This document shows, one piece after another, positions 1-64,000 of a stretch of DNA of 64,000 nucleotides; within the stretch, counting starts at the first letter, position 1, and each line of letters opens with the position of its first letter. Below the pieces are notes generated by a model that did no database searches, was not told the origin of the DNA, and saw only the letters and a list, made by a program, of their open reading frames with translations. The translations under genes were made by a program, and so were the position numbers. The stretch is from a virus (lineage: Duplodnaviria; Caudoviricetes): IMG/VR virus record IMGVR_UViG_2974592265_000001, positions 24,404 to 88,403 of that record; one strand, written 5' to 3'.

Positions 1-13
1 CGGCGGCCGACAG

Positions 14-2383
14 ATGGGCCTGTGGGCGCAGCCTTACGGCGCGGCCAGCGAGATCATCGACCACGACTGGATGGTAGCCAGCCCGGTCAGCATCTCCACC
101 ACGGACAACGCCTGGGTCACCCTGAACGGCATGGTCACCATCCCGGCCGGGGCCAACTCGATCAACCTGAACCTGCGGGTCAGCAACGGCAACGCGGTCA
201 CCATCTACTTCGCCAACCCGAAGCTGTACAAGCGCAGCGCTGAGCAGTCGGCCACCTCCACCGCCATCACTGCGCTGGACTCCCGCGTAGGGGTCACCGA
301 AGGCACACTGACCAGCCAAGGCGCGGCGATCACCTCGCTGACCAACACGGTCAACGTCGTCGGCGGCACCGGCAGCAACCTGGTGCCGGTCGAGTACTGC
401 ACGTTCAAGCAGGAAGGCCTGCCACCGATGGCCACGCGCGTGAGCACCAGCCTGTCGCTGCTGCTGAACACCAAGGCGTACAACGGCTGGTCGCTGATGG
501 TCACCGACACGCTGACCGCCGCCGGCTACTTCAGCCTGTTCGCCCACATCGACGACATGAACCTGCGGATGAAGCCGCTGCAGAAGTACATCGTGTCGTT
601 CTGGGGGATGGCGGACGAAGTCCGCACCATCAACATCCGCCTTCGCTTCGTCAACGCCGCCGGCACCCACGTCGAAGGCGTGGTCGGCAGCGTCACCCTG
701 AACCCGACTTGGCAGCGCGTCAGCACGGTCATCACCGCGCCGTCGACCGTGGTGGACGAGGCTGAGATCCTGTTCTACACCAACCCGGTCAGCGTGCCGT
801 CGTCGTCGCACTTCGACGGATTCATGGTCGAGGAACAGGTCGGCCCGTCCACGCAGCCGTCGTCCTTCGTGCCAGGCTCGGCGACTACCGCCCTGACAGC
901 CACCGCCGCCGCGATCACCTCGCTGACCACCCGGGTGACCTCTGCTGAGGGCACGATCACCAGCCAGGCAGGCGCAGTCACCGCGATTCAGGCCTCCTTG
1001 GCGGCAGGCGGAGGCGCGGGTAGCAACCTGGTGCCGGACACCTACAGCTGGCCGACCAGCACCACGCTGCCAGCCGTGGTCACCAGTAGCACCGCGCCAA
1101 CCCTGACGCTGATCGGGGTAGCCGTGGCCGCTGCTCAGTCCGGGTTTGGCTTCAAGACCACTTCCGGTTCCACCGCCACCACGCTGTGGTACTTGCTGTG
1201 CCCTAGCAATGGGGCATCCGGCTACAACATGGCGCTGGAGCCTGGCAACTACATGGTGTCGTACTACGCCTCGGCACCCGGCGCAGCGCGGATGCAGGTG
1301 CGTCTGTACGACGGCGCTGCAGGACCTATCAGCGGCGTGCAGATCCTGACCACCACACGCACCCGTTACACCGCGATCCTGAACGTACCGGCGACGATGA
1401 AAGCCGGCCTGATGATTTACCCGAACGCCGCGGGGATCAACGGCACTCAGGTCACCGTCGACTCGGTCATGGTCGAGAAGATGAACAGTGGCGCCACCAC
1501 AGCTGCCCCGTCGCCGTTCGTAGCAGGCCCTGCAGCGGAGCGCGTCACTGCGCAGGCCTCAGCCATCTCCTCGATGGACACTCGGGTGACTTCGGCGGAA
1601 GGCACGATCACGTCGCAGTCCAGCTCGATCACCAGCCTGACCTCGCGCGTCGGCACCGCTGAGGCCAACATCACCACCACCGCGACCACGCTGGCCAGCA
1701 CCAACGGCACGCTGACCTCGATGTGGGCGATGAAGATCAACACCAACGTCAACGGCAAGAACTTCATTGCCGGGATGGGGGCGGGCATCACCACGGTCGG
1801 CGGTATCACCCAGTCGGAGATCTTGTTCCAGGCTGACCGCTTCGCCCTGCTGAACACCAGCACCAACGGCATCCAGATGCCGTTCTTCATCGAGAGTGGG
1901 ATCACTTACATCACCTCGGCGATGATCAAGAACGCCTCGATCATGGCGGCGCAGATCGCCAGTGCGCAGATCAACACGGGCCACATCGGCACCGCACAGA
2001 TCATCACAGCACACATCGCAGACGCGCAGATCACCAACGCCAAAATCGGCAGCCTGGCAGTGGACACGCTGAAGATCGCCGGCAACGCCGTAACGGTGCC
2101 AGTAGCCTCGTACACCACGACGCCGTCGGTGACGGTGGTGATCACGATCGACGCCAACTACCCGATCATGGTGATCGGCTCGCTGACCCAGGCGAACTTC
2201 TCTACCATCTCGCTAAAGCGCAACGGTGTGCAGCTGTGGTCTGAGGTGCCGGTGGCCGGCACGGTCTGCTGCCGAGGGATCGTGGACAGCCCGGGCGCCG
2301 GTACACATACTTACGTCCTGGCCTCGACCCACAGCGGTAACGTGAACGGGTCCTCACTCATTCTACTGGCGTGCAAAAAATGA
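14..2383 (+). CDS. Tail fibre / host-specificity protein, C-terminal part (gene probably begins upstream of the window)
   Basis: Frame is open back to the window edge. Carbohydrate-binding-like beta domains starting GSNLVP alternate with coiled-coil repeats (AITSLTTRVTSAEGTITSQ). The segment AGMGAG...QSEILFQADRFALL resembles the J-protein/DUF1983 region. Confidence 0.8.
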   Translation: MGLWAQPYGAASEIIDHDWMVASPVSISTTDNAWVTLNGMVTIPAGANSINLNLRVSNGNAVTIYFANPKLYKRSAEQSATSTAITALDSRVGVTEGTLTSQGAAITSLTNTVNVVGGTGSNLVPVEYCTFKQEGLPPMATRVSTSLSLLLNTKAYNGWSLMVTDTLTAAGYFSLFAHIDDMNLRMKPLQKYIVSFWGMADEVRTINIRLRFVNAAGTHVEGVVGSVTLNPTWQRVSTVITAPSTVVDEAEILFYTNPVSVPSSSHFDGFMVEEQVGPSTQPSSFVPGSATTALTATAAAITSLTTRVTSAEGTITSQAGAVTAIQASLAAGGGAGSNLVPDTYSWPTSTTLPAVVTSSTAPTLTLIGVAVAAAQSGFGFKTTSGSTATTLWYLLCPSNGASGYNMALEPGNYMVSYYASAPGAARMQVRLYDGAAGPISGVQILTTTRTRYTAILNVPATMKAGLMIYPNAAGINGTQVTVDSVMVEKMNSGATTAAPSPFVAGPAAERVTAQASAISSMDTRVTSAEGTITSQSSSITSLTSRVGTAEANITTTATTLASTNGTLTSMWAMKINTNVNGKNFIAGMGAGITTVGGITQSEILFQADRFALLNTSTNGIQMPFFIESGITYITSAMIKNASIMAAQIASAQINTGHIGTAQIITAHIADAQITNAKIGSLAVDTLKIAGNAVTVPVASYTTTPSVTVVITIDANYPIMVIGSLTQANFSTISLKRNGVQLWSEVPVAGTVCCRGIVDSPGAGTHTYVLASTHSGNVNGSSLILLACKK

Positions 2384-2712
2384 CTAGTGTTGTGCACTTC
2401 TTTGTAACGGATGACCAAGACGTGGTCATCCAGGTGGGTTCATCTCAAGAGACGTTGCTTGAGGTGAACGCCGTGCCTGGCACCATCCACTTCGGCGATG
2501 CCCCTCACGGGACGTTCAAATACATCAACGGGGAGTTTGTGCATTACGAGAGGGAGCTGGCCTACGACGCAGCGCGTCAGAAGGAGTACCCGCAGGTGAC
2601 AGCCCAGTTGGATGCGTTGTGGCATGCAATGGACCGGGGGGAGCTGCCCAAGGTCGCCGGGTTCTACGACGAGATCAAGGAAGTGAAGGACAAATATGTC
2701 AAGCCTGAATAG
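2380..2712 (+). CDS. Tail-fibre-associated protein (assembly/chaperone-like)
   Basis: ATG at 2380 overlaps the tail-fibre stop (ATGA). C-terminal 'ARQKEYPQVTAQLDALWHAM...IKEVKDKYVK' is typical of small tail-fibre-linked proteins. Confidence 0.6.
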   Translation: MTSVVHFFVTDDQDVVIQVGSSQETLLEVNAVPGTIHFGDAPHGTFKYINGEFVHYERELAYDAARQKEYPQVTAQLDALWHAMDRGELPKVAGFYDEIKEVKDKYVKPE

Positions 2713-2780
2713 TCAGGCTTGAGTAAGATAGCGACTCATTACATGAACCAGCAGTACACACCATTGGTAGCGGAAAAAGG

Positions 2781-3005
2781 ATGACCGACATGAGCTTTGT
2801 TGCCGTCAATTACACCAACGCATTCGACCTGATCAATGCCAAACCCTTCGCCAGCTTCGAGGAGGCGGATGCCGCTGCACGAGAAGCGCTGCTTGATGCG
2901 CCCAAGGCCACCATCAAGGTGCTGGAGATCAAGCAGGTCTACACCGCGACCGTCACGGTCAGCTCCGCCAACCCTGAGCCCGTAGAGCCTGCTCCGCAGG
3001 AATAA
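2781..3005 (+). CDS. Hypothetical protein
   Basis: Compact ORF with an upstream AAGG RBS, located in the late operon. Confidence 0.55.
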   Translation: MTDMSFVAVNYTNAFDLINAKPFASFEEADAAAREALLDAPKATIKVLEIKQVYTATVTVSSANPEPVEPAPQE

Positions 3006-3104
3006 TCAGCGACGACCCTGCCGATGGAAGCCACCCCAGTCACCTTGTGACTGAGGTGGCAAACGGCTATCCTTCGGCCACACGTTATAGGGAAATAACA
3101 GCTG

Positions 3105-3500
3105 ATGACTACTGATCCAGCTTCGCATACAGGGTGGCTGACGGTCTCTGCAGTCTACGTGTGGGCCATTATCGAACAGCTACACCCTGGCTCAGCGATG
3201 GGTGCCTCCTTCGGCTGCGTGTTCTTCGTCTTACTGCCTGATCCAGTTGTATCCTCTTGGTTACTAAAACTTATCCGAAAAATAGGACTCACAGTTGTGT
3301 CCTGGGGGTTCGGCTACGCCGTGGGGATTGCGTTCTCCAACGGCAGTTCAATGCTCGCTGCACTGATCGGTGCCGCGGTTGCTTCGGGGGTTCTTGGCGC
3401 GCTCAACTTGATGGTCAAGAACGATGGCGACCTGCCGCAATGGATGTCGTCTCTGATTAACGCAATTCTACGGTTGAAGCGAGGCGGCGATGAGCAATGA
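3105..3500 (+). CDS. Holin-like membrane protein
   Basis: Several hydrophobic segments; first gene of the lysis cassette. Confidence 0.65.
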   Translation: MTTDPASHTGWLTVSAVYVWAIIEQLHPGSAMGASFGCVFFVLLPDPVVSSWLLKLIRKIGLTVVSWGFGYAVGIAFSNGSSMLAALIGAAVASGVLGALNLMVKNDGDLPQWMSSLINAILRLKRGGDEQ

Positions 3501-3807
3501 TCCTATGTATGGGGAAGTGCTTCTAAGCATTCGCATAGCGCTGCACATGGTCACGTTCTTTTCAGTGATCTGCTACAGCAGCGAACACCGCACACGTCCG
3601 TTCTCCAGCGTGCTGGCCTTGCTCTTGGCCGGCACATCACTGGCCTTGGCCATGCAGGGGTACACCGGCTTCGCAGCGATCGCAGCGAACTCGGAAATCT
3701 GGCTGGTGCTGTTCGTTGGTGTAGTGACCATCCTTGTTGTCGCCAACGGCGGCAACGTCGCAAAAGTTCTCCACAACACTCGAAAGAGGCTCCCCTATGG
3801 ACGCTAA
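3490..3807 (+). CDS. Second holin/antiholin-like membrane protein
   Basis: Three predicted TM helices and a basic C-terminus; overlaps both neighbours; directly precedes the endolysin. Confidence 0.65.
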   Translation: MSNDPMYGEVLLSIRIALHMVTFFSVICYSSEHRTRPFSSVLALLLAGTSLALAMQGYTGFAAIAANSEIWLVLFVGVVTILVVANGGNVAKVLHNTRKRLPYGR

Positions 3808-4339
3808 GACTCTGGCCGCCGCCACGGGTATTCCGTTGGCGCGCGCACAGAAGTGGGAAGGACCCATCAGCGAAGCCATCACCTACGCCGACATCACGTT
3901 GGCCAGGTCGATCGCCTCGTTCCTCGCCCAGACCGGGCATGAAAGCATGAGCTTCACCCGCACCAAGGAGATGGGTGACGACAAGTACCTCAGCCAGTAC
4001 GACACCGGTAAGAAGGCCGAGCGCCTGGGCAACACGCCGGAGGCCGATGGCGACGGACAGCTGTACGCCGGCCGTGGGCTGATTCAGGTCACTGGCAAGA
4101 GTAACTACCGCCAGTGCAGCCTCGACCTGTTCGGGGATGAGCGCCTGGTGGATCATCCTCAGCTCCTCGAGGAGCCACGCTACGCAGCCCTGTCGGCGGC
4201 GTGGTACTGGAAGAAGAAGAAGCTGAACAGCCTGTCCAACGACATCATGGCGCAGACCCAGCGAATCAACGGCGGCCTGAACGGCATCGAAGATCGCAAG
4301 AAGCGCATGAGCCTGGCGCTCAAAGCGTTGGCTGCATGA
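3797..4339 (+). CDS. Endolysin, glycoside hydrolase family 19 (chitinase-like)
   Basis: FLAQTGHES, YAGRGLIQVTGKSNY, SAAWYW and TQRINGGLNGIEDR motifs. Start placed at ATG 3797 (MDAKTLAAATG). Confidence 0.92.
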   Translation: MDAKTLAAATGIPLARAQKWEGPISEAITYADITLARSIASFLAQTGHESMSFTRTKEMGDDKYLSQYDTGKKAERLGNTPEADGDGQLYAGRGLIQVTGKSNYRQCSLDLFGDERLVDHPQLLEEPRYAALSAAWYWKKKKLNSLSNDIMAQTQRINGGLNGIEDRKKRMSLALKALAA

Positions 4340-4875
4340 TGTTCGACCTACGCGCCGTGATCATCGCTGCCCTGTCCGCTCTGGTGATCGGGGCAGGTGT
4401 CGGCGCGTGGGTCGCTTGGGGCGTTCGCGCGACCCAGGCTGACCTCGACCTGCTTGGGCTGCGCAACACCTATGACACCGCCACCGCCGCGGCCAAGGAT
4501 GAATCCCGCAGCGCGGAGCAGGCCTTGCAGCGGCAGATCGACGACCTGAGCGAGAAGGCCCGCGATGACCGCCACGAGATTGATACTGATGTCGCTGTTG
4601 CTGGCGACACTACTGACGGCCTGCTGCACGCAGCCGCCAACCTACGTTACAGCGCCTCCGCCTGTGATCCCGGCGTTGCCCGCCGAGGCCAGGCAGCCAC
4701 CAAGGCCGCCCTTCTGTACTCCGAGCTGCTTGAAGAAACTCAGCGATTGGCAAAGGGATTGGCAGAAGAAGCTGAGCGAACCCGAGCTGCAGGCGCCACT
4801 TGTGAAGTCGCCTACGACGGGGTGAAGCAAAAATATGGGGAGTTGTGGCATGAAAGGACCGGTAGTGACCGGTAG
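4336..4875 (+). CDS. Rz-like i-spanin
   Basis: N-terminal TM anchor followed by an Ala-rich coiled coil; ATG overlaps the endolysin stop; contains an out-of-frame lipoprotein gene. Confidence 0.85.
   Translation: MMFDLRAVIIAALSALVIGAGVGAWVAWGVRATQADLDLLGLRNTYDTATAAAKDESRSAEQALQRQIDDLSEKARDDRHEIDTDVAVAGDTTDGLLHAAANLRYSASACDPGVARRGQAATKAALLYSELLEETQRLAKGLAEEAERTRAAGATCEVAYDGVKQKYGELWHERTGSDR
4565..4825 (+). CDS. Rz1-like o-spanin lipoprotein, embedded in Rz
   Basis: Signal peptide with lipobox LTA-C and Pro-rich mature part (PPPVIPALP); nested in another frame of Rz. Confidence 0.85.
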   Translation: MTATRLILMSLLLATLLTACCTQPPTYVTAPPPVIPALPAEARQPPRPPFCTPSCLKKLSDWQRDWQKKLSEPELQAPLVKSPTTG

Positions 4876-4883
4876 GTGAAGGG

Positions 4884-4899
4884 TGTTCCACGTGGAACA
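4884..4899. promoter_or_regulatory. parS: parS (ParB-binding centromere) palindrome
   Basis: Perfect 16-bp palindrome TGTTCCACGTGGAACA matching the bacterial chromosomal parS consensus TGTTNCACGTGNAACA; intergenic. Confidence 0.85.
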
Positions 4900-4914
4900 T
4901 TTGCAGAGTTAGAG

Positions 4915-4943
4915 GAGGGCAGCGATCGCTGCCCTCGTTGTTT
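4915..4943 (+). terminator. Intrinsic terminator at the late/replication convergence point
   Basis: GAGGGCAGC-GATC-GCTGCCCTC followed by GTTGTTT, between convergent genes. Confidence 0.65.
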
Positions 4944-5219
4944 CTAGGCGTGGGTCCAGCTGAATTTTCCGATCAAGGTGTCACCCTTGAGCGTCTTGTA
5001 CTCCATCAGCCCTTCGCGATCAGACAGGTGTCGAGTGCGGCAGGCGATGACCACGGTGTCCTTGAGGAAGAACAGCGAGGTGCCCACTTCCGTGGTGCCG
5101 GTGGTGCCGGCTGGCACCTTGATGTACATCCAGGTGGATACCGGCGCCAGACTGCCTGGAGGGTTCCAGTGGGTGGCCTCTTCAACGTGGCCGCAGCAAG
5201 GGCAGCGTTCCGGGGTCAT
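4944..5219 (-). CDS. Hypothetical protein
   Basis: Last ORF of the - strand chain; 4-nt overlap with the upstream gene; N-terminal CPCC. Confidence 0.55.
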   Translation of the reverse strand: MTPERCPCCGHVEEATHWNPPGSLAPVSTWMYIKVPAGTTGTTEVGTSLFFLKDTVVIACRTRHLSDREGLMEYKTLKGDTLIGKFSWTHA

Positions 5220-5455
5220 GCTGGCTCCTCGATGCTGAGCACTTCAAACTGCAACTCCACGTCGTAAGCATGGTGCCGGGTCGTCAGCTCGCCGCGGTGG
5301 CCAGGCATGTCGAACACGTAGCCTTCGACCGGCCCGCCACACACCTTGGCCTCCACTTCCTTTTCATTTCCACCGGGGGTGATGAACGTGGCCTTGGCTG
5401 GGAGGATCTTGCCGTCTGCTTCGGTGAACAGCTTGGTGATTCGGATGCGCCACAT
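5216..5455 (-). CDS. Hypothetical protein
   Basis: Tightly packed ORF with GAGGA RBS. Confidence 0.55.
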   Translation of the reverse strand: MWRIRITKLFTEADGKILPAKATFITPGGNEKEVEAKVCGGPVEGYVFDMPGHRGELTTRHHAYDVELQFEVLSIEEPA

Positions 5456-5457
5456 GG

Positions 5458-5913
5458 TCAGTCCTCACATTTTACGTGGTAGATGGTCTCGGTGCGGTAC
5501 TGGGCAGCTTTCAGCTGCAGCTCGGTCAGGATCTGGTCGCGAGTTTTAACCGTACCGTCTGGGTTGGTGTTGAAGGGGTTTATCGTCTGCGAAACCACCT
5601 TGGTGCGAGTGCACATCTTGCCGCATTTTCCGCAGAGCGCCTTGGCCTTTACTGTCAGCTTGACCTCCTGAAAGATCATCCTGTTCGTGTACATAAGTTT
5701 CTCCGGGGTCGTAATGGATACCGTGCACATCTGGCTATGCTCGATGAAGAGCTGCCCGTCGCCGGGCACCTCCACAAGAACGGGGCCGGTCTTGCCGTTG
5801 ATGAACCCCGACCATTTCAAATCACCGCCGTCCTCCGTGGTGAAGTGAATGTCGCACAGCCCAGTCAGCGAGCCCACCTGATAGTAGGCTCTCGTAATCA
5901 CCAGTCGGTGCAT
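5458..5913 (-). CDS. Hypothetical protein (CxxC-containing)
   Basis: Packed directly after sbcC; CGKC motif. Confidence 0.55.
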   Translation of the reverse strand: MHRLVITRAYYQVGSLTGLCDIHFTTEDGGDLKWSGFINGKTGPVLVEVPGDGQLFIEHSQMCTVSITTPEKLMYTNRMIFQEVKLTVKAKALCGKCGKMCTRTKVVSQTINPFNTNPDGTVKTRDQILTELQLKAAQYRTETIYHVKCED

Positions 5914-5914
5914 A

Positions 5915-8182
5915 TCACTCCCCCACGTTGACGATGTTTTCCGCCAGCGCCTGGTCGGTCTCGCGGTGGGTGATCAGCAGCACCTGCTTGGCGCTTCCAG
6001 CGATCATCGCCGCCAGACTTGCAGCGTTGTGTTCACGGCAGTCGGCAGTGGGCTCGTCGAAGATCAGCAGGCTGTCCTTGCCGTACAGGGCACGGGCCAG
6101 ACCTACACGCAGCGAGACACCGATCATGGCTTTCTGCGCGCCGGAAGCCGACGCTGTAGGAGCGGAAATGCCTTCTTCCATGTAGTAGAAGTCACCCTCG
6201 TCGTTGCTGATCTGCGTGATCAGGTCCTTCGAAGCGGTGCGCACCAACTTGCTGCCCACACCCATGACGGTGTCCCAGACTTCCTTCAGGTACTGCTGAC
6301 GACGGTCACGCAGGAACTGCACCAGGCGCTGGTACTTCTTGGCCAGGGCAACGTGTTCCACGGCAGCGGTGGCGTTCTTCTGCAGCTGCTCCAGCTTCTC
6401 GTTGGCCGCGTCCAGCAGCGAGGTGGCGTGCTTGACTTCCTGCTTGGCCAGGGTAACCGCCGATTCCAACACCTGCTTGCGTTCCTTCCACTCGCTGTGG
6501 GCGGCCTGGTAGGCGGTCTCAGCGGCTTCAGCAGCTTTGACGTCCGCTTCTGTCGGCGGCTCCGGCAACGCCTCCAGCTCGTCGTTCAGGGCCTGCAGAG
6601 TGGCCTTGGTCTCGTCCACCGTCACGCCGGCAGCTGCCAGCGCAGCGTGCTCGCGGTCGTAGGTGGAGTTGGCTTCGGTGATGCCCTTCAGCTTGGCCTG
6701 CATCTCGGCGTAGCTGGTGCGGGACTCACTCAGCTGTCCTGCCACACCGCTGAGCTCGTCTTCAATGATGCCCAGGGCGCGGGCAGGCTTGACGGCTTCT
6801 TTGGCTGCCTTGTCAGCGTTGATCGCATTGTCCAGCTTGACGATGGACGCCTCGTAGCGTGCCAGGGTGTCGGCGCGACCTTTACGGTCTTCCTTCATCG
6901 CGGCGATGTCGGTCTGCAGCTGCGCCACCGAAGCCTTACGGCCCTCCCAGTAGGTACGGGCTTCCTCCGCTTCAGCTTTCAGCTTCTCAGGGTCGTGGTC
7001 TTCCTTTGCCCGTAGGCAAGTCGGGCACACGGCACCGTCGGACAGCATCAGCAGGTTGTCGTAGCTGCCCTTGGCCTTGCCAACTTCTTCCAGGCGTGCG
7101 GCGAGGTCGTCCTGCGAGGTCTGGATCGTTCGGTCCAGCAGGGCGATCTCAATTTCAGAGTCATCAGGCTCGAAGTCCTTCCAGTTGGCGTTGTGCTCGA
7201 CTTGGCAGGTGTCCAGTGCCAGATCAGCCTCATCGGCGGCCAGCTGCAGACGTTTGGCCACGGCCAGCTCGTCGTTCAGAGCCTTCTCGGTGGCGGCCAG
7301 GGTGGTGCCGGAGGTCTTCATGCCTTCCATGTCGGCGAGGATCGCGGCGCCGTCCTGTTTGACCAGACCCATTGTGCGAGCCGCTGCCTCGTCGGCACGG
7401 CTGTTGGCGTGTTTGACGTTGTTCTCGGCCACGGTGATGCGGTTGGACAGGCTGACCACGACGGCGATCTTCTCGCGCAGGGCGAAGGCTGCAGCAGGTT
7501 TCTCCAGATCGAACTCACCCTGGGACTCGCTGTTGGAAACCGCCGTGGCCAAACCAGACCCTGCCTGCAGGCTGGCGTCGGCGGCTGCCTTGGCCATTTC
7601 ACGGGCTTCTTCCATGGCTTCGTCCGAGACGAGGAGGGCGTCCGCCTTGCCGGTGCTGATGGTGGACTGACGCTGTGCTTCGGCCTGGACCTTGTCGATC
7701 AGATCGACGCCGGCGAACTCTTCAACCTTGCGGTTCAGCGCGGCGGCGCCGAACTCGAGGATGGCGGCCGAGCTGTGCTGCTTGGACTGCACGAACAGGT
7801 CCCAGTCCTTGGCCGACAGGCCCAGCAGGGATTCCATCTCGGCGGTGACCGGGGTGCTGCCATTGGCCACCAGGTCGACGCTGCCGTCAGCGTTGGTGCG
7901 GGTCAGCTTGGCGGTCTTGTCGGTGCGCACGCAGCTGTAGATCTCGTCAGCGTGCAGCTGGAAGGTCAGGGTCACCTTCCAGGTCTTCTGGCCCCACGTC
8001 GGGATGTTTTCCTTCTTGCCCGGTACGACGGTGGGGCCGAACAGGGCCACCTGAATGGCCTGCAGCAGGGTGGACTTGCCTTTGGCGTTGTCCCCGGCCA
8101 CGACGTTCAGGCCCTGGGTGAATTCCGCGGTGAAGCTGCCGAGCTTTTTGAAGTTCTCGGTGACGCAAGTTAACAGACGCAT
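5915..8182 (-). CDS. sbcC: SbcC/Rad50-like SMC-family ATPase
   Basis: Walker A GDNAKGKSTLL, long coiled coils with central zinc hook CPTC, signature SASGAQ, Walker B LLIFDEPT, H-loop LLITH. Confidence 0.92.
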   Translation of the reverse strand: MRLLTCVTENFKKLGSFTAEFTQGLNVVAGDNAKGKSTLLQAIQVALFGPTVVPGKKENIPTWGQKTWKVTLTFQLHADEIYSCVRTDKTAKLTRTNADGSVDLVANGSTPVTAEMESLLGLSAKDWDLFVQSKQHSSAAILEFGAAALNRKVEEFAGVDLIDKVQAEAQRQSTISTGKADALLVSDEAMEEAREMAKAAADASLQAGSGLATAVSNSESQGEFDLEKPAAAFALREKIAVVVSLSNRITVAENNVKHANSRADEAAARTMGLVKQDGAAILADMEGMKTSGTTLAATEKALNDELAVAKRLQLAADEADLALDTCQVEHNANWKDFEPDDSEIEIALLDRTIQTSQDDLAARLEEVGKAKGSYDNLLMLSDGAVCPTCLRAKEDHDPEKLKAEAEEARTYWEGRKASVAQLQTDIAAMKEDRKGRADTLARYEASIVKLDNAINADKAAKEAVKPARALGIIEDELSGVAGQLSESRTSYAEMQAKLKGITEANSTYDREHAALAAAGVTVDETKATLQALNDELEALPEPPTEADVKAAEAAETAYQAAHSEWKERKQVLESAVTLAKQEVKHATSLLDAANEKLEQLQKNATAAVEHVALAKKYQRLVQFLRDRRQQYLKEVWDTVMGVGSKLVRTASKDLITQISNDEGDFYYMEEGISAPTASASGAQKAMIGVSLRVGLARALYGKDSLLIFDEPTADCREHNAASLAAMIAGSAKQVLLITHRETDQALAENIVNVGE

Positions 8183-8367
8183 GGCGCCTCCTATGTAGGG
8201 ATAAGTCGCTAGTTAGCGAGAATACACGTTAAAGATGATGGCTGCGATGGCAATGGAAAGCGGGTGAGGGCGCAGGTTGATCTTCGCGGGGCTCTGCCAG
8301 AGCAGGAACGACAGATCGACGGGTTCCCGGTAGGTTGCCCTACCGGTGAACTGCAACGTGCTGTGAC

Positions 8368-8712
8368 TCACAGCTTGCTCGCCGCTTCAATAAACTCCTT
8401 GAAGTCGTCGCCCTGGTGGTGCGACCAGCTGAGCTTCTTCAGCATGGCCAGGTTCACCGCCTTGTCGTGCGCCGGCTCGCTGTACAGCTCCGGGATGTCC
8501 CGGCCGATCATAGTGATAGCAGCCTCGACGTCGGTCAGTTCATCGTGTAGGTACTGTCGGTTGGTACGGATGTCGAGGCTGTCCGGGTTGAAGCTGTCGT
8601 AACCGTGCCGCAGGATCTTGCCGATGATCTGAATGGCCTCGCCCATCTCTTCAGCGAGGATAGCCAGGCGTTCCGCTTGGGCCGGGGTCAGTTCGTTAAA
8701 GTGTGTAGGCAT
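8368..8712 (-). CDS. MazG-like nucleotide pyrophosphohydrolase
   Basis: LAEEMGEAIQIIGKILRHG...LHDELTDV pattern (ExxE...ExxD). Start at ATG 8712. Confidence 0.7.
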   Translation of the reverse strand: MPTHFNELTPAQAERLAILAEEMGEAIQIIGKILRHGYDSFNPDSLDIRTNRQYLHDELTDVEAAITMIGRDIPELYSEPAHDKAVNLAMLKKLSWSHHQGDDFKEFIEAASKL

Positions 8713-9047
8713 GGCTCGTACTCCTTGTCGGCGTCGTAGATGTTGGACGGCTGCACATACTCGTTCAGCTGCCCTTCCTTGACGTTGTAGCTCTTGGCCG
8801 GGCCGAGGTTGCACTGCTCGGTCTTGAAAGCGTAGTGGATCTGGCAGCCGGCAATGGTCAGGCTACCCAGCTCTACGTACCAGTTAGTCGACCTGGCGTT
8901 AGTCTTGACTCCAAGCGCCTGCTGTGAGTCCAGTACCGCATGCACGGTGCCGAACGCGGCCTTGTACGACCCACCGTCCGGGGCAATGAACCAGTCATTG
9001 GTGGTGATCAGGGCCTTGCAGCCAATGGTCAGGTTCTTCGGGATCAT
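8688..9047 (-). CDS. Hypothetical protein
   Basis: 4-nt overlap with the sbcD stop; coding-like codon usage. Confidence 0.6.
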   Translation of the reverse strand: MIPKNLTIGCKALITTNDWFIAPDGGSYKAAFGTVHAVLDSQQALGVKTNARSTNWYVELGSLTIAGCQIHYAFKTEQCNLGPAKSYNVKEGQLNEYVQPSNIYDADKEYEPCLHTLTN

Positions 9048-10117
9048 GCGGTCACCTTCGATACCAGTTCAGCGAACAGCGGCGCCAGGTCGGTGCCTTC
9101 CAGATCCCGTGCGATGCGGGTCTTCAGATCTTCGGCAACCACGCCCTCGATCTCAGTGTCCACGTCCTGCAGCGAGTCCTTGATCTCGACCTTGTTGCGC
9201 ACGGCGAACATCTCGGTGTAGTAGCCTTCCTCGCCCTCGGGCTTGTAGTAGCTGGCCTTCCACACGTCACGGACAAACTCACTGACCTCGACAGCGTTGG
9301 CCACAGCCTCTGCGCCGGTGACGTCGACGAACTGGATGCCGGTGAGGTCGGGGATCTCGCTGCCCAGCTTGATCTCGCGGTAGTGATCCTTGACCGACCA
9401 GATCAGCTCTTTGGTCAGCTCGGCGGTGTCCAGCTCCAGGTGGTAGACGAACTTGTCGCCGATGTCGTGGAAGCTGGTGGGGTGGGTGTTGCCCAGCACC
9501 ACGACCTGGCCGCCGAGGTCGGTGGAGCCGTTGTGTTCATGGCCGATGAAAATGTAGTCGAAGGCCTCGATCAGCTCCTTGGCCAGATCCCGCCGTAGGT
9601 TCAGCGTGTTGTCTGTGGTGGCCAGGTCGAAGTCGTAGTTGCAGTGCAGGAACAGGTAGCTGGCTAGGCCGTCGCGGTTCTCGGCGGCGTGCGCTGCAGC
9701 GTCCCGCATCGCCTGCTCGAAGATTTCTTGGCTGGCGTGGTGCGGGACCATGTAGATCGACTCGAAACAGTCGAAGTACGGGTCGGTCAGATTCGGCACC
9801 GCGCAGATCGGTACGCCCTGCTCCTTGAGCAGACGCAGCGAGGACATGGTGCCTTCGCGGTTGGTCTCGTCGTGGTTGCCGGCCAGCGTCATCCAGCACA
9901 GGCTGGCCACGCTGTGACCTTGGGCGATGATCTCTTCGCGGTTGAACGACTTGTCGAACAGGTCGCCGACGCAGAATTTCGGGTGCGGGCCAGTGCTGAC
10001 AATGGCCATGGCTTGGTGAAACAGCGACAGCTTCAGGGCTTCCGAAGACTCGCGGGTGGTGTGTGCTTGCCGTGACGTGCCCAGGTGTGGATCGGTAAAG
10101 ATCGTGAGGTTCTTCAT
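9044..10117 (-). CDS. sbcD: SbcD/Mre11-like metallophosphoesterase nuclease
   Basis: FTDPH, VGDLFD, AGNHD, VPHH and IGHEH motifs; near sbcC. Confidence 0.9.
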   Translation of the reverse strand: MKNLTIFTDPHLGTSRQAHTTRESSEALKLSLFHQAMAIVSTGPHPKFCVGDLFDKSFNREEIIAQGHSVASLCWMTLAGNHDETNREGTMSSLRLLKEQGVPICAVPNLTDPYFDCFESIYMVPHHASQEIFEQAMRDAAAHAAENRDGLASYLFLHCNYDFDLATTDNTLNLRRDLAKELIEAFDYIFIGHEHNGSTDLGGQVVVLGNTHPTSFHDIGDKFVYHLELDTAELTKELIWSVKDHYREIKLGSEIPDLTGIQFVDVTGAEAVANAVEVSEFVRDVWKASYYKPEGEEGYYTEMFAVRNKVEIKDSLQDVDTEIEGVVAEDLKTRIARDLEGTDLAPLFAELVSKVTA

Positions 10118-10230
10118 TGCTGCCAGTCCTTTAAACAGTGGTACGCATAGGAGATCACCGGGATCAGGGTGAAGATGATGATCCCTTCGAGGATGAACAG
10201 AGCGAGTTGCTTTTTGAATTTCTTGGTCAT
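10114..10230 (-). CDS. Small membrane peptide (38 aa; below the ORF-track cutoff)
   Basis: MTKKFKKQLALFILEGIIIFTLIPVISYAYHCLKDWQQ; its stop overlaps the sbcD ATG. Confidence 0.5.
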   Translation of the reverse strand: MTKKFKKQLALFILEGIIIFTLIPVISYAYHCLKDWQQ

Positions 10231-10244
10231 GGGTCCGTCCATTA

Positions 10245-10267
10245 GAAGGGCAGCTGAGCTGCCCTTC
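10245..10267 (-). terminator. Hairpin / weak terminator
   Basis: GAAGGGCAGC-TGA-GCTGCCCTTC inverted repeat; poor U-tract. Confidence 0.4.
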
Positions 10268-10279
10268 GTTCCACGTTAA

Positions 10280-10666
10280 TTACTTGGCAGCACGCGGTGC
10301 CCGAGGGCGACGTGGCGGCTTGGCCGGGGTGTCAGCTGGGATGAACTCACCTTCCTGCGGCGCGGGCGCCGGAGCCGGTACTGGCTTATCCGCCGGCACC
10401 GCCGCGATGATGAAGTCCAGGCGGATGTTGACGATGCCACCCTGCAGACCTTCACCGACCACGGTCCACAGATCCAGTTCCCCTTTCTTCGGCGCCAGGC
10501 GGGGCTGCTGCACACCGCTGTACAGGTACGCCAGCGGGGTCAGCTGCTCGGTGGTGCCGGCCTCGCCTTCCTTGTTCCGCGATGCCCAGTCGTAGCGGGT
10601 CACGATAATCATGAACTGACCGATGTCGATGTTCATGTGGTTGTTGGTGTTCAGTGGCTTCTTCAT
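10280..10666 (-). CDS. Hypothetical protein with Pro-rich C-terminus
   Basis: Start MKKPLNTNN at 10666 after an AAGG RBS. Confidence 0.6.
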   Translation of the reverse strand: MKKPLNTNNHMNIDIGQFMIIVTRYDWASRNKEGEAGTTEQLTPLAYLYSGVQQPRLAPKKGELDLWTVVGEGLQGGIVNIRLDFIIAAVPADKPVPAPAPAPQEGEFIPADTPAKPPRRPRAPRAAK

Positions 10667-10689
10667 TCCGTTGATACCTTGTAGGTGGG

Positions 10690-11838
10690 TTAGAGGGGTT
10701 GGTGCCAGCACTTGGCGGTGGCAATGTTGGGGATGCCGTCCGGCGTGAAGCCGAAGTGCGACAGGGTCAGCAGGCGGCCGATGTTCTGGCCAGCCACCAG
10801 TGCCTCCCACTCGGCGTGCTTCTCTTCGGCGTTGCCGTGGGCAGTGGCCTTGGCGGTGCGTACCCCGCCTGGCGTGTTCACCTCGTAGATGAACTTCGGC
10901 ACCTGGTAGGTGATGCCCTTGACGACCTGCTGTTCAGCCAGTTCCCAGCCCACAACCTTCACTTCGAAGTCGGTGAAGTCCTTCACCTTGGTCAGGTACT
11001 TGGTGCGCTTGCCGTCGCGGTAACCTTCACGGCCCCAGCGCAGGATGCTGCCTTCATAGCCTTCAGCGACCCAGCGGCGGTGCAGGGCCATGACTTCGGC
11101 CATGCTGCGAACCCGAACGGTCTCGACCAGATGAATCCGGTGGTCAAGGTCGACGACCTGGCTGAACGCATGCTGCAGGTCAGCGAAGCGCTCTTCGAAC
11201 GGCTTGTCGCTGACCGAGTCGTAGATGTAGTAGCTGAGGTTCAGCGACTCTTCGCGCGGCTTGGTGATCAGGCTGCCGATCGCTTGCAGCGTCATGCCGT
11301 GGACGTACAGCTCACCGTCGAGGTGGATGTCAGCGAACGCCGGCTGCGCATCCAGAGCGTCCTGAATGTGCTGGACGTTGTGCGCCTTGCCGCCACGGCT
11401 GTAGATGATGTCGTCTTCGAGGCAGCGGTGACCGTCGAACTTACGCTGCAGGAATGCGTTGTCCCAGTCGACCTCGTCCATGTTGACGTCTTGCATCTTC
11501 TCCGCAAGCATCGGCTTCTTCTTGCCCAGGCCGTTGGTGACCGGAGCTGCAGCGTCGGCAATGTCTTCGACGTAGCCCAGGCGGATCTGCTTGCTGACCC
11601 GGGAGGCTGCTTCCAGCACCGCTTGTTCGTAGTCGGTGGTCGCGTTGGCGCGGCCGGCGTTCTTGCCCTTCACCGAGGTGATCTTCTCTGTTACCGCCCC
11701 GCCATCGGACTTGGCGAAGGTGATCACCAGGCGGGCGCTGTCATCTGGAAGGCCTTGGGCGTCGACCTGCCACCAGCCGATGGTCTTGCCGAGGTTTTTA
11801 TACAGGCGTTTGGAGGAGAGGAGTACGGTGTTTGTCAT
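10690..11838 (-). CDS. ATP-dependent DNA ligase with N-terminal WGR-like extension
   Basis: Motif I QRKFDGHRC (KxDG), HLDGELY, EGYEGSILR and TKVKDF. Confidence 0.92.
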   Translation of the reverse strand: MTNTVLLSSKRLYKNLGKTIGWWQVDAQGLPDDSARLVITFAKSDGGAVTEKITSVKGKNAGRANATTDYEQAVLEAASRVSKQIRLGYVEDIADAAAPVTNGLGKKKPMLAEKMQDVNMDEVDWDNAFLQRKFDGHRCLEDDIIYSRGGKAHNVQHIQDALDAQPAFADIHLDGELYVHGMTLQAIGSLITKPREESLNLSYYIYDSVSDKPFEERFADLQHAFSQVVDLDHRIHLVETVRVRSMAEVMALHRRWVAEGYEGSILRWGREGYRDGKRTKYLTKVKDFTDFEVKVVGWELAEQQVVKGITYQVPKFIYEVNTPGGVRTAKATAHGNAEEKHAEWEALVAGQNIGRLLTLSHFGFTPDGIPNIATAKCWHQPL

Positions 11839-11868
11839 GGTTCAGTCCTTAAATAGAAACCCCGCTAG

Positions 11869-12390
11869 TTAGCGGGATTTGTGCAGTGTATCCCCTTTGC
11901 AGGGGATCTGGAAATAGTCCGCAAGGAGGTCAGCCACGCGCTGCCGCTGCAGCTTGTTGATCACCCCCACATTCGGCCAGGTGGCCAGTAGGTAACGCTT
12001 GTCTATCCGCACGGTGTCGTGCACCGCAATGCCATCCCACAGCTGGATCACCCCGTTCTGTGCATCCCAGAACAGGATGTAGTAGGGGATCTCCAGCAGA
12101 AACCGGAACCTTGCGATGGCCCCACGCTGCGAAGGACGAACCGCATCCTTCGGCATCGTGATGTTTTTCTCGCTGGCTTTCACCTCGAGGAAACACAGCC
12201 TCTGGTCTCCCAGCAGGTTGCTACAACCTGCTGGAAGCCCGAGAAGGTAATCGCTTGGCTGCTCGGCAATGAGGGACCCTGCGGCCCCCGTGTCGGCGAG
12301 GCGGTGGTAGCTGACCAGCCGCTGCTCAAAGAGCAACTTCATGACCAGCTGCACCTCCTTCTCGAACACCTTACCGATGGAGGCCGCCAC
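11869..12390 (-). CDS. PD-(D/E)xK nuclease, RecU-like Holliday junction resolvase candidate
   Basis: GKVFE...SDYLL...FLEVKAS motif spacing; recombination-gene context. Confidence 0.65.
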   Translation of the reverse strand: MAASIGKVFEKEVQLVMKLLFEQRLVSYHRLADTGAAGSLIAEQPSDYLLGLPAGCSNLLGDQRLCFLEVKASEKNITMPKDAVRPSQRGAIARFRFLLEIPYYILFWDAQNGVIQLWDGIAVHDTVRIDKRYLLATWPNVGVINKLQRQRVADLLADYFQIPCKGDTLHKSR

Positions 12391-12992
12391 TAGAAGTTGC
12401 CTTCCAGTTCGGTCACCAGCTCCAACAACTTCATTTCGAAGTCGAACAGCGAGCCGTCGTTGACGATGGTGTGGGTGACGAAGGCGGGGTTGACCCCTTT
12501 CTCGCTGGCATGGCCCTCGACTCCGACCGTCTGCTGCTCAAGGCCCGGCCGGACAATCTGCAGGACCACGCCGTGTTGGTCCCGCACCCAGTGGGCTTCG
12601 GAGTTGAAGCGGACGTCGCTGAGGACCATACCTTGCACTGTGTCAGTGCCGTTGACCTTGGCGTTGGAGAACTCCCCTAACTCCGTCTTCCAAGGGCAGC
12701 CAGCCTCCACCCACTTCCACTTGCGATCCACCAGGTTGACCCAGACGTTGTCGTGCAGCGCACGACCCCACTCGGTGCCCAGCGTCTGCATCATCACCCG
12801 GTACGACACCCCGGTTTCAGGGCAGATGCCGGAGCGATCGCCGTGGTGGAAGTGATCGCCGAAGACCGACTTCAGCATGGTCTTCAACGGCTCAGCGAAG
12901 GCGTATTTGTACAGGCTCATGTGCCTGACCAGATAATCCGCTGCGTGGTCTTTACCGGACCTGGCCAGTCCGGTCACGCCGATCAGCTTCAT
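12390..12992 (-). CDS. Deoxynucleoside monophosphate kinase
   Basis: IGVTGLARSGKD, FAEPLK, RVMMQTLGTEWGR and VLSDVRFNSE motifs. Confidence 0.9.
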   Translation of the reverse strand: MKLIGVTGLARSGKDHAADYLVRHMSLYKYAFAEPLKTMLKSVFGDHFHHGDRSGICPETGVSYRVMMQTLGTEWGRALHDNVWVNLVDRKWKWVEAGCPWKTELGEFSNAKVNGTDTVQGMVLSDVRFNSEAHWVRDQHGVVLQIVRPGLEQQTVGVEGHASEKGVNPAFVTHTIVNDGSLFDFEMKLLELVTELEGNF

Positions 12993-13735
12993 ATTGCCAT
13001 CGCCAGGCGCAGGCACAGCGCTTCACGCAGCTCGGTGGAGAAGAGCATGTCGCACTTGTCACTGAGCAGCCACTTGCAGTAGGACTGGTCGAGGTTCTTG
13101 ACCTTGCTGCCCTTGTCTTTGCCGAAGCCGATCTTCATTTCCAGCGTGCCGTCGTCGCCCTTCATCCAGACCATCAGCTCGTCCAGGCTGTCGACCTTGG
13201 CCCAGCTGTACAGCGGCTTGATGCACTTCAGCGTGGCGTCCACGTCCACCGAGGCGTCGTGGGCACCGTTCATGGGCTCGCCCATCAAGTGCTCGTAGAA
13301 GTTGACCAGCTTGGCGCTCGGCCACTTGTGCTCGGTCTTCAGCTTGCGGGCAGCCTTCATCAGGTCGATCGACTTCGGCGCGCGGAAGCCGACACGGGCT
13401 GCAATGCGGTTGTCGAAGCTGCCGCTGTTGTAGCCGATCACGGCGTCCAGTTGCATCTCGTTGACCGTGTCCATCTGCTCGCCCAGGTACTTTTCCCACG
13501 GCAGCTCATCGAGCAGCTGATGGGCGTAGTAGCCGTGGACCTTGGAGGCCTCCGGGTGGATCTCTTTGCCCGGGTTCAACAGCATCAGATCCTTATCGTG
13601 AATGTCGTAGCTGCCGTCCTGATGCAAGGTCACGATCCACAGGGCTGACTGCAGGACGCCGCAAGTGCCGGCGTCCACCCCAGTGGTTTCATAGTCGTGC
13701 GCTAGTGCTCTGACACTCTGTCCGTTGAAGCTCAT
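12989..13735 (-). CDS. DEDDh 3'-5' exonuclease (DnaQ/ExoX-like) with C-terminal FGK..G...YxxWLL domain
   Basis: HDYETTG, GYNSGSFD and AHDASVDV; C-terminal GFGKDKG...SYCKWLL. Confidence 0.88.
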   Translation of the reverse strand: MSFNGQSVRALAHDYETTGVDAGTCGVLQSALWIVTLHQDGSYDIHDKDLMLLNPGKEIHPEASKVHGYYAHQLLDELPWEKYLGEQMDTVNEMQLDAVIGYNSGSFDNRIAARVGFRAPKSIDLMKAARKLKTEHKWPSAKLVNFYEHLMGEPMNGAHDASVDVDATLKCIKPLYSWAKVDSLDELMVWMKGDDGTLEMKIGFGKDKGSKVKNLDQSYCKWLLSDKCDMLFSTELREALCLRLAMAI

Positions 13736-14163
13736 ACGTCCTTTCCTTTTTCAGTGGTGAAGAAGTCTTTGTGAATGGCGGGCCACATCTTGCGGAACGC
13801 CTCAATCCGCCGGGCCATGAGTGATTCGTTGTGCTTGGCATCCCGCAGCTGCTTACGCAGATCACTGGTGTCGAGGAGGGCTCCCCGCATCCGCTGGTTT
13901 TCAGTTAGCAAGCGGGTGTTGTCAGCAAGGATCTGCTCGATGTCCACAGGCGGTGGGTTACGGTGCGGAGGCGCTTGGGGCGCCGGTGGCCGTGTCCAGT
14001 TTGGGTTTGGTGCAGGGTTCTGGTTGGCTGCGAGACCGAGACGACGTCGGCATTCCGCCAACGTCTCGTTCTCACGCTGCCAAGGCGGACCATCAGCAGG
14101 CATTCCCAGCAGCCTGTTGATGATCCGGCCTACCAGCCCCGCCTTAGTCGGCGATGTTGTCAC
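13732..14163 (-). CDS. Hypothetical protein (Pro-rich linker and coiled coil)
   Basis: Overlaps both neighbours within the operon. Confidence 0.5.
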   Translation of the reverse strand: MTTSPTKAGLVGRIINRLLGMPADGPPWQRENETLAECRRRLGLAANQNPAPNPNWTRPPAPQAPPHRNPPPVDIEQILADNTRLLTENQRMRGALLDTSDLRKQLRDAKHNESLMARRIEAFRKMWPAIHKDFFTTEKGKDV

Positions 14164-17100
14164 TCACTACCTCCTCGTCTTCATCCAGTTCAACGTAGGT
14201 TGGCTTACGGATCGGATCGAACGGCTCCAGCAGATCCTTCTCCCAGATGTTGATCCCTTCAGTAAGGGCGCGATCCACGAAGGCAGCGACGTTCTCCTGG
14301 CTGATGTTGCGGCCGAGTTCGTGCACTTTACCCCAGTCGCAGCCGATGGAAAACTCCGGTACTTGGCGGACTTTGTGGCCAGGTGGGGTGGATTCTTCCA
14401 TGTAGCGGCCGACTTCTTGGCAGTAGTCGTAGACATCGTCCTTGTGGACCCAGGACACCACTTCGTCGTAGATCGGAGCAAAGAAGACCATGCGCAGCCG
14501 GTCCATGATCCCGCTCTCGGCGATTCGGGTCAGCACGATGCGCAGCATCTGCGCGGCTGAGCCCTGAATCGTGGCGTTGGTGCCCTGGCGGTGCTGACGG
14601 GCTACCCGACCGCTGTCGTTGCTGAACAGATCCGGAGTGGCGTGACGCTTGGTGCCGAAGGCCGTCAGCGTGAAACCGTTCTGGGTCATGAACTGCGCCG
14701 TCTCGGCTTGCCATGGACGAATGCGGGTGTACAGGTCGAAGGTGCCGTCCAGCAACTTCTTGGCTTCCTCGACCGGGACGATCAGGTTGCGCGACAAGGT
14801 GCCGGCACCGGCGCCGTATGCCATACCGAAGTTTACGGTCTTGGCCTTGCCCCGGATGGCCACGGTGATCTTGTTCAGCTTGTGGTTCTCGTCGTCCTTC
14901 GCTTCGATGAAGTCCTCGTAGGTCATCTTGGCGATGCCGGAACCGGTCATGCTGTGCAAGTCTTTTTCGTTGGCCGGGTCGTACACCGACATCATCACCG
15001 GGTCGTTAGCGAGGTTCGCCATCAGGCGGATCTCTTGACCGTTGAAGTCGATGGCCACGCAGACGTGATCCGGGGTCGGCGGGATGTAGATCGACCGCAT
15101 CACCTTGCCTTCGCCACGCTTGGCCACCTGCAGGATGTTCGGCGCGCTGCCGGTAGGCCTGGTGGTGTCGGTGCCAGCGTCGGTGATGGAAGGGTGAACC
15201 TTGCCATCGCGGTGACGCCACATCGGGTACTTATCGTGGTACAGGCTGCACCTGGTGTTGGCGGACTTCACTCGGCGCAGGATAACCAGCGCGTCACGCT
15301 GCCAGCATTCCTGCAGCACGTCGTTCGCCAGCGCCGTCAGGATGGCCTGCTCGTCAGTCGACGGGCCTGCTTCCTGAATGCCGACCGCCAGGCGGCCCTT
15401 GCCGATGTTCTTGCCGCGCAGCTTGACCGGGATGCCGATCTTGCAATACAACAGTTGCTGCATCTGCACAGGGCTGCCCACGTTCAGCGGATCGCCGAAG
15501 GTGACGATACGCGGCTCGACCTTGGCCAGCTTCTGCACCAGGGCGCCCAACTCGTCAAACGCCTTCTCGGCGACGAACAGCTTGTGGGTGCAGGTGTCTT
15601 CAGCTGACTCCGACTCGTCTGCCGCGCGGCGCAGGTCGCCCATCTTCAGGCAGCCCGCTGCAACGGCCGTGGCGATCGCCTTGATCAGCTCACGCTGATC
15701 GTCGGTGACCTTCCACTCGTCTTCGAAGCCAGCCACGCCGACCTCGTAGTACCACTCGGTGATCGCCTTCTGCGTCAACTTCTCCAGCGGTGGCAGGTCG
15801 AGGTTGAGCAGGGCTGGCGCCAACTGGTTCGCTGTGAAGGCGAAGTCCGGCATCACCGACTCCTCGCGGAACGGCGTGTACTGGCAGGCTGCTTCCAGCT
15901 TCTTGCGCCACTCAGCGACCTTCGAGTTGGCGACGTCGACGTTGCCTTCAGCCTTCTTCTTGGCACCGCGGAAGATGTAATCCTTCTCGGCGTCAATCAG
16001 CGACTTGCAGCCTGGCGTGATGTTGCCGGTGACGTTCTTCTCCAGAATGGCACGCAGTTCCAGCATACCCTCCTCGATGGTCTTCAGGTCCTGAGCGTGG
16101 ATGCGTTTCTGGCACGCCCAGTTCATGTCGACACCGGCCACGTAGGAGCGCTGTAGCACCTCGGTCGGCCGTACTGCCCAGCGCCGGTAGAAGTCCCACT
16201 GCCCGTCCAGCTTCAGCAGCAGCTCCAGCAAGTCGTGCAGGTGGCCGGTCACCAGGCTGTCGTCGGTGCCGTAGGTGAAGACTTCGTCAGCGGTCAGCTC
16301 ACACATCATGCTGACGCCTTCACCGCCGTTACCGGCCGCCAGGGTGTCTTGGAACGAGGTCTGCTCGTAGCCCAGGTAATTCAGCGACAACGCCTTCAGG
16401 CCGGCTTCCATGTTCTCGTCGTAGAAGCGCTGCATGATCCGGGTGTCTTCGATTTCCTTGAGCCAGACACCGAGGTTGGTCTGGGTCACGACGCCTTCGA
16501 ACAGGGCGTTGTGAGCGATCCGCCGGGTGTATTTCCCAGCGAATTCAAGGATCTCAAGGATCACGTCCTTATTGACGTTATTCGAGTCACGGTGGTCGAC
16601 CGGGATGTAGATCACGTTCTCCAAGTGGCGACCGAACTGGAACGAGGCACCGGCCAGTTCCTGGCTTAGCATGTCGACGAAATTGCTGCCCGAAGTCGAG
16701 GCAATGCGGAAGTCACGAATCGGGTTCTTGTCGGAGGATTCATAGTCGAACGCGGTTTTGTCGCCCGCCTTGATCTCTTCGAAGATCTGCTCCTTGAGCT
16801 TGTCCCAGTTGGTCGAGTCAACGATCATCGGCACCGGCATCAGGTGACTGTACTCCGCCTCCCACATGTCCTCGCAACCGATCTCCTTCAGGCAGTTGTA
16901 CAGCGCCGTCGGGTCCGGTACACGCTTGTGGATCTTCGGCTTGGTCAGCTTCTTCAGCCGGGGTTTCCAGCACAGCTCCGGCTTCAGGTTGGCCAGCTTC
17001 CAGCCCATCCGCCAGTCACCGAAGTTCTCGCGCAGCTTGATCAGGATCTTGTCGCCGGACTCCGCAATGGTCTCATCGAGGAGGTCGGTGTTGCCCTTGG

Positions 17101-17809
17101 CGACGATCTCAGCCAGTTCGTCCAGGCCGTCGGCGCCGTAGGCCTCCAGCAGCTTGAGGATCTTCGCCGGACCCATCCCCTTGACGCCGGGGTAGTTGTC
17201 CGAGGTGTCGCCCATGATCGACTTGGCGAAGCTGGTCAGCCGGTAGGGCAGGCCAGCCAGCTCCATCCCTTCCGGGTAGACGCCGTCTTCGCCGTTCAAG
17301 CCGGCGTGGTGGGCGACGTTCTTCAGGGTGACGATGGTGTCCTGGTTGACCAGTACCAGCAAGTCGGCATCGACCGTGCTGACATCCTTCGGGCCGGGGA
17401 CTGTGTTGCAGATCCAGCCGATGAGGTCATCCGCCTCGACGTTCTCCACAAACATCTGGGTGGCACCGAGGGCTGCGAAGAACTTGCGTGCCCACACCGA
17501 CAGCTCTTTGTACTGAGCAATTTCTATCGGGCTTTTGTTTTTGTCCTCCTTGGCTGCCTGGCCTTTGTAGGCCGGGTAGATACCGAGGCGGTAGGCTTTG
17601 CCGGCGTCGTGTGCCACCAGCATTTCACGCGGGGAACCGCCCTTCTCAAGGATAGGGCGGATGTAGCGGGTCAGAAAGTCCGCCGCGCCGGCTTGCCAAT
17701 CTGCAAACCGGCGATCGAGTTTCGTGCAGTGCAACGTTTTATCAGACACGCCGTAATAGGCGTGTTTGATACAAGCACGGAAGTCGATGATCTGAAGTGG
17801 ATTCGTCAT
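14144..17809 (-). CDS. Family A DNA polymerase with 5'-3' exonuclease, 3'-5' exonuclease and polymerase domains
   Basis: 5' nuclease motifs IIDF...VAHD...EADD...MGDTSDNYPGVKGMG; exo motifs FDYE, AHNALFE and YGTDD; motif A IDFNGQEIR, motif B RGKAKTVNFGMAYG, motif C IYDEV. Confidence 0.95.
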   Translation of the reverse strand: MTNPLQIIDFRACIKHAYYGVSDKTLHCTKLDRRFADWQAGAADFLTRYIRPILEKGGSPREMLVAHDAGKAYRLGIYPAYKGQAAKEDKNKSPIEIAQYKELSVWARKFFAALGATQMFVENVEADDLIGWICNTVPGPKDVSTVDADLLVLVNQDTIVTLKNVAHHAGLNGEDGVYPEGMELAGLPYRLTSFAKSIMGDTSDNYPGVKGMGPAKILKLLEAYGADGLDELAEIVAKGNTDLLDETIAESGDKILIKLRENFGDWRMGWKLANLKPELCWKPRLKKLTKPKIHKRVPDPTALYNCLKEIGCEDMWEAEYSHLMPVPMIVDSTNWDKLKEQIFEEIKAGDKTAFDYESSDKNPIRDFRIASTSGSNFVDMLSQELAGASFQFGRHLENVIYIPVDHRDSNNVNKDVILEILEFAGKYTRRIAHNALFEGVVTQTNLGVWLKEIEDTRIMQRFYDENMEAGLKALSLNYLGYEQTSFQDTLAAGNGGEGVSMMCELTADEVFTYGTDDSLVTGHLHDLLELLLKLDGQWDFYRRWAVRPTEVLQRSYVAGVDMNWACQKRIHAQDLKTIEEGMLELRAILEKNVTGNITPGCKSLIDAEKDYIFRGAKKKAEGNVDVANSKVAEWRKKLEAACQYTPFREESVMPDFAFTANQLAPALLNLDLPPLEKLTQKAITEWYYEVGVAGFEDEWKVTDDQRELIKAIATAVAAGCLKMGDLRRAADESESAEDTCTHKLFVAEKAFDELGALVQKLAKVEPRIVTFGDPLNVGSPVQMQQLLYCKIGIPVKLRGKNIGKGRLAVGIQEAGPSTDEQAILTALANDVLQECWQRDALVILRRVKSANTRCSLYHDKYPMWRHRDGKVHPSITDAGTDTTRPTGSAPNILQVAKRGEGKVMRSIYIPPTPDHVCVAIDFNGQEIRLMANLANDPVMMSVYDPANEKDLHSMTGSGIAKMTYEDFIEAKDDENHKLNKITVAIRGKAKTVNFGMAYGAGAGTLSRNLIVPVEEAKKLLDGTFDLYTRIRPWQAETAQFMTQNGFTLTAFGTKRHATPDLFSNDSGRVARQHRQGTNATIQGSAAQMLRIVLTRIAESGIMDRLRMVFFAPIYDEVVSWVHKDDVYDYCQEVGRYMEESTPPGHKVRQVPEFSIGCDWGKVHELGRNISQENVAAFVDRALTEGINIWEKDLLEPFDPIRKPTYVELDEDEEVVSDNIAD

Positions 17810-17832
17810 TGATACTCCCTGTTTGATTCAGA

Positions 17833-18111
17833 TCAAACCAGCAAGGCGTGGACCGCGTAAGTCCCACCGTTGAGCAGGACTGTGCCGATGAAGCTGCCCA
17901 GGTGCTCGATGTCCAGCTCCTCGCCGGTCACAGTGAGGTAGACGTTGGCGGTCCAGGTCGGTTTGTCCATGTCAGCCATCGTCCACAGCTGCACCACGCC
18001 TGACACTTGGTCAGGCTGGAAGTGCACAGACGCGCCGCCCAGGCCACCAGGAATTTCCAGCACGTTCATGCCCAACTCCAATGGAAACTTCAATACCTTT
18101 TTCATGCCCAT
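17833..18111 (-). CDS. Hypothetical protein
   Basis: Packed ORF ending '...FIGTVLLNGGTYAVHALL'. Confidence 0.6.
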   Translation of the reverse strand: MGMKKVLKFPLELGMNVLEIPGGLGGASVHFQPDQVSGVVQLWTMADMDKPTWTANVYLTVTGEELDIEHLGSFIGTVLLNGGTYAVHALLV

Positions 18112-18689
18112 ACCTCCGGATATTTAGAGAAAACCACCTGCAGACATTCTGCCTGATAGATGGCGTCAGCGAGTGCATCGTGTAGAACAGTGCTGCGATG
18201 TGGCATAACCAGCCCACGGCCTTCAGCGAAGTCGACCAGGGTGCGCTGATCACGCACCTTGCGGAACTCGTAAGGGATGGCCACGCCCTCACGTTTGAAC
18301 GCCTCTTCCAGCCAGACGCTGTCACGGTCACCGCGGATGTAGATCTCGCCGGTGAAGTTTGATTTGCTGCCCACCATTGGCAGGTCGGCCTGCAGCCACT
18401 GCCTGAAGCTGCGCAGGGCGTTGCCCAGGCTCAGCCCGTCCTTGCCTTCGAGGATCGCCTGCTGCGCTTCCTTGGTCTGTTCCAGCCACCAGTAGAAGGT
18501 CGAAGGGTCGATCGGCGTCTGCTTTTCCAGGTTGACGGCGACGTAGAACTCATTCGCGGAGCCAGGCAGCGCGGTGCCGTCTTTGGAGAAGCGCACGGCG
18601 CCGATCGCTGCGATCGGCGCTTGCGTCCCCAGGCCGGCGGTTTCCAGATCAATGGAGACCGGGTATTCAGCGAGGGATTCGTAGTACAT
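18102..18689 (-). CDS. DEDDh 3'-5' exo(ribo)nuclease
   Basis: SIDLETAG...DxxWLE...HDALADAIYQA. Confidence 0.82.
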   Translation of the reverse strand: MYYESLAEYPVSIDLETAGLGTQAPIAAIGAVRFSKDGTALPGSANEFYVAVNLEKQTPIDPSTFYWWLEQTKEAQQAILEGKDGLSLGNALRSFRQWLQADLPMVGSKSNFTGEIYIRGDRDSVWLEEAFKREGVAIPYEFRKVRDQRTLVDFAEGRGLVMPHRSTVLHDALADAIYQAECLQVVFSKYPEVWA

Positions 18690-18691
18690 GG

Positions 18692-19387
18692 TCAGCCCTT
18701 TGAGAATGCAGCCCAGGACACTGGGAAGAGGGGTTCAATGATTGCGTCCCACTGATGACCCAGCAGTTGGATCTCATACTGGGCATGCGCGTCTACCCGC
18801 TGCTTGGTGGCTCGAGCCCAGGCATACAGGCTGCCGGTCACGTAGTAGCTGGTCAGCATGGACTGAGGCAGTACCATACGGGCCTGCTCCGGTGCCACAC
18901 CGTCGGCGACCATCTCGCTGTACAGCTGCTCAGCTTTTGCGATGAAGACCCCGTAACGATCCGACCAGAACTGCGTCTTGGGATGCGTGCCGCCGCTGCC
19001 CTGCTTTATGCTCTTGTCCGGCCGGCTGCGCCACATCTCTGGCACGTAGAACTCAGGGGTGTCGTCCACGTACCGGCGAGACACCTCGTTGTAGGTGAAC
19101 CCAACCATGTGCTTGAAGCGTTGTCGGGCCACGAAGATCGGCACCGTCTCGCGTAGCTGAATGATCGGGTGGGATGCCGGTGTCCAGTGTCCGTGGCTGG
19201 CCAGGTATTTGATCAGCTTGACGTCCTCCTCTCGGAGGTACTTACCGGTGGGCTGCACTACGTTGCCTGGTAGCAGCTCTACGTTACCGTCTGCGTCTGC
19301 AAATTCGCTGGTTTTATCAAACGACACGCGGGCAGCGTTGACTACCGTGAGGTCACTGCCCATGTGATCAATTAATTCAGCCTTCAT
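18692..19387 (-). CDS. thyX: FAD-dependent thymidylate synthase
   Basis: MGSDLTVVNAARVSF, HWTPASH, ARQRFKH...NEVSRRY, GVAPEQARMVLP and HAQYEI. Confidence 0.93.
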   Translation of the reverse strand: MKAELIDHMGSDLTVVNAARVSFDKTSEFADADGNVELLPGNVVQPTGKYLREEDVKLIKYLASHGHWTPASHPIIQLRETVPIFVARQRFKHMVGFTYNEVSRRYVDDTPEFYVPEMWRSRPDKSIKQGSGGTHPKTQFWSDRYGVFIAKAEQLYSEMVADGVAPEQARMVLPQSMLTSYYVTGSLYAWARATKQRVDAHAQYEIQLLGHQWDAIIEPLFPVSWAAFSKG

Positions 19388-19704
19388 TTCTTTGCTCCCT
19401 TGGTCTTGACCAGTACCGCACGCTTGCCGTTCATGTTGACGCTGCCGTCATCGTTCCAGATCGGAATCCCGCCGACGGCGACCATGGCTGCGTTCATCTC
19501 CTCTCGACTCAGTCGGCGCCCAGGCTGATCTGAGCGGTCATTGCAGCAGAGGATCAGCGTGTCGTGCGGGCCGTTGTTGCTGGGCCAGCGGATGCCGTTG
19601 ATCTCGCCGTCGTCGTAAGCCTGCTGACACTTGAAGTGCGCCTTCAGCGCCTCCTTGAAGTGAGTCTTGCCGGTCGCTGCCGGCGCTGCAAAAACAATGT
19701 TCAT
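19384..19704 (-). CDS. Small protein with a P-loop-like N-terminus
   Basis: APAATGKT motif near the N-terminus. Confidence 0.45.
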   Translation of the reverse strand: MNIVFAAPAATGKTHFKEALKAHFKCQQAYDDGEINGIRWPSNNGPHDTLILCCNDRSDQPGRRLSREEMNAAMVAVGGIPIWNDDGSVNMNGKRAVLVKTKGAKK

Positions 19705-19718
19705 GTCCTGCCCCTAAT

Positions 19719-19744
19719 GAAAGCTCCCGCCGTGAGGCGGGAGC
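19719..19744 (-). terminator. Intrinsic terminator
   Basis: GCTCCCGCC-TCAC-GGCGGGAGC-TTTCATT on the - strand. Confidence 0.7.
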
Positions 19745-19751
19745 AAGGTGG

Positions 19752-19967
19752 TTACTGTTCCGTGCGCAGTTCGGCTTTCGGAGTCCAGCCCGTGTCCTTC
19801 TTCACCATGCAGCCCACGCCCATGGCGTACTTCACGGTGCGGTCGGTCTGGTAGCCGTACCACTGGCACTGGCCGTAGTTGATCGCTGCGTTGATCGCCA
19901 GGCCTACGACTACAACGGCTGCTACGCCGACGGCGGTGCCCACGGCTGCCACTGTGGAGGCCTTCAT
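19752..19967 (-). CDS. Small single-TM membrane protein with periplasmic cysteines
   Basis: N-terminal hydrophobic helix; start overlaps the terB-like stop. Confidence 0.65.
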   Translation of the reverse strand: MKASTVAAVGTAVGVAAVVVVGLAINAAINYGQCQWYGYQTDRTVKYAMGVGCMVKKDTGWTPKAELRTEQ

Positions 19968-20404
19968 TCTTCGATACCGAAGGTCGACAGGCGTACGTTC
20001 ATCCAGCCAGCTACTTCCTTCAGGATGACCAGCTCAGCCGGCTCGATCTCGCCGTCAGCGCGCGCCGTGGCTACCATGTTGCCGATGACTTCTTCGGCGT
20101 CTGACGAGTTGTTGGCCACGTCCAGCAGCTCACGCTTGATGTACATCTTGCCGAGGTAGAAGTCGGCCTTCAGCTGCTCGGAGAAGCGTTGGATCGCCGC
20201 GTTGATTTCCTGGCCGAAGTGGGTCAGCGCCGGGTTGGAGCGGACCAGGGCGTCGAGCTTCTTCAGCTCGCTGTCTTCAATGACGCCGTCGGAGGCGGCC
20301 ATCAGCAGGTTGCCGCCGACGATGGCTTCCATCAGGTCTTTGTTTTCGACCTTCTTCATTGCCACGCTGCCTTTGCCAAACATTTTTCCAAGAGTCTTGA
20401 ACAT
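19964..20404 (-). CDS. TerB-family (tellurite-resistance-like) protein
   Basis: LLMAASDGVIEDSE...ARADGEIEPAE (duplicated DG..E..E metal-binding repeats). Confidence 0.85.
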   Translation of the reverse strand: MFKTLGKMFGKGSVAMKKVENKDLMEAIVGGNLLMAASDGVIEDSELKKLDALVRSNPALTHFGQEINAAIQRFSEQLKADFYLGKMYIKRELLDVANNSSDAEEVIGNMVATARADGEIEPAELVILKEVAGWMNVRLSTFGIEE

Positions 20405-20449
20405 GAGGTGATCCCTTATTGCTTGAGTGATTAACGGAAGTGCGGAGGG

Positions 20450-21070
20450 TTATTCGCCGGCCGGCTTGTCAGCGCGTTCCTGGGCAGCCTTGTCGCTGTA
20501 GCCGTGCTTGTAGCGCTTGCCCAACAGCTTGACCACGTTGGCGAACAACGCCTCGCCAGTGTGGGTCTGAATGCCGTTCAGCAGGCCGACGGTGTAGAAG
20601 GCTGCATCGCCAGCTTCTTCACGGACGTTGTGGCCGTCCAGAGGAGCGCCAAGTACGTGGGCCACGATCTGCTCGAGCATTTCAGCGGCTTCACCAGCCA
20701 GGCCGATTGCCATGTGCAGCAGGTGCAGTTTGTCGGCGTCCAGCGCGTCGAAAGCGGCGGCCAGGCCCTGGCTGCTCGGCAGCGTGGTGTAGACCACTTC
20801 CGGCAGGGTGTTGATGTCCTTGTTGTAGATCACGGCCTTCTTCAGGCGGTCCAGCTCGTTGCCCTTGTCGATGATCTTGTTGGACAGCTGCAGCAGGTTC
20901 AGGAACCCAGAGAAGGACAGCGTGGCTTTGATGTCCGCGCCTGGCTTGGCCAGCTCGGCAACCATCACGTCGAACTCTTTATCCACCAGCATCTGGCGTT
21001 TTTCAGGGTCGATGTCGTTCAGCAGCGGGTGGTTAACGTCGATCAGCGTGGTAGCAGGAGACAGGTTCAT
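20450..21070 (-). CDS. MazG-like / dimeric dUTPase-superfamily pyrophosphohydrolase
   Basis: LLHMAIGLAGEAAEMLE...VREEAGDAAFY...NVVKLLGKRY. Confidence 0.78.
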   Translation of the reverse strand: MNLSPATTLIDVNHPLLNDIDPEKRQMLVDKEFDVMVAELAKPGADIKATLSFSGFLNLLQLSNKIIDKGNELDRLKKAVIYNKDINTLPEVVYTTLPSSQGLAAAFDALDADKLHLLHMAIGLAGEAAEMLEQIVAHVLGAPLDGHNVREEAGDAAFYTVGLLNGIQTHTGEALFANVVKLLGKRYKHGYSDKAAQERADKPAGE

Positions 21071-21097
21071 TGGTAGTCCTTGGGAAATTTTGGGAAT

Positions 21098-21127
21098 AAA
21101 AAGCCCGGCTGGTTTCCCGGCCGGGCT
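21098..21127 (-). terminator. Intrinsic terminator
   Basis: AGCCCGGCCGG-GAAA-CCAGCCGGGCT-TTTT on the - strand. Confidence 0.8.
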
Positions 21128-21144
21128 GAAGTCACATCACAGGC

Positions 21145-22074
21145 TTACAGACGGCCTACAGCGGAGAAGTTCCACGGACGGAATGCCTTCTCGCCGGAGC
21201 CTACTTTCTTGCCGACTTTGCACTGCAGGATCAGTTCGCCTGGGGCGCACAGGTGCTTACGCACGCCGACAGCGATGGCACCGGCCAGACGATCTTTCGA
21301 CGCAGGCGGGATGGACAGCGAAACCATGTGCTCGTCGTACTCGTCTTCACGATTCTTGAGTTGCGCCATTGCTTCGATGTATTCCTTGATGTCCAGCGGC
21401 TCGTCAGGAGTGCCGTAACCTTCTTCCAGCCAGGTGTCACGGATTTCCTGAGCGCTGCTACCGTCGGACAGGGTCAGGCCCTGCTTGTCGTAGCTGTAGT
21501 ACAGCTCAGCGCCGTCACCAGCGAACTGGCGGACGATGTAGATGTTGCGGGTGCTGAGGATGTTGACGTTGATGGTGTCGGTCAGGTTGACCTCTTCGCT
21601 GCCCAGCTGGAAGGTGCCTTCAGCCAGTTTGACGCGGTCGAACGACATGCCGGTGAGGTTCAGACCTTCGAAGCCTTGCTCGGCCATCTCTTGGGAGAAC
21701 TTCTGTGCAGCGTTGGCTTGACGCTCGGTGTTGCTGACCTGTACCGCACCGCCTTCAGGTTTCACCGCCACTTGATTGGTGGCGCGCTCTTCCGGCTGTA
21801 CTTCAGCGGCGGCGGCCGGTTTGGCTGCTGCTTCGGCGACAGGTTCTGCTTCGGCTGCAGGCTGCTCAGTGGCCGACGCTTCGGCAGCGGTCTGAACGTC
21901 TTCGGCTTCCGCTTGTTGCTGGGTTTCAACCACCGGTTCTTCCTGAACCTGCGCCTGAGTCTCGACCGCGGCGGTCTCGACTTCTTTGACGGTTTCCTTG
22001 ACTGCTTCAGCGGCGGTAGCGGCTGCAGTTTTGGTGGTGTCTTCGGTTGGTGCTGCTGCGCGTTTCAGAGCCAT
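21145..22074 (-). CDS. Putative ssDNA-binding protein with an Ala/Glu/Thr-rich N-terminus
   Basis: Has its own strong promoter and terminator inside the replication module; about 110 disordered residues precede a globular domain. Function inferred from context only. Confidence 0.45.
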   Translation of the reverse strand: MALKRAAAPTEDTTKTAAATAAEAVKETVKEVETAAVETQAQVQEEPVVETQQQAEAEDVQTAAEASATEQPAAEAEPVAEAAAKPAAAAEVQPEERATNQVAVKPEGGAVQVSNTERQANAAQKFSQEMAEQGFEGLNLTGMSFDRVKLAEGTFQLGSEEVNLTDTINVNILSTRNIYIVRQFAGDGAELYYSYDKQGLTLSDGSSAQEIRDTWLEEGYGTPDEPLDIKEYIEAMAQLKNREDEYDEHMVSLSIPPASKDRLAGAIAVGVRKHLCAPGELILQCKVGKKVGSGEKAFRPWNFSAVGRL

Positions 22075-22161
22075 GATCAGTATCTCATTCAGTAGGATTT
22101 TAGTTTCGGTTCATCGTCGTTTTCATCGGCAACTAGCGAGGAATCCGCTAGCGCAGGCTGA

Positions 22162-22191
22162 TTTATACAGAGCCTGCACACCCTCTGTCAA
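22162..22191 (-). promoter_or_regulatory. Sigma70-type promoter
   Basis: TTGACA-18 nt-TATAAA on the - strand, upstream of the 22074 start. Confidence 0.75.
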
Positions 22192-23879
22192 CCGAGCAGT
22201 TCAAAGAGCAGATCGTGCTTGTCTTTGATCGCCCGGTTATTGCTTTCTTCATTGGCCAACAGCGCCTTGAAGTTCTTGTCGGACAGCGTGCCTCGCACTC
22301 TCATGAAGTACACGTTGACCACGTTGACCTGGCCGTTTCGGTCAGCACGGGCAATCGCTTGCTTGGCCGCCTTGGGCGAGGTCGGACACTCATAGAAGAT
22401 GATGTAGCTGGCCACCTGCAGGTTCAGCCCGGCGCCGCCGGACACCCACTGGATCACGATGACCTCGCACTCGTCATCCTTCTGGAACTTCTCCACCTGG
22501 GCCTGGCGGTCAGCGATGCCGCCGTAGACCACCGCCACCTTGCGGTGAGCGAATTGCATGGCCAGCTGCTCGATGGCTTGGCGGTAGAAGGCGAAGATGA
22601 TCAGCTTGCGTTTCGGCCCGGGGTTGATCGAGTCCACCAGCTGCCCGGTGGCCTTGGACAACTCGTCACACTCGGTGAGGGTGGGGTCGAACTTGGTCGG
22701 GCAGCTGATCAGCTGCAGGGCCATGTGCCGTAGGGCGCTGGCGTTGTCCGGTGCCAGCACCAGGTCGCCGAGAACCGCGAAGCGATCCTTTATTACCTGC
22801 CGGTACAGCTTCAGGTGGCGTCCGGACAGCTTGACCGGCACCTCACTGATCACCGGCTCCGGCATCGGGATCACGTCGCGCTTCTGCACCCGCCTGGCGT
22901 TCTTCCACAGCGAGTCGTAGATCTTCTCCGTGTCGAAGTAGCCGACGATCTGCTTGATCTTCTTCGACTTGCCGTTGGGCAGCGGGATCTCGAACTCCTC
23001 GTGCTCACAGTGCTGCCGCAGGAACGAGGCCTTGTTCAGGTAGGCTTCCGGGTTGATCAGGCGGATCAGGCCGTAGGCGTTGTGCAGCTTGGTCGGGATC
23101 GGCGTGCCGGTCATCACGTAGATGGCCACGTCGTCCTTCAGCCGCATGCTCATCTCGGCCACCGACTCGGACAGGATCGACTCCAGCCCGCACAGTGCAT
23201 CGCCTTCGTCGAAGAACAACACGTTGTAGCCGTGTTCCTTGAGCAGCATCTGCTTGGGGTTCTTGGCGGTGCCGTTCTTCACGTTAATCTGCCGACCGTC
23301 CCGGGTGTACGGCTGCGCCTTGGGGAAGCGGGGGTCGCCCTTGTTGTCCCCTTCCTCAATGAAGTAGCTGGTAGCGAACTCTAAATTCGTACCTAACTCA
23401 TTGATATTCCTGATTTTCCAGTGATTATTCCCGATTTTCTTGCGGGGGTTTTTGTCGTTGTACAGGCGGTAGATGTCGTAGGACAGTACCAGAATGTCCG
23501 GCCAGCCCTCGACGTTCCAGACCTGTTCCTTTTTGCGCTTCTGCGTGGCGGTGCAGTCCATGTGTTCGATCTTGAGCTTCTGCCCGATACCGGGGAAGAA
23601 GATCTCGAACTCCTCCATGAACTGAGGGATCAGGCCAGGCAGTGTGGTGAACACCACCTTGTTGCCCATGGCAGCCATCATGATGGCGTGGACCTGGGCC
23701 GGGTACGTCTTGCCTGTACCGGGCTCAGAAAAATCCCCGTAACGGTCGTTCCAGGGATACACCTTGATCGTGTCGAGTTGATGCGGCATCGGCCAGTTCG
23801 GCAGAGGGATCTCTGAGAACCAGTCGGGGTGGTTGCCCACCCCTACCGTGAGCATCAAGTCGTGAAGACTTACACCCAT
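22188..23879 (-). CDS. SF2 (SNF2-like) helicase
   Basis: SEPGTGKT, FFDEGD, MTGTP, SGGAGLNLQ and QAIARADRNGQ. Confidence 0.88.
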   Translation of the reverse strand: MGVSLHDLMLTVGVGNHPDWFSEIPLPNWPMPHQLDTIKVYPWNDRYGDFSEPGTGKTYPAQVHAIMMAAMGNKVVFTTLPGLIPQFMEEFEIFFPGIGQKLKIEHMDCTATQKRKKEQVWNVEGWPDILVLSYDIYRLYNDKNPRKKIGNNHWKIRNINELGTNLEFATSYFIEEGDNKGDPRFPKAQPYTRDGRQINVKNGTAKNPKQMLLKEHGYNVLFFDEGDALCGLESILSESVAEMSMRLKDDVAIYVMTGTPIPTKLHNAYGLIRLINPEAYLNKASFLRQHCEHEEFEIPLPNGKSKKIKQIVGYFDTEKIYDSLWKNARRVQKRDVIPMPEPVISEVPVKLSGRHLKLYRQVIKDRFAVLGDLVLAPDNASALRHMALQLISCPTKFDPTLTECDELSKATGQLVDSINPGPKRKLIIFAFYRQAIEQLAMQFAHRKVAVVYGGIADRQAQVEKFQKDDECEVIVIQWVSGGAGLNLQVASYIIFYECPTSPKAAKQAIARADRNGQVNVVNVYFMRVRGTLSDKNFKALLANEESNNRAIKDKHDLLFELLG

Positions 23880-24106
23880 TAGAAAACCCTCTGTGACCTG
23901 CTTCGTTGGATCTTCTCGTGATCGTCGCGGCAGTCCACATCGCAGAAGCGCTGTGGATCCGGCAACGGTTCGCTGCAGTTGTGGCAGGACCCGACGTAGG
24001 CCAGTCGTGGGACTGGCTTTTCACGGGCGATCCGCAGCTGCTCCTCGAGGAGACGTTCCTGTTCAACAACCGCCCGGTCGACCGGGTCTGCGTAATTTTC
24101 CGTCAT
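23879..24106 (-). CDS. TraR/DksA-like zinc-finger transcription factor
   Basis: N-terminal DPVDRA (DxxDxA tip motif) plus CHNC...FCDVDC zinc finger. Confidence 0.8.
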   Translation of the reverse strand: MTENYADPVDRAVVEQERLLEEQLRIAREKPVPRLAYVGSCHNCSEPLPDPQRFCDVDCRDDHEKIQRSRSQRVF

Positions 24107-26991
24107 TCTGCTGGCTCCGATTCCCTGGCAAAGTTGTTGAGCGAAGTACCCTTCTCAGTCAGGCGCTTGGCGTTGATCACGTAGACTTCGATCTCGTTGT
24201 TGTTCGGGTGCGGCTCGATGCGCTCGAAGTACACCTCACCCTCAATCAGCTGAGTCAGCTGCTGGAACTGGCGGATCACCGGCACCTCGCCAACCATCCG
24301 TGAGTAGGCATGGTAACGCGGTAGGCAGGACTGCAGGACCAGGTACAGCGAGTCGCCCTGGCGCCAGTAGTGCTTGCCGGCCTCCAGACGCAGGCGGTCT
24401 TCGAAGGTGTCGTCCGCCATGATGTTCATCGACCCGAGAACGCGGTCGACTTCCGAGGCTGACTTGCCACGTTCCACTTCGGTCACACGACCGCCGAGGT
24501 AGGTGATCAGCTCCGATTCCAGCCAGCGGATGTCCTCGACACCGTCGACGCCGAACTCGGTCATGGTGTGGATCAGCATGTGCAGCCCGGTCAGGCAGCA
24601 CTGCATGCCCCAGCGAGGGCGGTCCTCCATCCCGGCGTGGATCTGCTCCGCCTTGCTGTGGAAGATCTTCAGCAGCGCGGTAGGGGAGGTCCCCAGTGCC
24701 ACGGTGACCAGTGCCCGGGCCATCCGCAACAGGGCCTGCTTGTTCTGCACGCAGACCCGGTAGTTGTCGCGGTAGACCTTGTTCTGCAGCGACTTGGCCT
24801 GCAGGCGGACTTCCACCGAGCGGCTGCGCAGGGCAGGAGCGGTGGCGGACTGCTCACTGGTGTACACCAACGGCGCCGAAACACGGTCCTCGCTGACAGC
24901 CAGCTCCCGGTCAGCGCCGATACGGCCACGCTGAATAGGGGCATGACTCCACGCTGCCTTGAGGATGCCGAGGATGGCACCGTAGCGGGTGTTGCCCAGC
25001 TGCACCGGGTTCACTTCTTCGATCAGCCGAGGCACCGTGGTGCTGCTGCTCACGTACTTGGTCAGCGGGAACAGCGTGCCGACCTCGACGTTCTGCAGTT
25101 CGGCCTTGGTGTAGTCGATGCCGTTGATCATCGCCATCAGCATGGCCAGGCAGGACTTGCCAGCGCCGGCGTTGCCGAAGATGTTCATCAGCGGAAACTG
25201 AGGTTCCTCGAACTGGATGTGTTCACGGAAGTGGCACGAGACAAACCAGCCCAGCATCTGGGCCACGGCCACCGGTTCATTCACTTTGCACAGCGCTTTC
25301 ATCACCGTGGCGAGCTGTTCATCGTCCTGCAGCGGGTTGCTGCCGTTGATCAACGCAGGCGACTGCCGCGCATTGCCGTTGAAGCGGTACGGGCTGCGCC
25401 CACCCAGGTTGGTGATGGCGTTGCCAGCTTCGACGTAGTGCGCGACCGTGCCCTTCTCGCCGCGGTCCAGCACGATTCCGCAGACGTTCGCACGAATCAT
25501 CTTGTCTAACTCCTTGTCCTCGGTCTTGTCCCGTGCAAACTTCAGCAGGGCCACCAGTATTTTTTGAATTTCCCCGTCGCCGGCATACACCGCTGCGTCC
25601 CGGCCTTTAACGCCGGAGATCAGGTCACGCTTGGAACTCCAGGCGCGCTCCGACAACGACACCTCACTGGCCACGTCGCAACCGTCCACGATCAGTTTCC
25701 CGACCAGTTCCTTGCGCTCGGTGTTGCGCCAGCTGGTGAAGCCTTTGTCAGTGGTGTAGGGCTCCAACTCGAACACTTCCAGCGTCGGCCAGAAGGTGAA
25801 GTTGGTCAGCTGCCGGCTGCTGTCCTCACCGACCAAGAAGTACCCGGCCGGGTCCCAGCGGATGCGGACCTGCGTGTTGAAGTTGCTGACGTTCTCTTGG
25901 GTCGTCTCGCCGCTGGCCACATCCGAACGGCAGATAGGGCACTGACGGCATGGAGTGCCGATCGCTGCGATCAGGGCGCCAGGCGCAAACTTGATCGAGC
26001 CGCTGAAGGTCCGGTGCAGCTGGCCTTGAACATGCTTGAGGCGTTCGGTTTCCGAAGGCCGGCTGCTCGACTCCACGTTCTTCACGAACGGGCGCACCAG
26101 CAGCTCCATGTACTCCTTCTCTTCCGACTTCTCGTAGCGGGCAGCGATGTAGGCTGCCAGCTGCATTGCCGTCTGGTTCCAGTTGGAGCCTTCAGCGTGG
26201 CCTTCGGTGATCAGCTTCTCGATGCAGCCAGGGATGCCGTCCCACTCACGCATGGCTTCCTTGGGCACCACGCAGGCGGCGCTCATGGCTTTGACCTTGC
26301 GCTGCGCCGTGGTCTTGGCAGCCTTCAGCAGTTGTTCAGCCTTGGCGTAGGTGACGTTCTTGCCTGGCTGCGGCTGGGCCAGAACAGGGCGCGGTGCAGC
26401 GACGATGGAGTGGTATTCCTCGCTGTTCATGTGCGCCAGTTCGTTGACCGTGGTGCCGACCTTGTAGGTGCCGCTGCCGGGGCGTGGAATGCCTTCACAG
26501 CGCCACATCCGGCCACGGCCACAGGAGTACACCGACTCATCCAGGCTGCACGGAGACTCCAGGTGCGCGCCCTTCATGATGGTCAGCATGATCTCCCGAT
26601 AGATCATCGGCAGGAACTTTGTCGGCTTTTTAACGCCAAACACTTGCGCCGGGATGGTGATGTGCACACCCTTCCCGCCGGACAGCCAGCAGTGAATGAA
26701 CTCCTCCGGGATGTCCAGCTTGTTCATCAGGTAGTCGAGGACCGCGTTGACGTCAGCCAGCACCTGGTCGATGTCGTCGGCGTCGTCAAAGTCCAGGTAC
26801 ATCGGACCCATGTAATGCACAGTCTCGACGGCGTTAAGGCCGTTTTCAGAGACTTCTTCGGGGTTTTGGTCAACCATCAGGACGGTTCTGAACGCAGGCG
26901 ACTTCGGAAGCTCAGCTGATTGCAGCTGCTCTTCTGTGTACATCCGCCATGGTTCCTTCTTGTCCGGTCTGAACTGAAGGAAGTAATACAT
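24103..26991 (-). CDS. AEP-family primase fused to a P-loop helicase-like domain
   Basis: YLDFDD and SGGKGVH (AEP motifs), CRQCPIC zinc-binding motif, C-terminal GNAGAGKS Walker A. Confidence 0.82.
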   Translation of the reverse strand: MYYFLQFRPDKKEPWRMYTEEQLQSAELPKSPAFRTVLMVDQNPEEVSENGLNAVETVHYMGPMYLDFDDADDIDQVLADVNAVLDYLMNKLDIPEEFIHCWLSGGKGVHITIPAQVFGVKKPTKFLPMIYREIMLTIMKGAHLESPCSLDESVYSCGRGRMWRCEGIPRPGSGTYKVGTTVNELAHMNSEEYHSIVAAPRPVLAQPQPGKNVTYAKAEQLLKAAKTTAQRKVKAMSAACVVPKEAMREWDGIPGCIEKLITEGHAEGSNWNQTAMQLAAYIAARYEKSEEKEYMELLVRPFVKNVESSSRPSETERLKHVQGQLHRTFSGSIKFAPGALIAAIGTPCRQCPICRSDVASGETTQENVSNFNTQVRIRWDPAGYFLVGEDSSRQLTNFTFWPTLEVFELEPYTTDKGFTSWRNTERKELVGKLIVDGCDVASEVSLSERAWSSKRDLISGVKGRDAAVYAGDGEIQKILVALLKFARDKTEDKELDKMIRANVCGIVLDRGEKGTVAHYVEAGNAITNLGGRSPYRFNGNARQSPALINGSNPLQDDEQLATVMKALCKVNEPVAVAQMLGWFVSCHFREHIQFEEPQFPLMNIFGNAGAGKSCLAMLMAMINGIDYTKAELQNVEVGTLFPLTKYVSSSTTVPRLIEEVNPVQLGNTRYGAILGILKAAWSHAPIQRGRIGADRELAVSEDRVSAPLVYTSEQSATAPALRSRSVEVRLQAKSLQNKVYRDNYRVCVQNKQALLRMARALVTVALGTSPTALLKIFHSKAEQIHAGMEDRPRWGMQCCLTGLHMLIHTMTEFGVDGVEDIRWLESELITYLGGRVTEVERGKSASEVDRVLGSMNIMADDTFEDRLRLEAGKHYWRQGDSLYLVLQSCLPRYHAYSRMVGEVPVIRQFQQLTQLIEGEVYFERIEPHPNNNEIEVYVINAKRLTEKGTSLNNFARESEPAE

Positions 26992-26995
26992 GGCG

Positions 26996-27244
26996 TCAAT
27001 CCTTTGTCATACGGGCCTGGGAGAGACGCTTAACGAGGGTTTTGCCGTCCTTGTTGAACGCGGTGAAGTCAACGTCCAGCTCAAGGTCACGGCGGCTGAG
27101 GGCTTTTTTGAACAGGGTGATGTTGTAGACCTGCTCGTCCATCTCGACGGCGCCCCCAATTTCGGCGGAGTTGTAGAAATCAGCCAGCTTGTTGTAGTCG
27201 ATCGGGGTACGGGTAGGCCCGACCTCTTCTTTGACGACCTTCAT
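26996..27244 (-). CDS. Hypothetical protein
   Basis: GGAG RBS; packed between the helicase and primase genes. Confidence 0.6.
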   Translation of the reverse strand: MKVVKEEVGPTRTPIDYNKLADFYNSAEIGGAVEMDEQVYNITLFKKALSRRDLELDVDFTAFNKDGKTLVKRLSQARMTKD

Positions 27245-27272
27245 GTGAGGCTCCTATTGGCACGGGTAGGAT

Positions 27273-28610
27273 TCAAGCCTTGAACCCCACCTTGTTGATA
27301 AGCAATTCCTGTTGTGGCCGGCTGAACGCCACGTACAAAAGCCGCTGCCTTTCACTGCGGATTGGATTCTCCAGCAGATCTTTGACATCGACCATTACAC
27401 GCTTAAAGGTGCTGCCCTGGCTGCGATGGACCGTGATGCAGTAGCAATACTTGAGGTCGGCAAACAGGTCAGTGAACTTGTGCAGCTGCCGCCAGTGATA
27501 GCTCGCGTTGCCCCCGGTTTTGGCGGCTTCGAGGGCTTTGGTTTTGATCTTCTGGCAGTGAGCTTCGAACCGCTCATACTCGTCTTCGTGCAGCACATGA
27601 GCGAAGACTTGCTTCACATCAGCATACACAGGATTCAGCGTGACCAGCCACGTCTTCCACGACGTGCTGCTATATTCGTCGAACATCTTGCTTTCGCTAA
27701 CCGCGCCAACCAGCGACTCTTCGTCCGTGGACAGGATGGTGTCGCCGTCACGGCTGATCGGTTTGGCAGTCACCAGGCGCTCACCCAGCTCAAAGCGGGC
27801 GGCGTTAGGGCCGTAGATTTTGGCGCGAATGGCGTTGTTGATGTCATCCACACGGAAGTTGCGCCACGCCAGGACACGGACATCCTCGAGGTCCGTGGTC
27901 AGGTCGAACTGATCCACCACCGTCTTCAGGAAGTGGGCAGCTTTGACCACCGTGACGTTGTTCTCCGGCACGAAGTCGAAGTGGAAGGTCTCCTTGTTCT
28001 TGATCGCGGCTCGCAGTGGTGCGGTGATCAGCTGGATGCCGTTCGGTGTTCCGTCCGGGTTGTTCTTCTGCCGCTCCGCCTGGGTCAGCTCGACCGTCGG
28101 GAACAGGCCGAACGCCTTGGAGGTGGTCTCCTTCACCGGCGGCAGCTGCATGTCATCGCCCATCATCAGGCAGAACACTTGCTGAGCCTCCAGCTCCGGC
28201 AGGAAGTAGTCGAACAGGAAGTACTCGCCCAGCATCGACATCTCGTCGCAGACCAGGACGTGGTACTCGCCGATCACGCTGTCCCGCACCTGCACCGCAC
28301 GCTTCTTCTCGTCGGTGGGCATCATGGACAGGCCGAGGGCGCTGTGGGCGGTCTTGAAGCCGACCTTGTCCATCGGCAGCCCCGCTGCCCGCGCGGCCTT
28401 CTCCAGCTGCTTGACGGCTTTGTTGGTGGGCGCCACGAAGATGGCCTTGACCCCGCCCTCGATCAGGATGCTGGCCAACTCCATGACACAAAAAGTTTTA
28501 CCGGTGCCGCCTTCGCCAATGATGGTGAAGCCAGGCTTGCCTTCTTCGTAGGCATCGAGCGCCCCGTTGACGCCGATGACCTGGCCGCTGTTCAGTCCCA
28601 TACCCGTCAC
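27273..28610 (-). CDS. Dda/RecD-like SF1B DNA helicase
   Basis: GEGGTGKT, APTNKA, VCDEMSM, GDDMQLPPV, YCITVHRSQGST and LLYVAFSRP. Confidence 0.92.
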   Translation of the reverse strand: MTGMGLNSGQVIGVNGALDAYEEGKPGFTIIGEGGTGKTFCVMELASILIEGGVKAIFVAPTNKAVKQLEKAARAAGLPMDKVGFKTAHSALGLSMMPTDEKKRAVQVRDSVIGEYHVLVCDEMSMLGEYFLFDYFLPELEAQQVFCLMMGDDMQLPPVKETTSKAFGLFPTVELTQAERQKNNPDGTPNGIQLITAPLRAAIKNKETFHFDFVPENNVTVVKAAHFLKTVVDQFDLTTDLEDVRVLAWRNFRVDDINNAIRAKIYGPNAARFELGERLVTAKPISRDGDTILSTDEESLVGAVSESKMFDEYSSTSWKTWLVTLNPVYADVKQVFAHVLHEDEYERFEAHCQKIKTKALEAAKTGGNASYHWRQLHKFTDLFADLKYCYCITVHRSQGSTFKRVMVDVKDLLENPIRSERQRLLYVAFSRPQQELLINKVGFKA

Positions 28611-28648
28611 CTTATAAATTTATATGTTTATATGCTTATAGGATGGGC

Positions 28649-28677
28649 ACGATAAAGAACCGTGCCCTCCCGGTCAA
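28649..28677 (-). promoter_or_regulatory. Sigma70-type promoter
   Basis: TTGACC-17 nt-TATCGT on the - strand, upstream of the Dda-like gene. Confidence 0.6.
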
Positions 28678-28997
28678 GATCTCGGCGAGAAAATATCTAC
28701 GACGGATCCGCTTGACACGTCGGCGGCGGGTCTATCCCGCATGTGCCGCTGAGTATGGAAGAACAGCACGACGTCCTTCGACGCTTCTTCCAGGTCGCCG
28801 GTAGCCAGGAACCCTTTGACGAACTCCACGTAAGGGTCGCGCAGCTGTTCAGCGGTGAAGGCCTTGATGCCTTCCGGCCGCAGGAACTGATCCAGCGCTT
28901 CCACGTAATAGTCGATCCACTGACGCTGCTGCGCCGTGGTGCCGGTGTCGCCCTTCTGTTTGACGATCATCAGTAGTTCAGTTTTTATGCGTTCCAC
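28674..28997 (-). CDS. Hypothetical protein
   Basis: GGAG RBS; coding-like ORF. Confidence 0.6.
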   Translation of the reverse strand: MERIKTELLMIVKQKGDTGTTAQQRQWIDYYVEALDQFLRPEGIKAFTAEQLRDPYVEFVKGFLATGDLEEASKDVVLFFHTQRHMRDRPAADVSSGSVVDIFSPRS

Positions 28998-29033
28998 ACT
29001 TTCTCCTTCTGGGCCAACGGCCAGTGTTACGGG

Positions 29034-29837
29034 TTAATCCGGGATGCCGGTCATCAGCATGGTGCGAGCCCGGCTGACCAGCCGTGGGTCGGCCACCTGC
29101 TTGACGTTGCGTACCTTGCTGGTGAACTCCTCCGGTAGGAAGTCGACCGCCTCGGGGAACTGATCCTGCAGCTGTTTCAGCGTGCGGATCGAGGCGAGGA
29201 TCTTGGTCAGATCGTCGTGCATCTCACCCGCTGCCTTCAGTACTGCGAGGAACGAGGCCATCAGGCGATCGACCTGCAGCGACAGCTGGTAGGCGGCCTT
29301 GGAGTAGGGCAGGCGAGGGTCGTTCTTGTCCGTCATCACCACGTCGGGGTGGAAGATGTGACCCAGGCCACGGATGCTTGGCAGGTCGGCGTGGCTGGTC
29401 TTCCAGCTGTAGTGGAAGTCGTAACCGCCGGTGTACACGCTGGTGAAGTTGAGGAACCCGCCCCACTCAGCGCTGACCGCGCGGCGGACTTCGTCCCACT
29501 TATCCTTGTCAGCTTCGCGCTCTTTCTGCTTGCTGGCGTAGCCGACGGCGATCTTGCCCAGCTCGGTGTTCTCGGTAGTGTTGTGCTTGTCACCGACCTT
29601 GTTGGTGACCAGGTAGACCACTCCCTTCATGCCGCTGAAGATCTGCTCCTGAATCAACTCAGCCCAGCGTGCCTGGGGCACCTCCGGGATCTTCAGCTCG
29701 ATGTGTTTGGCGAACAGCTGGCGCCACAGCTTGTCCAGCGCCTTGGCCGCCTTGGCTGTCGGCGCTGCCTGGCGTTTGGCGGCGTGGCGAATCATTTCGG
29801 CGATCAGGTGCTTTTTGACTTCGTTGGTGATGTTCAT
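29034..29837 (-). CDS. Nucleotide-modification-associated domain 5 (Nmad5)-like protein
   Basis: C-terminal IRTLKQLQDQFPEAVDFLP resembles the Nmad5 TxKQLxxxWPE motif. Start at ATG 29837. Confidence 0.65.
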   Translation of the reverse strand: MNITNEVKKHLIAEMIRHAAKRQAAPTAKAAKALDKLWRQLFAKHIELKIPEVPQARWAELIQEQIFSGMKGVVYLVTNKVGDKHNTTENTELGKIAVGYASKQKEREADKDKWDEVRRAVSAEWGGFLNFTSVYTGGYDFHYSWKTSHADLPSIRGLGHIFHPDVVMTDKNDPRLPYSKAAYQLSLQVDRLMASFLAVLKAAGEMHDDLTKILASIRTLKQLQDQFPEAVDFLPEEFTSKVRNVKQVADPRLVSRARTMLMTGIPD

Positions 29838-30214
29838 TGCTGCCCCTTGTAGGCGGTGTTGAAGTGGTGGGTGAGGACCTTGTACAGGTTGACCGTCTGT
29901 GTGACCCCTAGTTTTCGGCACAGCTGGACCCGTTCCTCGTCGGTCCAGATCGCCATCAGTACCGACTCCTGCGGCACCTCCCACATCGCGCCGGGGGTGT
30001 ACAGCATGGCGAAGTTCAGAGTCTTGCCGACGTTGCTGCGCTGCGGCCGGGTGACCTCGCTGTACATCAGGCCCAGGGTGATGGCGGTGGTGATGGTGTG
30101 GATGTCCAGCAGTGCGCTGGTCGGCTGCAGCGGCAAGTCACCGTGCTTCTCGTAGTGCTCCAGCACCCGCTGCTCGATGGCAGCGAAGTCCGTGGTAATT
30201 TTCTTCTCGGTCAC
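29834..30214 (-). CDS. 126-aa stand-alone fragment resembling DNA Pol I motif A through the O-helix (fingers)
   Basis: GTG start with AGGAG RBS; DFAAIEQRVL...DIH..T.A..LG...VT..QR...KTLNFAMLY. Confidence 0.75.
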   Translation of the reverse strand: MTEKKITTDFAAIEQRVLEHYEKHGDLPLQPTSALLDIHTITTAITLGLMYSEVTRPQRSNVGKTLNFAMLYTPGAMWEVPQESVLMAIWTDEERVQLCRKLGVTQTVNLYKVLTHHFNTAYKGQQ

Positions 30215-30615
30215 TTCAGGTACTCCTTTCGCACACGGCGCAACACCGTGGCATGGCTTAGGCCTGGCCAGCCGTACAGCCTGGCCTTGCCGTCTTCGGT
30301 AAATTGAATCCACTCGGTCCAGGTGTACGGATCAGCCAGGCTGATTGAGCGGTCCACCCTTCGGGTCAGTTTCAGTCGGGTGTCTTCACCGACGCCGGCC
30401 GCCAGCAGGTCGAACATCCCCCGCTGCGCCGACTCAGTGAGCGACATGGACGGGAAGCGCTCGTCCTTGGCGAACTCGATCAGGGTGGAATAGGGGATGG
30501 ACCGCTCCTTTTCCCAGCGGTTTATGAATGTTTCCAGCGCCTTACGCTTCCATCTTGATGTTGCTTCAAGCAGCGTCTGCCCGGGTCTCGCCGGCCAGGT
30601 AGGCTGCAATATCAT
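30211..30615 (-). CDS. Hypothetical protein
   Basis: Stop overlaps the next GTG start; start position uncertain. Confidence 0.5.
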   Translation of the reverse strand: MILQPTWPARPGQTLLEATSRWKRKALETFINRWEKERSIPYSTLIEFAKDERFPSMSLTESAQRGMFDLLAAGVGEDTRLKLTRRVDRSISLADPYTWTEWIQFTEDGKARLYGWPGLSHATVLRRVRKEYLK

Positions 30616-33600
30616 GCTCACGTCCACGTTCCTGCTCCTCGGTCCTTTTCGGGACAAACACCCAGGCCTGTACAAAGGCCCCTTCGTTCATGGTCATCAC
30701 TTCAGGGTTACTGTCGAGGATGACGATGTCCGACACCGCCTTGGCGATTTCCACCGCCCGTTCACGGGCATCGGCCATCAGCAGCTTGTTGCGCAGCATC
30801 CGCTCGTTGAGCTTGGTGATCTTTGCCAGCGGGAACGTCTGGCCGATGTCCTGCATCAGCTGCAGCTCTTCTTCGGTCCAGCTGCCCCGAGGCTTTTCCA
30901 GGTTGGTGATGAAGCGCAGCAGCCGGGCTCGCCAGTGCTGCGGCTCGACCTGGGCAAACTTCATCAGCACCAGGCACTGGCTGACGCTCAGCTCGCCGGG
31001 CTTGCTGACCGGCACCACGCGGTAGACACCGCGTTTCTCCGGCACCGCGCGGCACTCGGCGTAGGACGTGGCCTGCTCCTCGTCGCTGAACTTGGGGCCA
31101 GGCGCCCAGTAGCCTGGCTTGCGCCACTGTATTTGGTGGGTCCAGGGTTTGAACGCTCGGGTCATTGTGGCGCTCCGAACTGGAGCAGCAGGCGGTCAAG
31201 CAGCGAGTTCAGGTCGATGTTCGGCGAGATCGACTCGGCCGCGCCGACCGCCTGAACATGCTGCAGGGCCAGCATCAGGCTGCGCAGAGGGCCTGCGTGT
31301 TCTTCCTGCATGCCGGACGGCGTCTTCTGCCCGAGCAGCGCGGTGGCCTTGTCGCGGTCCATCCAGATGACCAGACCAAACTTCTCCGGCCGCATACCAC
31401 CGCGCAGCACCGACGCGCTGTCGATGGTCATCTCGGTGGTGAAGGTCATCTCGTTGTAACCCTTGCGGGTGCGGTAGTCGCTGAGGCACTGGTCCAGCGG
31501 CTGCAGGACGGTGCCTTCGTGATCCATCAGGACCAAATTTTGTAAGCTGATTCCCATGAGAGACCTCAGATGACCAGGAGTGGGTGGGTGGTGGCTTCGT
31601 CAAAGCCCTGCTTGACCAGGTGGTCGATGGCCAGCTCGCAGGCGTCTTCATCGCTGATCGGCGTGGAGCGCAGCATCACGACGTAGACGTACACGTCCTT
31701 CATGCCTTCTTGCGGTGGGGTCGGATCAGCGAACTTGACCACCTTGGTCAGCGTGCGGTTGCCCACTTCCTGCAGGATGTAGCACTTGTGCGGGCTACCG
31801 CTGAACTGCAGGCGGTAGACGTCCTCGAAGCCCGTGGCCGCTGCCACCCTCTTCCAGTCCTCACCAGCCTCGTCGGAAGGGTGAGCGTGCATCAGGTCAC
31901 CATCGTCGTCCTTCCAGACGGTGCGATAGTCCCGGCCGCTACCACGGGAAACCCGCAGGCCCTCGGCGAGGAGGGCTTCAATTTGCGTTAAAGTCAGCAT
32001 CGGTAAGTCCCGCCTTAAAGTCTGCAGCCAGTTGGTCGATAGGGTTCTGTACACCGCCTTGGGCCGTTGGTAGGCCGCGGGTGGCAATCATCTCGCGGAT
32101 CAGGTGGGACTGGCCGACGTTGCCGAGGGCAGAAAGCACATTGTGTAGGGCGTGCTTGTCGACCACGCAGATGGTCTGGAAGTAGCCGTGCTTCTTCAGG
32201 CCGTTGAAGAGCGCCAGCACCTGTCGGTCCAGCATCTCTTCCTTTTTCTCGATTCGCTCGATCAGCTGATCCATCAGGACCACGTTGGGCAGCTGTTGCT
32301 CGCGGCCTTCGACCGGCAGGTACTTACGCAGGGCGTCGACCTGTTCTGGAACCAGCTCGTCACCGTTGCTCAGTCGTTGGATCAACCGGTCAGCCAGTAC
32401 CCCGGAAACACCGTTCTTGTCGGCTTCCCGTCTCGACTGCAGCTCGGTACAGAGCATGATGACGTCACCCGCCCCGATGGGCTGACAGTCGGCAGCTTGC
32501 AGTACCAGGGCTTGGATGTTCTTGTCACTGAGTAGATGCATGGATGACTCCTTGTTTCACTTCACACCGGCAGCGGCTCATGTACTTCTTGACCGCCACG
32601 TTGGCTGATTCGCTGACCGGCCGCTTACGCAGCTTGCAGGTGCAGCTGGTTTCGAAGAGGTCCCGCAGGATCTCGTTCTTGGTTTGAGGGATGGCGAAGG
32701 CTCGCATCTCGCCGTACACCTCAGCCTCCCGGCCTCGTAACTTGGGAGTCGGACCGAACCAGCCCCTGACCCCGTCAATTCCAAAGCCATGGACGAAGGT
32801 CATGTGCTCCGCTGGGATCGGTCGGCCCGACTCCAGGATCTTCCAGCCCTTCGGAGGGTCCGGCACCAGAAGGCCGTGAGGGATACCACCGCCGCGCAGG
32901 GTGCGGTAGCGGGCTCGCTCGCTGTTCCTGTCCCGTTCGCTGCCCCACACGACCCACTCCCACACCGGGCGGCCATTGCTGACCATGTTCCGGCCGAAGG
33001 ACTGCTGATGCTGGCGGACCATGAGGACGCCCTTCACGTACTTCTCGTCACCGGCCTTCAGCTTGCGAGGCGGCGAGCCCCGGCGGAAGGTGTAGGTGAT
33101 GCTGTCAATTCTCGGTTGCATCTATTTTCTCCCTCATGGGGGCCAGGTGGCTGATGTTGAAATCCAGTTGATGCAGGTCAGCCTTTATGCACTCCGCCTT
33201 TTCCTTGAGTACACGCTTGGCGCCTTGCAACGCCACGGCATGGAACTCAGGGCGCACGGAGCCCATGACCTGGACACTCATCTGGCCGTCCAGCTGCACC
33301 GTCCAATACAGCTGGCACAGTTGCGCCCACTCATAGAGGAGCTCTTGGATCTTGGTGTGCTGCTCGAAACTAATCATCCGCGGGCTCCTTGGGCTTGCCA
33401 CATTCAGCGCAGAAGACATGGCCGGTGCCAGAGTGGCCCAGCCATGTAGGGTGCAGGCAGAACGCTTGGATCAGCTGCTCCGCCGCCTTGTACACGTAGG
33501 GGTTCAAGTCCATGGTGCCGTCGCCCTGGCGCTTTAGTTTGAAACCCGCTGCCACACAGATGCGCTTGACCTGATCGTTATTCAGCCGTGACATCGGCGG

Positions 33601-35431
33601 CCTCCTTCACTGGCAAGGTGCGGATGAAGCGACCAGCCACGGTGACGTCGCGCTTCTTCAGTTTCGACGTCACCCGGTACTTGTCAGCGCGCTCGTCGTA
33701 CATGACGACACGGCCCTTGTCCTGCTCCAGGCCGATCGACCAGCTGACCACCTGGCCGACTTCAATGTCCGGCACCGGCAGGCCGCCGTTGCGCAGGGCG
33801 ATGTCGATGGCCTTGTTCAGGTTCTTCGCTGACAGGCTGAACGTCTCAGGCGGCAGCTTCATCAGGATGGCCAGCTGGGCTTCCGTGAGGACCTGGCCCT
33901 TGAAGATCATTTCGTGCATGGCGCCTCCAGAGGTGCTGGGATGCACTCGGTGCAAGCGATCTCGATCGGCTGCCCTTCGTGATCCTTGTCGGTGGTGGTC
34001 AGGACCCGGCTGTCTTCACAGGCCAGGCAGTGGTTGGAGGAGGGGAGGACGACCGGGATATGCACGCCGTCCAGCTTGTCCGTGGTCAGAGCAGCGGACT
34101 TGGTGAATTCTGCCTGAAGTACCTGATGGGTCTCAGAGAGCTTTTCCATGTCGACACCCTTGATCCCGGCTGCCTTGGCGACCTGAATCTGCGCCCCGAC
34201 CAGGGCATCAAGGAACATGTAGGCACCGGCCTTCTTGTAGACCAGATGGTGCAGCGCTGCCAGGGCCAGCTTCTTCACGTCACGGGAGGTCAGCCTGACC
34301 ACCGAGTCCGTGGTCAGCGGATGCCGGCTGTTCGGGTGCAGCAGTACCGCCTTGATGTCGAAGCCGGTGCCGAGTTCGCTGATCGCCAGCGGCGCCTGGA
34401 ACCCTTTGGCGTGGCCGGCTGCGGTGTGCAGGGCGAACTTCAGTTTCGCCCCGAGAATTTCTTGCTCCCACTCATAAAAGAGGGGCGCGTCTACCAGGCC
34501 CGCTAGGGTGCGGACCTGCACTGTACCTTTGGCTTTCATACCCACTCCTTGCTATCCATCCAGCGATTTATGTCGTACTTCATGCTCGGCAGCACCTTGG
34601 GGTCGTCGAGCGCTTCCGCCATCCACTTCCCGACAAAGGCATCCTCCGGGGTGGCGACGGCGGTCTTGTGTCGTAGGCCGACGATCTCGGCCTTGGTCAC
34701 GCGGCTGCGATTGATCTTGCGGTTGTCGATGACGCCCTGCCAGCTCTCACGGACGTCCATGGCTTCATCCAGGTCGTTGGCCCGGCCGAATTCCTTGGTG
34801 CCGTTGGCGCGGGTCAGCTGCACCCCGAGCAGCTCGTCGATCTCGACGTTGCACACCGCTGACTGGCCGTGCCACCAGTCAGCGTGCTTCTTGGCTTGGT
34901 CGATGGTCTCGAAGCGTTCGTCGAGGCCAGGCAGGTTGCCGTTGGTGTTGTTGGCGATTACTCGAAATTGCATGCGTCCCCATCCTTGATTGCTACGTTG
35001 AGTTCTTCGCTGTGGAACACGAGGCCAGCGACGTCGAGCTGGGCGCCGTCACTGGTCAGGCTGGTGGAAACTTCCACCAAGGTGTCCATCAGCGCGCTGC
35101 GAGCGGCCTCGGCGTCCATCCCCTCGATGTTCACCTTGCCCCGCAGGATCAGGTGGTACTCAAGGTGCTTGTCGCCACCCTCCGGCTGGCAGACCGGCGC
35201 TGCCACCGCTTTCCATGGCAGGCCGTGGCCCGGGTTACCGTGTTCCAGGCAGTCGCTGCTGACGCAGTTGCCTTCCGGGTCGACCTGAATCGGGCCGCAG
35301 CCCTCACACAGGGCTGACGCTGCCAGCCCCTTGTCCCAGTCTTCTTGGGTGGTCAACCCCTTGAGGTCGTTGTTTTCAGCGGCGAACGCACCGAACATCT
35401 GTTCGCTACACGCCTTGCAAAAGTCTGCCAT
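30566..35431 (-). other. Chain of about 11 co-oriented hypothetical ORFs (30566-31165, 31162-31557, 31566-32000, 31978-32541, 32525-33121, 33105-33419, 33370-33594, 33578-33919, 33907-34545, 34536-34973, 34958-35431)
   Basis: Head-to-tail packing with short overlaps and GGAG-type RBSs; no recognisable family motifs. Confidence 0.65.
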
Positions 35432-38400
35432 TTACGCGGTCTCCGCCATGTCACGCTCAAGTGCCCAGCGTGGGATGTTTGCTGATACCAGTGCCCGGGC
35501 CAGACCCGGCGGCACTGAGTTGCCGACCATGCGAACTTGTGCATGCTTCGGAAGTTTTTTGCCCATCACCACCTCGTGCTGGTAGTCAGCCGGGAAACCC
35601 TGGCAGCGGTACAGCTCGTGCGGTTCCAGCATTCGCATGCCGATGTCGACGATCTGGTACTCCTGACCCTTGAAGGTCACCAGACCGAAGCGCGCCTTGC
35701 TGGTGATGGTGTCCAGCGGCTCGTCGCAGCTGACTGCGCCGCCGGTGCCGTAGAACTTGATCAGGAAGGCCTGCACCGCGGCGTAGTGGTTGCCTTGGGC
35801 ACCGATGGTGTCCAGTGGGCGGTCCAGGGACTGGCCGTGCTGGCAGGTACCTTTCAGTTTCACCAAGCTGCTGGCGACCAGTGCCGACTTGCCTCCGCCG
35901 CCGGCGGTGATCACCCCCAGTGGTTCATCGGCGGCGTGGCCGACGCTGTTGCCGAAGTCGCGCTGGATGTGGGCAGCGTGGATCGCCTCGTCCAGATCGT
36001 GCTCGACCTCTGTGGGAGCGAGCGTGGCTTCCATCACCGCGTTGTGATCCGTGGCGGTGATGGTCGGCAGCGGCTTGTCCAGGGTCTGGCCTACAACCCC
36101 GGTGTAGTGCTTGAGCAGCGCTGCCACTTGGATGTGGCGGGCCTTGCTGACCACGGTGGACAGCGGCTGATCCAGCGACTGTGAGGTGTCCTTGGTGCTG
36201 GTGTGGTCGATGGTGGCGACGAAGCTGGCCTGTACCGGCTCCAGTTGCGCTTGCAGGACACCCAGTGCATGAGGTGCTCCAGCAGGTCGGGCGGCACCAC
36301 CACCGGCTGTGATGGTCGGCAGCGGGGCGTTGCAGCTGGTGCCGCCGGACTCACCGCGGAACTTCATGATGGCAGCGGCGGACTGCAGCTCGGCTTCCAC
36401 CAGGGCGAAGCGGGTGGCGCCGGCCATCACGGTGTCCAGCGGGGCGTTGGCCGACTGGCCGATGCTGTTCTGGTTGAACTTGCTCAGCGAGACGGCGGCC
36501 AGGCCGGTGCCGTGCTTGCTGGTCAGCGTAGCAATCGGATCGTCCAGTGACTGGCCACGGAAGTCGCTGCCGCCGTGGTTGGTCTTCACCAGAAACGCCT
36601 CGTCCCCGGCGCCGATCACGAACTTCTCGATGCCCTTGAAGATCCGCGCCATGGTCTTGTCAGCCAGCGGCTTCTTGCGGTCGAAGATCGACGGGCAAGC
36701 CAGGCTGAAGTCGAGGTTGTCACCGGCGGTCTTCCACGGCTGCAGCTTGCCCGGGTTGGCCTTCAGGAACTTCTTGTCAGCGTGGGTCGGCTCCGGCCAG
36801 ATGATGGGCAGCCCGTCCTTGCGGGCCATCAGGAAGAAGCGGTTGCGGGTGGTGGGGTCGCCGTAGTCACAGGCGTTCAGGCCCTTTTCCTTCCACTCGA
36901 CGGTGTAGCCAGCAGCGCGCAGCTGCTTGACGAACTGCTTGAAGGTCTGGCCGGCGCGCTTCTTGTCCGGCACCAGCGCCTGCTCCCAGTAAGGAACGTA
37001 CTCACCGGGCTCGCTGACCACCTCGTTCATCACCGGGTCTCCGTTCTTGTCCTTCTTCACCGGATCCGCGACCAGCTTGATGACCCGCTTGGTGGTCTTG
37101 CAGCGCTTGGCAATCAGCGGACCCCAGGTCAGGAATTCCTTCACGTTCTCCATGAAGACCATGGCCATGTCCGCCTGGCCGACCCACTTCTTGACGATCC
37201 AGGCCAAGCCGCGAATCGCCTTCTTCACCGGCTTGCCACCCTTGGCCACCGAAAAGTGGGTGCAGTTATGGACGACGATGCCTTCCACGACATAGCTCTC
37301 GTCGTCTTCAACGGAGAGGTTGAACACCTGGACAGGTTCGTCCAGTTCGGTTACTTCTTTGACCGCTCCCCATTCCATACCCTCGTCACGCCACGACTGT
37401 TGGTGTGCCGCGTCAACCTCGTTGCGCCACCGAACTGACCAGATAGGCTGACAAGTGACATCACGGCCTTCAATCTGGTTAACGGCGCGTGGCTTGGCCT
37501 TGTACACCAGAACGCTTTTGCCCAGTGAACTGGCCAACGCCTTGATGCCGAAGATCAGCTTCTTGCCCACGCTGTCCGCCTGCCATAGCCCGTCACGGAA
37601 GTACCCGTCGGCTTCCATGTACCCGTCGAGGAATCGCTGACGGCATGTTTCGTCCAGACCCAGTAGCCAGGCTGGGACTGCCTTGTTCTCGGCGCGGTGG
37701 CCGACATTGTCGCGTAGCCACTCGACCAGACCTTTGTGATTGGTGGACAGCTGAGTTGCAGTGCGTGTGTTGCGGCGGTGCCAGGCCAGCTCGTTGTACC
37801 CACAGCGTCCGCCGCTCACCGGGCACCAGTGACGCAGCTTTGACACCAGTCCGTCTGCCTTGTCGTTGTGAGTGGTAAGGACCAGTTCAGCGCGCTCATT
37901 GCCGAGGCGGCTCCAGCCGTTCCCTGCGTAGTAGCCTGCTAGCCATAACAACTCGTGGCTAATTTCCATACCCCGACCACCCACCTGAGGAATGCTCAAG
38001 TTGCTGGTGCTGAAGTCTGTTGGCGTGGCCCAGTAGTCGTTCCGGGTCAGCTGTCCGGCGGTTATCCACTCTGACGTCTCCGCCTTCTTGCCGCGGCGAA
38101 CGTAGAATGGGTGCTCACTGCTGACCTGCAAGCCTGGGTGGCCATAACCGCGGATCTGCAGCAACGGCTTCACCGCGGTCATCACCTTGGTGACTTTCTT
38201 CCAGCGGTTGTTGTGGGTCCACACCAGCTGGCCTACAGCGACGTTGTCGATGGCTTGGTAGCCCTCACTGGTCAGCACCAGGGTGCTCGCAGGGAAGCAG
38301 TCCGGACTGAACCAGCCCATCAGGGCGGGCTGGCCGTTCAATGCTTCGGGGATGTTGATGTCCCACACCGACTCGTTGTAGTGCTTGGTGGTGGGGTGGT

Positions 38401-38575
38401 TCTGCTCGTGCATCATCAGCGCTTCAGCGTTGTGATTGACGGCGATGTCAGGGGAGAAGCCGAGGCCTTGGGCGATACCGGTAGAGGCACCGCCGCCACC
38501 GGCGAAGTTGTCGGCGACCAGGCCGCCGAGCCAGCGGTAGTTGGCAGGCATGGGGTACGAGTTGATGTCACGCAT
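35432..38575 (-). CDS. C5 cytosine DNA methyltransferase containing an intein
   Basis: DNFAGGGGAS (motif I), FSPD|C (motif IV, split by the intein), MENVKE (VI), PTTRNRFF (VIII), RMLEPHELYRCQGFP (IX), VGNSVPP (X). Likely start ATG 38575 after an AAGGA RBS. Confidence 0.93.
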   Translation of the reverse strand: MRDINSYPMPANYRWLGGLVADNFAGGGGASTGIAQGLGFSPDIAVNHNAEALMMHEQNHPTTKHYNESVWDINIPEALNGQPALMGWFSPDCFPASTLVLTSEGYQAIDNVAVGQLVWTHNNRWKKVTKVMTAVKPLLQIRGYGHPGLQVSSEHPFYVRRGKKAETSEWITAGQLTRNDYWATPTDFSTSNLSIPQVGGRGMEISHELLWLAGYYAGNGWSRLGNERAELVLTTHNDKADGLVSKLRHWCPVSGGRCGYNELAWHRRNTRTATQLSTNHKGLVEWLRDNVGHRAENKAVPAWLLGLDETCRQRFLDGYMEADGYFRDGLWQADSVGKKLIFGIKALASSLGKSVLVYKAKPRAVNQIEGRDVTCQPIWSVRWRNEVDAAHQQSWRDEGMEWGAVKEVTELDEPVQVFNLSVEDDESYVVEGIVVHNCTHFSVAKGGKPVKKAIRGLAWIVKKWVGQADMAMVFMENVKEFLTWGPLIAKRCKTTKRVIKLVADPVKKDKNGDPVMNEVVSEPGEYVPYWEQALVPDKKRAGQTFKQFVKQLRAAGYTVEWKEKGLNACDYGDPTTRNRFFLMARKDGLPIIWPEPTHADKKFLKANPGKLQPWKTAGDNLDFSLACPSIFDRKKPLADKTMARIFKGIEKFVIGAGDEAFLVKTNHGGSDFRGQSLDDPIATLTSKHGTGLAAVSLSKFNQNSIGQSANAPLDTVMAGATRFALVEAELQSAAAIMKFRGESGGTSCNAPLPTITAGGGAARPAGAPHALGVLQAQLEPVQASFVATIDHTSTKDTSQSLDQPLSTVVSKARHIQVAALLKHYTGVVGQTLDKPLPTITATDHNAVMEATLAPTEVEHDLDEAIHAAHIQRDFGNSVGHAADEPLGVITAGGGGKSALVASSLVKLKGTCQHGQSLDRPLDTIGAQGNHYAAVQAFLIKFYGTGGAVSCDEPLDTITSKARFGLVTFKGQEYQIVDIGMRMLEPHELYRCQGFPADYQHEVVMGKKLPKHAQVRMVGNSVPPGLARALVSANIPRWALERDMAETA
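37265..38299 (-). mobile_element. Intein (345 aa) with a LAGLIDADG homing endonuclease
   Basis: Starts CFPASTLVLTSEG and ends FNLSVEDDESYVVEGIVVHN, followed by Cys; internal LLWLAGYYAGNG and FLDGYMEADG blocks; more AT-rich codon usage than the extein. Confidence 0.95.
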
Positions 38576-38617
38576 CAAGAAATCCTTAGGCGCCACGGGG
38601 CGTCCTTGTCGTGTGGG

Positions 38618-40543
38618 TTACAGGCCGGACTCTTTGAGCCAGACAATTACTACTTCACGGATTACTTCTTCACTACATGGGTACTCAAGCAGTATTTCCA
38701 CCAGCATGTCAGCCAACGACCCTCTGGCTGTACTCTCCAGCCGATCCAGCCAGGCTGCCCCGTCGAAGTCGTCAGGTGCCTGGCGGTGCATCTGGGCCAC
38801 AAACTCCAGCGCCTTCATGGCCGCCGGGTAGAACAAACCGATCTCACCTACGTCGACCCGGAAGACCTCGCCTTCTGGCAGACGGTCTTCCATCTCGTTG
38901 CACGCTGACAGAGCCGTAATCAGGATCACTTTGTCGATGTCATCGACCTTGCATTGGTTATGGATCACGCTGCACCTCATTGTTTCAGGCACGCAGATAC
39001 CTCGCCAAGTGGCGAAGTATCCTATGCGAGGGATTTGATTGCTAGGGATTATTTCTAGGTCAATCGTCTTCGGGGTCTTGCCCGTCGTCAATCATGCTGA
39101 AGAAGCCGCACTTGTTGCCGTTGACGTCGCGCACCGGGGTGTTGCCTTCGGGGAAGTCCCCGTCCTCGATGCGCTTGGCCACTTCCCGCAGGATGCGGGC
39201 AATTTCGGTGGCAGGCTCGTCGGCAAAGGCCGCGTTGTTGTTGCTGTCGATGCTGAAGTGAATGCTGACGGTCATAGCCGACTCCAAGGTATTTTGTCTT
39301 CACGCGGGGGCGCTGCAGGTCCCGAGCTCAATTGCTACTCGCTCGGTATTCATCACAGGCTTCCATCAGTTTTTCAAAGGCCTTGTACACGTTGCCGTCG
39401 TACACCTGGGCCGGGTGAACGGTGATGCCGGAGGTCCGGCTTATCCACACCACCATGGACATCTCGCCCGACTCAGCGTGCTTGACGTAGGCGCTGACCA
39501 CGGTGGACGGATCGAACATGCAGCCATCACCCAGCCGCACCAGCGGCGTCTTGACTACCGAGGCGGGTTGGCTGCCCATCCGGCTCTTCGGAGTGGTCGG
39601 CGGCCTGTCACCGGGTTGGCTGAGTGGCTTGCGCTTGGGGTACTTAGGAGGGCGGGGCTCGGTCATTTGAGCCCCTTCCTGATCATGTAGATCAGGTACA
39701 CGGTGGCAGCGAGGCAGGAGATCGTGGCGGAGGTCCAGGTCACGCTCAAGGCTTCCTCCGGCGGCAAGGCCAGGAAGGCGCCTACTGAGACCACCAGGTG
39801 GATGAGGAAGATCAGGAAGTAGATCATTTGTAGAACCTCGCCTTGGGGAAGCCCTTCAGGACCTGCTGCTTAGCGGCACGGCGAGTCACGGCACGGATGA
39901 ACATCTCGATGTGCACCACCTCGTCGCCGACGTCGGCGTAATACCAGGCGCGGTACATCCAGCCGGTCAGCGAGGTAGGAGCACCCCAGTAGGCACCGCC
40001 GGTGTCGTAGCAGTAATCGACCATCTTCATCAGGTTGAGGTGGAGGGTGCCGGTGAAGTTCGCCGGCGCCTCGAGAATATTGCGGCGACCCATGGGGGCG
40101 CCTCGTGCACAGCTGACGTCAGAGAGCTTGGTAGGCGTCTTCGACTTCGGGTAGCACAGGTCAACGGTATCGGTCATGTCAGCTCCGAGGAACGGGGGTA
40201 GGATCGCTTTCTGGCAGCGCGATCACTGCGTGGTTGTAGGTCGGAAAGCCGCACTGCTGCGCGGCCTGTTCGAGGGACTTCTGGTAGGGCAGCTTCTCGC
40301 CCTGATCCCGCGCCGCACGGCGCAGGTTCTGGGCGATCTTCTTGACCCGGGCCAACGATCGGGGTTGTTCGGTCATGCTTGGGCTCTCAGTAGCCGCAGT
40401 GCCTTGGCGCTGTAGCTGGCGGTTTCTTTGCGGAACTGGTCGTACTCCGTCGCGGTGACCTCAACCCACCGAGGCGGTGGAGTCGGGTCGGTAGCGCCGA
40501 TGGTACGGACCAGCCTGCGTTGATGGTCAACGAAAAAGCGCAT
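38618..40543 (-). other. Small hypothetical ORFs (38618-39091, 39060-39275, 39328-39666, 39663-39827 two-TM peptide, 39824-40177, 40179-40376, 40373-40543)
   Basis: Coupled starts and stops. 40179-40376 (KKIAQNLRRAA...YQKSLEQAAQQCGFPTYN) resembles the small helical 'glyoxalase superfamily' N-terminal domain. Confidence 0.6.
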
Positions 40544-40693
40544 TCACTTACTTCCTTGCCGGTCCAGGTACTCTTCCAGAGCTTTAGTCAGCAGGTGTGA
40601 GGCCTGCTGTCCCGTCTGCTGCAGGTGATGCTCCAGCCGCTGGCGCAGCGCTTCCGGCAGCCTGGCTGACACTGTTCGATTCTTCTTTTGCAC
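40544..40693 (-). CDS. Ribbon-helix-helix (CopG/Arc-like) DNA-binding protein, 49 aa, absent from the ORF track
   Basis: GTG start with GGAGG RBS; MQKKNRTVSARLPEALRQRLEHHLQQTGQQASHLLTKALEEYLDRQGSK; its TGA abuts the next ATG. Confidence 0.75.
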   Translation of the reverse strand: MQKKNRTVSARLPEALRQRLEHHLQQTGQQASHLLTKALEEYLDRQGSK

Positions 40694-42877
40694 TGTCCAC
40701 CCCTCCATCGTTGTCGGCGGAGTAGTCGCCGTAGTATTTGCCGCCGTAGAACAACATGTCCCCTACATAGGGCACCAGCAGCTCGTCCCAGGTGTTGTCC
40801 GGCTTGTAGTTGATGACCTTGGCACCGACCCCTTCGACGAAGAGGATGGCGTCACCCTTGGGCACCACATGGCCTTCGATGCTGTCCGCGTCGAACCCGA
40901 AGTCGTCCATGTCCTGCGCCGGGTCGTCACGGCCATGGGTCAGGCCCAGCGACAGCTTGTGACCCATGCACTCCGTGGTGATCAGGACGGTTTCCGGTGG
41001 GCGGCCGATCTCGATCATCGGGTCCTCACCGCTGGTGCCGATGCGCATGTTACCGCCGTAGGTGAAGGCAGCGTATCCCCCAACCTTGAGATGGATTCGC
41101 GCGGCAGCTTGTACGCTGTTAAAGAGGTTGCAGCTGGCTTGTACACTCATGATTTATCTCGCTTTTTGGCAAATTTACCGATGATTTGTTTGGCGGCGAT
41201 CACACTCTTCACTCGCCGCGCCTTGTCACCTTCGTAGCACTGCACGCTGACTTCCTCGCACTTCTGGGTGCGGTTGTGGCATGTGTGAATGAAGCCGCCC
41301 TTGTAGCCGAAGGTGTGGAACGTGTCTTTATCGTCCATCACTCCTCCTCCTTGGTCAGGATCAGGCTGACCCCATGCCGGCTGCCGGCCAGGCCGTCGTT
41401 GCACAGTTCACAGTCACAGCTGCTGAACTCGTCGTAGCCGTTGCCTTCCTCGTCGTCCTCGGTAGGCTCAACACCGGTGGTCCAGTAGCCGTCGCGGTCA
41501 CCCCGCTCGGAGATCATCCGCTGCTCCAGGTGGTCGTCGTCGGCTTCCGAGGTGTGATCACTGTGACCGTGGGCTACCACGGTGAAGCAGTCCTCGCAGA
41601 CGCTGTACTCGATGCGGTCAATGATGGCCATAACCTGTCTCCTTCAACGCTCGTTTGATTTCCCCGACCAGATCCGGCATCACGCCGCACTCCGGCTTGG
41701 TCAGGCGCACCAGCATGGCTTCCATGCGGCTGGCCCGGCAGAACGGACAGAGTGTGCCTTCAGGGTGTTTGAGGTGCCGATCACACATGCCGTAGTAGGG
41801 CGGCGGTTCTGGGGCGGTGAAGCGGTGTACGCCGGTGCAGTCCACGTTGTTGTCGCGGGCCAGGGCGTAGAGCTCAGCGTCGGTGGCCGAGGTGGCTTGG
41901 CGCTGCTTGCCGCTGAGGTGGTCGTTCAGCTGCTCCAGCGTCTTGATGTCGTAGAGCAGGTCGAACACGTAGGGGAGGGCGGTGTAGCTCATGAGAACAC
42001 CTGCCCGACGACCAGCTCTTCGCCGTTGGGGCTGATACTGACCACCACCGCGTGGAACGCCGACTGGCCGCTGATTCCGCTCCAGCCGGCTTTGTCCAGC
42101 GCGCCGTCCTTCTGCGTGACCATGAACTCCTGGATGTCCCAGACGCTCCCCTTGAACTCGAAGAACGAGCCGTCGTCGATCTCCTCGGCGGTCTTGTAGT
42201 CGAACTCTTTACGCTGCTCATCCGTGAGGAGGCAACCGCTGAACAGCTCACGCGGCACCAGGTTGGTCTTCACGACCGTCCCGTCACTCAAATTTTTCTT
42301 GGGCATGATTCACTCCAGTAGTTTGCTTTGTCGCCGTATCAGGGAGATGTTTTCATCACTTTGGTAGCAGACCAGCGCAATGGAGCCGAGCAGTTCGTAA
42401 TACGAGCGCTCGGCTATGCGCTTTCCGTTGTAGGGATTTCGGCCGCGCAGGTCCTCGTGGGTGAGGACGACGCAGCCTGGCTCCCATGGGTCGTCATGAT
42501 CTCTTGCCATTCCTCTACGCTCCGGCGGGTGATCATCGGCGTCAGCCGCTTGCGGTCCCGCAATTTCATTGCCGCCTTGAACTTCTCGCACTCACCGACG
42601 CGGCCTTGGTAGATCTCGACCCAGGCCCCGTCGGCGTTGCGCACCATGACGCGGTGTTGTTTGTACTTCATCCATCCCCCTCAAGTTCGCTGCGCAGGCG
42701 CTTCACTTCGTTGTCGACGCTGTCCAGCAGCGCCTTCTCGTTGTCGAACGCCTCCGGGTAAGTCTCCTCGGCGGTATTGACACAGATGCGGAACATGTCG
42801 CTGAGGCGGGACAGGCAGTCGATGGCCTCGTCTGCGATCCGCTCGGCGTTGGCCAGGGCCTTGGTTTGCTTGCTCAT
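40584..42877 (-). other. Small hypothetical ORFs (40584-41150, 41147-41338, 41338-41631, 41618-41992, 41989-42306, 42414-42671, 42668-42877)
   Basis: Tight head-to-tail packing on the - strand. Confidence 0.6.
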
Positions 42878-43548
42878 ACCCGGTTGCCCTCCTCGTCGAA
42901 CTCGACCTCGTCAGCGATCAGCGATTCCTTCAGTTGCTCCTCGCTGGTCAGGTATTCGTACTCCTTCTCCAGCCTGGCGTAGATCCAGTCCATGAAGTCG
43001 CGGAGCAGCTGCTTGATCAGCTCCTCGTCTTCCCCGAGGTCGCGGTACTGGTCGTCGCTGTGTGTCACCTCGATGTGGGTGCAGCCGCTGTGGTTGTAGT
43101 GACCGCGCTGTTTGACATCCGCTTCCAGCTTGTAGAAGTGCCGGCTCTGCACGTCCTGCAGCCCACGGCAGATGGCGTGCAGCTCGACGTTGCCTTCGAC
43201 ATCGACCCACTGCTTGGTCTCGGTGTTCTTGTAGCGGGCTGGCGCCTCGGACTTCAGGGCTTTCAGGGCGCCCTTCCTGTAGCGGTAGGTGCCTTCAAAG
43301 CAGGCGCCGTCACCCTGGCTGCTGAAGCCGCTGAACCAGATGGCTGGCTGGGGGTTGCTGCCGCGGCGGTTCTCGATCTCGATGCCCATGACGGCAGCCA
43401 TCATCACGGCGTCGTCATAGGTGGAGTCCCACCACTCATGGTCCACGTTGCGTTCGTAGTTCTTCTCCAGGGCGTGGGCCTGGGCCTTCTCGCTGAGCTG
43501 GTCGAACTTGAACACGGGTGTTTCGATGGTGCGGTGTGAAAGTCCCAT
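42874..43548 (-). CDS. Member of a widespread phage/ICE family often labelled 'antitoxin of toxin-antitoxin stability system' (function unverified)
   Basis: TIETPVFKFDQLS...IWFSGFSSQGDGACFEG...LRDFMDWIYARLEKEYEYLTS pattern. Confidence 0.6.
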   Translation of the reverse strand: MGLSHRTIETPVFKFDQLSEKAQAHALEKNYERNVDHEWWDSTYDDAVMMAAVMGIEIENRRGSNPQPAIWFSGFSSQGDGACFEGTYRYRKGALKALKSEAPARYKNTETKQWVDVEGNVELHAICRGLQDVQSRHFYKLEADVKQRGHYNHSGCTHIEVTHSDDQYRDLGEDEELIKQLLRDFMDWIYARLEKEYEYLTSEEQLKESLIADEVEFDEEGNRV

Positions 43549-43617
43549 AGGTGTCTCCGTTGTGCTGTTTCAGATGGCTCAAGTGACAAGGCTCTGTTTC
43601 CAGAGCCCTGCCTTGAA

Positions 43618-43785
43618 TCAACTGCGCTTCTTAATGATCCTGCGGATCTTCCAGCTGAGGACGATCCAGAAGATCGCCACCAGCCCAACCAGCACGAAGA
43701 GCGAAGGCACCTTCGTGGCCAGGTAGACCAGGCATACAAACGCTATAAAGGCGCAGGTCGAGAAGAGCCAGAGGATCCGGGGCAT
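43618..43785 (-). CDS. 55-aa two-TM membrane protein, absent from the ORF track
   Basis: ATG overlaps the TAXI stop (TGATG); MPRILWLFSTCAFIAFVCLVYLATKVPSLFVLVGLVAIFWIVLSWKIRRIIKKRS. Confidence 0.65.
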   Translation of the reverse strand: MPRILWLFSTCAFIAFVCLVYLATKVPSLFVLVGLVAIFWIVLSWKIRRIIKKRS

Positions 43786-44699
43786 CAGCGCACCACCTTG
43801 ACCGTGCTGTTGATGCCCTTGTCCACGGCGCGGCGCACCGCGGTGGTCTCGGCCTCATCCAGCCCGGTCAGGTAGGCGTTGTTGAAGACCACCTGAGCGC
43901 GGAGGCAGTAGGTCGACTGGTCGCTGACGCTGTTCGAACGCTCGAGCCCCGAGGTCTTGCCCTTGGGGATCTTGCAGTGGGTGTACAGCTCGTTGCCGTT
44001 GGCGTCTTTGGCGCTTTCGAACGAGTCATCGTTGACTTCACCGACGATCAGCTGACTGCCGAAGTCCGACGTGATGTCAGCTGGCAACATGCCGAGTCGG
44101 CCGATGTACAGCATGCCGGCGATGTCGACCCGCACCCCGCTGTCCATGGTGAAGCCCTGAGCGACGGCTTCGGCCGCGCTGTACCAGTCCTTGAACTCGA
44201 CCGGCACGGCGCCGGCGTAGTCCTTGTCGGTTTTGATCCAGTTGTTGAGGGTCACGGCTGCGCCGCTGCCTTTGACGGTAGCGAAGGCGTACTTCTTGGC
44301 CACCGCATCGTCTTCCATGTCGCCAAAGTCCTCGACCTTGCCGCCCTTGGGGAACAGCCAGTAGACCACCTCCTCGTGGGCATTGACCGCCTTGAACGAG
44401 GCGGGCATCGGCTGGGTGATCACCGCATCGGACTGGATGATGGCGATGTCGCAATCACCGGCCTTGAGCTTTTTGGCGTTGTCGACGCTGCCGCCGGTGG
44501 TCATCACCTTCAGCGTGTTGCCGATGTCGCCGGTGATCTTGCCACCGATGCTGGTGCCAAGGCCCTCGTAGAACCCGCCGACCCCGCCGGTGCAGAACTT
44601 CAGGGTGGGAGGCGGCGCGGCATATGCCAGGCAGGAGGCGAGGGAGAGGAAGGCGCTGAGGATCAGGCCGGTCCATCGGGATGACATGGTGTGTTTCAT
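43785..44699 (-). CDS. TAXI-family TRAP solute-binding (periplasmic) protein
   Basis: Signal peptide, then LKFCTGGVGGFY...VMTTGGSVDN..KL..G..DIAIIQSDA. Confidence 0.8.
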   Translation of the reverse strand: MKHTMSSRWTGLILSAFLSLASCLAYAAPPPTLKFCTGGVGGFYEGLGTSIGGKITGDIGNTLKVMTTGGSVDNAKKLKAGDCDIAIIQSDAVITQPMPASFKAVNAHEEVVYWLFPKGGKVEDFGDMEDDAVAKKYAFATVKGSGAAVTLNNWIKTDKDYAGAVPVEFKDWYSAAEAVAQGFTMDSGVRVDIAGMLYIGRLGMLPADITSDFGSQLIVGEVNDDSFESAKDANGNELYTHCKIPKGKTSGLERSNSVSDQSTYCLRAQVVFNNAYLTGLDEAETTAVRRAVDKGINSTVKVVR

Positions 44700-44763
44700 G
44701 GTGCTTCCTTTTCAGGTGGGGTTGCGGAAAAATTGGGATATTACTCGCTGGTTAGCGGGTTTA

Positions 44764-47700
44764 CTACCGGCGCAGGATGTGGATTTTGCCGTCGATGGTT
44801 TCCTGCATCACCTCGCCGTCGTAGAGCACCGGGATGGCCTTGGAGGGGCCACGTCGATGGCCTCGGCAATCTGAGACGGAGCTGACTTCGACGTGGTCAA
44901 TGGCCCGTTGCACCTCGACGCCTTCGATGACCACGAGCATGACCCGCGGTGCATCGTCCTCGTCGCAGGAGAACGGCACGTCGCCCATGGTGATGTAGGC
45001 CTTGGGCTCCCCTTCGCTGTTGTAGCGGCCGAGGAGGGCTTCGTCGGTGTTGTCCCCGTCCTTGAGCATCTGCCCGTCGCTGTCGGTCAGCAGCAGGTAG
45101 TCACCACTCGGCAGGTCCTTGCGCAACGCTCGGCAGCCGCCTCCAGTGTCGACCTCGACGAACCCGTAGTCGCGCGGGTCGGCGCTGAAGCGGGCACAGT
45201 CGGAGATGAACGGATGGCGGATCTCCATGCCGTCGTGCTCGAAGGCCAGCAGCCTGGCGTCGTAGGGGATGTTGAGGGTGGTGCCGCTGGGCAGGTAGAA
45301 CGTCATGGGGTTTTTCGATTTGTCAGTCATCGACCCTCCTGCGCATTGCGCTGGGCAACATAGTCAACGGCCTGTCGGAACAGGCCAACGAAATGGTCTT
45401 GCCACCGATGGGGCACCGCTGGGAGGACATTCACCACCCAGCGGCCTTTCTCGATGCGTATTTGGGGGCGGAAGCACGGCGGTATGCCTTCACCTCTCCA
45501 CCAAGCACACTTATCCCACTTGCGCAGGTCGTCTTCATCGGCCAAGCGTTGAATCCGCTCGATGCCGATGTAGGTAGTGCCGCCCATGCACTGGTCGCCG
45601 TGCCAGCCTCCTGCGTGAGGTTCATGCAGCTTGGCCAGCGCTGTGCTGCCATCCCCGTAGCGGACGATGTCTCCGGACATGTACTGATTAGCCATCGCCC
45701 ACCTCCTCCTCCAGCACCGCTTCGGTGGCTTCCACGTCCTTGATCTCGGTGTCCGGCTCGATGTGCCAGTCAGATGGATCGGAGGGGGAGCCGGCCGTGG
45801 CAAATGCCTTGGCCTGCTCCTCGTTTTCGGCCGTCACCGTGACTTGACGAAACATCACGGCGTTGGCCAGCAGGGTTACGTAATAGTCGGGCATACCGCC
45901 TCCTACGACTTGAACTCGGTGATGCCCAGGCCGTTCAGCGCGAAGACCACCAGCGCCACGATCAGGGCAATTTTCAGGATGGGTTTCACGCCGCCTCCTG
46001 ATTCTTGATGGCCGCTTCGATCTTTTCGATCAGCGCCGGGTGGGCAAAGAAGGTGTCCTGAAAGCGAATGATCTGATCGCTGGGCACCTGGGTGGTGACG
46101 TAGCGGACCTTCTTCAGCGGCTGCCATGGCAGGCTGAACAGGCGCTCCTTCCATGACCGGGGCACTTCCTCGGTCTTGGAATCGGTCATGGAAGGGGTGG
46201 CGATGATACGCACCCCGTTGAGCAGCTTGTGGGTTTGTTCTGCCATCATTCCTCTCTTAGCGCCCTGAGCGCTTCCTTCAGGTCGGCGACCAGCTGATCA
46301 GCCTCCGACGGGTGAATGCCCAGGGTGCCGCCGGTCTTGAACCGGATGATCACGCACGGGTCATTGATGTAGTTGGCGGTGACCACGACCCGCCGAGGCG
46401 TTTCGGTGTCACCGTGGATGGTCAACGTGCGGCCTTTCAGTTTGCACATGTCACACCTCTGTTTGGACTTTCTCCGGGCAGTCGTCATGGTGATGGGCTT
46501 GTCCGCACCAGACGCACTCCAGTTGGTTGTCGTCAATGTCGCGCACCGGCATGCCGTGGGCACACAGCAGTTCGGCGATGCCTTGTGCGGTGTCCGAATC
46601 CCACTCAGCCTTGTCCAGCTCCTTGTGTACCTCGGTCAGGCACTCCAGCAGTTCGGCGATGCGCTGCCACTGCTGGCGGTTGGGCATCGGCCCACCTTTG
46701 GCGACGCTGTCTGCCAGCTGCGCCAGGTAGGACGGGGAGAGCAGGATGGCCTCCGGCTCTTCCTTGGTGTCGTAGAGCTTGTGCACGTCGCTGAACGACG
46801 TGGATGTCTCGACCACCTTCTGGGTCGAGTCGTTGATGTAGAACTTCATGTGCCCTCCTCAGAGCGTCATCATTCCGCTGGCCATCCAACCCCAGCCCAC
46901 CGACACCATGATCAGCGAGCCGGTGCCGAGGACCACTATCAGTAGCGCACAGGCTACGTCCAACCAATGCTTCACGGGCCGATCTCCGGGTTGGGGTAGG
47001 AGAACACCAGGCACTCGATCACATAGGCCGAGTTGGTTGGCGGTGCCCACTGGCGATCGCCGTGGAACAGCTGCCAACCCTGCATCACGGCCTTGAGGGT
47101 CAGGGTGTCGCCGTTGTTCATCTGGATCTCGACGCCGTCGGCGATGTGGCCGCGCATCGAGTGGAACTCGTCCTGCTTAACTTTCGTTGTCATCGGGAAC
47201 CTCCGGGATTTCGTAGGTCTCCACCGGGAACGGCTGCTTGAGCAGGTGTCTCAGGTAGAACGCACCTTTCGCCGTGGTGGTGTAGACGTTGTTGTCGAGC
47301 CTGATCATGCCCGCAGTCACCAGACGGGAAGTCCCTTTGATGATCGCAGGGGCGTCAGCTCGGGGGTGGACATCCGGGCTGACGTGACAGTGGATCAGCA
47401 ACTCAAGGTCGTTAGGGGTTTGGATACAGGGCATTACACGTCACCTCCACAGCGGTGGAACAGTTGATGCCGCCACTTGAACATCCAGCTGCGGCCTTTG
47501 AGTTTGGTCATCACCTTGATGGTCGGGTAGGTGACGAAGAGGAACAGGGCGAGGACCGCCCAGTGCCTCATGCCCTCACTCCTTCAATTGTGTAGCCAAG
47601 GGAGGAGGCTGTCTCCAGCGCCTCCTTCTTGGTCCTACACCACGGCTGGACAAGGTCACATCCGTCGCGGTCCACAATCCTCCACGCGGTGGCGAACCAA

Positions 47701-48555
47701 GCGCGCTTGGTGGTGAACCGCTCCTGACTGTCTTTCTTCAGGAACGCTGGCTTGGTGGTCACACATCACCTCCCAGCAATTTCATCAGGGACGGGCTGCT
47801 CTTGACCAGCGGCGAATACTCCAGCTCCAGACGATTCCTCGGCCGGACATGGAGGACGCCGATCTGGAAGCCCAGCTCGGTGCTGGCGAACTCCACCACG
47901 TCGCCTTCCTCGCCGGTCTGCAGGGTCAGCTGCACGGCGCGGGGCATGGCGGTGTCCATCCAGCTGTAGTACCGGGTCCAGACCTTGTCCTTCTTGCGGC
48001 CCCGGTAGAGGGTGGCGGAAATACCTCGGCTCATGGCGCCTCCTCGAACTCGGCGCCGTAGCCTTTCAGGTAGACCTTGGCCTCAGACAGCGAGGCGAAG
48101 TGGCGGCCGGCGGTGCCGTTGCGGTAGGTCACCCATGGCAGCGTCTCGGACCAGTCCGGGTGGTAGGTGGTGCGATAGCGTTGGCACTTGCTGCGCACCG
48201 TCTCACCGAGCTTGCGCCCACCTTCGGTCAAGGCCCGTTCGATCCACACCACCAGCAGGGCATAAGCGATGCACTCGCTGGGGAACTTGTTGGTGGCGAA
48301 GGACTTGATCGACTCGTCCCCCTCGTCCTTGAAGGCACGCACCACCAGGCGGGTGAAGGCGTAATGCACGCCGTGGCTGATGAAGCGGGGATCACCCGGC
48401 TTCTCGATGCGCATGGCAAAGCTGTCATGCGCATCCTTCCAGCTGTTCAACGTCGCGTCGGCGATGTCGAAGCAATTGTTCAACATGAATGTGTCGCACT
48501 GGCCCGGCCAGTGGCCGTGCCGGCAGTCCAGTTCACGCAGTTGTTGTAGGTACAT
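44764..48555 (-). other. Chain of small hypothetical early ORFs (44764-45330, 45327-45695, 45688-45894, 45986-46249, 46246-46449, 46451-46849, 46972-47193, 47177-47434, 47568-47762, 47759-48034, 48031-48555)
   Basis: Co-oriented, coupled, with GGAGG RBSs; no family recognised. Confidence 0.6.
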
Positions 48556-49498
48556 GAGGTGCCTCCCAGACGAAACATCCGGTGGATTCGATGGCCGCCT
48601 TGAACTCGGCCACCATGGCCGGCAGACGCTCCTCCAGCAGGGCCGTCAGCTCGTCCTTGGGCAGCGACAGCTGCTCGTCGGTGGCGTCCGGCCAAATCCC
48701 GCAGCGGCGGGCGGCGTCGAAGTCGCGCTCCTTGCCCTCGCTGCGGCCGGTGACGATCTTGATCACCCTGATGTTGCCTTCATACTTCAGGATGGCCTCG
48801 CTGAACTCAGCGGCTTCCGCCCGGCTGTCGAACGGGCACTTGTACCAGTCATCGGTCCAGTCGTCGAAACTGTACTTCGGCGAGAACTTGTAATCAGTGC
48901 TGCCTGGCCGGGGGACGTAAGGCACCTCGACCACGTCGAAGTTCTTGCGCTGCGCATTGCTCTTCTGGGTGGTCGCGCGGTGCTCCAGCGCCGCCATCAG
49001 CCACGGCAGGAAGCCATGCTCCTTGACGCTGAAGGTGATCGGGAACTCGCCGAACTGCAGGCGCTCGGTCCAGCTGTTGGGCTCACCTTTGAGCCGGCCG
49101 CGGTGGTCCCGATTGGATGCGTGGAACACCGTGTTGGCCACGTAGTGCATCGGGCTGTCCGTGTCCATCAGGTGCCACTTGATCAGGTGCTTGAGTTCGG
49201 GGAAGACCTTCTCGATGGTGTCGTGGCAGCACCCGCCGAAGTCCCAGTCGCGTGACTTGAAGTGGTCGTACCAGCCGTGGCCGGTGATGGCGAAGCTGTT
49301 GTGGCCGTTCTTGCAGTTGTCGTCGAAGCGCACCTCGGCGTGCATCAGGATCTTTTCGCCCTTGATGGTCTTGGTGCGGCGTTCGCTGACCCACTTCTGG
49401 TGCATGAACAGGCCGGGTTTGCCGTCGCGGCTGTCTTTGCCCCACGGGATGACGGTGAGCGTGCCAGGCACGCCGCACAGGGTAGCTTTGGTTTCCAT
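48533..49498 (-). CDS. Hypothetical protein, long paralog of 49525-50052
   Basis: Shares FPELKHLIKWHL...PMHYVANT and AARRCGIWPDA...LEERLP blocks with its neighbour. Confidence 0.75.
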   Translation of the reverse strand: METKATLCGVPGTLTVIPWGKDSRDGKPGLFMHQKWVSERRTKTIKGEKILMHAEVRFDDNCKNGHNSFAITGHGWYDHFKSRDWDFGGCCHDTIEKVFPELKHLIKWHLMDTDSPMHYVANTVFHASNRDHRGRLKGEPNSWTERLQFGEFPITFSVKEHGFLPWLMAALEHRATTQKSNAQRKNFDVVEVPYVPRPGSTDYKFSPKYSFDDWTDDWYKCPFDSRAEAAEFSEAILKYEGNIRVIKIVTGRSEGKERDFDAARRCGIWPDATDEQLSLPKDELTALLEERLPAMVAEFKAAIESTGCFVWEAPHVPTTTA

Positions 49499-49524
49499 AG
49501 TCCTCAGTCCTCAGGATGGTGCGG

Positions 49525-50052
49525 TTACGGGTGAAGTTTCAGGCCAGAAGCGGCCAGGTCGTCACGGAATTGCTGTTGAAGTTGCGGCAGTCGCTCACGC
49601 AGAGCGACCTCCAGGTAACAAGCCTCGCCCTTGAGGAGATCTTCCGGGGCGTCGGGCCACATGCAGTGTCTGCGGGCCACATCTAACTTGCCGGCCTTGA
49701 CCCAGTACAGGGTGTTTTCGATGTAGTACATCGGCACGCCATCACTGCACAGGTGCCACTTAACCAGGTGGGCCAGCTCCGGCCAGTGCTTGCTGACCTC
49801 CGGCTCCATCAGTGGTCCGGACACGCCGTCGAAGTCGCGGCGCATACCGAAGGAGTTTCCGGTGTTCGAATGGTGGCCCCGGTCGTAACTGATCTCGATG
49901 TCGAAGCGACCACCTGGCTTGAACTCGCGGCGGGCAAAGAAGGACTGCTTGACCCACAGGCCGTTGTCGCCGGGGACCTGGGCCAGCTGGCCCTCAATGC
50001 CGAGGAGGGTGAATGCAGTGACCTTGTCACTGCCGGATTGGAAGTAGTTCAT
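49525..50052 (-). CDS. Hypothetical protein, short paralog of 48533-49498
   Basis: WPELAHLVKWHL...PMYYIENT and VARRHCMWPDA...LRERLP. Confidence 0.75.
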   Translation of the reverse strand: MNYFQSGSDKVTAFTLLGIEGQLAQVPGDNGLWVKQSFFARREFKPGGRFDIEISYDRGHHSNTGNSFGMRRDFDGVSGPLMEPEVSKHWPELAHLVKWHLCSDGVPMYYIENTLYWVKAGKLDVARRHCMWPDAPEDLLKGEACYLEVALRERLPQLQQQFRDDLAASGLKLHP

Positions 50053-53000
50053 TCGTCCTCCTTGATGAACACGAAGAACGCATACACGCTCTCGCAGCCA
50101 TCGTCTTCTTCGGTTTCAGGTTCCAGATCGCCGAACAACTTGATGTCCGGGTCACCAGACATGGCGCCGCCGGGGGTAGCGGCGGCCACGATCTCGTCCA
50201 CCGCCTGCCTGGCTGCGGCGAACCAGACCTCGTCGTCTTCTTCAGGTGCGTCGGCGCCCAGTACCGGGCCGTTGACCAGTTCACTTTTCAGTTCGGTCTT
50301 TAGCTCGCCCAGGGTCATGTCACGGTGGACAATGACCTGGATGTGCGGCAGGTGGTGCCCACCCCAGTAACTGGGCAGGCAGGTGTCGGCGTGTGCGGCG
50401 GTGAGTTTCATGGGGACTCCGAGGAACGGGGTTGGGTCAGTTACCCGATCAGCATCTCGTCGATGCGACCGCGTGACTTGAGGTTGAGGGTTTCGCTGTG
50501 GCCTTGGCAGACCTTGCCGTCGGTGAAGCCCGCTGCGATCGGCTCCTTGTAGTGACGCTCCCAGTCATCCGGGTTGTGGTTCTTGAACGACTTCAGATGG
50601 CAGACGGTGTCAGCCATGTCGCTGTGGTGGTAGCGGCTGGGGAAGATGAAGATCTCTTCTTCGCCGAGTTCGTTTTTGGTGACGATGTATTTCATTACTG
50701 CTCCTAGAGGATGCCGTCGAGAATCAGTTGGGCGTAGACATCCGGCTCATTGCTGAGGCCGTCTGCGATTTGTTTGAGGGCGGCCTTCAGTCGCTCGACT
50801 TCGGCCAGTACCGCAATGGTGTTGGCTGGACCCATCCAGCCGCCGGCCCGGGCTTGCATGTTGAAGGCGGCCAGTTGTGCCGGGGTGAGGTTGTTGCTCA
50901 TCGGGTCGTCCTCCCGAAGATGATTTCCTTCCACGCCTGATCAAACGGCGCCACAGCCTTTACGCTGTGGGTCACGTTCCCGAGTTGCTGGTCAATCAAG
51001 GCGCTGATGGACTTGGCCAGATCCGCGGCCTGATCCATGTCCAGCACCGCGCTGATCTCCACCTCTACGGTGGTGCGGTTCTCGCTGCTCATTTGACCTC
51101 CTTCAGCGCTCGTTCTTTACGTTCCAGTCGGCGGGCGATCAGCTTGGCCATCTCGTCCGGGGTGGTGCCGAAGGTCTCAGCCAGTTCGCCGAGGACCTTG
51201 CGCAGTTCGGTGGACAGGGCTTTGACCCTGGCCACTTGCGCCTTGTGGTCTGGGCTTTCGAGGTGCTGCGCCAGCCTGACCTCGGCCATCTCCAGCTCGT
51301 AGGCCGGGGTGTCGGGCAGGTTCTGGATCTGCGGTTGGCTGGGCTTGCGTCCGGTTGGGGTCATGAAGGCACCTCCCAGACCACAAAGCGGTGCGGGTGA
51401 AAGTCGTTGGGGATGGCGTAGTGGGTGACCGATTCGTTGGAGGTGATCCGACCTTCATCAATCCGCACGTCCGGCAGTTCATCGACCAGCACCAGCCATA
51501 TGTCCTGACGCCCTCTAAGGACCGCTTTGGGCTTGAGCTGCAGGGTGCCTTGGACGTCGAACTGCATGGCGCCGTCCTCCACCTTGATGGGGCTGACGAT
51601 GGTGCCGTAGGGCAGCAGGTCGAGCTGGGCCAGGGTGACGATGCGTAGGGGTTTCATAGCCGCTCCATCTTGCCCTTGTAGGCAATGTCAATGCGCAAAG
51701 GCCGCGACTCGTAGAAGAGGATGCCGTTGCAGTACGGGCACTCGGCCAGGCTGTCCCACATCTCGCCGCTGCCCTTGGCCGGGCGGCGGATCTTCAGGCG
51801 TTCGTCGCACTCGGGGTTGGGGCAGTCGACCTCGTGGTGGTCGACGTGGGCGTTCTTGTCCCAGTAGGCCAGGTAGCGGGAGAGTAGGGTGGGTTCAACG
51901 GGGGGTTTGAGGCTCATGACCGGCTCCTTAGAACGTGGAAGCAAATGAGGCGGGGTCACACGGCGACTGTTCCGCCTCGCAAACCCGCAGGTACTCCGCA
52001 TCCATCTCTGCCCAACGGGCGTCAATGGCGGGTCCGGCCAGGCAGGCCGAGTAACCGGCCTGAATGCACTCGAACAGGGTTTGCTCCGGGAGGAAGCCGC
52101 GCGACCAGCCATCGACGATGATGGTCTGCATCTTCACACCCGGTGCCCATGCCGCGGCGGCCAGCTTCAGTTGCTGGGGGATGGTGATGGATCGGACGCT
52201 CATCGCATCACCTTCTTGTCCGGTGGAAACAGCACCAGCCGCTCGACCAGGGTGAGCTTGGCCATGGCCTCCTTCATCACCTGATCGGTGTCGACGACCC
52301 CCGGCTCGATGCGCAGGCGGCTGTCGTTGCCCTTCTTGCGGATCGCCGCGTCCTTTTCAAAGGTGGCGTAGGTCGCGGTGCCGCCCTTGTCGTTATGGTC
52401 CCGGCCATCTTCACCGCCGGGTTCGGTGATCAGTTGGTAGACGATGCGGTCGGTCATGTGATCTTCCTCAAGGCCTGTTGAAACAAGGCCAGGTTGTACA
52501 TGTCGCCGTTGTGATCCGACCCACCCATCCAGTTCCACTTGCCGCTGTGGATGTTCAGCCGATCACCCAGGTTGAGGGTCAGCGCCGAGTCAATCTCTTT
52601 GAACCGGGTGCAGACGCAGCAGTCGTCGCTGACGTCCACCAGCAGGACGCCGGCCTTGGTGGCGATGATGTAGTTGTACGGCTCGAAGTCGGTGGGCTGG
52701 CCGCCGTGATCGGTGACGATCTTGTTGGCGGTGGTGACGTAGAGGCGGATTTCGCTGGGGGTGCGCTTCATACCCACCGTGCCTTGTCGCTGATCAGGCA
52801 GAAACAGCCTGGCCACGCGGCGTAATACCAGTCGAACACCAGCAGGTCGGTCAGCTGACCGCCGACCCCGCGCTGGACGTAGAAGGGAGGGATGTTCATG
52901 GAAGGAATCCTCTAGTCCTGTACTTTGCTGTGGACCCAGGCCCAGTAGCCGAGCTGGGTGTTCTCGTCGGCCACCTCGCGGCGCCACTCTTCCCGGGTGT

Positions 53001-53590
53001 TCCAAGGGTGTTCGCCCCAGCCGCTGCCGGCGGTGTACTTGGCCTCCAGCTGGTAATCGCTGAGGACCTTTTCATCCGTCGGGTCAATGGCTCGGATGGC
53101 CTCCTTGAGGGTGCCCATGTCGGTCAGGTTGTGGGCATCGCGGCACATGTTGGCCAGACGGCCGATCAGATCGGTGGCGGGCATGGTGCCTCCAGTTTGG
53201 CGATCAACGCCTTGTTGTTCGGGGTGAGGATGCCCCGCGACTTGCGCAGGGTGATCGACTCGACGATGTCCAGGCAGTCCTGATACGTGTAGTCGATGTT
53301 GAAGTGGCCCTTGATGATCGCCACCAGCTGCTCCGGGGTGGCGGCTTGGATGTTGATGGTCACGATGCCTCCTCCTGAGCTGCGATCAGCTCCTTGGTGA
53401 ATTTGTACTCGTCCTTCGGGTCCATCTCGCGGAACCGTTCCCGCAGGTAGAAGAACACCTCGCTGCGGTGGGGACTCTCTTCGTGCAGGTTTTCGATGAA
53501 CCACCACAGCGCGTAGACGACAGGCAGGCCGTTGAGGTGGTCCTTGATTTGTTCGAGGTTCAACGCACACGCTCCTCGCAGAATTTCCAC
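50049..53590 (-). other. Chain of small hypothetical early ORFs (50049-50411, 50441-50695, 50704-50901, 50898-51092, 51089-51364, 51361-51657, 51654-51917 Zn-ribbon-like, 51928-52203, 52200-52457, 52454-52771, 52912-53184, 53360-53590)
   Basis: Coupled ATGA overlaps; 51654-51917 contains CPNPEC...CPYC. Confidence 0.6.
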
Positions 53591-53663
53591 CCTGCATTAA
53601 AGGCTTGCTGATAGGTCGAGTAGGTCCTGTAGGAGCGAACATTCAACGCTTCCACGTACCACC

Positions 53664-53683
53664 AAAACTCGCCAGCTAGCGAG
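53664..53683 (-). terminator. Intrinsic terminator
   Basis: CTCGCT-AGCT-GGCGAG-TTTT on the - strand, downstream of the 53705 stop. Confidence 0.6.
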
Positions 53684-53704
53684 CTAACCCCGACTTGGTA
53701 GGTC

Positions 53705-54937
53705 CTATTGGCCATCCGCTTCGCTCCCACAGACGGAGAAGCTGACCTTGTCGACGCGGGTGGTGATGAAGATCGACTGGACCATGCCGACCTTTTGAGT
53801 CAGCCGCAGCCAGACGTATTCGTCGTGGTAGCCGAGTACCTTCGCCTTGACCTTGTTGATGGAGGTGAAGCCCCAGCTGGCGTTGTGCGGGGTGACCCAG
53901 ACCGTGGTGCCGACCGGCGGAGGGACGTCACCGCCCCACACCTGCACGGGCTTGGTCATCGCCTGCAGGGCCTGCGATTCCTCGGCAGTCAGCGGACGAG
54001 CATGGGTTCGCATGTAGTGCGCCCAGGCCGCCAGCACCACACAGCTGCGCCCACCTTGGATCAGGTGGATATGCTCGACATCGGGGTGGTTCCAGCCGCC
54101 GTCGGTGACTTGATAGCCTGCCTCACGCAGCCATGCTTCAAGGTGGTCGGTGCCAAACGCCGCCGGCTCGCTGACCTTGTCCAAGGCCTCAATGCTGGCC
54201 CTGAACTGTGCCGGGTTGGCCTCCGACCACGCGACCAGTGCCGAACGGATCACCTTGCTGCGGCCGCCTTGCACCACGGTCCTGCAGTTCTCGCCGCGCA
54301 TCTTCCAGTGCTGATCGGTGATCTCGAAGCCCGCCTCCTCCAGCATCGGCTCCATGGCGTGGATGCTTTCAAAGAGCCGGGCATGGTCACGGATTGCCTC
54401 CTTGAAGGTCCGGCCTTGGGAGCGGTGCGCTGCCCCATGCTCGTCAGGGCGGAAGTGATCGTGGATCTTGCGCCGCACCTCCTCGTCATCACGCTTGCAG
54501 TCACGCCACGCCCCTTCCTCGGTAGGGAACAGCGGGCTGACCCGGCCGGACTTGACGTAGCGCCAGTAGAAGGTCTCAGGGTCGCCGAACGGCACCACAC
54601 TGAACCCGTCCTTACTCAGGCGGTAGATGTCTTGGTAGAGGTCGACGTGGTGCCAGTAGGCATTCTTCACGGCGGCGGCCAGGTTATCGAAATCTGCCGA
54701 GTGACCATAGTCAGCGTGTTGCCACTCCCACTGCCGACCCTCCGGCTCCGTGGTGTCACAGCTGAACTCGAAGCCGTTGCGGTCCAACTCCTCGAACTTG
54801 GCCGGCAACTTGTCGGCGACCTCAGGGTCCAGCCCGTCACGCTGCACGGCAGCGATCTGGGAGACGCTGAGGTCGCGGCCTTGCAGGTGGTAGTAGACGG
54901 TGCGGATGTTTTGCGGGTCTGTGAGGAACACAGTCAT
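53705..54937 (-). CDS. Hypothetical protein (410 aa, probably multidomain)
   Basis: Long ORF with two similar internal segments (LEEAGFEITDQHW...VVQGGRSKV; LREAGYQVTDGGW...LIQGGRSCV). Confidence 0.7.
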   Translation of the reverse strand: MTVFLTDPQNIRTVYYHLQGRDLSVSQIAAVQRDGLDPEVADKLPAKFEELDRNGFEFSCDTTEPEGRQWEWQHADYGHSADFDNLAAAVKNAYWHHVDLYQDIYRLSKDGFSVVPFGDPETFYWRYVKSGRVSPLFPTEEGAWRDCKRDDEEVRRKIHDHFRPDEHGAAHRSQGRTFKEAIRDHARLFESIHAMEPMLEEAGFEITDQHWKMRGENCRTVVQGGRSKVIRSALVAWSEANPAQFRASIEALDKVSEPAAFGTDHLEAWLREAGYQVTDGGWNHPDVEHIHLIQGGRSCVVLAAWAHYMRTHARPLTAEESQALQAMTKPVQVWGGDVPPPVGTTVWVTPHNASWGFTSINKVKAKVLGYHDEYVWLRLTQKVGMVQSIFITTRVDKVSFSVCGSEADGQ

Positions 54938-54979
54938 AATTCTCAGTCCTATGGTGGGCTCCGACGTAAAACGAGGGAG

Positions 54980-55426
54980 TTAAACTTTTTCTAAGTGATT
55001 GGTTTCGTTGACTATTGAGGGAAAAACCCGTGGGTAGTCGGTCCACAGGTCGCGGCGTTTATCAGTGAAGCCGTACATTTTCTGGACGTGCCAGCGCAGC
55101 CAGACGCGGAAGTCCAGGGTGGTCTCGAACGTCTTGTACAGGGTGTTGACCGCCTGGTGCGTGGCATCCCCGCGCGGCGTCGTAGGCAGGCCCAGAAACA
55201 GCGCTATAGCCCCCTCCGCCTTGCAACCCCGATACTCGATGTACCCCTTGGGATTCCACCGCAACCCTGCCGCATGGAAGCGCGGGTCGTGGCCGGCGAA
55301 GTAGCGGAACAACTCCTCGATCATTTCTCGCTCGTGCAGCGTGTCACCGTGCTGACCGAGATAGATTTCATCGAAGAGGCATTCAACCATGGCCCAGTGG
55401 GCACGGATCTCAGAGGTAGCGTTCAT
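54980..55426 (-). CDS. Hypothetical protein
   Basis: Start MNATSEI at 55426. Confidence 0.55.
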   Translation of the reverse strand: MNATSEIRAHWAMVECLFDEIYLGQHGDTLHEREMIEELFRYFAGHDPRFHAAGLRWNPKGYIEYRGCKAEGAIALFLGLPTTPRGDATHQAVNTLYKTFETTLDFRVWLRWHVQKMYGFTDKRRDLWTDYPRVFPSIVNETNHLEKV

Positions 55427-55481
55427 ACCGACGACCTTGGGAACCCCAGATGTGGGGATTGATTGGGGACAAGCACCCACA

Positions 55482-56798
55482 TTAGTCGCGACTTAGCGAG
55501 AAAGGCTTGTGCTTATAAGTGTGGAATCCCTTCAGGTCAATGCCGTTCACGTAGAACGCACCGTTGCTGCTCCACAGCGGGCGGTTAGGCGATTGCAAGC
55601 GGCGTGCCCACTTCAGCTTATCCGTGTTGTGGTGGTGCAGGCTAAGCGCCGCAGCCCTCAGCCTCTGGTCACAGGTGTAGTGCGGCGACACCTCGACCAT
55701 GGCGATCACCTCCTCCACGGTCTCGGCGGTGATAAACGTCTCGCCGCGCCGCTCCAGATCATAAACAGCAAACTCGGCCCAGTTGGCAATTGATATGCCG
55801 GTAACTAGCGACATTCCGACGAGCGTCGTAGCTGACAGCCTGTCGGTCTTGAGGACCTTGTGGCTGAGGTGCTGGATGATCATGCGGGCTATCAGGATCT
55901 CCAGATCGGCGTTGCGGCTCTCTGGCTCGCCGCTGAGGTCGAGTTCCAGCCACGGCTTCTCGAAGACCCTGCGCACCGCCCGGCCAAACGTGAACGGGGT
56001 GGAGTCGGCTGAGAGGCGGCCCTTGGCGGAAACCACGGTCATCTCGCCTCCCGCCGGGTCCATGAGGACTTCCGCGGTGTTGATGATGCCCACCTTTACC
56101 GCCGACAAGGAGCCACGCAGGGTGGCGTCGTAAGCCCCCCGCTCGATCAGCAGCCTGGCGTAGGAGTCGGTCGGCGGCAGGTTTAGCAGGAACTCCTGCT
56201 GGTAGCTGAGGTTGTTGTAGCGCTTCCTCGGCGGCTCCACGTAGTCGGGGTCCAGATCAGCGTCATTGTGCATGTGAGGTACATCAGCGCCAAACCCCAC
56301 AGAGGACAGCGCCCGAGCCATCGTGGACTTGCCTTGAGGCTCAGGGAAGAACTCCATCACTTCCGCCGCGCGGTGGGCCAGGTCCTCCACACCTTTGTAG
56401 GTCATGCCACCCAGCAGGTAGGGGACGAGCAGCGGACTGATGCGGTCCATGGTGGGCTCGCCCAGTGCGGCCTTGATCAGCGTGCCGCAATAACTGGCCA
56501 GTACTTTGTCACTGTAGCGGGCAGGGCTGATCAGGATGCGGGCTGGAACCCCTCCGTGGCCCAGGGCGTGGAGCAGGCTGCTGGCCAGCGTCATGGCGGC
56601 GTGGATCATCGCCGGGCTGTCCGGTTCGATCAGGGCGCCGGTGACGCGGCGGTGTGGGGCGGAGGTGCCTTCAGGTAGGTAGCAATTCAGGCTACTGGCA
56701 CGCCGGCGTACCAAGGCCTTGGGCTCCTTGCGCCGCTCTAGCGCAGAGCTCTTGACCCGTTCCGCAAGGGTGTAGGGACTTAGCAGTGAAAATTCCAT
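55482..56798 (-). CDS. Hypothetical protein (438 aa)
   Basis: Long ORF next to the 56.8-57.4 kb non-coding region; no motif recognised. Confidence 0.7.
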   Translation of the reverse strand: MEFSLLSPYTLAERVKSSALERRKEPKALVRRRASSLNCYLPEGTSAPHRRVTGALIEPDSPAMIHAAMTLASSLLHALGHGGVPARILISPARYSDKVLASYCGTLIKAALGEPTMDRISPLLVPYLLGGMTYKGVEDLAHRAAEVMEFFPEPQGKSTMARALSSVGFGADVPHMHNDADLDPDYVEPPRKRYNNLSYQQEFLLNLPPTDSYARLLIERGAYDATLRGSLSAVKVGIINTAEVLMDPAGGEMTVVSAKGRLSADSTPFTFGRAVRRVFEKPWLELDLSGEPESRNADLEILIARMIIQHLSHKVLKTDRLSATTLVGMSLVTGISIANWAEFAVYDLERRGETFITAETVEEVIAMVEVSPHYTCDQRLRAAALSLHHHNTDKLKWARRLQSPNRPLWSSNGAFYVNGIDLKGFHTYKHKPFSLSRD

Positions 56799-57079
56799 GA
56801 GGATATTCCTTCGAAAGGCGTATACGCGCAGTTATTGCCGTTGGCTGAGGTTAGCATATAAGTTCGGCCGAGGAAATTGACAAAAACGAGAAAATGACCG
56901 TCGTAATATAGAGATCATCTTTTGCGTTGCCTAGGTACTTTTGAGGAAAAAGTAGAGGCACGCTGTCGTGGTCGTTTCCGATGAATGGTAGGTTGACCCC
57001 TTCAATCTGTATAAGCGATAAGGCGTGTGTGACGATTCTACGCGGGCTGTAGAGGTGGTCGAAGAAGCAGTGGAAAAAG

Positions 57080-57352
57080 TTGGGGACGCTGAGAGGGTCG
57101 GTTTGTAAGGGGTGGAAGGGGAGGTTGAGGGTTTTGGGGTGGGTTTTGGCCTTAACTTACACTGTTTTTGGGAACAAACGCCTGCCAGAGAAATCCCAGC
57201 ATACCCCCAGTATTAGGTTTTTCGAAAACCCACTTTTTACGTTATGCCAACATTGCATTCCTTCTTCTCCCTCATCGACGACTCCACCTCTCCCTTATAC
57301 TCCCCCATACCCCCTCTATACCCCCTCTTACTTGTTAACTCTGTAAGAGTAA
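57080..57352. repeat. Non-coding element with opposed G-run tracts and ATACCCCC repeats (candidate origin or terminus-associated region)
   Basis: + strand G-runs at 57109-57143; + strand C-runs at 57292-57325; ATACCCCC at 57201, 57307 and 57318. Confidence 0.6.
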
Positions 57353-57439
57353 GAGGAGGCGCTGTTGGCACGCTCCTTGCATGGCAAACCCACTCCCTCC
57401 TCATTTCTTTGTTTCGTGCCGAAACGAACAGCCTCACGC

Positions 57440-58499
57440 TCAGCGCTGGCTGCCCAGGGGTTGACGGGTGGCGCCACGGCGACGGCGGGCCACGCGCAAT
57501 GCCTGACGCTCCTTGAGGGCTGCCCACGCCACGCCGAGCAATGCCAGGCAGGCCACCGGTCCCACCGTCAGCACAAAGGCCGCTGCGGAGGCGCTGAGGC
57601 CCTTGCTGAGCAGGTAGGCGTTTAGGAGATCCATGGGTCAGGCTCCGTGGCGACGAACTCGGTGAAGTCGAACTCGCTGTCCAGCCACTGATGCCCACAG
57701 ACGGCACCGACCCGCGCATCCGGACCTTTCTGGATGGCCTCCTTTACGGTCAGCCTCACCCCCTCGTTGAAGTACACAAACTCGCAGTGCTCGGTGAGGA
57801 GGATCGTCAGGTAGGTCTGCTGCACCCCTCGGGCGAAGGCCTGAAGCAGGCGGAAGTCGTCTTGGCTGAGGTCTTCGTCGACCTTGCGGAACACGTCGCT
57901 GCCCATCATGTCGAGGTACTGCTGGCGGGTCAGCTTGAGCAGCTTGACGATCTGGTACACGGTGCGGGCGGCGTTGAGGATCTGGTCCTCGGTGTGGATC
58001 GGGGCCTTGTTGCGGTTCATGGCTGGACTCCTACGTGAGGGAGGGCGGTGATCTCGGCGCTGAGGGCGCGCCAGAGGCTGTCAGCGACGTTTCCCTCCAG
58101 TTCCGGGACCGGGACGCCGGTCTGCGCGCTGATCCACTGCGGCAGCTGCCTGAGGGCCTTGACCACGTCGGACTCGCCGTTCTCCTTGGCGAGTTGGAGC
58201 GCGGCGTCAAAGGCGCCGGGGTTTTCGATCAGGTCGTTCATCTTCAGCCGGCGTACCGGGGTCTTGCAGGTCGAGCGGTACGGACGAAAGCCATGCTGGG
58301 TCACACACCAGTTGCCCAGCTTGGCCACGGCCGGCGCGGTGTGGGCGGCGGCGATGAAACAGTGCACGGCGTTGCTGCCGTCGAAGCGGTAGACGCTGCA
58401 GGCGTAGATGTTGATCAGGTGCAGCGGCAGGTCGAGGTCGGCGCTCAGGTCGGGGGCCTTGGTTTGGATCGCTACGGCGAGGCGGGTCATCGTGGACAT
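57440..58499 (-). other. Three small hypothetical ORFs (57440-57634 membrane peptide, 57622-58020, 58017-58499)
   Basis: Coupled ORFs on the - strand. Confidence 0.6.
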
Positions 58500-58650
58500 G
58501 GTCGGATTCCTTAATGCTTTTTGAGGGAATTTCTTTATGGATCAGGTACTTATGGGAAAATTTCGAAGTCTTTTTCAGCTTCTTTTGAGCCGTCGTCGAG
58601 GCTTTCCCATGGGTACTCGATGGCAATCGCGATCACCCGCGCGCGCGTAT

Positions 58651-58684
58651 AAAAAAGGCCAGGCACGTCGAGGCGTGCCTGGCC
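58651..58684 (-). terminator. Strong intrinsic terminator
   Basis: GGCCAGGCACG-CCTCGA-CGTGCCTGGCC-TTTTTT on the - strand. Confidence 0.88.
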
Positions 58685-58711
58685 GAAGGGACTCCAGTCT
58701 GCGGAGTGGGG

Positions 58712-58975
58712 TTACAACCCGGCGGTGATACGCGGTGTGCGATCCCAGCGGAGTGTGGTCGTGTAGCTGTCGACCAATTTCAGGTCGTACAGGTCTGGTG
58801 CCAGATTCTCCCATGTCAGGGTTTGCAGGCGGGTGATGCCAGTGCCGGCCGTGAAGGCGAAGTCGAAAAACTGGCTGCCGACTTCACACACGCCGTCGGG
58901 TTCATATTCCGCCGTGGTCAAAACGGTGCCGTCGATAGGGCAGACGCTAACGCGGGATTCGATATTGTCGAACAT
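58712..58975 (-). CDS. Hypothetical protein
   Basis: Start MFDNIES with GAGGA RBS. Confidence 0.55.
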   Translation of the reverse strand: MFDNIESRVSVCPIDGTVLTTAEYEPDGVCEVGSQFFDFAFTAGTGITRLQTLTWENLAPDLYDLKLVDSYTTTLRWDRTPRITAGL

Positions 58976-58985
58976 GGCGCAGTCC

Positions 58986-59267
58986 TCAGAATTTGAAAGC
59001 GGCGTTAGTGGCGACCGGGGCTTTGTCGTCGTCGTCGTCGCCGACGTTGACCAGCTCACACGTCGCGGTTTTCGATTGCCAATCCTTATTCAGGCCTTGG
59101 CGAATCTGGTAGTCAAAGCCGACATTCAGGCTGTGGGCCATGTCGGCGCAGGTTTGTAGTTCGCCCATGGTCGGGGCTTTCCAGCTTTCGGTTTGGTAAA
59201 AATTGGTATCGCCGCCAATGGAAGCGAGCACGGACACAACAAGGGAAGCAACGAGCATGGAAGGCAT
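58986..59267 (-). CDS. Predicted exported/membrane-anchored small protein with two Cys
   Basis: Hydrophobic N-terminus MPSMLVASLVVSVLASIGG. Confidence 0.6.
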   Translation of the reverse strand: MPSMLVASLVVSVLASIGGDTNFYQTESWKAPTMGELQTCADMAHSLNVGFDYQIRQGLNKDWQSKTATCELVNVGDDDDDKAPVATNAAFKF

Positions 59268-59318
59268 CCTGTGGACATGGCGGGGCCTTGTGGCCCCGCT
59301 GAAGGGTAGGGAAGGGGT

Positions 59319-60131
59319 TTAGATAGCGGTGGCCAGTGCCGGCTGTACTTTGCCGCCAATCCGCGCCGACTTGCCTTTGCGGCCGGTCTCCAGAAGTTTG
59401 GCCGCTGCATCCGTGTCGACCACGTCGGCGGCGCTGGCCGCCTTGCCTTCTTCGGCCAGTTTGTCCAACTTGGCTTTTTCTTGTGCCACAAGTTGCGCGT
59501 CCAGTGCCAAAAACAGCGCCTTGGCTTTCAACATGGCGGCGAGAATTTCTTCTTCCGTGCCGACAAAGCGATTGTCTTTAAAGCATTCAAGCGCTTTGTC
59601 GGCCTGTTTGGCGAAGGCAACCGCCGTCATTTTCGGCGCCACTTCCTCTTTTTCGACTTCCGGTTTTTCAAGGTTCTTGAATTCCGTGAAAGTCAAAGCG
59701 AAGTCACCGTGAGCGCTGTAGAACTTGTCGCGAAGTTGCACGACCGTTTCACTTTCGGCGCTGGCGCCCACCGCGACAAAGTGAGTCGCCAGAATGCTAT
59801 CCTTTTGCAGCTTGGTTAAGGCGAGCTTGTTATGCTCTTTGTCCCAAACCAGACGCGGGAAGTGAGCCCGGATATAACCGAACACTTCCAAACCGAGTTT
59901 AGACAGCGAGCCGTTTTTAACAGTCATAACCGGAAGTTGGAACAAAGAGTCGATCCAATTACGGTTGCCATGTTGCGCCAGCTGGACAGTGGCGGCATTG
60001 GCCCAAACCGAAAGGATTTGTTCATGTTTGCCGAACGACTTCTTGTAGGAAGCGATTAAGCGAGCGTCTACTACTTGCCCTTGTACGGTTACAGAAGTAA
60101 CAGCGGGGGCGGTTTTGATTGGCTTAGTCAT
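59319..60131 (-). CDS. Hypothetical protein, first gene of the leftward transcript
   Basis: 270 aa; AT-richer codon usage; AAGGA RBS. Confidence 0.75.
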   Translation of the reverse strand: MTKPIKTAPAVTSVTVQGQVVDARLIASYKKSFGKHEQILSVWANAATVQLAQHGNRNWIDSLFQLPVMTVKNGSLSKLGLEVFGYIRAHFPRLVWDKEHNKLALTKLQKDSILATHFVAVGASAESETVVQLRDKFYSAHGDFALTFTEFKNLEKPEVEKEEVAPKMTAVAFAKQADKALECFKDNRFVGTEEEILAAMLKAKALFLALDAQLVAQEKAKLDKLAEEGKAASAADVVDTDAAAKLLETGRKGKSARIGGKVQPALATAI

Positions 60132-60807
60132 GATTCTAATTCCTTATTGCTAGTGAGTTATGGCAAACCGCCGAAACAGCGGTTTGATCTAAGTCACTAT
60201 GGTTAGTGGTTAGTTACTTCTAAGTACTGAATTCGTTTAGCTAGTAGGGTATGGCGTGTAACAAGTGCCATACCCTGTATCTAGTTAGTTGCTTGTGTTA
60301 CGCACTGGCTTTTGTTTGTTGGTCGGTAAGTCGTCGTATGTAATATCGAATAGATAAGCGGACTAATCCCGTGCCGGTAGCCTAGTGTATTTCGATTAGT
60401 AATGTTAAAGAGTGGGGACAATCTAGTCATAGTCCGGGGCTTTACCGACATCTAACTAACCCGTTGGGTAGTGAGTCTGGCTTGATACCGTTGATAAAGG
60501 CTAATCCCCTATAAATCCCTCTGGATGCTGCATAGGCGCCGTGTGGTTATCGACTACGCTTATAGGTGGAAAGGAAGTTTTAACCCTCGATCGAATGGAA
60601 CAACCTACCGCTGCGCAGGTTATCGAAGGCATGACTTCCCCGTGCCTGGCTTTCGCTAAAATCAGGCAGTGTTGTCGCGGGTATCCGCAAATGGAACTAT
60701 GGCTAATTGTTAAAGAGCGAGCCACGCGCAGGCAGACGGCCGGGGCGGGGCGGTAGCCAAGAAGGCCTACCAGTGGAGCGGTGTTCGTTGTTGCTTGGTA
60801 CACCCAT

Positions 60808-60836
60808 AGAATGGACCATATAAGGATATACGTCAA
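60808..60836 (-). promoter_or_regulatory. Candidate leftward sigma70 promoter
   Basis: TTGACG-17 nt-CATTCT on the - strand, in an AT-rich context. Confidence 0.45.
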
Positions 60837-61037
60837 ACGAAAAACATAGAAAAAGTGAAAATAAATTGAGCAGCCCCGCCCCCTATTTTCTAGCACGGAG
60901 TTGACGTGCCACAGCGCCTAGGTCAGCGCTGGAAATTTTTTACTTTTTCATTTCCCGCCCCTACACTCTCCCCCACACCGGCACGCAAGCCCGCAAGATC
61001 CCCTGCCGCCACACCCACACCGACAGGATCTCCCACC

Positions 61038-61436
61038 ATGACCCCTTCGATCAGCGTGCCGCCGTCCGCCCAAGCTAAAACCCAAGACCTCCCACAGATC
61101 GACCCGGCCACCGTCAACCCGACCCCGCCCGCCGACATGGTCAAGCCCTCCCACCTCGGCATCAGCATGCAGGAGTTCCAGGCCCGTAACTGTCAGCGCA
61201 CCACCCGCCTGAAGATGACCCTGCACTACCTCGACGTGCTGCCAGGCGATGCCGACAACCCGCTGACCCGCTGCACCTTCGGCGCCGTCTACTCCAAGGA
61301 CAAGACCGAAGAGGACTACGTGTTCGGCAAGTACACGCCCTACGGCAACCTCAGCTACAACGTGCGCAGTGACCTGGCTGAACACCTGGTGGTCGGCCAG
61401 GCTTACTACATTGACATCCACGCTGTACCGACTTAA
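61038..61436 (+). CDS. Hypothetical protein of a widespread phage family
   Basis: C-terminal FGKYTPYGNL...GQAYYIDI pattern. Start ATG 61038 after an ACAGGA RBS. Confidence 0.7.
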   Translation: MTPSISVPPSAQAKTQDLPQIDPATVNPTPPADMVKPSHLGISMQEFQARNCQRTTRLKMTLHYLDVLPGDADNPLTRCTFGAVYSKDKTEEDYVFGKYTPYGNLSYNVRSDLAEHLVVGQAYYIDIHAVPT

Positions 61437-61636
61437 CCTCCCGTCCAGCGTCTCCTATGCGCTGTGTGAGTTGATTGCTGCATGCCCCGACCTGCGACGA
61501 CCCTCCCCAAGTTAGTCGCTGCTGCAAACGAAGACCTCAAGGCCTAGTCCTCCTTGAGGTCTTCGTCTTTGTGCCCTTGCTGTTTTCCACCGTTCTCCCC
61601 TATGCTCAGCCTCGCCAAACAGCGAGGAATCTCCCC

Positions 61637-61783
61637 ATGGAAGTACAAGACACGGTGGTCGCCGCGGCCTACTGGCTGTGGAACTGGACCGCCACCCTGC
61701 AAACCCCCCACTTCATCGCCATGGCCGTGTGCTACGCCGCCGGCTCCCTGCTCGGAGGTCGCCGACATGTCGCAGCCAACTGA
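61637..61783 (+). CDS. Small membrane peptide
   Basis: GAGGA RBS; 48 aa hydrophobic product. Confidence 0.5.
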   Translation: MEVQDTVVAAAYWLWNWTATLQTPHFIAMAVCYAAGSLLGGRRHVAAN

Positions 61784-62198
61784 CTCTGCCGCAATAGCCA
61801 AGGAACGCCTGCAACACCACGTGACCGGCGTCGACGAGAAGTTCTACATCAGCCAGGCCACGATCAGCGAAGGCACCATCACCGACGAAATAACCGACGA
61901 GGAGAAACTGATCCGGGCCGGAGTTCTACGCGCTGCCCTCATCGAGCCGGAGTCCTTTCGCCTGCCGGACCACCGGATCGCCCAGACCGGCGCCGAGGAC
62001 CTGGCCCGCTTCCTCGCGGTGACGATCCGCAAGGTTGAGGAGCTGGAGTCGACGTACCAGGAGCTGTTGATGCAGGCGCACCAGTACCGCGACATCGACA
62101 CCCGCCACCTGCAGATCGCGCGCAACCACCTGGACATCGGCCAGACCTTCCTCCTCAAGGCGCTGCGCAACGTGGAAATCCTTGATGACGGCAAGTGA
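61767..62198 (+). CDS. Helical hypothetical protein; C-terminus weakly resembles the Acb2-type fold
   Basis: GGAGG RBS; C-terminal RHLQIARNHLDIGQTFLLKAL. Confidence 0.6.
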   Translation: MSQPTDSAAIAKERLQHHVTGVDEKFYISQATISEGTITDEITDEEKLIRAGVLRAALIEPESFRLPDHRIAQTGAEDLARFLAVTIRKVEELESTYQELLMQAHQYRDIDTRHLQIARNHLDIGQTFLLKALRNVEILDDGK

Positions 62199-62223
62199 TG
62201 TGTAACTTTCTTGAGAAATTAGA

Positions 62224-62252
62224 TTGACAGTGCTGACGTTCCTCGCTAACTT
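62224..62252 (+). promoter_or_regulatory. Sigma70 promoter for the tRNA/ncRNA transcript
   Basis: TTGACA-17 nt-TAACTT. Confidence 0.8.
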
Positions 62253-62323
62253 GCGGTCTCCGGGCACATGAACACCTGATTTGCGAACACCGGGCCAAGG
62301 ATGGCCCACCCCGGAAGAATCTT

Positions 62324-62397
62324 AGAGGGTTCGCCAAGTGGTAAGGCCCGGGGTTTTGATCCCTGTACCGGTGGTTCGAATCCATCACCCTCTACCA
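62324..62397 (+). tRNA. tRNA-Gln (anticodon UUG)
   Basis: Acceptor stem AGAGGGT/ACCCTCT, D-arm GCC-AAGTGGTAA-GGC, anticodon arm CGGGG-TTTTGAT-CCCTG, T-loop TTCGAAT, encoded CCA. Confidence 0.96.
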
Positions 62398-62401
62398 TCG
62401 T

Positions 62402-62544
62402 TGTACGGAACCCTGAGCCATGCGCCCTCTGCAGAGACGCGGTGAACCGGGGATGGAAGCCCGATAGGAAGTAGGCCTCGTAAGCCGAAATGTCGAATAG
62501 GCGCCAGGATGGCGGAAAAGCCCGGGGTCCAATGGAACCGTACA
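62402..62544 (+). ncRNA. Candidate structured GGA-rich small RNA downstream of the tRNA
   Basis: Closed by a perfect 7-bp stem TGTACGG/CCGTACA; several short hairpins; 7 GGA triplets; followed by a terminator; no convincing ORF. Confidence 0.6.
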
Positions 62545-62550
62545 CACTGC

Positions 62551-62580
62551 AAGCCCCGCCTCCGAGCGGGGCTTTCTTTT
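62551..62580 (+). terminator. Intrinsic terminator
   Basis: AAGCCCCGC-CTCCGA-GCGGGGCTT-TCTTTT. Confidence 0.88.
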
Positions 62581-62724
62581 GCCTCAAAACCCCGCTAATC
62601 TGCGAGTTAAGTCGGCCCGTGCTCCCGCGTCACCTCATCCGCGATCGACCCACGGACAACAGCCACACGCTGTAATCGGGCAAGAAGCCCTAGCCGACGC
62701 CCCTTTAACGAACGGATTCCCACC

Positions 62725-63015
62725 ATGTCTGACTCCACTGCCAACATCCAGGACCTCATCGCCTTGGTCGCCCAGAACACGGGCAGCACCAAGGCTGACG
62801 CCAAGGTCTTCATCGAAGCCACGCTGCAGGGCATCAACGAGCTGGTCAACGACCGCAACAAGCTGACCCTGCGTGAGTTCGGCCGCTTCGAGATGCGCTA
62901 CCGCAAACCGCGGATCAACAGCCGGCCGATCCAAGGCGAGCCGACCACCATCCCGGCCCGTGAGCTGCTGCACTTCACGCCGAGCAAGCTGCTGGCCAAA
63001 GAGGTGGACTACTGA
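62725..63015 (+). CDS. HU/IHF-family histone-like DNA-binding protein
   Basis: DLIALVAQNTGSTKADAK...KLTLREFGRFEMRYRKPR...GE..TIPAR..LHFTPSKLL. Confidence 0.9.
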   Translation: MSDSTANIQDLIALVAQNTGSTKADAKVFIEATLQGINELVNDRNKLTLREFGRFEMRYRKPRINSRPIQGEPTTIPARELLHFTPSKLLAKEVDY

Positions 63016-63623
63016 TGGCTACGCGGATCAAGGGCATCACGGAAGGTCTCGACGACCCGGGCTGGGACATGGTCAAGCTGGAACCCTCGACGGCGGAGCA
63101 CCCGGCCAAGTACAAGCCGATGGCCAACCCGCCGCCAGTGACCAACCTGGCCTCGCTGAAGTACGCCGATCGCCAGCTGTTCGACGCCATCGAGCTGCTG
63201 ATGACCAACCTCAAGCTCGACATGCTGCCGGACGGCATCCAGGCCGACATCGTCGCGGTGATGTCGGCCACGACCAAGCGCCAGTTGGTGCAGCAGATGG
63301 CGGGTCTGGATGCCTCGGTGCTGGTGACGTTCAAGCAGCAGCTTGCCTTGATCGAGGCGGTGACCAGCCGCGTGGTAAGCCCTGAAGGGCTACCGCTGCA
63401 AGGCCATGGGTTGGACATCAGCGTCAAGGATGCTATGAATATGTCGATGAAAGTGATCGGCATGCTGGTCAAGGACATGCCCAAGGTGATCACCTTGGCA
63501 CGGGTTCAGCGGTTGGAGAACAGCCTGCTGAAGGTGGTGGAGACGCTGCCGAAAAAGGCTCAGGACGACGTGCTGCGTCTGCTTGAGGAAGAGGAAATGA
63601 AAGCCGCGAGGGAAGCGAAATGA
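63015..63623 (+). CDS. Hypothetical helical protein, possibly small terminase
   Basis: Position at the start of a rightward gene block and helical composition; no diagnostic motif. Confidence 0.4.
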   Translation: MATRIKGITEGLDDPGWDMVKLEPSTAEHPAKYKPMANPPPVTNLASLKYADRQLFDAIELLMTNLKLDMLPDGIQADIVAVMSATTKRQLVQQMAGLDASVLVTFKQQLALIEAVTSRVVSPEGLPLQGHGLDISVKDAMNMSMKVIGMLVKDMPKVITLARVQRLENSLLKVVETLPKKAQDDVLRLLEEEEMKAAREAK

Positions 63624-63994
63624 ACTGGAATCCATTCAGGATCTTCAAGGACGTGCGTAAACTCAAAGAGCAGATGGACGAGGTCAAAGCCATCGTCGCT
63701 CAACAGGCCCAGCTGATCGGCATTCAGGCCACCAACCTCGGCCAGGCCCTGGCCAAGCTGCGAGAGATGGGCTTCCCGGTGCCGCTGAGGCAGCCAGGCG
63801 TCGACCTACCGCTGTCCGATGAAGAGAAACTTATTGTCGAAGAGTTCTTGAAAAACAGTAAGTTACCTGAACAAATCCGACGTGGTTTTGCTTCCGGCGG
63901 CACCTTCGAGACGGTGATCGACGGCATGCCGGTCAAGTTCGGTGAGATCAAGGTCGAGCCCTATCCCATGCAAGGCGGCGACACCAAGGAGTAG
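63620..63994 (+). CDS. Hypothetical protein with N-terminal coiled coil
   Basis: ATGA overlap with the upstream gene. Confidence 0.55.
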   Translation: MNWNPFRIFKDVRKLKEQMDEVKAIVAQQAQLIGIQATNLGQALAKLREMGFPVPLRQPGVDLPLSDEEKLIVEEFLKNSKLPEQIRRGFASGGTFETVIDGMPVKFGEIKVEPYPMQGGDTKE

Positions 63995-64000
63995 TACGTT

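Follow-up and report, generated by a model that had tools for sequence, protein, structure and literature searches.

The stretch of DNA analysed here, referred to as the window, comprises 64,000 nucleotides and corresponds to bases 24,404-88,403 of an 88,403-bp virus record for which CheckV gives a completeness of 100%. The locus under study lies between a late/lysis unit, read on the plus strand, and a replication/repair block that converges on it from the minus strand. Its features are the following, in window coordinates.

3105-3500 and 3490-3807, plus strand: two holin-like genes (PHROG 198 and PHROG 217 holins; weak Pfam match to Phage_holin_3_7).
3797-4339, plus strand: GH19-type endolysin (PHROG 181, E 8e-59; PF00182), its start being placed from 180-aa homologues in relatives.
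4336-4875, plus strand: Rz-like spanin (DUF2514), last gene of the late/lysis unit (PHROG 312, PF10721; 179-aa homologues).
4880-4910, no strand: insertion of ~31 bp that bears parS, delimited by alignments and junction read-outs, with ends uncertain by ~2 nt.
4884-4899, no strand: predicted perfect Pseudomonas-type parS, TGTTCCACGTGGAACA, a presumed loading site for host ParB (16/16 identity).
4915-4946, plus strand: intrinsic terminator called by a terminator scan, with a GC-rich hairpin GAGGGCAGCGATCGCTGCCCTC (4915-4936) and a T-rich tail.
4944-5219, minus strand: 91-aa gene, last of the convergent replication/repair block (no family match).
5915-8182, minus strand: SbcC/Rad50-like DNA repair ATPase of 755 aa (PHROG 28217, E 1.6e-217; PF13476, PF02463).

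The gap between the two units measures 68 bp and is bounded by the end of the spanin gene (4875) and the stop codon with which the convergent 91-aa gene ends (4944). The palindrome starts 8 nt past the TAG stop of the spanin gene, and 15 nt separate its end from the terminator hairpin. On the other side, the minus-strand block that begins at 4944 includes three small genes and the SbcC/Rad50-like ATPase. A sequence-only reading of the window had placed an exact palindrome in a 68-bp gap flanked by a lysis cassette and a convergent replication block; the palindrome is present there, and the setting had been described correctly.

The same reading had assigned the palindrome to the chromosomal parS consensus, and the assignment holds. 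The likeness is with the chromosomal sites of Pseudomonas (P. aeruginosa parS1-4; P. putida), the 16 bp matching P. aeruginosa parS2/parS3 and P. putida parS at every base (PMC4368675, PMC7022226); these host sequences are taken from the literature on these two species and not from the phage's own host. Unlike the chromosomal sites, the phage site is far from any oriC or parAB operon, and ParB must here be supplied by the host. No second copy exists in the 88,403-bp record, even with two mismatches tolerated, and half-parS motifs are not clearly enriched genome-wide (GTTCCAC, 19 occurrences versus 14-17 expected; GTTTCAC, 7 versus 8-11).

From base composition, ~1.4e-5 exact copies of TGTTCCACGTGGAACA are expected in the genome. 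The earlier statement that a chance 16-mer is improbable is thus upheld, with the caution that palindromes as a class are not rare here, since eight perfect palindromes of at least 16 bp were counted in the 88-kb genome for ~1 expected. In such a genome, what is rare is the particular palindrome and not palindromy in itself. The other palindromes lie at window positions 4918-4933, 22701-22716, 47696-47711 and 63482-63497, with three more upstream of the window; the longest perfect one (20 bp) is the terminator adjoining parS.

The closest named relatives are the Pseudomonas phages PMBT3 and UAntarctica. PMBT3 shares 75% nucleotide identity with this phage over the lysis genes and 58% amino acid identity in the ATPase, and UAntarctica shares 48% identity in the ATPase. 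PMBT3 is a virulent siphovirus of the P. fluorescens group, without lysogeny genes (PMC8421299). Since both phages infect Pseudomonas, the host of the uncultured phage, whose genome has a G+C content of 60.8%, is probably a Pseudomonas as well. Six-frame searches of all 88 kb returned nothing at E<=1 for ParB (ParB_N PF02195, parB TIGR00180), for ParA (the ParA-type profiles PF13614 and PF01656) and for tyrosine integrase (PF00589), while the control genomes in these profile searches did match. The lack of parA and parB, first noticed over 64 kb, therefore holds for the entire 88,403-bp genome, and a phage-encoded ParB or ParA elsewhere in it is ruled out. In this respect, the phage departs from P1 (parABS) and N15 (sopABC), which likewise have a centromere on the phage genome and are partitioned as episomes. 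These phages are temperate and possess their own ParA/ParB and their own centromere, whereas the present phage has neither gene and carries the site of the host.

To compare junctions, relatives were retrieved by protein searches in a large assembly collection (Logan/ENA/JGI) with the SbcC/Rad50-like ATPase as marker, and the spanin–terminator junction was read in each. Four forms were found (numbers preceded by L designate loci).

Spanin stop leading directly into the terminator: L136, L138, L160.
Five-gene module in between: PMBT3, L137, L159.
One parS: the window, L130/131, L132-135, L153-155, L158.
Two parS exactly 25 bp apart: L156, L157.

The terminator is kept in relatives with and without parS, PMBT3 included, and homologues of the 91-aa gene likewise occur in both groups. 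Comparison of L136, L138 and L160, where parS is missing, with the loci where it is present indicates that the site of the window sits in an insertion of ~31 bp. With respect to conservation in relatives, which the sequence-only reading had made a test of its proposal, the outcome is divided: parS occupies the same position in several diverged relatives, but it is absent from PMBT3, UAntarctica and several metagenomic relatives. At the level of loci, those without parS are PMBT3, UAntarctica, L136, L137, L138, L159 and L160. Thus, parS is an accessory insertion and is not universal in the PMBT3-like group, and its absence from many relatives means that it is dispensable for the lytic cycle. 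The relatives recovered by a metagenome scan, which reach 40% identity only, are without parS, and no close relative was found in IMG/VR with the spanin, exonuclease and terminator sequences as queries.

The copies are perfect in the window (one) and in L157 (both), and every other copy has a single change, located in the central CG. In L156, one copy (with CACATG) is the reverse complement of the other (with CATGTG) (2039-2079); this locus has the same 25-bp start-to-start spacing as L157 (1012-1052) with a different spacer sequence. In a tree of the lysis cassette, most parS-bearing genomes form one clade (support 0.957), with L158 outside, and the cassettes of the parS-bearing lineages are only 80-86% identical. 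L135 and L132 are nearly identical in lysis cassette and parS junction, and their SbcC-like genes are far apart in the tree. The different placement of L135 in the ATPase tree indicates that the junction moved between genomes by recombination; a clear mosaic breakpoint is seen near the junction in this pair. More generally, the junction after the spanin gene is a hot spot of plasticity (window 4876-4914; L002:7822-11169, which holds PMBT3 gp029-gp033; L137:9294-11510; L159 from 2095 onward). The end of PMBT3 gp033 (AAGGGTGTCCACG) faintly resembles the left edge of the insertion; this resemblance is absent in L137 and was not retained.

An exact host-type parS, kept in relatives and accompanied by no partition genes, argues that the phage most likely borrows the ParB of its host. 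In P. aeruginosa, sites of the parS2/parS3 type have the highest affinity for ParB, one such parS suffices for the formation of a ParB complex, and one site together with parAB stabilises an unstable plasmid (PMC4368675, PMC7022226). Host ParAB is assumed to be present because Pseudomonas species carry these proteins (PMC4368675, PMC7022226), the genus of the host being deduced from the relatives of the phage. Once the phage DNA has entered the cell, host ParB-CTP clamps would load at parS and spread over nearby phage DNA, and this spreading would couple the phage genome to host ParA/ParB and possibly to SMC.

To our knowledge, borrowing of host ParB by a phage has been proven experimentally only for the Bacillus phage phi29. 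This virulent phage has five host-type parS, and host Spo0J helps its genome into the prespore, according to the summary of Meijer et al. 2005 given in PMC2731898. Within the limits of that summary, phi29, Nf and the present phage share a lytic character, the lack of their own ParA/ParB and the presence of sites for the host chromosomal ParB (Spo0J in Bacillus). The likeness extends here to the absence of an integrase and to a virulent relative, PMBT3; it stops at the presence of several sites and at spore entrapment, as the 88 kb contain one site. Indeed, phi29, a podovirus with a 19-kb genome and protein-primed replication, infects a spore-former and carries five sites, whereas the present phage is an 88-kb siphovirus with one site (0-2 in relatives). 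In the summarised account, the sites of phi29 serve to trap the genome in the prespore, with the participation of Spo0A boxes, whereas the site considered here is at a convergent terminator junction; likewise, phi29 has its genome segregated by the host machinery, a use that is here proposed from sequence. Pseudomonas does not sporulate, and therefore the benefit must differ from that of phi29, although the mechanism may be similar. By analogy with phi29, the favoured benefit would be positioning or inheritance of the genome when lytic growth stalls, as in a carrier state or pseudolysogeny, or in slow-growing cells. A further parallel is SGI1, which hijacks the parABS of IncC plasmids and is thus a mobile element whose parS-type site exploits the partition proteins of another replicon, as excerpted from PMC10954446. 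In that excerpt, SGI1 is an integrative mobilisable element that relies on the system of a helper plasmid, whereas a virulent phage and a chromosomal system are concerned here.

Binding of ParB could also be turned against the host. Replicating phage copies would then titrate ParB, which is a global regulator and the SMC loader in Pseudomonas, or a coat of ParB would mask or mark phage DNA against host defence. Phage copy number is high late in infection, which would favour titration, and all that supports ParB binding supports this use equally. Growth, gene silencing and plasmid maintenance in P. aeruginosa all respond to ParB dosage and to parS copies (PMC4368675). However, with one or two sites per genome little ParB would be sequestered early in infection, disturbing segregation in a cell due to lyse would bring a virulent phage little advantage, no defence system blocked by ParB is documented here, and the precedent of phi29 favours segregation. 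The same evidence fits segregation and anti-host use, and the latter is possible, but on these arguments we regard it as unlikely.

What speaks for a protein site at all is the way in which the palindrome varies. When the eight parS copies from the six junction types are compared, every substitution falls in the central CG (CACGTG to CATGTG or CACATG) and each of the 14 outer bases is the same throughout, while the flanks, the spacer of the tandem copies and even the terminator stem differ among these junctions. No compensatory stem change is present in the eight copies. With flanks that diverge to this extent, the selection appears to be purifying and to act on the parS sequence rather than on base pairing. 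In a comparison of the window with L130 and L132, one of the 16 parS positions varies, versus 25% of the flanking coding positions and 33-43% of third codon positions. The corresponding probabilities (P ~0.06 versus all coding positions and, by a hand-calculated binomial, ~0.005 versus third positions) represent few independent lineages and a junction that recombines between genomes.

An RNA or DNA hairpin is the obvious competitor for such a palindrome. The palindrome would contribute a second stem-loop to a compound terminator or stabilise the 3′ end of the late (lysis) transcript, and its identity with parS would be a coincidence. This idea draws on several features: the 9-bp stem closely precedes the terminator hairpin, a z of -4.6 is obtained for the fold with both hairpins, the sole substitution of the relatives is confined to the loop of 4 nt, G-to-A changes in the flanks preserve pairing (G-U/A-U), and the genome is rich in perfect 16-bp palindromes, with eight of them. 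However, pairing does not demand this exact sequence and does not explain why the outer bases are fixed while the flanks and the true terminator vary with no compensation in the stem. Moreover, a constant spacing of 25 bp between tandem copies is a usual trait of protein sites. Each arm of parS has only two G-C pairs, the sequence after it reads TTTGCAG, and the terminator scan calls the 4915-4936 hairpin and not parS; no Rfam family matches in the gap. The pattern is better explained by a site for a sequence-specific protein than by an RNA hairpin, and the hairpin alone seems quite improbable as an explanation.

Phages at large were then considered through the IMG/VR collection, in which parS and its core variant were compared with controls. 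The control palindromes have the base composition of parS, and intergenic status relies on crude gene calls.

Perfect parS: at least 120 contigs, 43% intergenic.
CATGTG-core variant TGTTCCATGTGGAACA: at least 120 contigs (loci L161-L279), 58% intergenic.
Control with a mismatch at specificity position 2: 25 contigs, 4% intergenic.
Control with the palindrome reversed: 3 contigs, 13% intergenic (palindrome controls pooled).
Control with the halves of the palindrome swapped: 12 contigs, 13% intergenic (palindrome controls pooled).

The non-coding share of the IMG/VR loci is 8-14% overall. Among the matches listed, the 120 perfect-site loci fall into 92 flank clusters with 23-71% G+C, and none of these 120 parS-bearing loci is related to the present phage. 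ParB_N was found in two of the 50 carrier records examined and in none of the seven complete ones. The excess, the intergenic bias and the rarity of ParB_N together indicate that orphan host-type parS is recurrent and non-random in phage genomes, and the variant with the CATGTG core apparently recurs among phages as a distinct element. Some matches by chance are to be expected when many windows are scanned; judged by these collection-wide controls, the probability of a chance origin of the parS match is roughly 10% or less. Only parS and its core variant show this excess and this intergenic bias, which a hairpin would not explain.

The site could still be a neutral passenger, in other words a parS-containing scrap deposited at a recombination hot spot, not yet lost and functionless for the phage. 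The contents of the junction, which according to the relative are nothing, parS or the five-gene module, and the dispensability of parS in many relatives agree with such a history. Against it, parS is kept across lineages with diverged lysis cassettes and changes only in its central CG, it persists despite the genome-wide purging of CACGTG, and a passenger would not produce the excess and the intergenic bias seen in IMG/VR. No host flank accompanies the site either. Its 24-nt context is found only in two unrelated MAGs (Clostridia and Deltaproteobacteria), a number close to that expected for natural parS with flanks that arose by chance, and the idea of a captured host chromosomal fragment with its flanks was dropped. 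A passenger origin is accordingly given little credence. Rather, the site is real and non-random, and most likely selection maintains it as a functional place for host ParB to load.

The variation of the central CG has a parallel in the rest of the genome. CACGTG occurs only twice for 26-43 occurrences expected, one being the parS core and the other (window 61819-61824) being unlike parS. Other avoided 6-bp palindromes, with observed and expected numbers, are ATCGAT (0/24), GGGCCC (0/20), GGTACC (1/26), CGTACG (1/21) and AAGCTT (1/19). This hexamer avoidance looks like an anti-restriction signature, and CACGTG is probably a restriction target. TGCGCA, TGTACA and TGGCCA are over-represented in the whole genome. 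The loci of the relatives are devoid of CACGTG, with the exception of one site in L137 and of the two perfect copies of L157, and the change in the CG core of relatives removes the purged hexamer and leaves the rest of parS intact.

The CACGTG core, when intact, contributes to the affinity for ParB in P. aeruginosa (PMC4368675), so that the mismatched sites of most relatives may bind weakly. The core variant TGTTCCATGTGGAACA is not one of the ten P. aeruginosa sites, and parS10, which has the core mismatch of the relatives and a second one, is still bound by ParB (PMC4368675). The CATGTG alleles may therefore be weaker but working ParB sites, and the perfect allele of the window would have bought full affinity at the cost of a CACGTG site. 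The varying core is thus probably a trade-off between full ParB affinity and the avoidance of CACGTG.

These observations can be assembled into a broader but tentative proposal, which we put forward as one possibility and by no means as the expected outcome. Orphan parS may constitute a small mobile 'persistence module' of virulent phages, present in one or two copies in the terminator junction and riding on host ParABS, through which the genome of a phage devoid of lysogeny genes would be inherited in stalled infections (carrier state); with the CATGTG core, a phage-specific compromise would retain ParB loading and remove the CACGTG restriction target. The principle is not new, as it is that of phi29. 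What is new is a polymorphic accessory insertion at a terminator junction, with an allelic series of zero, one or two copies and a core apparently shaped by restriction avoidance.

We know of no inheritance mechanism for virulent phages that persist in their hosts. Such phages are increasingly seen to persist in bacterial isolates without integration (PMC12768965). If the proposal is true, a borrowed host centromere would be a minimal inheritance mechanism, of 16 bp and zero genes, and a persistence module of this kind would explain lytic phages in clonal bacterial isolates. The excess and the intergenic bias of both forms in IMG/VR suggest that the phenomenon is widespread and shaped by restriction avoidance. 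Nature offers at a single junction a series of alleles with zero, one or two copies and with a perfect or CATGTG core; together with PMBT3, which lacks parS and is cultivable on hosts of the P. fluorescens group, this series makes the idea directly testable.

As a minor observation on gene content, the window has a tRNA-Gln gene (anticodon TTG) at 62324-62397; PMBT3 reportedly has tRNA-Pro, tRNA-Gln and tRNA-Met (PMC8421299).

Follow-up and report, generated by a model that had tools for sequence, protein, structure and literature searches.

We found that a 126-aa protein encoded in the genome of a Pseudomonas-type phage (Duplodnaviria; Caudoviricetes) is a stand-alone fingers subdomain of the DNA polymerase I (Pol I) type, which covers the motif A strand, helices N and O and the remainder of the fingers up to their end. 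Its gene, here called the mini-PolA gene, appears to be kept by selection, and we give this identity, together with the upkeep by selection, a probability of about 0.95. The gene lies in a 64,000-nucleotide stretch of DNA (the window), which corresponds to positions 24,404 to 88,403 of IMG/VR record IMGVR_UViG_2974592265_000001. It starts with a GTG codon and is translationally coupled to both neighbours, since its start overlaps the stop of the upstream gene U (GTGA, 30211-30214) and its stop overlaps the ATG of a downstream Nmad5-like gene (ATGA, 29834-29837). These overlaps, together with an AAAGGAG Shine-Dalgarno sequence, bear out the good ribosome-binding site and coupled neighbours described by an earlier reading made from this DNA alone (the sequence-only reading). 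The mini-PolA gene stands at the head of the replication operon, where it is followed by (usually) the Nmad5-like gene, a 107-aa gene, a Dda helicase and a primase. Scanning positions 26900-35500 for promoters and terminators gave nothing above shuffled expectation, and the gene cluster itself carried no such signal. The genes and signals concerned are as follows.

29834..30214, minus strand: mini-PolA gene (P0001), stand-alone fingers subdomain, 126 aa (open reading frame and translation; Pfam DNA_pol_A; homologues)
30223..30229, minus strand: Shine-Dalgarno sequence AAAGGAG, 8 nt 5' of the mini-PolA GTG (direct reading of the sequence)
30211..30675, minus strand: upstream gene U, up to 154 aa, start uncertain (open reading frame; homologues in relatives with and without the mini-PolA gene)
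29034..29837, minus strand: downstream Nmad5-like gene, 267 aa (phrog_15487, E 8.9e-58; weak Pfam Nmad5 match)
28674..28997, minus strand: conserved 107-aa gene, found directly after the mini-PolA gene in relatives without the Nmad5-like gene
14144..17809, minus strand: the phage's own complete polymerase, 1221 aa, with 5'-3' exonuclease, 3'-5' exonuclease and PolA domains (Pfam DNA_pol_A, 181.6 bits, model positions 12-380 of 381)

Residues 6-75 of the mini-protein matched Pfam DNA_pol_A (PF00476) at model positions 155-222 (E 2e-6, 27.5 bits), covering approximately 68 of the 381 model positions; this score falls below the curated cut-off of 34.3 bits, and two distant members of the same family score above it (P0063, 44.0 bits; P0073, 38.4 bits). 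NCBIfam Pol I models also matched the mini-protein. The profile of the mini-family aligned residue for residue with the Klenow fragment from motif A to Y766 (E 2.3e-6, 30.8 bits), and hhalign comparisons of the mini-family with full-length PolAs gave probabilities of 96-97%. A profile match to DNA_pol_A, which the sequence-only reading had put forward as a check on its proposal, was thus obtained with Pfam, with Klenow and with hhalign. The following segments could be delimited within the gene.

30167..30190, minus strand: residues 9-16 (D-F-A-A-I-E-Q-R), the counterpart of D705-R712 in motif A of Pol I (alignment to Klenow)
30098..30106, minus strand: D37-I38-H39 of helix N, the counterpart of D732-I733-H734 in Pol I (conservation in representatives)
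29999..30040, minus strand: O-helix (motif B) with R59, K64, F68 and Y72 (conservation; alignment with Klenow and PMBT3)
29924..29998, minus strand: family-specific conserved segment 3' of Y72 (T-P-G..W-E-V-P.E..L..I-W-T..E; invariant in the close family)
29837..29923, minus strand: C-terminal helices up to the final H-F-N-T-A-Y-K-G, colinear with the last part of the PolA fingers (Y-F-x-x-Y-P region; HMM alignment)

The protein begins 8 residues ahead of motif A and ends at the boundary between fingers and palm. Every residue named in the sequence-only reading (D9, E14, R16, D37-I38-H39, R59, K64, F68 and Y72) occurs in the protein, and that reading's claim that they lie within 0-2 residues of the Pol I spacing held, with distances that are equal to those of Pol I or off by one. 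Spacing is identical for D9-E14 (5 residues, as in 705-710), E14-R16 (2), D37-R59 (22) and K64-F68-Y72 (4+4), and differs for D9-D37 (28 vs 27) and R59-K64 (5 vs 4). D37, H39, R59, K64 and Y72 correspond to D732, H734, R754, K758 and Y766 of Pol I, and motif A (D705/E710/R712), D732-x-H734 and the O-helix (R754/K758/F762/Y766) are colinear with the fingers of the Klenow, Bst and Taq large fragments. Unlike those fingers, the mini-protein is free-standing, its close subfamily has one more residue between the arginine and the lysine, and a conserved family-specific segment follows the Y766 equivalent, to which most full-length PolAs do not align. The C-terminal helices showed weak similarity to the full-length PolA P0186, in an HMM alignment that is colinear over profile positions 8-126.

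The AlphaFold2 (AF2) model of the mini-protein is all-helical, with a pLDDT of 72.8. Its top Foldseek matches in the PDB were nearly all PolA, at E values of approximately 0.9 or worse, and on solved fingers domains it gave VIA Z scores of 2.0-2.1; the wide VIA search reached a best Z of 3.8, with unrelated chains. Against BFVD, the only significant match was the homologue in Pseudomonas phage PMBT3.

The mini-protein is unable to synthesise DNA, because the thumb, the palm core, motif C (H-D-E, with the second catalytic aspartate) and the exonuclease are absent from its 126 residues. The absence of thumb, motif C and exonuclease had been claimed from the sequence, and the Pfam match, which reaches no further than model position 222 (of 381), agrees. 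Motif A is present, with its catalytic aspartate (D9, equivalent to D705) and E14 (equivalent to E710), and the Pol I dNTP and metal ligands D882, Q849 and R682 have no counterpart. Nor is the mini-protein one part of a multi-gene PolA polymerase: when the whole 88.4-kb record was searched with PF00476, the 1221-aa polymerase and the mini-PolA ORF were the only matches, and profile searches detected no PolA signal in gene U or in the Nmad5-like gene. Some T7-like cyanophages carry split family A polymerases, in which the exonuclease and polymerase are separate genes (Czernecki et al. 2023, PMC10201439). Both cases involve a PolA-derived polypeptide encoded as a separate phage gene, but the cyanophage pieces sum to a complete enzyme, whereas the phage described here has no complementary thumb or palm pieces in its genome and already possesses a complete polymerase. 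The same survey removed sequences shorter than 350 aa (PMC10201439), and the mini-family would therefore have been invisible to it; mini-proteins of this size are lost from polymerase surveys that discard short sequences.

The mini-PolA gene is not a copy of the phage's own polymerase gene, because the own polymerase scored 3.5 bits against the mini-family profile, compared with approximately 50 bits for the best full-length PolAs. The earlier suggestion that the mini-protein is nearer to bacterial Pol I than to the polymerase of its own phage is upheld by the same profile, which gave Klenow 30.8 bits. Our analysis showed instead that the mini-PolA gene was excised from a canonical family A polymerase in an ancestor of PMBT3-like phages and then retained.

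Its family is found in phages related to PMBT3 (Maxrubnervirus-related). We recovered 24 close homologues of 119-129 aa with 51-99% identity, many of them on contigs of 75-89 kb, and approximately 25 further, distant clusters of 88-155 aa with full-length profile matches (E 5.5e-29 to approximately 7e-6). The homologue in PMBT3, which is a cultured phage, is gp061, annotated as "hypothetical protein". Short "PolA" matches (P0105, P0153, P0185 and others) were considered as further mini-families and rejected, as they were read as broken or frameshifted Pol I from poor assemblies. Our literature searches turned up no account of stand-alone PolA fingers proteins.

The close family has 35 invariant columns. 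Among 28 representatives of the whole family, D37, R59, K64 and Y72 are present in all and H39 in 27, position 68 carries F in 21 and Y in the other seven, and P81, within the segment past Y72, is kept in 26. The close family never varies at D9 and E14, each of which occurs in 22 of the 28 representatives, motif A having been lost in six. The best-conserved positions of the mini-family coincide with the Pol I contacts to the incoming dNTP; four of the seven known contact residues fall among the eight best-conserved of approximately 70 PolA-aligned positions (hypergeometric P = 0.002). The geometry of Pol I is not exactly kept in the close subfamily, since all 24 close homologues have the extra residue between R59 and K64, and the canonical position four before K64 is variable among them; PMBT3 and the distant members have canonical spacing.

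Selection on the mini-PolA gene is indicated by the open reading frames, which are intact in all family members examined (approximately 50 sequence clusters), by the invariant functional residues, and by a median NG86 dN/dS of 0.45, compared with 0.52 for the neighbouring gene, both being crude pairwise estimates with dS near saturation. On this evidence the gene is neither a pseudogene nor a sporadic truncation. The sequence-only reading had argued that it was no decayed pseudogene and had suggested looking for similarly sized homologues and their dN/dS; the 24 close homologues and approximately 25 distant clusters, at a dN/dS of approximately 0.45, support that argument and rule out sporadic, neutrally evolving truncations. 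We regard it as extremely improbable that the gene is a functionless relic of a degraded second polymerase gene, with its frame held open only for translational coupling downstream. Such a relic would be in keeping with moderate constraint only, which is what a dN/dS of approximately 0.45 represents, and with the dispensability of the gene in several lineages. Frame upkeep alone, however, would not fix specific residues across members that are 25-40% identical, a length of 119-141 aa held across deep divergence is not expected of a relic, nor are in-frame fusions to another domain, and lineages that lack the gene have simply re-coupled its neighbours.

Comparison of 16 related loci showed that the phages can do without the mini-PolA gene, an accessory gene whose slot is variable and holds the mini-PolA gene alone, the mini-PolA gene with a gene for a 144-aa membrane protein, the membrane protein gene alone, or nothing. 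Several relatives, close ones among them, show a clean loss. In two independent clusters (P0066 and P0067), a profile search revealed an N-terminal double helix-turn-helix (HTH) domain fused to the fingers module; a word-indexed search for longer forms had yielded none, and these two fusions came from the exhaustive profile search. The same HTH domain occurs at locus L008 as a separate upstream ORF that overlaps the mini-PolA gene. Gene U was considered as the source of the fused domain and ruled out, as BLASTP found no similarity and in L007 the fusion has U as a distinct gene on its upstream side.

Variable accessory slots often hold host-interaction genes. The slot and the repeated loss of the mini-PolA gene would suit a mimic or decoy, in which a displayed Pol I-type fingers face titrates a host factor such as a defence sensor, toxin or inhibitor, and so would the strongly conserved family-specific surface segment past Y72 and the closeness of the mini-protein to canonical Pol I, which far exceeds its closeness to the phage's own enzyme. 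That last point cuts both ways, since a decoy that shields the own polymerase should resemble it, and the score is just 3.5 bits. No defence system directed at PolA fingers is known to us, PADLOC matched neither the mini-protein nor gene U, the Nmad5-like protein, the 107-aa product, the 144-aa membrane protein and the HTH fusion, and a decoy leaves the HTH fusions unexplained; we consider this role unlikely. A role in replication would account for the fusion to DNA-binding HTH domains and for the constant place at the head of the replication operon, with the module binding template single-stranded DNA or the Dda-type helicase or primase to tune replication, and conserved basic residues could touch the DNA backbone. 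Such an accessory factor is nevertheless quite unlikely in our judgement, given that close relatives keep the same replication genes yet dispense with the mini-PolA gene, and that the conserved H, R, K, F/Y and Y are the nucleotide-contact set of Pol I, not its template-contact set.

The downstream Nmad5-like protein raises a further possibility. Thymidine-hypermodification cassettes of M6-like phages contain Nmad5 genes (PMC9476957), and the mini-protein could supply the nucleotide-binding site for an activity of the two proteins together that modifies DNA or nucleotides. The ATGA overlap joins the two genes, and their adjacency is kept in the very distant loci L008 and L009, where the Nmad5-like proteins share 26-29% identity. 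Against a joint activity, the Nmad5-like gene occurs without the mini-PolA gene in L004, L020, L024 and L026, L006 and L007 have the mini-PolA gene but no Nmad5-like gene, and no further hypermodification genes were recognised within the window. Co-occurrence is thus not obligate, the mini-PolA gene is independent of this neighbour, and we hold a two-protein activity to be very unlikely. The AF2 model of the Nmad5-like protein (pLDDT 84.8) lacks a polymerase fold and matched only long-helix proteins in Foldseek and wide VIA searches, with Z scores of up to 5.6; we rejected the "DNA polymerase" label attached to the protein (phrog_15487, PMBT3 gp060).

The conservation pattern of the mini-family suggests to us, tentatively and at somewhat below even odds, that the mini-protein is a non-catalytic binder of nucleoside triphosphates, acting as a sensor or sequesterer. 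The sequence-only reading had proposed a repurposed nucleotide-binding module, with a dNTP or messenger sponge, a decoy or a Pol I-pathway inhibitor as candidate roles; the module itself stands, as a real Pol I fragment under selection that has kept dNTP-contact residues and lacks the parts for catalysis, and the nucleotide binding and these roles are the tentative part. In Klenow-dNTP structures, the open fingers of Pol I hold the dNTP in binary complexes. By analogy, H39, R59 and K64 of the mini-protein would grip the triphosphate, with F68 and Y72 stacked against sugar and base. The mini-protein might then sense or sequester a nucleotide, or an analogue of one, early in infection and, in the double-HTH fusions, the fingers module might be the half of a DNA-binding regulator that senses the ligand. 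A more specific version, in which the fingers are a free-standing nucleotide receptor that alone senses or soaks up a nucleoside triphosphate or a chain-terminating analogue in the course of infection and with the double HTH forms a (d)NTP-responsive regulator, is possible and on balance doubtful.

Several observations speak against nucleotide binding. The extra residue between R59 and K64 in the close members should alter the triphosphate geometry, the equivalents of D882, Q849 and R682 are absent, motif A is lost in six of 28 representatives, and the AF2 model failed to superpose on solved fingers (Foldseek E approximately 0.9, Z approximately 2). The conserved residues could also reflect structural need or a mimicry surface. 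Isolated fingers would be expected to bind dNTPs weakly, which would make a stoichiometric sponge hard to argue. Sponges of the Tad1/Tad2/Acb2 type are small phage proteins that bind cyclic or ADP-ribose-derived immune signals. Their likeness to the mini-protein is one of concept only, namely a small accessory phage protein that binds a nucleotide without turnover (binding being putative here), whereas the residues kept in the mini-protein suit a linear triphosphate, and no kinship in sequence or fold is expected.

Polymerase fingers are usually studied within the whole enzyme, and the mini-family, which has kept this subdomain only and its dNTP-contact residues under selection, offers a natural experiment on fingers alone. 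If the mini-protein does bind nucleotides, it would represent a new type of ligand-binding domain and a candidate phage tool to sense or buffer nucleotide pools or to counter nucleotide-based defences; were the receptor version true, the family would constitute a previously unknown, polymerase-derived class of small-molecule sensor domain. The presence of gp061 in a cultured phage opens its function to bench testing. Megablast of the locus against GenBank phages gave zero matches, and among sequencing runs no RNA set was listed as carrying the sequence words of the locus, a small share of which was found in one soil DNA run only.

The mini-PolA gene is a conserved, intact and translationally coupled accessory gene.

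29834-30214, minus strand: mini-PolA ORF, 126-residue translation, GTG start

As read from the sequence, an AAAGGAG Shine-Dalgarno motif lies 8 nt 5′ of the GTG, the GTG and the stop codon of the upstream gene (U) share a GTGA at 30211-30214, and the mini-gene stop and the ATG of the Nmad5-like gene downstream share an ATGA at 29834-29837; the good ribosome-binding site and coupled neighbours described in the sequence-only reading are borne out. The window comes from a virus record of 88.4 kb; among GenBank phages, Pseudomonas phage PMBT3 (Maxrubnervirus, 87 kb) is its sole named relative. PMBT3 encodes, at the same genome position, a 120-aa ‘hypothetical protein’ (gp061) with 57% identity to the mini-protein, and makes the mini-PolA family experimentally tractable.

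All of the residues previously singled out as counterparts of the Pol I nucleotide-binding residues were found, and their spacings equal those of E. coli Pol I or differ by a single residue (28 residues from D9 to D37, where Pol I has 27, and 5 from R59 to K64, where it has 4). The proposed kinship with Pol A also receives significant profile matches. Pfam DNA_pol_A aligns with residues 6-75 at model positions 155-222 of 381 (E 2e-6; 27.5 bits, below the curated cut-off of 34.3 bits), NCBIfam Pol I models match over the same stretch, and the mini-family profile matches the Klenow fragment (E 2.3e-6), pairing the Klenow D-Y-S-Q-I-E-L-R, D-I-H and Q-R..K..N-F..Y motifs with those of the mini-protein. 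These matches indicate that the Pol I resemblance is real and no chance likeness, and they mark the mini-protein as a predicted catalytically incompetent Pol I-type fingers domain, a polymerase subdomain living alone. One full-length PolA (cluster P0186) is colinear with mini-family profile positions 8-126. The similarity is weak at the C-terminal part, where H-F-N-T-A-Y-K-G of the mini-protein pairs with F-F-D-V-Y-Y-K, which we take to be the Y-F-x-x-Y-P region, where the Pol I fingers close. This alignment suggests that the mini-protein may comprise the entire fingers subdomain and end at its natural boundaries. An extra residue separates R59 from K64 in all 24 close homologues (Q-R-x-x-V-G-K), and the Arg and Lys of this subfamily cannot occupy the exact Pol I helix positions; the Pol I spacing is found in PMBT3 (Q-R-R-V-G-K) and in distant members (Q-R-x-x-A-K).

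The AlphaFold2 model of the mini-protein, built from a 24-sequence alignment, is all-helical (pLDDT 72.8). The top Foldseek matches of this model in the PDB were almost all family A polymerases (best E about 0.9), VIA-align to Taq and E. coli Pol I gave Z 2.0-2.1, and an unbiased structure search returned nothing above Z 3.8; the case for homology rests on sequence. Among the weak structural matches in BFVD are very small viral proteins that are labelled PolA fragments or look like them: A0A5P8D3M6 (Pectobacterium phage CX5, 60 aa), A0A6J4EKI9 (66 aa) and A0A6S6MFH7 (61 aa). We found no description of stand-alone PolA fingers proteins in the literature, and a 2023 reclassification of PolA filtered out sequences below 350 aa ahead of its analysis (PMC10201439).

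A word-indexed search for homologues of similar size returned 24 proteins of 119-129 aa with 51-99% identity to the mini-protein, many of them on 75-89 kb contigs, and an exhaustive profile search yielded about 25 further clusters (88-155 aa) that match the whole profile (E 5.5e-29 to about 7e-6); full-length polymerases match it mainly at positions 8-78. The alignment of the close family has 35 invariant columns, among them D9, E14, L-L-D-I-H-T-I-T, Q58, R59, G63, K64, N67, F68 and Y72, together with a family-specific T-P-G..W-E-V-P.E..L..I-W..E segment. In a set of 28 representatives that share 25-69% identity with the window protein, D37, A44, V54, R59, K64 and Y72 are invariant, H39, Q58 and P81 are nearly so, and position 68 is F or Y in all. 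Motif A is more variable (D9 and E14 each in 22 of 28), and a few family members begin only at the D-I-H motif. D37, H39, R59, K64, F68 and Y72 correspond to Pol I D732, H734, R754, K758, F762 and Y766; in Klenow and Taq polymerase these residues of the fingers grip the triphosphate and stack against the incoming nucleotide. In these alignments, the strongest constraint falls on the positions that match polymerase nucleotide-contact residues. The mini-protein would still bind a nucleoside triphosphate or related ligand and would act by sensing or sequestering it, a putative role to which we assign a probability of roughly 40%. That it instead imitates the fingers surface of Pol I, as mimic or decoy, is doubtful, and an accessory role on DNA or at the replisome is unlikely.

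Pairwise Nei-Gojobori dN/dS among seven phages had a median of 0.45 for the mini-gene versus 0.52 for the Nmad5-like gene, a crude estimate with dS near saturation that shows only coding-gene-like evolution under constraint. No RNA data set was found to contain the sequence. The earlier view that the ORF is no decayed pseudogene holds, as this is a maintained family with invariant residues and not a truncation; that it is a relic is scarcely credible.

The phage also encodes a polymerase of its own.

14144-17809, minus strand: own complete polymerase, 1221 aa, with 5′-3′ exonuclease, 3′-5′ exonuclease and full PolA, 12 kb downstream of the mini-gene

This polymerase scores 181.6 bits against Pfam PolA over model positions 12-380. 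Against the mini-family profile it scores 3.5 bits, versus 30.8 bits for Klenow and about 50 bits for the best full-length PolAs in a 1.84-billion-protein library, and the mini-gene is therefore no recent partial copy of it. The mini-protein is nearer to bacterial Pol I than to the phage polymerase, as had been proposed, and the scores indicate descent from a canonical Pol I-like sequence. A search of the 88.4-kb genome found no PolA piece besides these two genes; the mini-gene as part of a split polymerase was ruled out, since complementary pieces are absent. The own polymerase carries a ~25-residue insertion between its D-L-H motif and O-helix, and two separate DnaQ-like exonuclease genes occur in the genome (12989-13735 and 18102-18689). 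A 1054-aa C5 cytosine DNA methyltransferase (35432-38596, minus strand) contains an intein at about residues 100-444, identified by Pfam Intein_splicing, PT-HINT and Hint_2 matches; its PMBT3 homologue is 687 aa long with no intein annotated.

The gene order, all on the minus strand, is U, mini-PolA, the 267-aa Nmad5-like gene, a 107-aa gene, a Dda-type helicase, an 82-aa gene, a primase, a DksA-like gene and an SNF2 helicase. The distant members L007, L008 and L009 share this order wherever flanking DNA sufficed, which makes the family an old one in this lineage of phages. By tblastn across 16 related loci, the slot that runs from U to the next conserved gene varies in content.

Slot content by locus
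Mini-gene alone: window, L012, L014, L015, L025
144-aa membrane protein and mini-gene: PMBT3, L013, L016
Membrane protein alone: L020
86-aa signal-peptide protein and mini-gene: L009
Nothing: L004, L024, L026

In the Nmad5-like protein tree, L020, without the mini-gene, is sister to L016 and falls inside a clade with L025, both with it (support 98/96 and 97/96), which points to a recent clean loss in L020. Elsewhere this tree has poor resolution; it requires a minimum of two mini-gene changes, with three to four as the most parsimonious number. Because the most divergent relatives carry the mini-gene, it is most simply ancestral and lost several times, and such repeated loss implies that it is dispensable. 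The 144-aa predicted membrane protein lies upstream of mini-PolA in PMBT3 (gp062; L001 8534-8968), L013 and L016, takes its place in L020 (2070-2504) and is absent from the window. In L004, a 68-aa ORF with a hydrophobic N-terminus (4798-5004) in the 200-bp gap could encode a small membrane peptide or simply be noise.

The 267-aa neighbour (29034-29837, minus strand) has weak Nmad5 similarity (E 2.9e-5), and its L009 homologue covers Nmad5 profile positions 2-197 of 206 (E 4.9e-5). Its model (pLDDT 84.8), a long helical hairpin with a beta-sheet insert, matched no polymerase in structure searches. From profile and model, it looks like a distant Nmad5-like protein; the name ‘DNA polymerase’ on PMBT3 gp060 and the phrog_15487 family, unsupported by any PolA profile match, is likely a misannotation. 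Nmad5 sits in thymidine-hypermodification cassettes of M6-like phages (PMC9476957), and in Dhillonvirus an Nmad5 point mutation leads to escape from Tmn defence (PMC11846954). A partnership between the mini-protein and its Nmad5-like neighbour appears quite improbable: each gene was found without the other among the 16 related loci, which argues against an obligate two-protein enzyme, and in L006 and L007 the mini-gene is followed directly by the 107-aa gene.

In two independent clusters, P0066 (236 aa) and P0067 (237 aa), the mini-PolA module is C-terminal, and the N-terminal 120 residues resemble two helix-turn-helix (HTH) units (weak HTH_38 match, E 0.005).

L007 5001-5711: HTH-mini-PolA fusion

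The same HTH domain occurs in L008 (950-1330) as a separate 126-aa ORF (34% identity to P0067, E 2e-8; HTH_23, E 0.001) that overlaps the mini-gene start by 44 nt in a different frame; the overlap may be genuine or may reflect a fusion broken by a frameshift. We rejected the identification of this domain with U, which is a separate gene upstream of the fusion in L007, and found no copy of the domain in the window’s genome. Joining a DNA-binding domain to a putative ligand-binding module, as here, is how one-component regulators are classically built, and by analogy the fusions hint that the fingers module may be a sensor.

Follow-up and report, generated by a model that had tools for sequence, protein, structure and literature searches.

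A conserved GGA-loop hairpin and a mobile structured RNA in a phage tRNA operon as candidate decoys of host RsmA/RsmE

A non-coding tRNA operon of a PMBT3-like phage carries a conserved RNA hairpin of the RsmA/CsrA-site type ahead of its tRNA and, behind the tRNA, a structured RNA module that it shares with an unrelated phage. We propose tentatively, at somewhat less than an even chance, that this mobile, GacA-independent sRNA module and the conserved leader hairpin form a decoy for host RsmA/RsmE with which the phages take over the Gac/Rsm switch during infection. The decoy would be a by-product of tRNA maturation in lytic PMBT3-like phages and a stand-alone inserted gene in a temperate D3-like phage.

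The window analyzed here covers the 64 kb at the right-hand end of an 88,403-bp IMG/VR virus record, and the parts of the operon described below lie on its plus strand. Its phage is a relative of Pseudomonas phage PMBT3 (Maxrubnervirus, host P. grimontii), and Pseudomonas is the host of the cultured relatives, PMBT3 and UAntarctica.

The tRNA operon and its relatives

The tRNA unit belongs to a rightward gene block in which two genes without known function are followed by the unit itself, an HU/IHF-like gene (PF00216, 70 bits) and two small genes. Relatives were gathered by means of the HU-like protein and the conserved leader pattern downstream, which gave L003, L004, PMBT3 (L005), L006, L007-L009, L110, L111/L101 and L138, together with the more distant UAntarctica, where the annotated terminase large subunit comes after the equivalent gene block. 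A metagenome scan with the HU leader pattern recovered four true family members, one of them new.

The earlier note on this DNA had described a single non-coding transcription unit running from promoter to terminator, and this is borne out by a conserved promoter, a conserved terminator and the lack of a conserved ORF; the elements that it listed (promoter, hairpin, tRNA, closed segment and terminator) are all present at, or within 1-2 bases of, where it had placed them. The sigma-70-type promoter (62224-62252) consists of TTGACA (62224-62229), a 17-nt spacer and TAACTT (62247-62252), and is embedded in the conserved motif TCGCTAAnnTGCGGGC. A scan for strict consensus promoters did not call TTGACA-N17-TAACTT; the pattern TTGAC(A/G)-N17-TAAnnT-GCGGG is kept in every relative (L003, L004, L005 (PMBT3), L006, L007, L110, L111 and UAntarctica), and transcription would start near 62259. 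The tRNA-Gln (anticodon UUG, CCA encoded; 62324-62397) was identified by ARAGORN and by Rfam (RF00005, 55.8 bits), and the intrinsic terminator (62551-62582) has a 9-bp stem at 62551-62574 followed by a T run. One promoter and one terminator serve the whole unit, with no promoter between the tRNA and the module described below. No conserved ORF was found in the unit, in which the relatives differ by indels; ORFs of 57 and 61 aa were rejected as small genes, being unconserved and crossing the tRNA or the terminator.

Promoter, a tRNA-Gln and terminator are common to all relatives, and the stretches between them vary, with one to three tRNAs and with cargo swapped from one relative to another. 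L003 encodes tRNA-Gln, Met and Asp and has no trailer RNA, while in L006 the trailer module of the window comes after tRNA-Gln and Trp. The cargo of PMBT3, L007, L110, L111 and L138 is different and mosaic, and in L138 a broken tRNA-Met adjoins an HNH-type gene.

The leader hairpin

The hairpin GGGCC-AAGGAU-GGCCC (62292-62307) presents an ANGGAN hexaloop on an invariant C-G closing pair. That a C-ANGGAN-G hairpin stands ahead of the tRNA had been proposed earlier, and the proposal is confirmed by its presence here and by its conservation, with compensatory changes, in the relatives. It is found between promoter and tRNA in seven distinct PMBT3-like relatives, whose stems differ (GGGCC, GGUGUUUC, GACCC, GGGAC, GAGC, UGAGAC and GUCC) around a loop A(A/C)GGA(U/A) and a C-G closing pair that are invariant across the seven variants. 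In the alignment of these relatives (A3), 94% of cells are paired and three stem pairs are changed on both sides (11 cells); none of 500 shuffles reaches the observed score and no slid register comes close. A constant centre between variable arms suggests a trans factor that recognizes the loop in RNA rather than a DNA operator.

The GGA hairpin lies inside an outer helix, UCCGGG/CCCGGA (62259-62264 with 62310-62315), in which the presumed 5' end of the transcript is paired. This helix is seen in the window's sequence and in relatives, as UCCGG/CCGGA in L003 and L004 and as UUCGG/CCGAA in L006, the latter a compensatory change as read by eye.

Hairpins of this kind are expected to be rare by chance, at about 0.02 (ANGGAN hexaloop) and 0.05 (AGGAN pentaloop) per 290 nt. 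The 64-kb window has five ANGGAN hexaloop hairpins with a stem of at least 4 bp on the plus strand and three on the minus strand, as well as 11 AGGAN pentaloop hairpins on the plus strand, and among such hairpins examined in the window the leader hairpin is the only intergenic one. The other AGGAN hairpins were rejected as RsmA targets, as they lie antisense to minus-strand ribosome-binding sites or within genes.

Structural work on RsmE and hcnA has established the hcnA-type hairpin, in which an ANGGAN loop is closed by a C-G pair. For CsrA, SELEX gave the consensus RUACARGGAUGU, shown in a hairpin loop (PMC4347634). The leader hairpins of L007 and L110 agree with this consensus at 11 of 12 positions, and the window's copy has CCA, not ACA, ahead of GGA. 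With its GGA in a loop, its A(N)GGA context and its C-G closure, the leader hairpin fits the form of high-affinity CsrA/RsmA/RsmE sites and is a putative binding site of this kind; unlike them it is part of a tRNA operon leader, clear of any ribosome-binding site. On this comparative evidence it is a genuine conserved RNA hairpin of the RsmA/CsrA-site type.

One possible explanation for such a hairpin is that RsmA/E binds it as a regulator, so that the Gac/Rsm state of the host tunes the stability, processing or read-through of the tRNA operon and the HU-like gene. It would suit this reading that the only family-wide element is a single hairpin of high-affinity type near the 5' end, the multi-site trailer being optional, and that the HU-like gene has a conserved, structured leader of 145 nt with an invariant GGAUUC in its Shine-Dalgarno region (among nine relatives, ACGGAUUCC in seven and AUGGAUUCC in PMBT3 and L138). 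Nevertheless we consider it unlikely. The operon encodes no protein, and the usual occlusion of a ribosome-binding site by RsmA therefore has no target in it; a terminator and a second promoter-like motif part the operon from the HU-like gene; and the hairpin stands at variable distances from the promoter (29-61 nt) and the tRNA (15-35 nt) among the relatives.

The trailer and module M

The trailer is 153 nt long and contains seven GGA. As the earlier note had it, a 143-nt segment (62402-62544) is closed by UGUACGG (62402-62408) and CCGUACA (62538-62544) and holds all seven, starting at 62407, 62451, 62455, 62467, 62507, 62514 and 62534. Enclosed in it are a palindromic hairpin (CUCUGCAGAG, about 62428-62437) and an 85-nt structured core, which we call module M (62453-62537). 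The closing helix is predicted in the minimum free energy folds of the window, L006 and L111, where it is built from different sequences (GUGCGC/GCGCAC in L006); these predictions give moderate support to its conservation, the register in L111 being ambiguous.

Module M was compared in four variants, those of the window, L111, L006 and L264. It is about 90% identical across the first three, and its core is also present in L264. Three helices make up its fold: P1 (62454-62457 with 62528-62531, and 62460-62463 with 62523-62526), P2 (62474-62476 with 62484-62486) and P3 (62502-62505 with 62511-62514; CGCC-AGGAU-GGCG, loop AGGAU). Across the four variants this fold is 100% paired, four of its pairs show compensatory changes, and none of 500 shuffles matches its score. 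P1 changes from A-U to G-C at columns 5 and 76, P2 takes the forms GGC/GCC, CCC/GGG and ACC/GGU, and in P3 of L264 the loop-closing C-G is replaced by U-A while the loop remains AGGAY. Of the 18 variable columns the majority fall in loops or are compensatory. The covariation that the earlier note had asked about is thus seen among the relatives in the leader hairpin and in the module helices alike. A rod-like alternative from RNAalifold, which would bury more GGA, also fits the four sequences, but it was set aside because it shows no covariation beyond P2 and leaves the double change in L264 unexplained.

The covarying fold bears on the two GGA hairpins that had been read from the window alone. 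CGCC-AGGAT-GGCG (62502-62514) is present and has a compensatory change in the relatives, whereas CGGG-G-ATGGAA-G-CCCG is unconserved and its GGA sits in the covarying closing helix instead. The supported fold leaves three GGA exposed, one in the junction (62467), one in the P3 loop (62507) and one 3' of P1 (62534), and a further one at 62514 partly so; the GGA at 62455 is paired within P1, and two further GGA have their G's in the outer closing helix or in the P3 stem.

L264 is a contig from a temperate, D3-like siphovirus of Pseudomonas. Its copy is flanked on one side by a methyltransferase gene and on the other by neck/tail-completion genes, has no tRNA nearby and ends in a different terminator of its own. 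The terminator behind the window's module is that of the operon, as it is also found in L003, which is without the module. Being present in an unrelated D3-like phage, without a tRNA and with its own terminator, module M behaves as an autonomous mobile sRNA unit. It is absent from L003, which has two tRNAs instead, from L004, L007 and L110, which have other cargo, and from PMBT3, and is dispensable within the phage family. A riboswitch was considered and rejected, since the HU-like gene does not always have the module upstream of it, and in L264 the module precedes unrelated genes.

Further copies are few. The second exact-pattern scan for them gave a single new one, L264, which was found with a 15-nt pattern, and the third gave nothing new. 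A model built from module M (R1) found no diverged copies in the relatives, only the four known ones; a scan of 185,579 bacterial and archaeal species genomes with the module pattern had no matches; and an exact-pattern scan with a 16-mer hairpin returned 93 stretches, almost all of them chance occurrences or start-codon contexts. With its covarying helices, module M is a new and well-supported structured phage RNA, even if RsmA is not its ligand.

It might be argued that the flanks of the tRNA are non-functional spacers or decayed remnants, whether of tRNA genes once present or of an rsmY fragment captured from a host. The site is a hot spot of gain and loss, with its changing number of tRNAs, the broken tRNA-Met of L138 beside an HNH-type gene and its swapped cargo, and the module has a partial likeness to RsmY, described below. 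We disfavour this reading as very improbable, since four helices show compensatory changes, the 85-nt core keeps about 90% identity between phages with only 75% identity in their HU protein and is shared by unrelated phage types, and no tRNA-like signal was found in the trailer.

A weightier alternative is that both the leader hairpin and module M are structured RNAs whose function has nothing to do with RsmA, the GGA being incidental to a purine-rich, tightly folded RNA. They might then bind another host or phage protein, act as a decoy for another system, or serve as a processing or stability element of the tRNA precursor. The module itself offers two points in favour: its junction nucleotides are invariant as a whole, GGA and non-GGA alike, as is usual for RNA that adopts a specific tertiary fold, and P1 buries one GGA. 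Against this, the P3 loop stays AGGAY despite the change of its closing pair, and the leader loop fits the CsrA/RsmA consensus almost to the letter with C-G closure in all seven variants. Composition and the relation to RsmY, to which we now turn, also bear on this alternative, which we regard as a real possibility but on the whole a doubtful one.

Comparison with RsmY, RsmX and RsmZ

The earlier note had likened the unit to the RsmX/Y/Z RNAs of Pseudomonas, and membership in that family is not borne out. The Rfam RsmY model (RF00195) aligns end to end with 62453-62574 at 22.1 bits, where the gathering score is 57; the match has an E-value of 0.003 in a local search and of 1e-4 per phage genome and is the only one in the genome of the window's phage. 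The same model gives 17.1 bits on L006 and no match at the module in G002 and PMBT3, and other weak RsmY/RsmZ matches in the relatives' genomes (12-17 bits) lie in coding DNA and were dismissed as noise. The PrrB_RsmZ model (RF00166) has no match at the module in the five phage genomes searched, and the reciprocal search is likewise empty, a model of module M finding no rsmX/Y/Z in four P. fluorescens-group genomes. In searches of Rfam at gathering scores and at E-values up to 10 only the tRNA passes, RsmY is sub-threshold and no other family fits, the last of which speaks against a function unrelated to RsmA.

In design the likeness to RsmY is closer. With rsmY reference sequences fetched from about 54 Pseudomonas genomes, we found a 14-nt identity between the P3 hairpin with its 3' flank (GCCAGGAUGGCGGA) and the central hairpin of RsmY in the P. 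fluorescens group. The order of motifs is collinear (AUGGA, 9 nt, AGGAAG, GCCAGGAUGGCGGA, AUGGA, terminator), and module and terminator together, at about 115-130 nt, are of the RsmY size class. As in RsmY, the closing helix takes in the first GGA, the predicted accessibility of GGA is similar, and the RNA ends in a very similar rho-independent terminator. The module differs in having one canonical GGA loop where RsmY has several, and in that its RNA, unlike RsmX/Y/Z, is encoded as a tRNA trailer behind a phage promoter. For the GacA box TGTAAGN6CTTACA there was no match near the unit, and the ten three-mismatch matches in the window are at chance level.

An HMM built from 42 RsmY sequences and searched in a space of 1.07 Mb of control DNA, which included about 90 exact-16-mer loci, ranked the window's module first (E 4e-5) and that of L006 second, the exact-16-mer controls scoring at most about 7 bits. 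The score splits into one hairpin (about 7.5 bits) and the generic terminator of the operon (about 9 bits), and the L264 copy, which has a variant hairpin and another terminator, has no RsmY score. Homology to RsmY is not established, since the terminator is the operon's own, L264 goes unscored and the module model misses rsmX/Y/Z, and this counts in favour of a function unrelated to RsmA. In sum the operon RNA appears to resemble RsmY in design without being a member of its family. The claim of a multi-GGA trailer of RsmY/Z type stands in part: a conserved structured RNA with an AGGAU hairpin and exposed GGA is there, but the GGA density is weak and the GGA at 62455 is buried.

Presentation of GGA

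In the trailer one GGA occupies a canonical loop (P3), two to three are single-stranded and one is buried in P1; a terminator follows, and the GGA density is not above what composition predicts. The raw count is in the top 1% of sliding windows, but against composition it is not significant (mononucleotide shuffle, p about 0.10; dinucleotide shuffle, p 0.21). Among the nine relatives GGA ranks 8th of 64 trinucleotides, and the conservation of columns in module M has no specificity for GGA (p 0.12). The predicted unpaired probability of GGA is 0.52 in the window and 0.65 in L006, compared to 0.55-0.60 in genuine RsmY; in the trailers of L111, PMBT3 and L110, GGA accessibility is no better than background. 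That composition explains the density, and that the relatives' trailers are mosaic and several of them poor in accessible GGA, again favours structured RNAs unrelated to RsmA.

What argues for RsmA here is the way in which GGA is presented. Hairpins with GGA in the loop recur in cargo of the relatives that is non-homologous to that of the window, namely GGAGA-AGGA-UCUCC (PMBT3 and also L138) and GCU-GAGGAU-AGC in PMBT3, and GGAGA-UGGA-UCUCC, CGGCA-AUGGAU-UGCCG and GUCC-AGAGGAUC-GGAC in UAntarctica. In a non-redundant set of 1233 nt, 13 GGA were observed in hairpin loops where 6.4 are expected (p about 0.02), second of the 64 triplets; overall, hairpins were about as numerous as expected (93 compared to 92 in shuffled sequences, in a first count on a fuller set). 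The recurrence of GGA-loop hairpins lends modest support to selection on the presentation of GGA.

Proposed decoy mechanism

From the arrangement described above we infer a possible mechanism, in which leader and trailer are phage-borne RsmA/E decoys released by tRNA processing, and to which we would give close to, but not quite, an even chance. Host RNA polymerase would read the non-coding operon from the conserved sigma-70-type phage promoter to the intrinsic terminator, and RNase P and the endonucleases of tRNA 3' ends would excise the tRNA. Leader and trailer would be freed as by-products and could accumulate, their ends shielded by the terminal helices and the terminator. The leader hairpin, the AGGAU-loop hairpin of the module and two to three unpaired GGA would then bind host RsmA/RsmE dimers. 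As its expression would be independent of GacA, the phage might in this way lower the free RsmA/E during infection and derepress RsmA-controlled host or phage messages. A point against the decoy is that an RsmA dimer would find just one site in a single leader hairpin.

A precedent is 3'ETS-leuZ, a spacer of the E. coli glyW-cysT-leuZ tRNA precursor that is released by processing as a sponge and base-pairs with Hfq-dependent sRNAs. It is discussed in bioRxiv 10.1101/2021.04.25.441314. Like it, the RNA described here trails a tRNA on the 3' side, has the operon terminator at its end and would act in trans as a sponge after processing; the proposed ligand here is, in contrast, a protein (RsmA/E), and the element is both modular and carried by a phage. 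Phage T4 makes two stable non-tRNA RNAs, species 1 and species 2, which are co-transcribed and processed with its tRNAs. They share the tRNA-cluster setting with the present operon, and no relation to it in sequence or structure was detected; to our knowledge they do not bear GGA-loop hairpins.

Phage-encoded CsrA/Rsm proteins, by which Pseudomonas phages intervene in the Rsm network, are already known (Sobrero and Valverde 2020, PMC7366521). Those phages bear the protein, whereas here the candidate decoy is an RNA. No CsrA gene was found in the five phage genomes searched (G000-G004), so that any CsrA-family partner must be the RsmA/E of the host. In the literature we found no described phage-encoded Rsm/Csr sponge RNA.

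Significance

The Gac/Rsm switch governs secondary metabolism, biofilm formation and secretion systems and, in some bacteria, anti-phage defences, and it has reportedly been linked to the response of Pseudomonas to phage infection. As PMBT3 and UAntarctica are cultured, the leader hairpin is directly accessible to testing. While phages with CsrA-family proteins are no novelty, the present proposal, if true, would add a viral decoy RNA for a global bacterial regulator, a decoy made from the waste parts of a tRNA precursor and an sRNA module that moves between unrelated phages.

Promoter-like motif and HU/IHF-like gene leader

The motif CGCTAAYYTGCG occurs six times in the window at no more than one mismatch, against 1.0 occurrence expected, with copies at positions 62244-62255 and 62593-62604 on the plus strand and at 8207-8218, 11863-11874, 44746-44757 and 60614-60625 on the minus strand. 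Two copies are exact: one spans the tRNA promoter's -10 region; the other, just 3' of the tRNA-unit terminator, is not accompanied by an obvious -35 element. The motif may be a phage-specific promoter or regulator site.

The HU/IHF-like gene has a 145-nt leader (62580-62724) that shows 83-86% identity among relatives, in which the HU protein itself reaches only 73-75%. The leader folds as a conserved multi-helix 5' UTR (helices GUCGGC/GCCGAC and CCGUG/CACGG) with compensatory changes in two hairpins, and GGAUUC is invariant in its Shine-Dalgarno region. No Rfam family matched the 145-nt leader.

RNA modules in related phages

In L264, a contig of a D3-like temperate Pseudomonas phage, the same 85-nt structured trailer core, termed module M, stands alone between a methyltransferase gene and neck genes (1160-1340, minus strand). 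It is preceded, about 7 nt 5' of the conserved core, by the -10-like hexamer ATAAAT, and has its own terminator; the unit appears to be an sRNA gene of some 115 nt, inserted at this site and expressed on its own.

The cultured, more distant relative Pseudomonas phage UAntarctica (MZ605292.1, 940-1345) carries tRNA-Gln, tRNA-His and tRNA-Met behind a promoter of the kind found in the window's tRNA unit, with four hairpins presenting GGA in the loop across the leader and the His-Met spacer. The PMBT3-like contig L138 (RCMZ01000423.1; 5963-6470, oriented coordinates) contains a truncated tRNA-Met, its acceptor and D arm joined to the 3' acceptor strand, and because an HNH-type endonuclease-like ORF lies immediately 5' of this remnant, homing-endonuclease traffic in the tRNA cluster is suggested.

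A second conserved non-tRNA element, AGUUCCAGGUUGAAAGCG..AGCCA.UGCGCAGGG..., immediately follows tRNA-Gln in PMBT3 (1951-2074), L007 (2230-2300), L110 and L111 (1058-1141), and is absent after tRNA-Gln in the window. A third common block, GGAGUAGCUACCCG...CACUGACACACUGAAAGCCCC, lies 5' of the terminator in L110 and L111, and PMBT3 retains only its 3' part. The trailers are mosaics of exchangeable RNA modules.
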